DNA of 24,000 nt from Symbiobacteriaceae bacterium (GTDB lineage: Bacteria; Bacillota; Sulfobacillia; Symbiobacteriales; Symbiobacteriaceae): positions 5,985 through 29,984 of the forward strand of contig DASXVX010000073.1 of NCBI GenBank assembly GCA_036504075.1. Direction: 5' to 3'. The position numbers and the translations under genes were made by a program. How positions within the stretch are numbered: the first letter of the stretch is position 1; each line of letters opens with the position of its first letter. The notes beneath the pieces were generated by a model, which saw only the letters and a program-made list of their open reading frames with translations, did not search any database and had not been told where the DNA came from. Positions 1-24,000 of this stretch are shown piece after piece.

Positions 1-859
1 AGAGGAAGACCGACGCCTTGACGAATGATCCGAGCGTCCAGAGGAAGACCCCTACGACGTCCATATTCGCAACGAAGTCGGCGACCTCAATGCGCTTCAG
101 TTCCTCGAACGTGGGGTAAACCATGTTCTGGACACTGTTGATGCCGAATACAGCCGTACTGCCGGTGATCGGTCCGATGAAGAGTACGCCGATGACGACC
201 ACGGCCCACAGTACCCGGTGGTAAGGCCGGTCGGCAGAGCTCAGGAAGGAGCCGAACATCCCGAACACCGCTGCCTCGGCAAAGAGTCCTAGAAGAGCCA
301 TACCACCTCGAAACACCGGTGCCCATCCCAGCTCCAGGACCGGAAGCAACTCCACATATCGCTTGTCCTTGTGAAGCAGCACGGATGCCATGAGGCCGAG
401 ACATAACAGAAGCGGCAGTACGATATCATTCGCCCGTGCCACCGTCTCAATGCCCTTCTTGGCAGCGTATGTAACCAGGCCCAGCGTGACTCCGATCACG
501 ACCGACAGGGGCGTTGTCGGCATGCTCAGGCGTATGAAGTCCCCGAAATGTCGGACCAGCATCGCACCAACATGAAGGAAATACCAGATGAAAACCAGGC
601 CCAGAACCCGTCCCACCACTGGGCCGGTCACAGCAACACTGATCTCAACCAGATTCCGGCCCGGGAGGATGGAGACCAGGCGGATAACGGCCAGAAACAA
701 GGCAGCGTATGCCAGAGTAGCGGCGATCAGGGAGATCCAATCATCGGGACCGGCATAGTGGGCGACGATTCGGACAAACAGCAGGTGGCCGGTAGAGGTC
801 AGGGCCGTCACCAGCAGCATGGCTGCTTGTCGCAGACTGATCCGCTCCGTCGGTAACAC
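1..859 (-). CDS. Spore germination protein, GerAB/GerKB-type permease-like membrane subunit (N-terminal ~286 aa; gene runs off the window start)
   Basis: Absent from the ORF track because it is open at the window edge. My translation of the minus strand from GTG 859-857 (GGGGGTGA RBS 4 nt upstream) is stop-free to position 1: VLPTERISLRQAAMLLVTALTSTGHLLFVRIVAHYAGPDDWISLIAATLAYAALFLAVIRL...NSVQNMVYPTFEELKRIEVADFVANMDVVGVFLWTLGSF. It has the ERISxRQ N-terminus and multiple TM segments typical of GerAB-family germinant receptor B subunits. Confidence 0.7.
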   Translation of the reverse strand, partial: MLPTERISLRQAAMLLVTALTSTGHLLFVRIVAHYAGPDDWISLIAATLAYAALFLAVIRLVSILPGRNLVEISVAVTGPVVGRVLGLVFIWYFLHVGAMLVRHFGDFIRLSMPTTPLSVVIGVTLGLVTYAAKKGIETVARANDIVLPLLLCLGLMASVLLHKDKRYVELLPVLELGWAPVFRGGMALLGLFAEAAVFGMFGSFLSSADRPYHRVLWAVVVIGVLFIGPITGSTAVFGINSVQNMVYPTFEELKRIEVADFVANMDVVGVFLWTLGSFVKASVFL

Positions 860-966
860 GTGGTCACCCCCATGGAGGTGATCATTCCCAGTTCCGGCGT
901 GGTGCATCCTCGGGGGCCTCAACCTGTGGCGAGTTCTCCCAATTACTGGGCTTATCAACGGGCTGA

Positions 967-996
967 GGCCGGGCCGCCGAAAGAGGCGGCCCGGCC
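967..996 (-). terminator. GC-rich stem-loop downstream of the minus-strand redox operon (possible terminator)
   Basis: GGCCGGGCCGCC-gaaaga-GGCGGCCCGGCC, a perfect 12-bp stem. It lies between the stop of the GrdB-like gene (1119) and the gerAB-like start (859). No clear U-tract follows on the minus strand, so terminator function is uncertain. Confidence 0.35.
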
Positions 997-1118
997 GGCT
1001 TATGGGATGGGTCCGCTGCGGTCTTACGTCGCCTGGCACCATTGTACAGGTCCCGGCTGAAACCTCAGCCACAACATCCTATGCGATCTTGCTGAAGAGT
1101 GCATCCGGGGTGCCCGCC

Positions 1119-1901
1119 TCACTCGAAGCTGACCACCGTTCCCGACGTGGCCGTGGCAAGGAGACTCAGCGCAGTGGTAAGCACTCGTTGCTGGGTCGCA
1201 CGGTCCCCGGGCGGGCCCATGGTCTCGCCCCGGGTAAACGGCGTGACCAGACCCCGCGGATACCTGACCCTTAACATGGCGCCCTTCAGGGTGCCCACGG
1301 CGATCGTGGGAACGCCCGCCCGTTCCACAGCCCTGGCAATCAGTCCACCGGACTGATGACAGACCGGTCAGACCGGCACCAGCAGCATGGCGTCGCAGCC
1401 GTCTGAGCGCGCCGCAGCGGCGATCACCTCGGCCGACGTGCGGCAGAGGGCGGCAGCGTTGGTGCAGTACCCGCTGATGGAGAAGATCGGGCCGAGGCTC
1501 CCCAGTTCGCCTGCTGTGACCATGGCCCGCAGGTGGTCCAGCGGCAGCACGGCGTTCCAGTCGGCCTCGGCGGCGGCGTGAGGGTAGTGGGTATGGGCGA
1601 TGGACAGATTCGCCGCCTTCACATCCGCCGGCAACTCCCGCAGACCAACGTCGCCTTCCACATCTGCCGCGGTGAACGGCGCTTGCTGATGGGTGAGGTA
1701 GAGGCCGGCGGTTGAGACGACTGCCAGCCGCGTCTGATTCAGCGGCTTCAAGAAAGGTACAAAGGGTACTTCGGCAGGCTGCACATGGGGATAGCCCACA
1801 AAGCCGTCCTTCCAGTTTGCTGCTTCCAGCAAGGGACGTTGGCGTTCAATCCAGGTCTGGTAGGCCTCTTCCCAGCCTGGAAGCGGATCGGAATAGGGCA
1901 T
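1119..1901 (-). CDS. Short GrdB-like (glycine/sarcosine/betaine/D-proline reductase protein B family) selenoprotein, paralog 1; in-frame UGA (Sec) at 1368-1370
   Basis: Track ORFs 1368..1901 and 1119..1328 share one frame, and the 13 codons between them are open. Read-through gives ...GCDAMLLVPV-U-PVCHQSGGLIARAVERAGVPTIAVGTLKG..., a U-x-x-C motif as in GrdB. ATG 1901 is preceded by AAAGGAA. It is paralogous along its length, including the C-terminal end, to the 6565..7269 gene, which has a TGA at the same aligned position. Confidence 0.85.
1339..1357 (-). promoter_or_regulatory. SECIS-like recoding hairpin for UGA 1368-1370
   Basis: The sense RNA is AUCAGUCC-GGU-GGACUGAU, a perfect 8-bp stem with a G-containing apical loop. 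It starts 11 nt 3' of the UGA, the geometry expected for bacterial SECIS elements. Confidence 0.7.
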
Positions 1902-1956
1902 GGTTCCATTCCTTTCTGATGTCCGTGTCGCCGCTGGGGGCCGGGGTCGATCGTGA

Positions 1957-2406
1957 TCAGCACCCCAGCCACTTGCGCAGCAGGAGAATCTGTGCGCGGT
2001 GGTGGGCGATGTGAGCGATTGCGTAGACGACGGTCTGCCGCTTATTCAGCGCCAGACCGCTGAGGAGCCGCATCCCGTCTTCATCCAGCGCCTCCGGAGC
2101 GAGAGCGCCTAACGTCTCACGACTGAGCCTGCCCGCCGCGGCCAGTTGTTCGAGCAGTTCAGCGCGGGTGGCCGGTTCGACGCGAAAGGCGCTCTGGCGG
2201 TCAACGCCTGCTGGAACTCCCCCTACCTGTTGACCGATCATGAGCCGCTCCATGTCGGCCACGTGGCGTACGAGCATGCCGATGCTGTTGAAGTCGGGTC
2301 GAATGCGGGCATTCAGCGCCTGCTCGTCCAGCGGTTCCAGCTCACGGACCAGCAATCCGCGCACGCCCTCCAGGAGCTCAAGCAGGTCGGAGATTTCCTT
2401 GTTCAT
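1957..2406 (-). CDS. DinB-family (DinB_2-like) metal-dependent four-helix-bundle protein
   Basis: Starts at MNKEISDLLELLEG (ATG 2406, GGGGTGG RBS). Histidine motifs include ...LVRHVADMERL... and ...YAIAHIAHHRAQILLLRKWL. The 34 N-terminal residues of the track ORF have no RBS support and were dropped. It lies 34 nt downstream of the AhpD-like gene and 55 nt upstream of GrdB-like 1. Confidence 0.75.
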   Translation of the reverse strand: MNKEISDLLELLEGVRGLLVRELEPLDEQALNARIRPDFNSIGMLVRHVADMERLMIGQQVGGVPAGVDRQSAFRVEPATRAELLEQLAAAGRLSRETLGALAPEALDEDGMRLLSGLALNKRQTVVYAIAHIAHHRAQILLLRKWLGC

Positions 2407-2440
2407 ACTACCACCCCGTTTTGAAGCATCGCCCGGTGGC

Positions 2441-2986
2441 CTAACGGTCTTCGGCCGCGTTTTCCGGCTCGAGGTCGACACCGAGGCCGTGGGCGATGCG
2501 GTTGACATAGTTGAAATAGGCGACCACCTGGTTGAGGTCGACGATGTCCCGGTCCGTGAGCCCCTGCTCCCGCAGGGGGTCCAAGTCGGTCGCGACCAGC
2601 TCGGACGGGCGCAGCGTCAACTTCTCCGCATATGCGAGCATGGCGAGGAGCCGGGGGGCCAACGTCAGGGACCGGGAATTTCGCTTGAGACCGGCGACCA
2701 GGGCGTCATCCCTGGTCAGGGCACGGAGCGCCGCCCCGTGATGGACCTGTCAGTAATGGCAGTGGTTCAGACTTGAGACCACCGTGGCGACGGACTCTCG
2801 TTCGGCACGGCTCAGGCCGGACGGGCGGAACATGATCGTCCGATACAGCTGCACGTGCGCTTTCAGCGCTTCGGCATTCAGGCTGTGACTCTTGATGATG
2901 TTAGCGGGCCGGTTTTTCATCGTGGCGTACAGTTCAGCTAATTCACCCTCGGCCGCTTGCTCATGAACGACTTTGACCCAGGTCAC
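2441..2986 (-). CDS. AhpD-like / carboxymuconolactone-decarboxylase-family peroxidase-related selenoprotein; in-frame UGA (Sec) at 2750-2752
   Basis: Track ORFs 2750..2986 and 2441..2662 share one frame with 29 open codons between them. Read-through gives ...VATVVSSLNHCHY-U-QVHHGAALRAL..., the AhpD-family C-x-x-C-x-x-x-H motif with the second Cys position encoded by TGA (C-x-x-U). The N-terminus MTWVKVVHEQAAEGELAELY...NIIKSHSLN is typical of this family. GTG start at 2986, GGGAGGG RBS. Confidence 0.85.
2714..2747 (-). promoter_or_regulatory. SECIS-like recoding hairpin for UGA 2750-2752
   Basis: The sense RNA is CACGGGG-CGGCG-CUCCGUG (2740..2722): a 7-bp stem including one G.U, with a G-rich loop, starting 10 nt after the UGA. 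It is extended by an outer GGUC/GACC helix (2747-2744 / 2717-2714). The G.U position would be an A-C mismatch on the opposite strand, so pairing is complete only in the coding-sense RNA. Confidence 0.6.
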
Positions 2987-3095
2987 CGGTCAGCACCCTC
3001 CCGTCATGTCGGATGGCTCACGCTCTCTTCTTCAGGGGGGCGGAAGAAAATTCCTGCCCGAAGTCTAGATCGGAAACGACACGCACCATGCCGAA

Positions 3096-3124
3096 GCTGC
3101 CCGGGGGCTTGGCCCCCGGGCAGC
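3096..3124 (-). terminator. Stem-loop after the DsrE-like gene (possible terminator or processing site)
   Basis: GCTGCCCGGGGG-cttgg-CCCCCGGGCAGC, a perfect 12-bp stem 34 nt downstream of the dsrE-like stop (3158). The trailing U-tract is weak (UUCGGCAUGG). Confidence 0.4.
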
Positions 3125-3157
3125 TGACCGCCCTTCCGGACGCGGCTGGCGATATAC

Positions 3158-3508
3158 TCAGAGAATCAGCGGCGCATAGCCCTGGGCAACCAGATCGGAC
3201 AGACTGGGGTGGCCGTGCAGTTCACCCTTGATCGGCAGACCGCTCTGCTTCACGTCCTCGGCTACGCCAAACGCCCCTGCGCAGTACTCGCAGACGCCGC
3301 CGATCAGCCCGAGTTCTTTCGTGGCCCGGTAGACATCGTGGTACTTGTTCTCGGGGTCTTCCAGCGTCTTGACCCAGGTGGTGCCGGCGCCGTCAAAAAT
3401 CACGGAGACTTCGTGACCGGCGTTGTGCAGATCCTGGGCGTACAGGAGGCCGTGCAGGGCACGGGCCAGCTCCTGGGGGCCGGCGTGAACGACAATCGCA
3501 AACTTCAT
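3158..3508 (-). CDS. DsrE/DsrF-like family protein (Cys form, CxxC)
   Basis: MKFAIVVHAGPQELARALHGLLYAQDLHNAGHEVSVIFDGAGTTWVK...LIGGVCEYCAGAFGV..., 116 aa. ATG 3508 has a strong GGAGG RBS. The 93-aa N-terminal extension in the track ORF (Pro/Arg-rich) is rejected. Confidence 0.75.
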   Translation of the reverse strand: MKFAIVVHAGPQELARALHGLLYAQDLHNAGHEVSVIFDGAGTTWVKTLEDPENKYHDVYRATKELGLIGGVCEYCAGAFGVAEDVKQSGLPIKGELHGHPSLSDLVAQGYAPLIL

Positions 3509-3651
3509 GGTTCTATACCTCCTCGGGTCTAATGGGGTTACTGAATGTAACCAACACGAGGATACTGCGACTCGACGACCGGTGTCGGTAATCCAGCATA
3601 CAAAAGTATCCGGCGAAGTGGGGGATGGGGGGGACCGGTCGGTCCGGCTGG

Positions 3652-4602
3652 TCACAGGCCGGGTTGGTGCGGGGGGGCCGGCACGCGGGCGGCCAGATAT
3701 TGATCGATGTGCACCGCCGCAATGTTGCCGGTGCCCAGTGCAATCGCGACCTGCTGGGTCATCGGGCGGAGATCGCCGGCGATCCATACGCCCTCAACGC
3801 TGGTGTCGCCCCGCTGGGATTTGGGCTCGACATGACCGCTCGCCGCCAGGGTCAACCCAAGCTGCTGGGCCAGGTCGGTGCGCGGGACTTTGGGACCGGC
3901 CACGAAAAAGGCGTCAGCGGCAATCGCCGTCCCATCGTTCAGGGTGACCGACTCCAGGCAGCCCTTGTGGCCGGTCAACTTCTGGATATCCCCCTGATAC
4001 AGCGGCAGATGGCGCGCCGCAATCCAGGCGCGGTCCGCCTCCCGGAGGTCATCTTCGCCGGTGAGCAGCAGCAGTAGGTCCTGCGAATGCTCATAGAGGT
4101 GCTTTGCCGTTCCGACGGCCCCCCGGCTTTTGCCGACCCCGATGACAAGCGTTCGCTTGCCGGCGATCTCCGGCGCTTCGCAGTCCGGGCAGTAATACAG
4201 GTTGCACTTGCCGGCGTAGGCAAGGCAGGGGCGGTAGTCGCCATCCACCGTGGGATGATAACGCGCCACGCCCGTGGCCAGGAGCAGCGTCCGGCCGGCG
4301 TACCAGGAGCCGTCTTCGGTTTCGGCCACGAAGGCGCCCGCCTGCCCGGAGACCCGCACGACGTTCGCCGGTTTCACTTCGGCTCCCATCGCTTCGGCCT
4401 GCCGGCGCAGCTCCTGCTGAAGCTGGATGCCGGTCCGTCCCGCGAAGCCGGGGACGTTCTCCAGAGTGTTCAGGGTGTAGAACAGGGGACCCGTCCGGCG
4501 GTCCAGGACCAGCGCCGAGCGCCCGTGCCACGCCAGGTGCAGGGCGGCGCTCAGCCCGGCCGGCCCGCCGCCGATCACCAGGGTGTCGTAGGTGTCTGTC
4601 AT
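3652..4602 (-). CDS. Thioredoxin-reductase-like FAD/NAD(P)-dependent pyridine nucleotide-disulfide oxidoreductase (atypical CPDC redox motif)
   Basis: N-terminal FAD fold YDTLVIGGGPAGLSAALHLA. Redox pair ...NLYYCPDCEAPE... A second dinucleotide fold KRTLVIGVGKS. C-terminal GVWIAGDL motif. Confidence 0.8.
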   Translation of the reverse strand: MTDTYDTLVIGGGPAGLSAALHLAWHGRSALVLDRRTGPLFYTLNTLENVPGFAGRTGIQLQQELRRQAEAMGAEVKPANVVRVSGQAGAFVAETEDGSWYAGRTLLLATGVARYHPTVDGDYRPCLAYAGKCNLYYCPDCEAPEIAGKRTLVIGVGKSRGAVGTAKHLYEHSQDLLLLLTGEDDLREADRAWIAARHLPLYQGDIQKLTGHKGCLESVTLNDGTAIAADAFFVAGPKVPRTDLAQQLGLTLAASGHVEPKSQRGDTSVEGVWIAGDLRPMTQQVAIALGTGNIAAVHIDQYLAARVPAPPHQPGL

Positions 4603-4632
4603 GTCCGCGCGACTCCTCTCTCACATAGAGAC

Positions 4633-4655
4633 GGCTCCACCCTGCTGGTGGAGCC
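4633..4655 (-). other. Intergenic stem-loop between the membrane-protein gene and the TrxR-like gene
   Basis: GGCTCCACC-ctgct-GGTGGAGCC, a 9-bp perfect stem. It lies 18 nt after the TAA of 4673..5104 and about 30 nt before ATG 4602. Function (attenuator or mRNA stabiliser) is not determinable from sequence. Confidence 0.3.
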
Positions 4656-4672
4656 GCGCTGTTTCAGTGGGC

Positions 4673-5104
4673 TTAACGGGTCGCATGCCCGGCTTTTTGC
4701 GCGCCGGCCGGAGCCCCTTTCTCCAGCCAGCCGAAGACCAGACCCAGCACCAGGCCGTAGATGAGGTGGCCCATCAGGGAGGGCATGCTGCCCGTCACCC
4801 CCGCTACGCTCCACTGCAGGCCCATGCCCGTCATGAGCGGCATCAGGGTCAGCGGGCCGAGCACATACCAGATGAAGCCGTAGATCAGGCCGCCGAGCCA
4901 CGGCCGATTGAACCGGCCGAAGACCAGTGCGTAGCCGATGCCGAACATGGCGCTGATGGCGAGGTGGACCGCCCAGCCGACGAGCGCCGAATCGCTCCCC
5001 ATCATCCCGGCGATCATCTTGATCATCCCCATCATTTGCATCAGCATCCCGAACACCAGACCCCCCGCCAGGCTACCGAGAACCCCGTTGACAAACCGCT
5101 TCAC
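4673..5104 (-). CDS. Small integral membrane protein, Met/Gly-rich, about 4 predicted TM helices, family not recognised
   Basis: MKRFVNGVLGSLAGGLVFGMLMQMMGMIKMIAGMMGSDSALVGWAVHLAISAMFGIGYALVFG...LMGHLIYGLVLGLVFGWL. GTG start 5104 with AAAGGGGAGAGG RBS. Co-directional within the redox cluster. Confidence 0.6.
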   Translation of the reverse strand: MKRFVNGVLGSLAGGLVFGMLMQMMGMIKMIAGMMGSDSALVGWAVHLAISAMFGIGYALVFGRFNRPWLGGLIYGFIWYVLGPLTLMPLMTGMGLQWSVAGVTGSMPSLMGHLIYGLVLGLVFGWLEKGAPAGAQKAGHATR

Positions 5105-5175
5105 TGAACCTCTCCCCTTTCGTTTGTCGGTGAATTGAGTGTACCGCTCAGAACGTGCCGGTTCCGTAGTCTAGC

Positions 5176-5865
5176 TTACACTCCGCGCTCCAGTTCCGAT
5201 TTTGCCCGTTCCCGGTTAATCCGAAGTTCCTTGCGCCCTGTCCGGACGATCTCTTCCCGGGCCAAACCCGCCAGCGTGGCACTGACCGTCTCGCGGGTGG
5301 CGCCGATCATGGCGGCCAGGTCCTGGTGGGTCAGGTCGGCGGAAATCAGCGTCCAGGGCCCGTCGCTGTCGGCGCCGAACTCCGCCGCCAGCCGGAGCAG
5401 CAGGTAGAGCACCCGGGAGCGGACATCGCCCATGGCCAGGTGTTCCAGCAGTTCGTGGACTTGCCTGAGCTGCGCGGAGAGCACCTCCACCACCCGCAGG
5501 GCGAGCTGCGGGTGCTGCTGCATCATTCGCTCCACATCGGGCTTGCGCATGAGGCAGAGCATAGTGTCGTCGATGGCTTCGGCATAGGCGCCTTGCGTCC
5601 CGGTCGAGAATTGCCCGACTTCGCCGAAGATGTTGCCGGGGCCCAGGAGGGCGGTGGTAAACTGCTTGCCTTCCGCATTCATCTTGTAAATGCGGACCCG
5701 GCCTTCTTTCAACAGGTAGAGCACTTCGGAGCGGTGCCCGGGCTCCATGATGGTGGTACCCTTCGCGACGACGTTCATGGGCGCGATGCGGTCAACTTCC
5801 ATCAAGGCTTCCCGCGGCAGAACCTCCATGATGTTGATGCGGGACAGGTAACCCAGCTTATCCAC
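5176..5865 (-). CDS. Crp/Fnr-family transcriptional regulator, paralog 1 (no FNR-type Cys cluster)
   Basis: cNMP-binding-like beta-roll (...LYLLKEGRVRIYKMNAEGKQFTTALLGPGNIFGEV...) and a C-terminal HTH, HQDLAAMIGATRETVSATLAGLAREEIV. The recognition helix starts RETVS, like CRP RETVG. GTG start 5865 with GAAGGAGGG RBS, 13 nt after the grx-like stop. Confidence 0.9.
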   Translation of the reverse strand: MDKLGYLSRINIMEVLPREALMEVDRIAPMNVVAKGTTIMEPGHRSEVLYLLKEGRVRIYKMNAEGKQFTTALLGPGNIFGEVGQFSTGTQGAYAEAIDDTMLCLMRKPDVERMMQQHPQLALRVVEVLSAQLRQVHELLEHLAMGDVRSRVLYLLLRLAAEFGADSDGPWTLISADLTHQDLAAMIGATRETVSATLAGLAREEIVRTGRKELRINRERAKSELERGV

Positions 5866-5878
5866 GTGTCGCCCTCCT

Positions 5879-6121
5879 TCACGTAGCTGCCATCAGCCGC
5901 TCAAACTCCTCCGGGTCAAACCCGTGCATGACGAGGTCGCCAACGACCAGCAGCGGTGTGCCGATGCCGCCCAGCCGCTTGAACTCAGTATGCGCCGCCG
6001 CATCCTGCAGGACATCACACACCCGGTACGGCATCCCGACCTGATCGAAGTACCGGCGGGCGGCATCCCCACCGGGACAACCGCCGTGGGTGTACAGCAA
6101 AACCGATTCCGTTCTTTTCAT
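5879..6121 (-). CDS. Glutaredoxin-like protein, YruB/NrdH-like small thioredoxin fold, monothiol CPGG motif
   Basis: MKRTESVLLYTHGGCPGGDAARRYFDQVGMPYRVCDVLQDAAAHTEFKRLGGIGTPLLVVGDLVMHGFDPEEFERLMAAT, 80 aa. ATG 6121 with GGGAGGAA RBS. The fold signature (beta1-CPxx, G-TP-vv, GFDPE) matches small glutaredoxin-like proteins, but the second Cys of CPxC is Gly. Confidence 0.75.
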   Translation of the reverse strand: MKRTESVLLYTHGGCPGGDAARRYFDQVGMPYRVCDVLQDAAAHTEFKRLGGIGTPLLVVGDLVMHGFDPEEFERLMAAT

Positions 6122-6212
6122 TTGCGTTCCTCCCGTCGAGCGTGCTCTGGGAGAAATGATACCCGGCTTTTTCACTCCGCACCGTAATCTGCTTTACAGT
6201 CCCCTGCCTTCT

Positions 6213-6303
6213 TGGTTCTGTGAACTGGCTTACAGGCCGATGACGAAAAGTGTTGTACACTGGTGGCCGATGGGACCAAACGGACACGATGGGAGTGCAT
6301 GGC
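6213..6303 (+). repeat. Copy A of a ~90-nt duplicated promoter/leader module
   Basis: Aligns by eye with 15315..15404 at roughly three-quarters identity. Identical blocks are TGGTTyTGTGAACTGGCTTACAG, TGTAyACT and CAACGGACACGAyGGGAGTGCrTGGC. Confidence 0.8.
6219..6261 (+). promoter_or_regulatory. CRP-type operator (TGTGA-N6-TTACA, 6219-6234) plus extended -10 (TGTACACT, 6254-6261): class-II-like promoter for nrtS-like / GrdB-like 2
   Basis: The box TGTGAACTGGCTTACA is a near-palindrome of the CRP consensus TGTGA-N6-TCACA. Exactly 19 nt separate the box from TG-n-TACACT, placing the box centre about 41-42 nt upstream of the expected TSS. The same box, spacing and TGTAnACT element recur at 15321-15363. 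Confidence 0.65.
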
Positions 6304-6308
6304 GGGCA

Positions 6309-6533
6309 ATGCTAAAGCGAATCGTCGGGACCCTGGTTTATCCGCCCCACCTGCGGCGCACCGGCTTGATCGCCCTGGCCGTCGGCACCTGGCTGACTGT
6401 TGTGAACCAGGGGGACCTGATCTGGTCCGGGCGATTCCAGCCGACCATGTGGCCCAAGGTCCTACTCAATTACTTGACCCCCTTTGTCGTGGCAAACCTG
6501 GGCCTGCTGTCATCGGCGGGAAAACAGCCATAG
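6309..6533 (+). CDS. NrtS-like small two-TM membrane protein (family annotated as nitrate/nitrite transporter NrtS)
   Basis: MLKRIVGTLVYPPHLRRTGLIALAVGTWLTVVNQGDLIWSGRFQPTMWPKVLLNYLTPFVVANLGLLSSAGKQP. The VGTxLxxxNQGD and YxxPFxVxxxG motifs match my memory of the NrtS family. The start is assigned to ATG 6309, although the nearest RBS-like GGGAG is 13 nt upstream. It ends 31 nt before the GrdB-like 2 start. Confidence 0.6.
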   Translation: MLKRIVGTLVYPPHLRRTGLIALAVGTWLTVVNQGDLIWSGRFQPTMWPKVLLNYLTPFVVANLGLLSSAGKQP

Positions 6534-6564
6534 GCTTGCCACAGGGGCGGCGGAGGAATGGCCC

Positions 6565-7269
6565 ATGAGTCTCAAACAGGGGATTTTTCGTTGGTACACC
6601 GAGTTGGTCACGCCGGGGGCGGCTGAAGTCCCGTTCGTTCGACCGGGGCGTTCGTTGCAGCAAACTACCGTGGCGCTGGTCACTACGGCCGGGGTGCGCC
6701 TGACCGGGCAGGAGCCGTTTGATTGTGAGCACGGCGACCCGACCTTTCGTCCGATTCCCGCCGATGCGGACCTTAGCGCCTTGGTCCCGGACCATACGCA
6801 CTACGATACTGCCGCCCCGCAGGCAGACATCAGCTGCGTCTTTCCCCTGCAAGTGTTGCGGGAACTGGCGGCCGCAGGCGAAATCGGCGGAGTGGCGCCC
6901 GTTCACTTTGGCTTCATGGGTTATATTCCTGACCTGAAGCCGCTGCTGGAACGGTCGATTCCAGAGCTGGTGCAGCGGCTGCAGGCGGCGGGCGCAGGGG
7001 CCGTGCTCCTGTCACCGGGCTGATATATGTGCCATCGGTCCGTTGGACTGATCCAGAGAGGCATCGAAGCCGCCGGCATCCCGACCGTTTCCGTGACACA
7101 TTTACCGCGGGTGACTGCCAAAGTGGGCGTCTCCCGAGCGATCCAGGTACCATGGCCCCTGGGCCAGGCCTGCGGCCCTGCCGGTGAGCAGGAGACCCAC
7201 CGGCTTGTGGTTCGGGCTGCGCTCAGGCTTCTCGCGGAGGCCACTGCCCCCGTTATGGCCCAGTTATAG
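6565..7269 (+). CDS. Short GrdB-like selenoprotein, paralog 2; in-frame UGA (Sec) at 7021-7023
   Basis: Track ORFs 6484..7023 and 7027..7269 share one frame and are separated only by TGA-TAT. Read-through gives ...GAGAVLLSPG-U-YMCHRSVGLIQRGIEAAGIPTVSV..., a U-x-x-C motif at the same aligned position as paralog 1. Likely start is ATG 6565 (MSLKQGIF...) with a GGAGGA RBS 6 nt upstream. Confidence 0.85.
7034..7052 (+). promoter_or_regulatory. SECIS-like recoding hairpin for UGA 7021-7023
   Basis: AUCGGUCC-GUU-GGACUGAU, an 8-bp stem with one G.U, starting 11 nt after the UGA. It has the same architecture as the paralog-1 hairpin. The single stem difference (A to G) keeps pairing as G.U in the sense RNA only. 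Confidence 0.7.
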
Positions 7270-7274
7270 CGTTT

Positions 7275-7306
7275 CCCCGGCAGGCGCCAGGCCTGCCGGG
7301 GTTTTT
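7275..7306 (+). terminator. Rho-independent terminator after GrdB-like 2
   Basis: CCCCGGCAGGC-gccag-GCCTGCCGGGG followed by TTTTT, 5 nt after the TAG at 7267-7269. Confidence 0.85.
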
Positions 7307-7404
7307 GATGTTTCGGCGCCTCTGTATGCTCGCTTACGGAATGGCGGGCGGACCGCCCGGTATCATAAGGATGTACTTCGGAGCGAAGGAAAGGCGGCTG
7401 AGGG

Positions 7405-8652
7405 ATGCGTTATCTATCGTGGCTGCTGGCGGTTGTGGTGATCCTGAGCGGCTGTGCCAAGGGGCCGGCCCCGGTGCCCGTCAAAGCGGCGCCGGCGGAC
7501 CCGGCGACCGCACCCTGGTCGGAGGTAGTGGCACAGGCGAGAGATCACGAGGTTTCCATCTATATGTGGGGCGGCTCGGATTCCATCAATACCTGGATGG
7601 ACACCTACGTCTCTGGGCAGGTGAAAGCCAAGTACGGCGTTACCCTGAAGCGAGTGCCGGTGGCTGCCACCGCCGATGCCATCAACAAGTTGCTGGGCGA
7701 GAAGCAGGCCGGACGCACCACTGGGTCGGCGGACCTGGTCTGGATCAACGGCGAGAACTTCAAGGCGGCCCGGCAGGGCGACCTGCTCTGGGGGCCGTTT
7801 GCAGAGCGGCTGCCCAGCTTTACGGCCTACTACGACACGAAGGCCCCGGACGTCGCTTCAGACTTTGGCTACCCGGTGGAGGGCTATGAGGTTCCCTGGG
7901 GGAAGGCGCAGTTTGTCATGACGTACGACAGCGCCAAGGTGCCCAACCCGCCGAAGAGTTTTGCCGAGCTGGCTGCGTGGGTGAAGGCCCATCCCGGGCG
8001 GTTCACCTACCCGGCTCCGTCCACGGACTTCACCGGCAGCGCCTTCCTGCGCATGGCGCTGTACGAAACCACCGGCGGCTACCAGCACTATCTTGGGGCC
8101 TACGACCAGGCGAAGCTGGAGGCCAAGTGGCAGAAGACCTTCGACTACCTGAACGGCCTGAGGCCGTATCTGTGGCGGCAAGGCACGACCTACCCGGAGA
8201 ACCTGGCGAAGCTGGATCAACTTTACGCCGACGGCGAGGTCTGGATGTCCATGCATTATGATCCCAGCGCCGCTGCCAACCTGATCGCCAAGGGCACCTA
8301 TCCGGCCACGACCCGGACGTTCCTCTTCGACGCAGGCACCATCGCCAATACGCACTTCCTGGCTGTTCCCTTCAATGCTCCCAACAAAGCCGGCGCCATG
8401 GTCGTCGCCGACTTCCTGCTCTCCCCCGAGGCCCAGCTTTCCAAGTTCGACCCGAAGAACTGGGGCGACTTCCCGGCGTTTGATCCGGCCAAGGCGCCTG
8501 CGGGCGTCAAGGACGGCCTGACGAAGATCGACCTGGGGCCGGCGGTTCTGCCCCCCGCCGTATTGGCTCAGCACCGGGTGCCGGAGATCGAGGCAGACTA
8601 CCTGAAGCATCTGCAGGACGGCTGGACCCGGTATGTGGCGCAGGCAAAGTAG
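7405..8652 (+). CDS. ABC transporter substrate-binding lipoprotein, YnjB-like
   Basis: Signal peptide plus lipobox MRYLSWLLAVVVILSGC. Motifs recalled from E. coli YnjB-type binding proteins include ...SADLVWINGENFKAARQGDLLW..., ...RFTYPAPSTDFTGSAFL..., ...LRPYLWRQGTTYP..., ...NTHFLAVPFNAPNKAGAMVVADFLLSPEAQLSKFDPKNWGD... Confidence 0.75.
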   Translation: MRYLSWLLAVVVILSGCAKGPAPVPVKAAPADPATAPWSEVVAQARDHEVSIYMWGGSDSINTWMDTYVSGQVKAKYGVTLKRVPVAATADAINKLLGEKQAGRTTGSADLVWINGENFKAARQGDLLWGPFAERLPSFTAYYDTKAPDVASDFGYPVEGYEVPWGKAQFVMTYDSAKVPNPPKSFAELAAWVKAHPGRFTYPAPSTDFTGSAFLRMALYETTGGYQHYLGAYDQAKLEAKWQKTFDYLNGLRPYLWRQGTTYPENLAKLDQLYADGEVWMSMHYDPSAAANLIAKGTYPATTRTFLFDAGTIANTHFLAVPFNAPNKAGAMVVADFLLSPEAQLSKFDPKNWGDFPAFDPAKAPAGVKDGLTKIDLGPAVLPPAVLAQHRVPEIEADYLKHLQDGWTRYVAQAK

Positions 8653-9499
8653 CCCGTATCTGCTTCTTCTGCCGGCCCTGTTGGTGCTGGGGGTGCTCTT
8701 CCTGGGCGGGCTGGCCGTCGCCTTTGAGCAAAGCCTGGGGGTCATGCCGGCGCTGGGGCGCCTGTCGCCCACCCTGGACTATGTCCGGATCGTTCTGGCC
8801 TCCCGGGAGTTCTGGACCGGTTTCGGCCTGACCGCCTACATTGCGCTGACGGCCACGGTGCTCGCCTGCGCCGCCGGCCTCCTGCTGGCGGTTGGGTTGG
8901 CTGCGGCCGGCTCCCGGAGCGATACCCTGCTGGCCCGGCTGCCGCTGGTGGTGCCCCATACCGTGGCGGCCTACCTGACGATGATCTGGCTCTCACAGTC
9001 TGGATTGCTGGCCCGGCTGGCCTTTCGGGCGGGCCTGATCCGGGAGCCGGGAGGGTTCCCCGCCCTGGTCAACGACCCGTACGGGCTGGGCATCATCCTG
9101 ACCTACGTCTGGAAAGAGGCGCCCTTCGCAGCGCTTATGCTCTATCCGCCGCTGGCGGCGGCGGGCCGGGGTCTGCTGGACGCGGCGGCGACCTTGGGCG
9201 CCGGCCGGCTCCAGCGCTGGCGCCACGTGATCCTGCCGCTGGTGGCGCCGGCGCTGGGCGCGGTGGCACTCATCATCTTCAGCTATACGTTTGGCGCTTA
9301 CGAGGTGCCGTTTCTCCTGGGACAGACTTATCCCCGGACTTTGCCGGTGGCGGCAGTGGAGCGGTTCCTCAGTCCGGATCTGGCCGACCGCCCGGTGGCG
9401 ATGGTCTATAATCTGGTCATCACGCTCATGACCAGTGCGGCGGTCTGGCTCTACCTGGGGCGGTTGGCGCCCCGGCTGGAACGGGGGAAGGGGACATGA
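8633..9499 (+). CDS. ABC transporter permease 1 (YnjC N-half-like)
   Basis: Multi-TM protein. N-terminus ...SSPYLLLLPALLVLGVLFLGGLAV..., typical of binding-protein-dependent permeases, and an EAA-like loop LLDAAATLGAGRLQRWRHVILPL. ATG 8633 overlaps the SBP 3' end by 20 nt. Confidence 0.75.
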   Translation: MWRRQSSPYLLLLPALLVLGVLFLGGLAVAFEQSLGVMPALGRLSPTLDYVRIVLASREFWTGFGLTAYIALTATVLACAAGLLLAVGLAAAGSRSDTLLARLPLVVPHTVAAYLTMIWLSQSGLLARLAFRAGLIREPGGFPALVNDPYGLGIILTYVWKEAPFAALMLYPPLAAAGRGLLDAAATLGAGRLQRWRHVILPLVAPALGAVALIIFSYTFGAYEVPFLLGQTYPRTLPVAAVERFLSPDLADRPVAMVYNLVITLMTSAAVWLYLGRLAPRLERGKGT

Positions 9500-10263
9500 G
9501 ACGGCTCTCGCTCCTCTGGTTCGGATTACCGCTGGTTCCACTGGTGCTCTGGTCGGTGGCCTTCGGCTGGCGATGGCCGGATTTGCTGCCTGCCGCCTGG
9601 AGCTTCCGGGCCTGGCACTACCTGGGGTCGCCGCCGGCAGGGCTGGGACCGGCGGTGGCGGAGAGCCTCTTCATCGCCCTGGCGGTGACGCTGCTGGCGC
9701 TCCTCATCGGGGTGCCGGCCGGCAAAGCACTGGGCACGTGCACCTTCCGGGGCCGGCGGGCGGTGGAGTTCCTCTTCTACCTGCCGATTATGGTGCCGGG
9801 CGCCTCCGCAGCCATGGGGCTGCAGCCCTGGCTGATCCGGCTCGGGCTCACCGACCGGCCGGCCGGGGTGGTGCTGGTCCATCTCATTCCCGCCTTGCCC
9901 TACCTGATTCGGGCCGCGACCGCCGGGTACGCCGCCCTCGACCCGCTGGTGGAGCAGCAGGCCCGGACTCTGGGGGCTACACCCGCTCAGGCCTGGCGGC
10001 TGGTGGTGCTGCCGGCGCTGGCGCCGGCCCTGGCGGCAGGGGCAGGGCTGGTCTTCATCATCTCGCTCAGCCAGTACCTGCTGACCCTGCTGATCGGGGG
10101 CGGGAAGGTCGTCACCCTGCCGCTCCTGCTCTTTCCCTTTATCTCTGGCGGCGACCGGGCCATCGGCGCAGCCCTGAGCCTGGTCTTTACGGTACCCGGG
10201 CTCCTGCTCTTCTGGCTCCTGGATGCGTGGCTGCGGCGCTATCGGCTGGAGGTGAGATTGTGA
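9496..10263 (+). CDS. ABC transporter permease 2 (YnjC C-half-like)
   Basis: Multi-TM protein with EAA-like loop LVEQQARTLGATPAQAWRLVVLPAL. ATGA start/stop overlap with permease 1. Confidence 0.8.
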   Translation: MRRLSLLWFGLPLVPLVLWSVAFGWRWPDLLPAAWSFRAWHYLGSPPAGLGPAVAESLFIALAVTLLALLIGVPAGKALGTCTFRGRRAVEFLFYLPIMVPGASAAMGLQPWLIRLGLTDRPAGVVLVHLIPALPYLIRAATAGYAALDPLVEQQARTLGATPAQAWRLVVLPALAPALAAGAGLVFIISLSQYLLTLLIGGGKVVTLPLLLFPFISGGDRAIGAALSLVFTVPGLLLFWLLDAWLRRYRLEVRL

Positions 10264-11327
10264 GCGACCTTGTGGTGCATGACCTGACGAAGCGCTATGG
10301 CGGCGGGGCCGGGATCGAAGCGATCGACCTCGCGGCGGCCCCCGGCGAACTGCTGGCCCTGGTTGGCCCGTCCGGGTGCGGGAAGAGTACGCTCCTGCGG
10401 ACCATAGCCGGGCTGACGGCCCCGGACCGGGGCCGGGTGCAGGTGGACGGCCGGGACGTGACCGACCTGCCCCCGGAACGGCGGTCCACCGTGATGCTCT
10501 TCCAGCAGCCGCTGCTGTTCCCCCACCTGACGGTGGCAGGAAACGTGGCGTTCAGCCTCCGGCTCCGGGGCGCAGACCGCCGGGAGGCGGCCGCGACGGT
10601 GGCCGGCGCCCTGCGGACCGTGCAGTTGGAGGGGTTGGACCATCGCTATCCGGACCAGCTGTCGGGCGGCCAGCAGCAGCGGGTGGCCCTGGCCCGTGCC
10701 CTGGCGGCGGCCCCGCAGGTGCTGCTCCTGGATGAGCCCTTCAGCGCCCTGGACGCGCCCTTGCGGGCCGAAATGCGGGAACTGCTCCGGCGCTTACAGC
10801 GGCAACGCAGCCTGACCATGCTCTTCGTCACCCACGACCAGGAAGAGGCGTCACTCCTGGGCGACCGCATCGCCGTCATGCAGGCGGGGCGGCTCCGTCA
10901 GATCGGTGCGGCGGCCGACCTTTACGATCGGCCTGCCTCCGAAGTGGTGGCCCGCTTTTTCGGCGGCGCTGCCCTGGTGCCCGGCCGGGTCATCGAGGGC
11001 CAGTGCTTCACCGAGGTCGGCCCCTTCCCGGCGAACGGGGCGACCGGCGGGGACGTGCTGGCGGTCATCCGGGCCGACCAGGTCATCCTGCAGCCGTGGC
11101 GGGCCGGGCAGCCGGAGGCCCGCATCCTGGACGTGCACTTCGCCGGTGGACTCTTGCTGGCGCAGGTGGAGTGTGCCGGTGTCGTGCTCCAGGCACGGCT
11201 GCAGGTCCACCCGGGCTTTGCACTGGCGCCGGGACAGCCGGTCGCCCTGCGCATCCAGGGGCCGGTCTGGTGCCTGAAGGAGGAGGTGGACCGGTGTCCT
11301 TCACCGTTGACGCTGTCCGCGGACTGA
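10260..11327 (+). CDS. ABC transporter ATP-binding protein (YnjD-like)
   Basis: Walker A GPSGCGKST, Q-loop, signature LSGGQQQRVALARAL, Walker B LLLDEPFSALD, H-loop THDQEEA. GTG 10260 (GGAGGTGAG RBS) overlaps the permease stop (GTGA). The upstream 275 codons of track ORF 9435.. are an alternate-frame artefact over the permease gene. Confidence 0.9.
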   Translation: MSDLVVHDLTKRYGGGAGIEAIDLAAAPGELLALVGPSGCGKSTLLRTIAGLTAPDRGRVQVDGRDVTDLPPERRSTVMLFQQPLLFPHLTVAGNVAFSLRLRGADRREAAATVAGALRTVQLEGLDHRYPDQLSGGQQQRVALARALAAAPQVLLLDEPFSALDAPLRAEMRELLRRLQRQRSLTMLFVTHDQEEASLLGDRIAVMQAGRLRQIGAAADLYDRPASEVVARFFGGAALVPGRVIEGQCFTEVGPFPANGATGGDVLAVIRADQVILQPWRAGQPEARILDVHFAGGLLLAQVECAGVVLQARLQVHPGFALAPGQPVALRIQGPVWCLKEEVDRCPSPLTLSAD

Positions 11328-11848
11328 TTCTCCGGTCCGGCCCGCTGGGGCCGCTGATGGCCATCGGGCTTTATGTGCTGCACTCGTTCGTGCCCTTTCC
11401 GGCCCAGATTCTGACCTTTACCATCGGCGCCGTCTACGGCCCGGTGGGTGGCGTGATACTAAGCTGGGTGGCCGCCATGGCGGGCGCCGCCGTCGCCTTC
11501 GGGCTGGCCCGCTGGGGCGGGCGCCCCCTGGCGGAACGGTTCGTGCCCCGAGCCTACCTGGTGAAGTTCGACACCTGGGTGGAACGCTACGGGGTCCGCG
11601 CCTTGCTGGGACTGCGGCTGATTCCTCTGGTCTCCTTCGATCTGATGAACTACGCCGCCGGCCTCAGCCGGGTCCCCTGGTGGACCTTTCTTTGGACCAC
11701 GGGACTGGGCATCCTGCCCATGACCGTCCTGGAAGTAGTGGCCGCCGACCAGCTCAGGCAAGGCAAGTCGGCCGGACTCTGGCTCATCGGCGCGGCGGTG
11801 CTCCTGACGGCGCTCGTCTGGATCTGGAAACGGAGGCGTGAAGCATGA
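11294..11848 (+). CDS. TVP38/TMEM64 (DedA/SNARE-associated, VTT-domain) family membrane protein
   Basis: ...PLGPLMAIGLYVLHSFVPFPAQILTFTIGAVYGPVGGVILSWVAAMAGAAVAFGLARWGGRP...LLGLRLIPLVSFDLMNYAAGLS... The start is assigned to GTG 11294 after AGGAGGAGGTGG, a 34-nt overlap with the ATPase gene. ATG 11357 is an alternative. Confidence 0.7.
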   Translation: MSFTVDAVRGLILRSGPLGPLMAIGLYVLHSFVPFPAQILTFTIGAVYGPVGGVILSWVAAMAGAAVAFGLARWGGRPLAERFVPRAYLVKFDTWVERYGVRALLGLRLIPLVSFDLMNYAAGLSRVPWWTFLWTTGLGILPMTVLEVVAADQLRQGKSAGLWLIGAAVLLTALVWIWKRRREA

Positions 11849-12441
11849 TTGACACGTATCTGCGCAGGTTTGTCCAACCGGTCTTCGACCAGACGGCCGC
11901 CACCATGGACCGGGCGGGTGCGACGCCCAACCAGGTGACGGTAGGCGCCTTCGCTGTCGGGCTGGCAGCCGGCCCGCTGGTGGCCACTGGCCATCCGTTC
12001 TGTGCCACCGGTGTCCTGTGGCTCTCCGGCTTGCTGGACGTAGTGGACGGGTCGCTGGCCCGCCGGACCGGGCGGAGTTCGGCCTGGGGCACGACCATGG
12101 ACATCGTCTTCGACCGGCTGGTGGAAGTCGGGGTCATGCTGGGATTGGCGGCCCGTTATCCCGCAGCGGGGACGGCGATGCTCTGGCTCATGGGCGCCAT
12201 CATCTTCTCCATGACGGTTTTCCTGACGGTGGGCGCCCTGGCCGAGAAGCAGGGAGTCAAGTCGTTCTACTACCAGGCGGGGGTGATGGAGCGGACGGAG
12301 GGGTTCATCCTCTTCTCGGCGATGATGCTGCTGCCAGCCTATCTGGTGCCGCTGACGTGGCTGTTCGTGGCGGTGGAGAGCTTCACCGGGCTCCAGCGGT
12401 TCTACGAGGCGCATCAGATCTTTTCCCGTAATGACATGTGA
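11845..12441 (+). CDS. CDP-alcohol phosphatidyltransferase family membrane protein (YnjF-like)
   Basis: Signature D-G-x2-A-R-x8-G-x3-D-x3-D is present as DVVDGSLARRTGRSSAWGTTMDIVFDRLVE. Multi-TM. ATGA overlap with the preceding gene. Confidence 0.85.
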   Translation: MIDTYLRRFVQPVFDQTAATMDRAGATPNQVTVGAFAVGLAAGPLVATGHPFCATGVLWLSGLLDVVDGSLARRTGRSSAWGTTMDIVFDRLVEVGVMLGLAARYPAAGTAMLWLMGAIIFSMTVFLTVGALAEKQGVKSFYYQAGVMERTEGFILFSAMMLLPAYLVPLTWLFVAVESFTGLQRFYEAHQIFSRNDM

Positions 12442-12459
12442 AAGCTGGAGGTGGTCTTC

Positions 12460-13893
12460 ATGGAACGTTTTGACCTCGCGGTCATCGGCGCCGGCACTGC
12501 CGGCCTGGTGACGGCGGCAGGCGCGGCCGGGCTGGGTGCCCGGGTCGTCCTGATTGAGCGGGACCGCACCGGCGGCGAGTGCCTGTACACCGGCTGCGTG
12601 CCCACCAAGGCGCTGGTCAAGGCCGCCAAAGTGGCGCACACCGTGGCCACGGCGGGCCGCTTCGGCGTCGCCGTGCAGGGCGTGAGGACCGACTATGCCG
12701 GCGCCCGCGCCCACATGCTCGCGACCATCCGGCAGATTGAGCACCACGATTCCCCCGAACGGTTTCGGAGCCTGGGGGTAACGGTCCACAAGGGGACGGC
12801 CCGGTTCATCTCGCCGACCCGGCTGGAGGTGGACGGCGAGCTCCTGGCGGCGAACAAGACGGTGATCGCTACGGGTTCGCGCTCCGTCGCTCCGCCCATC
12901 GAAGGGCTGGCGGCAACCGGTTTCTGGTCCCACGTGGAGGCGCTGGCGGCTGTTCGGCTGCCCCGTTCGGTGATCGTGCTGGGCGCCGGACCGATCGGCC
13001 TGGAGTTTGCCCAGGTCTGGACCCGGTTTGGCGTGCAGGTGACCGTGCTGGAACGCGCCCCACAGATTCTGATCCGGGAGGATGCCGAGGCAGCAGAAAT
13101 GGCCGGGGCGATCCTGGCCGCCGAAGGGGTGGCGCTCGTCACCGGCTTTGAAGCGGTTCGGGCCCACCGCGACGGTACGCAAAAGGTGATCGCGGGCCGG
13201 ACGGCAGATGGCCGGGACCAGGAGTACCGGGCGGACGAGCTGTTCGTGGCCGCCGGCCGCGCGCCGAACCTGGAGGAGCTGAACCTGGAAGCCGCCGGTG
13301 TGGCCTTCGACCGCCGCCGCATCCTGGCGGACGCGTCCCTGCGTACCACCGCCCGCAACATCTGGGGGGTGGGGGATACGGTCGGCCCCTACCTGTTCAC
13401 CCACACGGCGAACTACCAGGGGCGGCTGGTGGTCGGGAATGCGCTCCTGCCGGTCCGCCGGAAGGCTGACTACGGCGTCGTGCCCTGGACGACGTTCCTC
13501 GACCCCGAAATCGCCCATCTGGGCCTGACGGAAGCGGAGGCGAGGGAGCAACACGGCGATGGGGTCAAGGTGTTCCGTTACGCCATGAGCGACCTGGATC
13601 GGGCCATCACCGACGGCGAAGAGCGAGGGTTTGTCAAGGTGATCACCGACCAGCGTGGCCTGATTTTGGGGGCGCACATCGTCGGTCCCCACGCCGGGGA
13701 CCTGATCCATGAACTGGCCCTGGCCAAGCGGGAAGGGATCGGCATCGGTGCCGTCTCCCAGATGATTCACGCCTACCCGACCCTGGCCGAAGGGGTCCAG
13801 CGCGCAGCGGACCAGTACTGGCGCGAGCGGTTGTTTGGTGGCACCAGTCCGGCGGGCCGCTGGCTGAAGCGGGCCGTGCGGCTGTTCAACTAA
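12460..13893 (+). CDS. Class-I flavoprotein pyridine nucleotide-disulfide oxidoreductase (dihydrolipoamide dehydrogenase / mercuric reductase-like)
   Basis: FDLAVIGAGTAGLVTA FAD fold, redox-active GGECLYTGCVPTK (CxxxxC), NAD fold VIVLGAGPIGLEFA, and a C-terminal dimerisation-domain HAYPTLAE motif. ATG 12460 lies 8 nt after GGAGG. The track start, GTG 12451, falls inside the RBS. Confidence 0.85.
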   Translation: MERFDLAVIGAGTAGLVTAAGAAGLGARVVLIERDRTGGECLYTGCVPTKALVKAAKVAHTVATAGRFGVAVQGVRTDYAGARAHMLATIRQIEHHDSPERFRSLGVTVHKGTARFISPTRLEVDGELLAANKTVIATGSRSVAPPIEGLAATGFWSHVEALAAVRLPRSVIVLGAGPIGLEFAQVWTRFGVQVTVLERAPQILIREDAEAAEMAGAILAAEGVALVTGFEAVRAHRDGTQKVIAGRTADGRDQEYRADELFVAAGRAPNLEELNLEAAGVAFDRRRILADASLRTTARNIWGVGDTVGPYLFTHTANYQGRLVVGNALLPVRRKADYGVVPWTTFLDPEIAHLGLTEAEAREQHGDGVKVFRYAMSDLDRAITDGEERGFVKVITDQRGLILGAHIVGPHAGDLIHELALAKREGIGIGAVSQMIHAYPTLAEGVQRAADQYWRERLFGGTSPAGRWLKRAVRLFN

Positions 13894-13912
13894 CCTGGCA
13901 GGCAGTCACCGG

Positions 13913-14686
13913 TCATGAGCCAGAATGGTTTCTCTGCTTCTCAGGCAGGCGGATGCGCAGAATGTCTGTTTCGGCGAAAAGCGGGCCGACGGAAAGGCCG
14001 AGACGGCGGTAGACCGATTCGGGAATGCCGATGTCCGCCAGGTAGAGATCGCCGACAAACGGCGCGGCAACTGGCCCCATCAACCCGATCTTGGGAAGGG
14101 CCAGGGTAAGGGTGGCCCGTGCCCGAATGCACGGACCGCACGGCGCTCCGCTGGTGACATCCAGGCCGGAGGGCGCGTCGAGAGCCAGCACCGGCAGCCG
14201 CGACCGGGTCGTCCACTCGATCAGTTCCGCGGTAGCGCCTTGCACGGGCCCGGTCAGGCCGTAGCCCACCAGCGCATCCAACACCAGGGCGCCCTGCGGC
14301 AGCGTCGACGGGAGCGGCGGCTCCGTACTGATAAAGACGCCCATTTGCCGCAAGGTGTGAAGCTGGTGCCCGGGGACTCCGGCGTAGGTCCCGGCGGGGG
14401 CCGACAGGACGACGTGCACGGGTAGTCCCCACCGCTGGAGATGCCTGGCGGCCACCAGCCCGCCGCCCCCGTTGTTGCCGCGCCCGGCCAGCACGACGAG
14501 GCTCTCCACGCCGCCAAGGTCTCTGGCCAGTTGCTGCGCCAGACGTGCCAGATGATGGCCGGCCAGTTCCATCATCTGGAGGAGCGCGATCCCTGCCTCC
14601 TCCATCATCAGGCGGTCCACTTCCCGCATCTCTTCGCCGGTCAAAGCCGGAATCTCCACACCAGTCAGCGGTTCATCGGTTGGCAT
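13913..14686 (-). CDS. NAD(P)H-hydrate epimerase (stand-alone YjeF N-terminal domain)
   Basis: ...LMMEEAGIALLQMMELAG...VVLAGRGNNGGGGLVAARHL...VLDALVGYGLTGP...ALDAPSGLD... ATG 14686 with GGAGG RBS. Convergent with the preceding operon. Confidence 0.8.
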   Translation of the reverse strand: MPTDEPLTGVEIPALTGEEMREVDRLMMEEAGIALLQMMELAGHHLARLAQQLARDLGGVESLVVLAGRGNNGGGGLVAARHLQRWGLPVHVVLSAPAGTYAGVPGHQLHTLRQMGVFISTEPPLPSTLPQGALVLDALVGYGLTGPVQGATAELIEWTTRSRLPVLALDAPSGLDVTSGAPCGPCIRARATLTLALPKIGLMGPVAAPFVGDLYLADIGIPESVYRRLGLSVGPLFAETDILRIRLPEKQRNHSGS

Positions 14687-14808
14687 TTCGATCAGCCTCC
14701 GGATTGGTTCCTGGTATCAAGCAGGCCATGCATTCGACCAGAATGGCGGTTCTTCCTCGCTGTATGCCTCCAGTGGCCCGGCTGAACGAAATAAAGGAGT
14801 CGTGAGGC

Positions 14809-15297
14809 ATGCGCAAACGTGCCAAGGCACGACTTGCCCTGGTCGTGGGCCTTCTCCACGTCCTTGCCCTGGTTAGCGGCTGTGCCGCCAAGCTTCCGCC
14901 AGTGGCAGACGCAGTTCCGACCGGCTCCGAGGTCCTCGCTCTGCAAAGCGTTCCCAAAGGCTACGCGGTGCTCTCCCGGAATGGGGCCCTGGTGAGGATC
15001 ACGGTTGTCACCGAGTCCGGCATCTACCGGGGGGGCGACATCCCCGTCGACCCGACCGTTCCCCTGCCAGCCCCACTGATCGCCGGGGCCTTTGGGACCG
15101 CCATTGTCGCAGGCGTTGTACACGACGCACGGGCCACCGCCGTGGAACTCGTGGCAACCAAAGGAAAAGTCCTGCGCGTGCCGGTGGTTCGGGGCGGATA
15201 CCTGTTCGTCTATCCGCCCGGCGACGGGCACAGCCGGATCAGGATCAGCACCCTGGACGAGAGCGGGATGCTTCTCTCCCAGTGGTCGAACTTGTGA
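14809..15297 (+). CDS. Hypothetical lipoprotein
   Basis: MRKRAKARLALVVGLLHVLALVSGC lipobox and AAGGAG RBS. No recognisable domain. Confidence 0.6.
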   Translation: MRKRAKARLALVVGLLHVLALVSGCAAKLPPVADAVPTGSEVLALQSVPKGYAVLSRNGALVRITVVTESGIYRGGDIPVDPTVPLPAPLIAGAFGTAIVAGVVHDARATAVELVATKGKVLRVPVVRGGYLFVYPPGDGHSRIRISTLDESGMLLSQWSNL

Positions 15298-15314
15298 AAA
15301 TCGGTGGTGCCATT

Positions 15315-15404
15315 TGGTTTTGTGAACTGGCTTACAGACGATGCCCAAGAATGCCTGTATACTATTGCCGACTGCGATCAACGGACACGACGGGAGTGCG
15401 TGGC
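15315..15404 (+). repeat. Copy B of the ~90-nt duplicated promoter/leader module
   Basis: See 6213..6303. Here the conserved leader block CAACGGACACGACGGGAGTGCGTGGC is followed by about 70 nt of unrelated sequence before the MCP RBS. Confidence 0.8.
15321..15363 (+). promoter_or_regulatory. Second CRP-type operator (TGTGAACTGGCTTACA, 15321-15336) plus extended -10 (TGTATACT, 15356-15363)
   Basis: The 16-bp box is identical to 6219-6234, with the same 19-nt spacing to TG-n-TATACT. It lies about 115 nt upstream of the MCP start. Confidence 0.65.
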
Positions 15405-15475
15405 CTTTTTTTCGCCTCTTCATCGTGTTGATTACGCCGGGGGCGCGGCCCGACCTGAATGCGGGAGGTATTCAT

Positions 15476-16681
15476 GTGAAAACGGAAATCGGCCTCTGGC
15501 TCCTGGCAGCACTGAGTGCCGGTGGAACAGTGACCGCCATCTGGTGGGCAAGCCGCAGTAGCCGGGAGGCAGCCCACTGGCGGGAACAGGCGGACCGATT
15601 TCGCACGGAACTAGTGGCACACGGCCAGGCCGACGCGACGACAGCCGCACGTTGGCAGCAGTCGGGGATGGTCATCTGCGACTTGGCGGCGACGATGGCT
15701 GAGCGTGCCGAACAGGTGCATGACCGGGCAGAGGCCATTGGGGCGAACGCGTGGTCCAACTCCGCCACCACTGATTCACTGTTGACAGTCGCCGCGGAAC
15801 TGGCGGCGGCCGCCACGCAGGTGACTGCTGCTGCCGAAAGCCAGGCCCGGACCATGCAGGAAATGGCGGCCGATTCAGAAGCCATCTCCGCCAGCTTGCA
15901 AGCCGTCCGGGCTCGGGTGGAGTCGGCGTCCGGGGACAGTGCCGCCAGCCTGGAGGCGGCACGGCGCGGCGGTGGCCGCCTGGAGCATGCGTTGACGGGC
16001 ATCGCCCGCGGGAGCGAGGCGGTCCTTACCGCCGGCGGCACGGTGAAAACTCTGGCCGATGCCACGTCGCAAATCACAGCGATTTCCGCCCAGATCGCCG
16101 ACGTGGCGGAGCAGACCAACCTGCTGGCTCTGAATGCCAGCATCGAGGCCGCCCGGGCCGGCGAGCACGGGCGGGGGTTTGCGGTGGTGGCCCAGGAGGT
16201 TCGCAAACTGGCCGAACGGGCGGCCCTGGCCACGGCGGACATCAGTAAGCTGGCTGTGCGGATCCAGACGGACACAGCCACCGTCATGTCCACCATGGCC
16301 GGTGCGGACCGGGACGTGCAGGCAGGCGTGGCCGCTGCCCGGGAAGCCGGCGCCGGGCTGGCCGAGATCGTGCAGGCGGCCGAGCGCTCTCACGGGGCCC
16401 TGACGGCGGCCGTGGCGATGGTCGGTGACCTGCAGACCCGGGGCGCCGGCCTGGCGCGGGCCATCGGTGAAATTGCTGCGGTGACCGAGGAACACGCCAG
16501 TATGGCGGAACAGGTGAAAGTAAGCTCCCACAGCGTGGCGGACCATGCTCGGGAGATCGCGGGCAAAGCCCGGGCCAACGCCGAAACGACGCAGCTACTG
16601 GTGACCGGGGCAGGTGAGAATCGCACGGCTGCCCTGCGCATTCAGGCCGAGGCCGACATACTTCGGGGGGAAATGCAGTGA
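15476..16681 (+). CDS. Methyl-accepting chemotaxis protein (short, single N-terminal TM)
   Basis: Highly conserved signalling hairpin ...[39 protein letters not shown]... GTG 15476 lies 6 nt after GGGAGGT. The upstream part of track ORF 15341.. covers the promoter/leader. Confidence 0.85.
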
Positions 16682-17154
16682 CGACAACGCGCCTGAGTCG
16701 GGTCCCGGTGCCCGCGGTGGCTGGGGCCGTCGCTCTTCTCGATCAGCTTGCTAAAGCGCTGGCGATCCGACTGTTGCCGGCCAGTGGACTGGTCTATAAC
16801 ACGGGCGCGGCCTTCGGCTTCCTTTCGGGACATGCCTGGGCGTTGGCCGCAGCGGGCCTCGCGGCAATCCCGCTGCTGCTCGGCATGGACCGGCTCTGGC
16901 AGTTCGGACAGGCTGGGCGCTGGGGGCTGGCCCTGGCCCTCGGGGGTGCGGTGGGAAACACGCTGGATCGGCTGCTCAGCGGGCGAGTCGTGGACTTCAT
17001 TACGGTGCCGGGGTATCCCTTTCAATTCAACCTCGCCGATGTAGCAATCCGTCTTGGCGCGATGCTGTTGCTGTTTGACATAATCAGGCACGCCAAGAGC
17101 GAACAGGCGGCCGGACGGGCGAAGCTGCAGACTGTGCGGTCGGGATCCCCCTGA
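16678..17154 (+). CDS. lspA: Lipoprotein signal peptidase (signal peptidase II) family protein
   Basis: LspA motifs: [39 protein letters not shown] start/stop overlap with the MCP gene. Confidence 0.8.
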
Positions 17155-17197
17155 ATTTGGCATGCGTCCACTACGCGAGAGAGGGAGGGTGAGGCTG

Positions 17198-17372
17198 ATG
17201 GAGGCCGTATCTGTCATCCTGTACACCCATGCCGGTTGCCCGGGCGGAGCGGCCGCCTGCGTGAATCGGAACTCCCCTCCTGGTGGTGGGCGGGTACATC
17301 ATGCACGGTTTTGACCCGGAGGAGTTTGAACGCCTGGAGGCCATGGTGGAAAGGAGAGCGGGTCGTGGATAA
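17198..17372 (+). pseudogene. Decayed glutaredoxin-like gene (internal deletion plus frameshift), homolog of 5879..6121
   Basis: The frame from ATG 17198 gives MEAVSVILYTHAGCPGGAAAC and then diverges to a stop at 17312-17314. A +1 frame from 17277 gives LLVVGGYIMHGFDPEEFERLEAM..., ending at TAA 17370-17372. Compared with the intact copy, the middle segment of roughly 27-32 aa (YFDQVGMPYRVCDVLQDAAAHTEFKRLGGIGT) is missing. Confidence 0.65.
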
Positions 17373-18054
17373 GCTCGGCTATCTCTCGCGTATCAATATT
17401 CTGGAGGTCCTCCCGAAGGAGGCCCTGGTGGAAGTGGCCAGGGTTGCGGCCATGGACGTCCTCCACAAGGGGACAACGATCATGCAGCCGGGGAGCGTTC
17501 CCGAGGTACTGTATCTCCTGAAGGAAGGCCGGGTCCGCATCTTCAGAGTGAACGCTGACGGCAAAGAGTTTACCACCGCCTTGCTGGGTCCCGGAAACAT
17601 CTTCGGCGAGGTGGGTAGCTTTTCGACCGGCACGCAGGGGGCCTATGCCGAGGCTGTAGATGACGTCAGGCTCTGTCTCCTGCGCAAGCCGGACGTGGAA
17701 AGGCTGATTCAGCAGTATCCGCAACTGGCGATGCGGGTGGTGGAGGTCCTTTCGATCCGGCTGAGGCAGGTCCATGAGTTGTTGGAATATGTGGCGATGG
17801 GCGACGTGCGCTCCCGCCTGCTCTATTTGCTGCTGCGCCTGGCGGCAGAATTCGGCGCGGACGAGGACGGAGACTGGATGCTGATCGCCGCGGAACTGAC
17901 GCATCAGGACCTGGGGTCGATGATTGGCGCCACGCGCGAGACGGTCAGTACCACCCTGGCCAGTCTGGCCCGGGATGAACTCGTCCGGACCGGACGAAAG
18001 GAGATCTGGGTGCATCGGCCAAGGGCGAAAGCCGCCGTGGAGCGGCGTTTCTAG
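17365..18054 (+). CDS. Crp/Fnr-family transcriptional regulator, paralog 2
   Basis: About three-quarters of residues are identical to the 5176..5865 product over the full length by eye (VDKLGYLSRINILEVLPKEAL...GATRETVSTTLASLARDELV...). GTG 17365 lies after AAGGAGAG. The upstream part of track ORF 17236.. is an artefact over the grx remnant. Confidence 0.9.
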   Translation: MDKLGYLSRINILEVLPKEALVEVARVAAMDVLHKGTTIMQPGSVPEVLYLLKEGRVRIFRVNADGKEFTTALLGPGNIFGEVGSFSTGTQGAYAEAVDDVRLCLLRKPDVERLIQQYPQLAMRVVEVLSIRLRQVHELLEYVAMGDVRSRLLYLLLRLAAEFGADEDGDWMLIAAELTHQDLGSMIGATRETVSTTLASLARDELVRTGRKEIWVHRPRAKAAVERRF

Positions 18055-18084
18055 GCCAAATTGTCGCACGGGGAGGCGCACTCG

Positions 18085-19353
18085 ATGTCCCTGAGGCGGT
18101 TGAAACTCGCCGGAGTCGTCTTGCCGGTCGTCTTCCTGCTGGTGTTCGATTTCATCCGGCACAAGATCTGGTGGGCGGAACTACACACCTGGACGGGAAT
18201 CATCGTTTCGGCGGTGACGTTCACCATCCTTTCGATCGGCTTCAGCCTCGGGCTCTTCAAGCAGATCGAAGAGCTCGACGCGGCCAATTGCCGCCTGCGG
18301 CAGGAAGCCCAAGAGACGGCCGAGTTCCTGGAGAACCTCATCCACTACAGTGGCGACGGCGTGATCGTCACCGATCTGGACGGGACGATTGTCCGCTGGA
18401 ACAAAGGGGCCGAGGCCATTTACGGCTGGACCCCGGAAGAAGCCATGGGTTCCCAAACGCTCATGGTGCCCCCCGAACGCAAGCATGAAATCCCGATGAT
18501 GATCGACCAGGTCCGGGTTGGTGGGTCACTGCGCAACTTCGAAACGGTGCGCCTTTGCAAAGACGGGCGCCGGATCGACGTGATGGTGACGGTCACCGCG
18601 GTGAAAAATGCCCGGGGCGAGATCACCGGCATGCTGGGTTTTTCCAAGGACATCACGGCGGAGAAGGCGCTGGAGCGGCAGGCGCAGCAACTGGCCATCC
18701 TGGAGGAGCAGGAGCGCATCTGTATGGACCTGCACGACAGCGTGATCCAGTCCATCTACGGGGTGGCCCTCCAGCTGGAGGACTGCGCCGACCAGGTGGA
18801 GGAGGCGCCTCAAGCCGTGCGGACCCGGCTGGACCGGGCCATCGACTCGCTGCATCTGGTGATGAATGACATCCGCTCGTACATTTTGCACCTGCGCCGT
18901 GACGTCAGGACCGACGGCGACCTGGCCGCCGGGCTTGCCGACCTGCTGAACGACTTTGAAGCCAATTCGCTGGTGCATGGCGACCTGGAGGCGTCCGGCG
19001 ACAGCAGTTGGCTCACCTCCGAGCAGCGCACGCACCTCCTGCAGCTGACCAGAGAGGCGCTGTCCAACGTTCACCGCCACGCGCGGGCCACGCGGGTGAA
19101 GGTGACCGCCGATGAGGACGGAGCCGCCTTACGGCTGACCATCGCAGACAACGGGCGGGGCTGGGACACCGGGGCTCAGGGGACTACCCACCAGATGGGC
19201 CTCCGGAACATGGTGACCCGCGCCCGGGCAGCCGGCGGAGATTTGCAGGTGGAGAGTTCTCCTGGGGCAGGGGCGGTGGTGCGGGTCGTCGTGCCCAGAC
19301 TTGGTTCCGCCGCAGCGTTTGCGAACGAGAGCACAGAGAGGGTGGGGCCATGA
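18085..19353 (+). CDS. Sensor histidine kinase, NarL/DegS-type (HisKA_3) with N-terminal TM pair and PAS domain
   Basis: PAS: ...LIHYSGDGVIVTDLDGTIVRWNKGAEAIYGWTPEEAMG...GFSKDIT. H-box: EEQERICMDLHDSVIQSIYG. ATPase motifs: NVHRHA, DNGRGW, GLRNM. ATG 18085 lies 8 nt after GGGAGG. Confidence 0.85.
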   Translation: MSLRRLKLAGVVLPVVFLLVFDFIRHKIWWAELHTWTGIIVSAVTFTILSIGFSLGLFKQIEELDAANCRLRQEAQETAEFLENLIHYSGDGVIVTDLDGTIVRWNKGAEAIYGWTPEEAMGSQTLMVPPERKHEIPMMIDQVRVGGSLRNFETVRLCKDGRRIDVMVTVTAVKNARGEITGMLGFSKDITAEKALERQAQQLAILEEQERICMDLHDSVIQSIYGVALQLEDCADQVEEAPQAVRTRLDRAIDSLHLVMNDIRSYILHLRRDVRTDGDLAAGLADLLNDFEANSLVHGDLEASGDSSWLTSEQRTHLLQLTREALSNVHRHARATRVKVTADEDGAALRLTIADNGRGWDTGAQGTTHQMGLRNMVTRARAAGGDLQVESSPGAGAVVRVVVPRLGSAAAFANESTERVGP

Positions 19354-20012
19354 CCGGACCACTGAAAGTACTGATCGTCGATGATCACGAAGTGGTGCGA
19401 ATCGGCCTGAGGCAGCTACTGGAACGGAAGCCGGAACTGGTGGTGGTGGGGGAGGCCGGCACGGCGGCCGAGGCCATCGCAGTGGCGCGGGCGGAGCGGC
19501 CGGACGTGGTGATCATGGACGTGCGGCTGCCGGATGCCAGCGGCATTGAAGCCTGCCGGGAGATTCGCTCAGGGCGGCCGGCGGCCAAGGTGATCATGGT
19601 GACCTCCTACGCCGATGACGACGCCGTCTTAGCGGCCATTCTGGCCGGGGCATCGGGCTACCTGTTGAAGCAGGCCCGCGGTCAGGTGCTGGTGGAGGCG
19701 ATTCTCACGGTGGGCACCGGCGGCACGCTGCTGGACCCGACCATCACCCGGCAGGTGCTGGAGCGCATTCGGGGCGGCGGGTCGGTGGCACAGCGGGTGG
19801 CCGGGCTATCGGAGCAGGAGCAGCGGATTCTGGATCTCATCAGCCGGGGCCGGACGAACCGGGAGATGGCCGAGGAGATGTACCTGAGCGAAAACACGGT
19901 CCGGAACTACGTCTCCAACCTGCTGCACAAGCTGAAGGTCAGCCGGCGGTCAGAGGCGGCGGCCATTGCCGCCCGCCTGCGCCCGAGCAGTGGTGCCGGC
20001 AGTGTGCAGTAA
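19350..20012 (+). CDS. Response regulator, NarL/LuxR family
   Basis: Receiver VLIVDDHEVVRIGL...VVIMDVRLPDASG...KVIMVTS. LuxR HTH LSEQEQRILDLISRGRTNREMAEEMYLSENTVRNYVSNLLHKL. ATGA overlap with the kinase gene. Confidence 0.9.
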   Translation: MTGPLKVLIVDDHEVVRIGLRQLLERKPELVVVGEAGTAAEAIAVARAERPDVVIMDVRLPDASGIEACREIRSGRPAAKVIMVTSYADDDAVLAAILAGASGYLLKQARGQVLVEAILTVGTGGTLLDPTITRQVLERIRGGGSVAQRVAGLSEQEQRILDLISRGRTNREMAEEMYLSENTVRNYVSNLLHKLKVSRRSEAAAIAARLRPSSGAGSVQ

Positions 20013-20078
20013 ACCGCCTGCGAGGGCACACACGAAGGCCCGGTCTGAGCGAGTTATGGTGTTGAAAGGGGAAGCGAC

Positions 20079-20738
20079 ATGCTGCGTAAGACGGCTCTGG
20101 CCATGTTGATGACCTTGATGATGCTGGTGGCTGTGTCCGGGATTGCTAGTGCCCACGCAGTCGTATACCCAAAAACGGCAGTTTCCAACAGCTATCAAGC
20201 CTTTGCGCTGCGTGTACCTACGGAGAAGGAAGTCCCGACCATCCAATTGCGGGTGGAGATGCCTGCCGACTTTGCCGTATCGCGGGTGCGCCCGTTGCCT
20301 GGTTGGACCTATGCCGTGGAGAAGACGGCGGACGGCAAGGCGATCAAGGCGATCACTTGGACAGGCGGCAAGATCCTGCCCGGCGAGTATCAGGACTTTG
20401 AGTTCCAGGGCAAAACGGCCGCGAATCCCGGCAAGTACGCGTTCCGGGCGTTCCAGACGTACGCTGACGGTGAGACGGTCGAATGGACGGGTCCGGCGGA
20501 TGCCAAGACACCGGCTTCGATCGTCGAAGTGGTGGCCGGTGTCACGACCACGGACGCCCACGGTCAGGAGCAAGCGATCGATCACAAGCCCACCGGCGCC
20601 CCTGCCACGCCCCCCGGTGCACCTGCAACTGCTCCGACGTCGGCCCCGGCCGGCTCCAATCCGTGGACGGCTGCGGCCGCGTACGGCGGGTTCGTCCTGG
20701 CGGTCGCGGCGTTGTTGGTCGCCTTTTGGCGTAGATAG
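20079..20738 (+). CDS. ycnI: YcnI-family (DUF1775) extracytoplasmic copper-binding protein with C-terminal TM anchor
   Basis: Signal peptide ...VSGIASA followed by HAVVYPKTAVSNSYQAFALRVPTEKE, giving an N-terminal His after cleavage. Also ...ITWTGGKILPGEYQDFEF..., a Pro/Ala/Thr linker and a TM tail. Confidence 0.75.
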   Translation: MLRKTALAMLMTLMMLVAVSGIASAHAVVYPKTAVSNSYQAFALRVPTEKEVPTIQLRVEMPADFAVSRVRPLPGWTYAVEKTADGKAIKAITWTGGKILPGEYQDFEFQGKTAANPGKYAFRAFQTYADGETVEWTGPADAKTPASIVEVVAGVTTTDAHGQEQAIDHKPTGAPATPPGAPATAPTSAPAGSNPWTAAAAYGGFVLAVAALLVAFWRR

Positions 20739-20742
20739 GCCC

Positions 20743-22380
20743 ATGCCGAATCGCTTGAAACCCCTTCTCCTTGCTGTGCTGGTGGTGGGCCTTTCACTGC
20801 TGAGCGCGAGGCCTGCCGACGCGCACGCGTTCGTCGTCAGCAGCAAACCGGGAAACGGCGAGAAGCTCGTGGAAGCTCCCGGCGAAGTTGAGGTCCGGTT
20901 TAATGAACCGGTGACGGCGGAGTTTACCCCCCTGGTCGTGCGCGACGACGCCGGCGCCCGCGTGGACGTCGGCGATGCACGTCTCGACCCTCAGGACCCC
21001 ACCCTGGCCACAGTCAGTTTGAAGCCCCTGCGGCCCGGGTTTTACACCGTTGTCTATCGGATCACGTCATTAGACGGTCATCCGGTCGAAGGTGCGATCG
21101 CGTTTTCCGTGGGTGCGGTCACGGGGACCGGCCCGGCGGGGGCAGGGCCGGTCTCTGGGGGTAGTGCGGACCTGTGGGCCGGCCTGGTTCACGGCCTTGT
21201 GCAACTGCTGGCAGCCCTTCTGGCCGGCCTGACCGCCTTCCTGCTGTGCATTTGGCTCCCGGTGGCCGGGAGCGACAGGCGGTTGCGTGTGGAGAGATGG
21301 GCTACCGTGGTTGGAGTCCTGTTTCTGCTGGCCGGAGTCGCGGATGTCAGTCTCTATGCGGTCCGCGCATCGGGGGAGGGGTTTTCCCCCGGCCTGCTGG
21401 CGCACGCATACGCAGCCACTCGTGTGGGGCGAATCTGGCTCCTCCGGACAGGCGTGGCCCTGATTGCGGGTAGCGCGTTGGGATGGTCCGGCTCGGGCAG
21501 TTCGGGGTGGAAGCGCATAGTACTTTTGATCCCCGGCGCCTTCCTGCTAATGACCCTGACGATGCAAAGCCACGCCATGGCGACACGACAGATGTTGCCG
21601 TTCCTGGCCGACTGGATGCACCTGCTGGCCGTCTCCACATGGCTCGGTGGCCTGGCGGGTTTTGGCCTGGTGACCGTCCCGGTGTGGTGGAATATGGCGC
21701 CGGAGGAACGGAAGCAACTGTTGGGTCGGGCGGTCCCGCACTTCTCCCGTGCGGCTGCAGGCGCCGTCCTGCTTCTGACGGTTACCGGCCTGTATATGGC
21801 GCTCCTGCAGATTCCGACGTGGGCGTTGCTCTTTACCACCCGGTACGGTCAGGCCCTGCTGGTGAAACTGATCCTGCTAATGCCCGCGCTCGGGCTGGGT
21901 GGCTACAACCTGTTGCAGCGGGGCAGCGGCGCGTTCGGGCGGGCCGTTCGCACCGAGGTGGTCCTGGTGCTCGGCATCTTTATCGCTGCGGGTTTTCTCA
22001 GTATCCTGCCTCCGGCTCAGGTCGAATTTGCGACGCGATCGGGTGCCTTTGAAGCAAACGCGATCAGCGATGGCTACAAGATCACCCTGAAAATGCAGCC
22101 GAACCAGGTGGGAATTAACTTCCCGGTCGTCACGCTTGCCGATGCCCGCGGGATACCTGAACAAGGCGCCGGTGTGGCGATTCGCATCGTGATGATCACC
22201 CACGACATGGGTGTGCAGAACCTGACTGCCAGGGAGCAGTCACCGGGAGTTTACAAAGGCGACATGGCTGTCCTGGGCATGGACGGGGAATGGCAAGTGG
22301 AGGTCAGCGCCTTGACCAGATCGGGCCGGGAAATCCGCCGTACGTTCCAGATTAAGATACTGCCGCCGCTCGTTCGTTGA
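20743..22380 (+). CDS. ycnJ: CopC-CopD fusion protein with C-terminal YtkA-like domain (YcnJ-like copper transport/resistance protein)
   Basis: Signal peptide, then CopC: HAFVVSSKPGNGEKL...VVYRITSLDGHPVEG. Multi-TM CopD region. The C-terminal soluble domain ...DGYKITLKMQPNQVGIN...GVYKGDMAVLGMDGEWQVEVSAL... ATG 20743 is in frame with track ORF 20143.., whose first 200 codons overlap ycnI in another frame. Confidence 0.8.
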   Translation: MPNRLKPLLLAVLVVGLSLLSARPADAHAFVVSSKPGNGEKLVEAPGEVEVRFNEPVTAEFTPLVVRDDAGARVDVGDARLDPQDPTLATVSLKPLRPGFYTVVYRITSLDGHPVEGAIAFSVGAVTGTGPAGAGPVSGGSADLWAGLVHGLVQLLAALLAGLTAFLLCIWLPVAGSDRRLRVERWATVVGVLFLLAGVADVSLYAVRASGEGFSPGLLAHAYAATRVGRIWLLRTGVALIAGSALGWSGSGSSGWKRIVLLIPGAFLLMTLTMQSHAMATRQMLPFLADWMHLLAVSTWLGGLAGFGLVTVPVWWNMAPEERKQLLGRAVPHFSRAAAGAVLLLTVTGLYMALLQIPTWALLFTTRYGQALLVKLILLMPALGLGGYNLLQRGSGAFGRAVRTEVVLVLGIFIAAGFLSILPPAQVEFATRSGAFEANAISDGYKITLKMQPNQVGINFPVVTLADARGIPEQGAGVAIRIVMITHDMGVQNLTAREQSPGVYKGDMAVLGMDGEWQVEVSALTRSGREIRRTFQIKILPPLVR

Positions 22381-22431
22381 TGAAGAGAATGCAAGCCGGC
22401 ACAGGTCACCGGAAGGTGGCGGAACTTCAGC

Positions 22432-22465
22432 GGGGCCACAGGCATTACCTGTGGCCCCGTTTTCG
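22432..22465 (+). terminator. Rho-independent terminator between convergent genes
   Basis: GGGGCCACAGG-catta-CCTGTGGCCCC followed by GTTTTCGG. An A-rich stretch precedes it on the other side, so it may also serve the minus-strand rhodanese gene weakly. Confidence 0.8.
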
Positions 22466-22500
22466 GTTCGAGAGGTTAGCAGTCGGAAAGGGCCGCCGCT

Positions 22501-23028
22501 CTATGCACAGGGATCAGTAGGTGCAGCGTCAGCCCCCATGTTCAGCGGGTACCCAGCCGCTTCCCAGGCCCGCATTCCGCCTTTCACGTCCACGAGGTTG
22601 GTGTAGCCCAGCTTTACAAGGGCGTTTGCGGCAATATTGCTCATGTTCCCGCTGCGGCAGTAGAGCACGATGCGGGCGTGCTTGTCCGCCGGCAGCTTGG
22701 CGAGGTTCTCCGACCTCGTGATCTGGTCATAGGGAATCTCCAGGTCAGTGCCGTCAATGCGTCCTTCAAAGGGGATGTGGACATTGACCAGCACGAAATC
22801 TTTCTTCCCCAGCGCCTGTTTCAGGTCCTGGACGGTCCACTCGAAGTAGCCGGCAGCGTTGCGGGTCGGAGTGGCACCTGAAGCCGGAGTAGCCACGCCG
22901 GCGGAGGATTGAGAGGTGGGTGCAGGCCCGGGTGCAGATGCGGGTTGTGCATTCCTGGACGCACATCCGGCCGTTAGAACTGCGGCGATGACCATGGTGC
23001 TCAACGTTACGGCCACTGGGTTTTTCAA
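22501..23028 (-). CDS. Rhodanese-domain lipoprotein (extracytoplasmic sulfurtransferase-like)
   Basis: Lipobox AAVLTAGC, a Pro/Ala/Ser/Thr linker, then a single rhodanese domain with active-site loop YCRSGNMS and C-terminal GGMRAWEAAGYP. TTG start 23028 lies 6 nt after GGGAGGGG. Confidence 0.75.
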   Translation of the reverse strand: MKNPVAVTLSTMVIAAVLTAGCASRNAQPASAPGPAPTSQSSAGVATPASGATPTRNAAGYFEWTVQDLKQALGKKDFVLVNVHIPFEGRIDGTDLEIPYDQITRSENLAKLPADKHARIVLYCRSGNMSNIAANALVKLGYTNLVDVKGGMRAWEAAGYPLNMGADAAPTDPCA

Positions 23029-23197
23029 CGAATACCCCTCCCGGTAATCTGTTATGGGGGTACCTTACCATACCGGAATCTTGCTGTGAATCCCCTTCGG
23101 CATAGACCGAAGTCGCCGATCTGCGGGCCACCTTGCGCCCTACTTCCAGGGTCGGTTGTCCATGTCTAATGTCATCGCTGAAAAGGACCGACCATTC

Positions 23198-23243
23198 GGC
23201 ATAGGCCGGGGGGCTATTTCCCATAGCTCCCCCGGCCTATGCC
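23198..23243. repeat. Near-perfect 20-bp inverted repeat in the divergent rhodanese/cupredoxin promoter region (candidate operator or hairpin)
   Basis: GGCATAGGCCGGGGGGCTAT-ttccc-ATAGCTCCCCCGGCCTATGCC, with a single extra base in the right arm. The motif TTCGGCATAG also occurs 100 nt upstream, at 23096-23105, inside a small hairpin (CTTCGG-cataga-CCGAAG). Confidence 0.6.
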
Positions 23244-23331
23244 ATTTATGTACAGATGATCCGCACGTTTGAAACTGAATCTGATTTCCCGCAGGCGGTA
23301 TAACAGAACCACGAGGAGAGGTGAAACGGAT

Positions 23332-23751
23332 ATGCGCAAACGGATCCTGCTGGGGCTGAGCCTGGTGGCGCTCCTGGCCGGCTGCGGCTCCAAGCCGCCT
23401 GTGGAGGAGTTTAAGCTGACGGGCGGCGGCACTCAGGTCGCCGTGGCCCCCGTCGCAGTCGCTGCCGGCACTGAGGTGGTTGCCATGAAGAACATGAAGT
23501 TCGACCCGCCTACGCTCGAAGTCAAGGCGGGCACCACGGTGCTGTTCCGCAACGATGACCCGTTCGAACACTCGGTCTGGGAGGGCATTCCCGAAAAACT
23601 GGGCAGCTACACCCCGCTGTTCCAGTCGGACACCCTGAAGACCGGCGGGCAGTACTCCTTCAAGTTCGACAAGCCGGGCACCTACCAGATTTTCTGCAAC
23701 ACCGCCGGCCACTTCCTGCTCGGCATGAAGGCCCAGATCAACGTGAAATAG
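23332..23751 (+). CDS. Cupredoxin (plastocyanin/amicyanin-like type-1 copper) lipoprotein
   Basis: Lipobox LVALLAGC. Candidate Cu ligands ...DPFEHSV... and ...FCNTAGHFLLGM... (H, C, H, M). ATG 23332 lies after GAGGAGAGG. Confidence 0.75.
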   Translation: MRKRILLGLSLVALLAGCGSKPPVEEFKLTGGGTQVAVAPVAVAAGTEVVAMKNMKFDPPTLEVKAGTTVLFRNDDPFEHSVWEGIPEKLGSYTPLFQSDTLKTGGQYSFKFDKPGTYQIFCNTAGHFLLGMKAQINVK

Positions 23752-23775
23752 CTTGTCCGGAGGCGATCTGACTCC

Positions 23776-24000
23776 ATGGAACGGCGCGATTGGCGGCGGT
23801 GGTTCCAGTTCATGCTCCTGGCGGCCGGAGCCTTTGTCGTTCTGCTGACGCTGCTGCCTCCAGCCCCGGCCAAGGCGGCCACCGGGCAGCAGCGGGTGGT
23901 GGAGATCAACGTGAAGGCCCGACAGTGGGCGTTCACACCCGGGGTGATCGAGGTGAACCAGGGCGACCTGGTCCGCCTGAAGATCACTTCGGAGGATGTG
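23776..24000 (+). CDS. Cupredoxin-domain membrane-anchored protein (N-terminal 75 aa; continues beyond window end)
   Basis: Not in the ORF track because it is open at the edge. My translation: MERRDWRRWFQFMLLAAGAFVVLLTLLPPAPAKAATGQQRVVEINVKARQWAFTPGVIEVNQGDLVRLKITSEDV. The F-x-P...V-x-x-G-D-x-V-x-L-x-x-T-S-x-DV pattern is typical of cupredoxin-fold domains. Confidence 0.55.
   Translation, partial: MERRDWRRWFQFMLLAAGAFVVLLTLLPPAPAKAATGQQRVVEINVKARQWAFTPGVIEVNQGDLVRLKITSEDV

Follow-up and report, generated by a model that had tools for sequence, protein, structure and literature searches.

The window (the whole stretch of DNA analysed, 24,000 nucleotides) contains a seven-gene block on the + strand together with the features listed here.

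2441-2986, - strand: AhpD-like selenoprotein, HCHY-U-QVHH, with an in-frame stop between HCHY and QVHH (TIGR01926, 160.7 bits); loosely linked.
3158-3508, - strand: DsrE-family protein (PF02635).
5176-5865, - strand: Crp/Fnr-family regulator (cNMP_binding and HTH_Crp_2).
6565-7269, + strand: PrdB-like selenoprotein gene, in-frame UGA at 7021-7023, motif SPG-U-YMCH (NCBIfam TIGR04483 PrdB, 139.6 bits, cutoff 300).
7034-7052, + strand: SECIS-like hairpin with 8-bp stem, 10 nt 3' of the UGA.
7275-7301, + strand: intrinsic terminator that separates the PrdB-like gene from the operon, 11-bp stem with 10 G-C pairs, then TTTTT.
7405-8652, + strand: YnjB-family substrate-binding lipoprotein (SBP), 415 aa (NF008633/PRK11622, 505 bits, cutoff 203; lipobox LSGC).
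8633-9499, + strand: ABC permease 1, equivalent to the N-terminal half of YnjC (aligns with YnjC residues 58-235).
9496-10263, + strand: ABC permease 2, equivalent to the C-terminal half of YnjC (BPD_transp_1; aligns with YnjC residues 370-483).
10260-11327, + strand: ABC ATPase with a C-terminal TOBE-like extension, 355 aa (ABC_tran, 130 bits).
11294-11848, + strand: DedA/VTT membrane protein of the YdjX/YdjZ type (COG0398, TVP38; VTT_dom, 99 bits).
11845-12441, + strand: YnjF-type CDP-alcohol phosphatidyltransferase, 198 aa (CDP-OH_P_transf, PF01066, 56 bits).
12460-13893, + strand: class I flavoprotein disulfide reductase, 477 aa, active site CLYTGC within GGECLYTGC (Pyr_redox_2, 188 bits; Pyr_redox_dim, 105 bits).
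22501-23028, - strand: single-domain rhodanese lipoprotein, between CopCD and a cupredoxin, 8.6 kb from the operon.

All seven reading frames of the block (7405-13893) were confirmed, with a third-position GC of 84-86% in those called frames listed by the filter applied. The SBP and permease 1 genes share 20 nt (8633/8652); the two permease genes overlap by 4 nt in ATGA (9496/9499), permease 2 and the ATPase by 4 nt in GTGA (10260/10263); the ATPase and VTT genes share 34 nt (11294/11327), the VTT and transferase genes 4 nt (11845/11848); and 18 nt (12442-12459) separate transferase and reductase. Ribosome-binding sites of the GGAGG type are found 5' of the starts at 10260, 11294, 11845, and 12460. 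Terminator-like matches inside the block are weak only and do not exceed the level of shuffled sequence. Given these weak internal matches and the strong terminator just 5' of the SBP gene, the seven genes look like a single transcription unit, in agreement with the tightly coupled operon of the original prediction; the PrdB-like gene lies directly 5', on a separate transcript.

At the level of sequence, the operon is the counterpart of the uncharacterised ydjXYZ-ynjABCD / ynjE / ynjF neighbourhood of Escherichia coli. In strain K-12 the operon ydjX-ydjY-ydjZ-ynjA-ynjB-ynjC-ynjD is followed by ynjE and ynjF (b1750-b1758), and YdjX and YdjZ are DedA proteins (RefSeq annotation); the same annotation agrees with the ynj family assignments given originally. 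ydjXYZ-ynjABCD forms a single FNR-activated, anaerobically induced transcript (PMC3688515). Pairwise comparison matched the window products with YnjB (40% identity over 366 aa), both halves of YnjC, YnjD (38% over 198 aa), and YnjF (33.5%, full length), and the VTT protein with YdjZ (32%, full length, E 2e-28). Five functions are common to both clusters and correspond to six window genes, YnjC being split: binding protein, both permease halves, ATPase, DedA protein, and YnjF-like transferase. The likeness is therefore stronger than first proposed, the two E. coli DedA proteins having been overlooked. A counterpart of the flavoprotein reductase is absent from the E. coli locus. The window Sec-AhpD, previously called ynjA-like, gave no pairwise match with YnjA at E<1 and has only the Pfam CMD family in common with it; a YnjA homologue was found in none of 80 related loci. 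The AhpD-like and rhodanese genes reported for the window do exist, but they are not tightly linked, lying on the opposite strand 4.4 and 8.6 kb from the operon. No functional paper on YnjB, YnjF, YdjX, or YdjZ was found in the literature searched.

Linkage was assessed in the 51 loci whose flanks reach 5 kb or more to either side; these represent 36 genus-level groups in four phyla. A VTT gene was present no more than 7 kb from the SBP gene in 25 of the 36 groups (none nearby in 11), a transferase gene in 20, and a flavoprotein reductase gene in 18. In the reverse lookup, made independently, ABC genes were located immediately 5' of the transferase homologue in four of six cases; the other two (L089, L090; L numbers denote related loci) have none within 8 kb. 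Linkage of ABC and phosphatidyltransferase genes across genomes was recovered in both directions. The transferase gene is directly 3' of the ATPase gene in at least 12 loci, and the seven-gene order is identical in L036, L060, L072, L075, L088, and L091; elsewhere, order and strand vary by lineage with gene content retained (e.g., Planococcus, Clostridium, spirochaetes). Operons of this type occur in five or more bacterial phyla. Among 59 groups, an APH-family kinase (16 groups) and the transferase (22 groups) never occur together within 7 kb (Fisher p = 1.5e-4), an exclusivity confounded by phylogeny (Desulfobacterota vs Bacillota). Reductase and PrdB-like genes are mutually exclusive in Bacillota clusters.

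PrdB-like homologues that share the TGA at the aligned position are located directly 5' of a YnjB-type SBP gene in L025, L029, L032, L035, L037, L050, and L085, and 3' of the transferase gene in L011; the recurrent upstream PrdB-like selenoprotein (eight other loci) is new here. All nine homologous genes retain the 8-bp stem of the SECIS-like hairpin; the changes seen in it are a compensatory A-U/G-C pair and a single G-U change. Split-ORF homologues of the AhpD-like gene occur near the YnjB systems of L075 (48%) and L068 (36%). The DsrE-family protein is a probable accessory of the island, with homologues (62-65% identical) adjoining the YnjB clusters in two loci, L088 and L033, and close to the transferase gene in L089; the Crp/Fnr-family protein is a candidate regulator, with homologues (41-46% identical) flanking clusters in L088, L075, and L089. 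L092 likewise has an annotated DsrE gene and an annotated Crp gene. Sulfur/selenium-type neighbours that recur near related clusters are rhodanese, TusA/YeeE, DsrE, Grx, Sec-AhpD, and the Sec-PrdB-like protein.

The AF2 model of the SBP (pLDDT 93.8) has the cluster-D SBP fold, and the closest PDB structures in the fold search are about 15% identical; its top matches, each at about that identity, bind 2-aminoethylphosphonate, sugar phosphates, polyamines, iron, or thiamine. The best 50 structural matches include no sulfate, molybdate, or phosphate binder, and no PDB match was obtained at the sequence level for the SBP as a single protein. The fold search with this model does not reveal the ligand class. 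The SBP is a family of its own. The amine-binding residues W255 and D257 of PotD are replaced by invariant N315 and H317 in YnjB-type SBPs and the mature SBP has no Cys, which argues against both a polyamine binder and a soft-metal binder; the automated label 'spermidine/putrescine binding protein' is unlikely to be right, the PotD ligand residues being replaced by Asn and His. Permease 1 scores 20 bits against BPD_transp_1, under the Pfam cutoff of 26.4, and the NCBIfam models closest to the ATPase (PhnT2, PotA) are both under cutoff. A riboswitch search gave no clue to the ligand (TPP riboswitch in none of 14 sources searched).

The transferase carries the complete motif D65xxDGxxARx8GxxxD86xxxD90, invariant in 31 homologues, and the models closest to it describe PIP and AIP synthases, enzymes that use inositol phosphate. 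We know of no report of an unexplained YnjF-dependent phospholipid in E. coli. The Desulfosporosinus cluster carries an additional MprF-type flippase domain (LPG_synthase_TM), and a DedA-reductase fusion lies beside the YnjB system of L080. According to 'Three Bacterial DedA Subfamilies' (mBio 2023; PMC10127716), the COG0398 DedA proteins are putative scramblases of phospholipids, and the partner most often fused to them is PF07992/PF02852; the scramblase role and a link with aerobic metabolism are proposals of that paper. The flavoprotein scores under the cutoffs of the MerA (346, cutoff 454), Lpd, Gor, and Mtr models and has no Cys in its C-terminal tail; its best PDB sequence matches are mercuric reductases, with lipoamide dehydrogenases equally close.

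An importer, a lipid head-group enzyme, a flippase-type protein, and S/Se redox enzymes are here found together, and the operon for that reason probably marks a pathway that nobody has described. As a tentative reading, which we would place somewhat short of even, the YnjB-type ABC importer would take up a small polar solute with a free hydroxyl, probably also bearing a sulfur function or another disulfide-forming group; the YnjF-type transferase would couple the hydroxyl to CDP-diacylglycerol, giving a specialised phospholipid; the COG0398 DedA protein would shift this lipid between membrane leaflets; and the NAD(P)H-dependent flavoprotein disulfide reductase would keep either the lipid head group or a thiol partner in the reduced state. 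In the source organism, the neighbouring PrdB-like selenoprotein with its UxxC motif may help the reduction step. Other lineages apparently fill the reductase role either with YdjY and a PrdB-like selenoprotein together or with the combination of an HdrD-like CCG protein and a rhodanese. Sulfate reducers have the APH-family kinase in place of the transferase, and it would phosphorylate the same hydroxyl. Kinase and transferase never occur together within 7 kb and both esterify a hydroxyl, which argues for a hydroxyl on the solute; with the transferase and the DedA protein as constant partners, and the kinase elsewhere, the gene content speaks for an organic solute that bears a hydroxyl and for a lipid as the product, not for uptake of inorganic sulfur or selenium. 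The reductase could act on an unrelated substrate.

Alternatively, though this is rather unlikely, the genes could be two independent units under shared regulation, a nutrient importer (for a phosphonate, amino alcohol, or vitamin, e.g.) and a DedA-transferase-reductase module for membrane homeostasis, co-located only through a shared trigger (anoxia, thiol stress, e.g.). Most Desulfobacterota and several Chloroflexota loci do have the ABC genes but no VTT, transferase, or reductase, the transferases of L089 and L090 stand without ABC genes, VTT and reductase genes are 5 kb from the ABC-transferase block in L092, and DedA-reductase fusions are common generally (PMC10127716). Against such a division, start/stop overlaps span the ATPase/VTT and VTT/transferase boundaries, the genes stay together in four phyla and in E. 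coli although their order and strand have been rearranged, and the transferase immediately follows the ATPase gene in the loci counted above; by an estimate that assumes a few copies per genome, chance alone would put three families within 7 kb in about 1% of loci, compared with 50-70% observed.

Uptake of an inorganic or simple S or Se species (thiosulfate, selenite, polysulfide), processed by the neighbouring redox proteins, here for selenoprotein synthesis, had been suggested originally and now appears improbable. The S/Se-type neighbourhood on which it was built does recur: rhodanese genes are present in E. coli (YnjE) and in L002, L009, L026, L029, L034, L083, L086, and L087, the last two of these loci also have YeeE/TusA sets nearby, DsrE, Sec-AhpD, and the Sec-PrdB-like protein return at several clusters, and the window has three UGA-containing genes. 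The partner genes, however, do not fit plain S/Se oxyanion uptake, which leaves the two most constant of them, the CDP-alcohol phosphatidyltransferase and the DedA protein, as well as the APH-family kinase and the MprF-type flippase domain, without a role. The best structural matches of the SBP bind organic ligands or iron, with no sulfate, molybdate, or phosphate binder in the top 50, and the SBP, in contrast to the selenium-linked SaoB and SaoX, conserves neither Cys nor Sec; YeeE-type transporters already stand beside some clusters, so a second importer for the same species would be redundant.

Salvage of thiamine, or of a thiamine-like thiazolium or disulfide, by a ThiBPQ-like importer, a ThiK-like kinase, and reductases that regenerate thiamine is very improbable. 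ThiP is a fused permease and ThiQ a short ATPase, as are YnjC and YnjD of E. coli, and the structural neighbours of the SBP include TbpA (2qry); yet the matches of the SBP to the thiamine-SBP model TIGR01254 and of all three kinases tested to ThiK (28-40 bits) are weak and far under the family cutoffs (93 and 299), permeases and ATPase fit PhnU/V/T and Pot models better than ThiP/Q, the TPP riboswitch is absent from the sources searched, and phosphatidyltransferase and DedA protein would have no role. A mobile metal or metalloid (Hg, Te, Se, Cu) resistance island, with a MerA-like flavoprotein reducing toxic species brought in by the ABC system, is scarcely credible in spite of merR-merF-merA directly 5' and IS21 3' of the same seven genes in L088 (L033 being similar), the mercuric reductases among the flavoprotein matches, and CopCD and cupredoxin in the window, because the flavoprotein lacks the NmerA domain and C-terminal Cys pair, stays under the MerA cutoff, and is no nearer MerA than lipoamide dehydrogenases, most loci have no metal genes nearby, and the SBP offers no Cys ligands.

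Among known systems, the SAO locus (Haft and Gwadz 2022, bioRxiv 10.1101/2022.07.06.499078) likewise sets an ABC importer within a conserved selenoprotein neighbourhood that includes a DsrE-like protein; its protein families are unrelated to those of the window, SaoB is similar to amino-acid binding proteins and contains a CU motif, whereas the window SBP and permeases have neither Sec nor conserved Cys, and its MerB-like enzyme is absent here. D-proline reductase PrdB and glycine reductase GrdB are homologous to the window selenoprotein over about 210 residues and share Sec in the UxxC context and the SECIS-like hairpin; the window protein is under both family cutoffs (139.6 vs 300; 55.9 vs 65.45), has no PrdA or GrdE pyruvoyl subunit gene with it in the window, and adjoins an ABC importer, not Stickland fermentation genes. 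PhnSTUV, PotABCD, and ThiBPQ are, like the window system, type I importers with a cluster-D binding protein, and the best models for the window permeases and ATPase are PhnU/V/T and PotA/B/C. The best structural match of the window SBP is STM0429 (PDB 4r6y), which we take to be PhnS, a name not stated in the title of that entry; the SBP is only about 15% identical to any binding protein of solved structure. PIP/AIP synthases and DIPP synthase (PDB 6H53, 5D92, 4MND), the best-scoring characterised relatives of the transferase, share with it the six-helix family and the full DxxDGxxAR...GxxxDxxxD motif; its scores against the inositol-phosphate synthase models (92 and 71 bits) are well under the equivalog cutoffs (180 and 170), and no inositol-phosphate synthase gene was noticed near it. 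The COG0398 DedA-oxidoreductase fusions show the same pairing of VTT with PF07992/PF02852 that the window has as neighbouring genes around the transferase; the passages considered from PMC10127716 contain no connection to a YnjBCD importer, YnjF, or selenoproteins, and the aerobic link proposed in them contrasts with the anaerobic induction of the E. coli operon. The E. coli cluster shares the YnjB-family SBP (40%), the ATPase (38%), the COG0398 DedA protein (32% to YdjZ), and the transferase (33.5%), and its activation by FNR is paralleled by Crp/Fnr-family regulators on the flanks of the window cluster. It differs in YdjY and three-domain YnjE, both absent from the window, and in YnjA, for which the window has only the distant CMD-family selenoprotein 4.4 kb away; the window adds the flavoprotein disulfide reductase and the PrdB-like selenoprotein, has two permease genes in place of a single YnjC and an additional C-terminal domain on the ATPase compared with YnjD, and has the transferase co-transcribed with the importer, whereas E. 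coli ynjF is on the opposite strand, convergent with ynjE.

The seven plus-strand genes at 7405-13893 are tightly coupled and lie in a GC-rich window (60-71%). They are listed below (SBP, binding protein; VTT, DedA-type protein).

7405-8652, + strand: SBP of the YnjB family (NF008633/PRK11622)
8633-9499, + strand: permease 1, BPD_transp_1, aligned by BLASTP with YnjC residues 58-235
9496-10263, + strand: permease 2, BPD_transp_1, aligned by BLASTP with YnjC residues 370-483
10260-11327, + strand: ATPase, scoring higher against the PhnT2 and PotA models, its best, both below cutoff
11294-11848, + strand: VTT/DedA protein, VTT_dom 99 bits
11845-12441, + strand: CDP-alcohol phosphatidyltransferase (hereafter transferase), DxxDGxxARx8GxxxDxxxD motif
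12460-13893, + strand: flavoprotein disulfide reductase, Pyr_redox_2 and Pyr_redox_dim, CLYTGC

The tight junctions of the original prediction were found as overlaps of 20, 4, 4, 34, and 4 nt, followed by an 18-nt gap; GGAGG-type ribosome-binding sites precede the GTG/ATG starts at 10260, 11294, 11845, and 12460, and the called frames listed by the codon-position filter have 84-86% GC at third positions. A strong intrinsic terminator (7275-7301; 11-bp stem and T5) stands upstream of the SBP gene, none comparable was found inside the seven-gene block, and the downstream neighbor, a YjeF_N gene (13913-14686), is convergent; the seven genes therefore look like a single transcription unit.

Products were assigned to families with Pfam and NCBIfam models. 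The SBP, with lipobox LSGC, scores 505 bits against the YnjB family (cutoff 203); permease 1 reaches 20 bits for BPD_transp_1, under the Pfam cutoff of 26.4; and the ATPase carries a TOBE-like tail (an extra C-terminal domain). In the transferase the motif D1xxD2GxxAR...GxxxD3xxxD4 is complete, with D65, D68, G69, A72, R73, G82, D86, and D90 invariant in 31 sequences; PgsA models score <20 bits, and the closest characterized relatives are archaetidylinositol-phosphate and PIP synthases, at scores under their equivalog cutoffs (92.1 bits for a cutoff of 180; 70.8 for 170). The flavoprotein belongs to the class I disulfide reductases: it has the FAD and NAD(P)H folds (188 bits for Pyr_redox_2, 72 for Pyr_redox) and the dimerization domain (105 bits for Pyr_redox_dim), with its CxxxxC center in GGECLYTGC and its His...Glu pair (HxxxxE) in HAYPTLAEG. 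It falls under the cutoffs of MerA (TIGR02053, 346 bits, cutoff 454; without the C-terminal Cys pair and the HMA (NmerA) domain) and of dihydrolipoyl dehydrogenase (TIGR01350, 350.8 bits, cutoff 408.8), as well as those of the Gor and Mtr models, and is equidistant from MerA and Lpd by comparison with PDB sequences.

Related loci in other genomes or contigs that carry YnjB-type or transferase clusters are denoted by L numbers. In Planococcaceae (Planococcus, L004-L019, e.g. L005, 7262-9223) the reductase carries a fused DUF1499, and in Desulfofustis (L080, 3786-5942) a fused VTT domain; in spirochaetes (L040, L049, L057) a reductase-VTT pair is accompanied by separate DUF1499 genes. In the window, an LspA-like (Peptidase_A8) gene (16678-17154, + strand) and the MCP gene overlap by 4 nt at the stop of the latter. 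Because a Peptidase_A8 domain is fused in Alicyclobacillus fastidiosus (L089, 13419-15368) to a flavoprotein 48% identical to the window reductase, the LspA-like protein may be a membrane anchor or partner, not a housekeeping signal peptidase.

SBP homologues number in the thousands, the closest named ones being those of Symbiobacteriaceae (59-63%). A scan of one genome per species gave at least 596 loci with a YnjB-type SBP; the best 80 (Bacillota, Chloroflexota, Desulfobacterota, Spirochaetota) were kept, and their six-frame ORFs were scored by phmmer with window and E. coli proteins as queries. Linkage was counted at ≤7 kb from the SBP gene in the 51 loci with ≥5 kb on each side, which form 36 genus-level groups; as extra partners, ORF clusters not overlapping known genes were considered, all-against-all clustering being dominated by antisense shadow ORFs. 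Importer, DedA, transferase, and reductase genes show conserved co-localization: VTT, 25/36 groups; transferase, 20/36; reductase, 18/36. Counts for the other partners were: APH-family kinase, 7/36; PrdB-like, 6/36; YdjY, 5/36; HdrD-like CCG protein, 5/36; rhodanese, 4/36; IU nucleoside hydrolase, 3/36. Assuming few copies of each family per genome, we infer that chance co-localization within 7 kb would be about 1%; set against this, the counts bear out the cross-genome linkage on which the original prediction had depended.

The exact seven-gene order occurs also in L036, L060, L072, L075, L088, and L091 (hosts Metabacillus, two Bacillus lineages, a Geobacillus-like contig, and Salipaludibacillus); Planococcus, Clostridium, and spirochaetes have the same genes in different orders and strands. 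In the Geobacillus-like contig (L088, 270-3337), merR-merF-merA and DsrE precede the seven genes and an IS21 element follows, which hints that the block is able to travel on mobile DNA.

The neighboring genes of the window on which the following paragraphs draw are listed here.

1119-1901, - strand: second PrdB-like selenoprotein gene, in-frame TGA 1368-1370, motif LVPV-U-PVCH
1957-2406: DinB/MST-like gene, adjoining the AhpD-like selenoprotein gene
2441-2986, - strand: AhpD-like selenoprotein (Sec-AhpD), HCHY-U-QVHH, TIGR01926 160.7 bits
3158-6175 (- strand) and 15341-16681 (+ strand): island genes, namely DsrE, thioredoxin-reductase-like, DUF6789/DUF1440 membrane protein, Crp-family regulator, glutaredoxin-like, and MCP-signal
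3652-4602, - strand: the thioredoxin-reductase-like flavoprotein of this island
6565-7269, + strand: PrdB-like gene, in-frame TGA 7021-7023, motif SPG-U-YMCH

The in-frame stops in the genes upstream of the operon are selenocysteine codons. The PrdB-like gene at 6565-7269 sits directly upstream of the SBP gene and is a conserved partner: in eight other loci a homologue carries TGA at this codon of the alignment, and it lies directly upstream of the SBP gene in seven (six Bacillaceae/Bacillales loci and the Symbiobacteriaceae contig L085) and after the transferase gene in Ammoniphilus (L011). An 8-bp hairpin 10 nt past the UGA is kept in 9/9 PrdB-like sequences, with one compensatory pair. PrdB is the closest-scoring family; the scores stay under the PrdB and GrdB cutoffs (TIGR04483, 139.6, cutoff 300; TIGR01918, 55.9, cutoff 65.45), and no match to PrdA or GrdE (pyruvoyl subunit) was found among the window ORFs scanned. 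The gene at 1119-1901 has a hairpin of the same type after its TGA (ATCAGTCC-GGT-GGACTGAT), and its homologue in Anaerolineales (L024, 19992-21044) shares the position of this TGA.

Among Bacillota clusters, nine have the reductase only, six the PrdB-like gene only, and none both (Fisher p = 9e-4), an exclusion pattern which suggests that the two are alternative ways to one reductive step; YdjY is present in most Bacillota clusters having the PrdB-like gene but no reductase. The window has the reductase and the PrdB-like gene together.

Desulfobacterota and some spirochaetes have an operon of the order kinase-ATPase-SBP-permease-permease, in which the kinase is of the APH/choline-kinase family, with weak GntI and ThiK similarity at most and no PDB match. 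Kinase and transferase occur together within 7 kb in 0/59 groups (p = 1.5e-4, confounded by phylogeny). In Desulfosporosinus the cluster is extended by YdjY and a rhodanese, by an MprF-type flippase domain, and by a C_GCAxxG_C_C protein; YdjY, this C_GCAxxG_C_C protein, the LPG_synthase_TM domain, and the kinase were looked for in the window and are absent from it.

Five Desulfovibrionaceae loci (L043, L044, L048, L063, L082) have an orphan YnjB-type SBP gene (47-53% identical) without permease genes, followed by an IU-family nucleoside hydrolase gene, immediately adjacent in four genome loci. L082 differs in having a hypothetical gene of 211 aa between the two, and has an amidohydrolase and PLP enzymes nearby. 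The same type of hydrolase stands beside a full ABC-kinase cluster in Desulfitibacter (L087).

The mechanism, whose steps we infer, is tentative as a whole, at somewhat below even probability. The importer would supply a hydroxylated solute, which the transferase would couple to CDP-diacylglycerol and which, in other lineages, a kinase would phosphorylate instead; the DedA protein would redistribute the lipid, in Desulfosporosinus together with an MprF-like flippase, and the flavoprotein or its alternatives would hold a thiol/disulfide function in the reduced state. COG0398 DedA proteins are bacterial relatives of eukaryotic TVP38. They have been put forward as scramblases, with this type of flavoprotein as their commonest fusion partner; the DedA-reductase fusion is thus already noted, and the passages covered give no link to YnjBCD, YnjF, or selenoproteins (PMC10127716).

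Reverse look-up of transferase homologues found ABC genes directly upstream in four of six and none within 8 kb in two. A reading of the cluster as two independent units under co-regulation appears unlikely. Simple uptake of sulfur or selenium, the role proposed in the original prediction, is quite unlikely in our estimate. A rhodanese gene lies close to the clusters of Anoxybacter and Desulfitibacter, together with YeeE-TusA-YeeE and the gene of a large Fer4/Pyr_redox/CCG protein. For the SBP itself, comparison with PDB sequences gave no match and a profile search marginal local matches only; the AF2 model (pLDDT 93.8) was placed by Foldseek among cluster-D binding proteins (PhnS/STM0429, AfuA, PotD, FutA, TbpA, MctA; STM0429 we take to be PhnS). 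All are about 15% identical and bind very different ligands, so the ligand class cannot be inferred from the fold.

A polyamine ligand is disfavored. W229, W255, and D257 of PotD, presumably ligand residues (aromatic, acidic), align in the profile alignment with invariant Y285, N315, and H317 of the SBP, a replacement which argues against such a ligand, and the PotD model NF007048 gives 16.5 bits (cutoff 582); this suggests that the automated "spermidine/putrescine" label on YnjB-type binding proteins is wrong. Thiamine-type salvage, to which TbpA among the fold neighbors and the ThiK similarity of the kinase might be related, is most improbable; an Rfam search covering 13 related loci besides the window found no riboswitch upstream of any cluster. 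Only two elements were matched, a T-box, which is unrelated, and a Moco riboswitch; the latter lies just 3' of the kinase gene in a YnjB-type operon (L010, 8395-8526) and is of note given that E. coli YnjE carries the annotation molybdopterin synthase sulfurtransferase. The SAO locus was rejected as a match for the cluster, the protein families being unrelated. A metal-resistance island is hardly credible, and the lack of Cys in the mature SBP speaks against a soft-metal site like those of SaoB/SaoX.

To return to the lipid model, a more specific and very unlikely form of it is that the product of the cluster is a lipid-anchored redox carrier of thiol (or selenol-reactive) type, flipped to supply extracytoplasmic Cys proteins. 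A hydroxylated thiol/disulfide compound would be imported and phosphatidylated by the YnjF-type enzyme, then reduced at the cytoplasmic face by the flavoprotein, membrane-tethered in the DedA, DUF1499, and LspA-domain fusions; after flipping by DedA, reducing power or sulfane sulfur would pass to proteins such as YdjY and the YnjE rhodanese. If true, this would be a phospholipid-based transmembrane route for thiol equivalents, alongside DsbD/CcdA.

Island genes (DsrE, DUF6789/DUF1440, Crp-family regulator, glutaredoxin-like, MCP-signal) recur near clusters in Geobacillus-like, Paenibacillus, and Alicyclobacillus contigs, DsrE being 62-65% and the Crp-family regulator 41-46% identical; the thioredoxin-reductase-like gene has no counterpart in the loci checked. 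That the set is found again around the YnjB or transferase clusters of L088, L089, and L092 suggests that a conserved thiol-redox island of larger extent exists, with a regulator of its own. The AhpD-like selenoprotein belongs to a known CxxU selenoprotein family and has homologues near the systems in L075 and L068. A copper-handling group at 20143-23751 (fused CopC-CopD-YtkA protein, 745 aa; opposite-strand rhodanese lipoprotein; cupredoxin) looks unrelated to the operon. Window positions 1-1000 are lower in GC, with an AT skew (+0.21) that is unusual; this stretch has no ORF passing the codon-position test, no Rfam match, and no notable repeat.

YnjF, COG0398 DedA, and YnjBCD form one well-supported module kept in Pseudomonadota, Bacillota, Chloroflexota, Spirochaetota, and partly Desulfobacterota, with interchangeable reductase partners, a conserved selenoprotein among them. 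Several orphan genes become one testable pathway, in which two questions can be tested directly: what YnjF does, and what COG0398 DedA proteins have as substrate. We know of no substrate for COG0398 DedA proteins; among the CDP-alcohol phosphatidyltransferases of E. coli, YnjF alone, to our knowledge, still lacks a function, and the E. coli annotation used assigns it none. The searched literature reported no function for ynjB, ynjF, ynjA/C/D, ydjX/Y/Z, YnjBCD, or COG4134-6; the ydj/ynj genes appear there in expression or screen mentions and an FNR regulon entry only.

In the RefSeq annotation of E. coli K-12 the corresponding locus comprises ydjX (DedA), ydjY, ydjZ (DedA), ynjA (AhpD-like), ynjB, ynjC, ynjD, and ynjE (rhodanese), with ynjF (CDP-alcohol phosphatidyltransferase) convergent with the preceding genes; ydjXYZ-ynjABCD is listed as one FNR-activated operon (PMC3688515). 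The ynj assignments of the original prediction agree with this annotation as far as they went, and the DedA component common to both loci had been missed. The Sec-AhpD gene, proposed as the ynjA counterpart, lies 4.4 kb from the operon on the opposite strand; both proteins have Pfam CMD, Sec-AhpD gave no BLASTP match to YnjA at E<1, and no YnjA homologue was found in 80 related loci. The AhpD link holds for the broader surroundings of the clusters, probably without orthology to YnjA. The single-domain rhodanese lipoprotein (22501-23028), 8.6 kb from the operon amid copper genes, aligns with one YnjE domain at 26% identity (BLASTP, E 5e-5). The E. coli module has YdjY, whereas three YdjY sequences gave no phmmer match at E<0.01 to six-frame window ORFs. 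By BLASTP the SBP resembles YnjB (40% identity, 366 aa) and the ATPase YnjD (38%), the permeases align with the two halves of YnjC, the transferase resembles YnjF (33.5%, full length, 200 aa, E 1e-24), all as predicted, and the VTT protein resembles YdjZ (32%, full length, E 2e-28). On this sequence homology the cluster is a variant of the annotated E. coli neighborhood.
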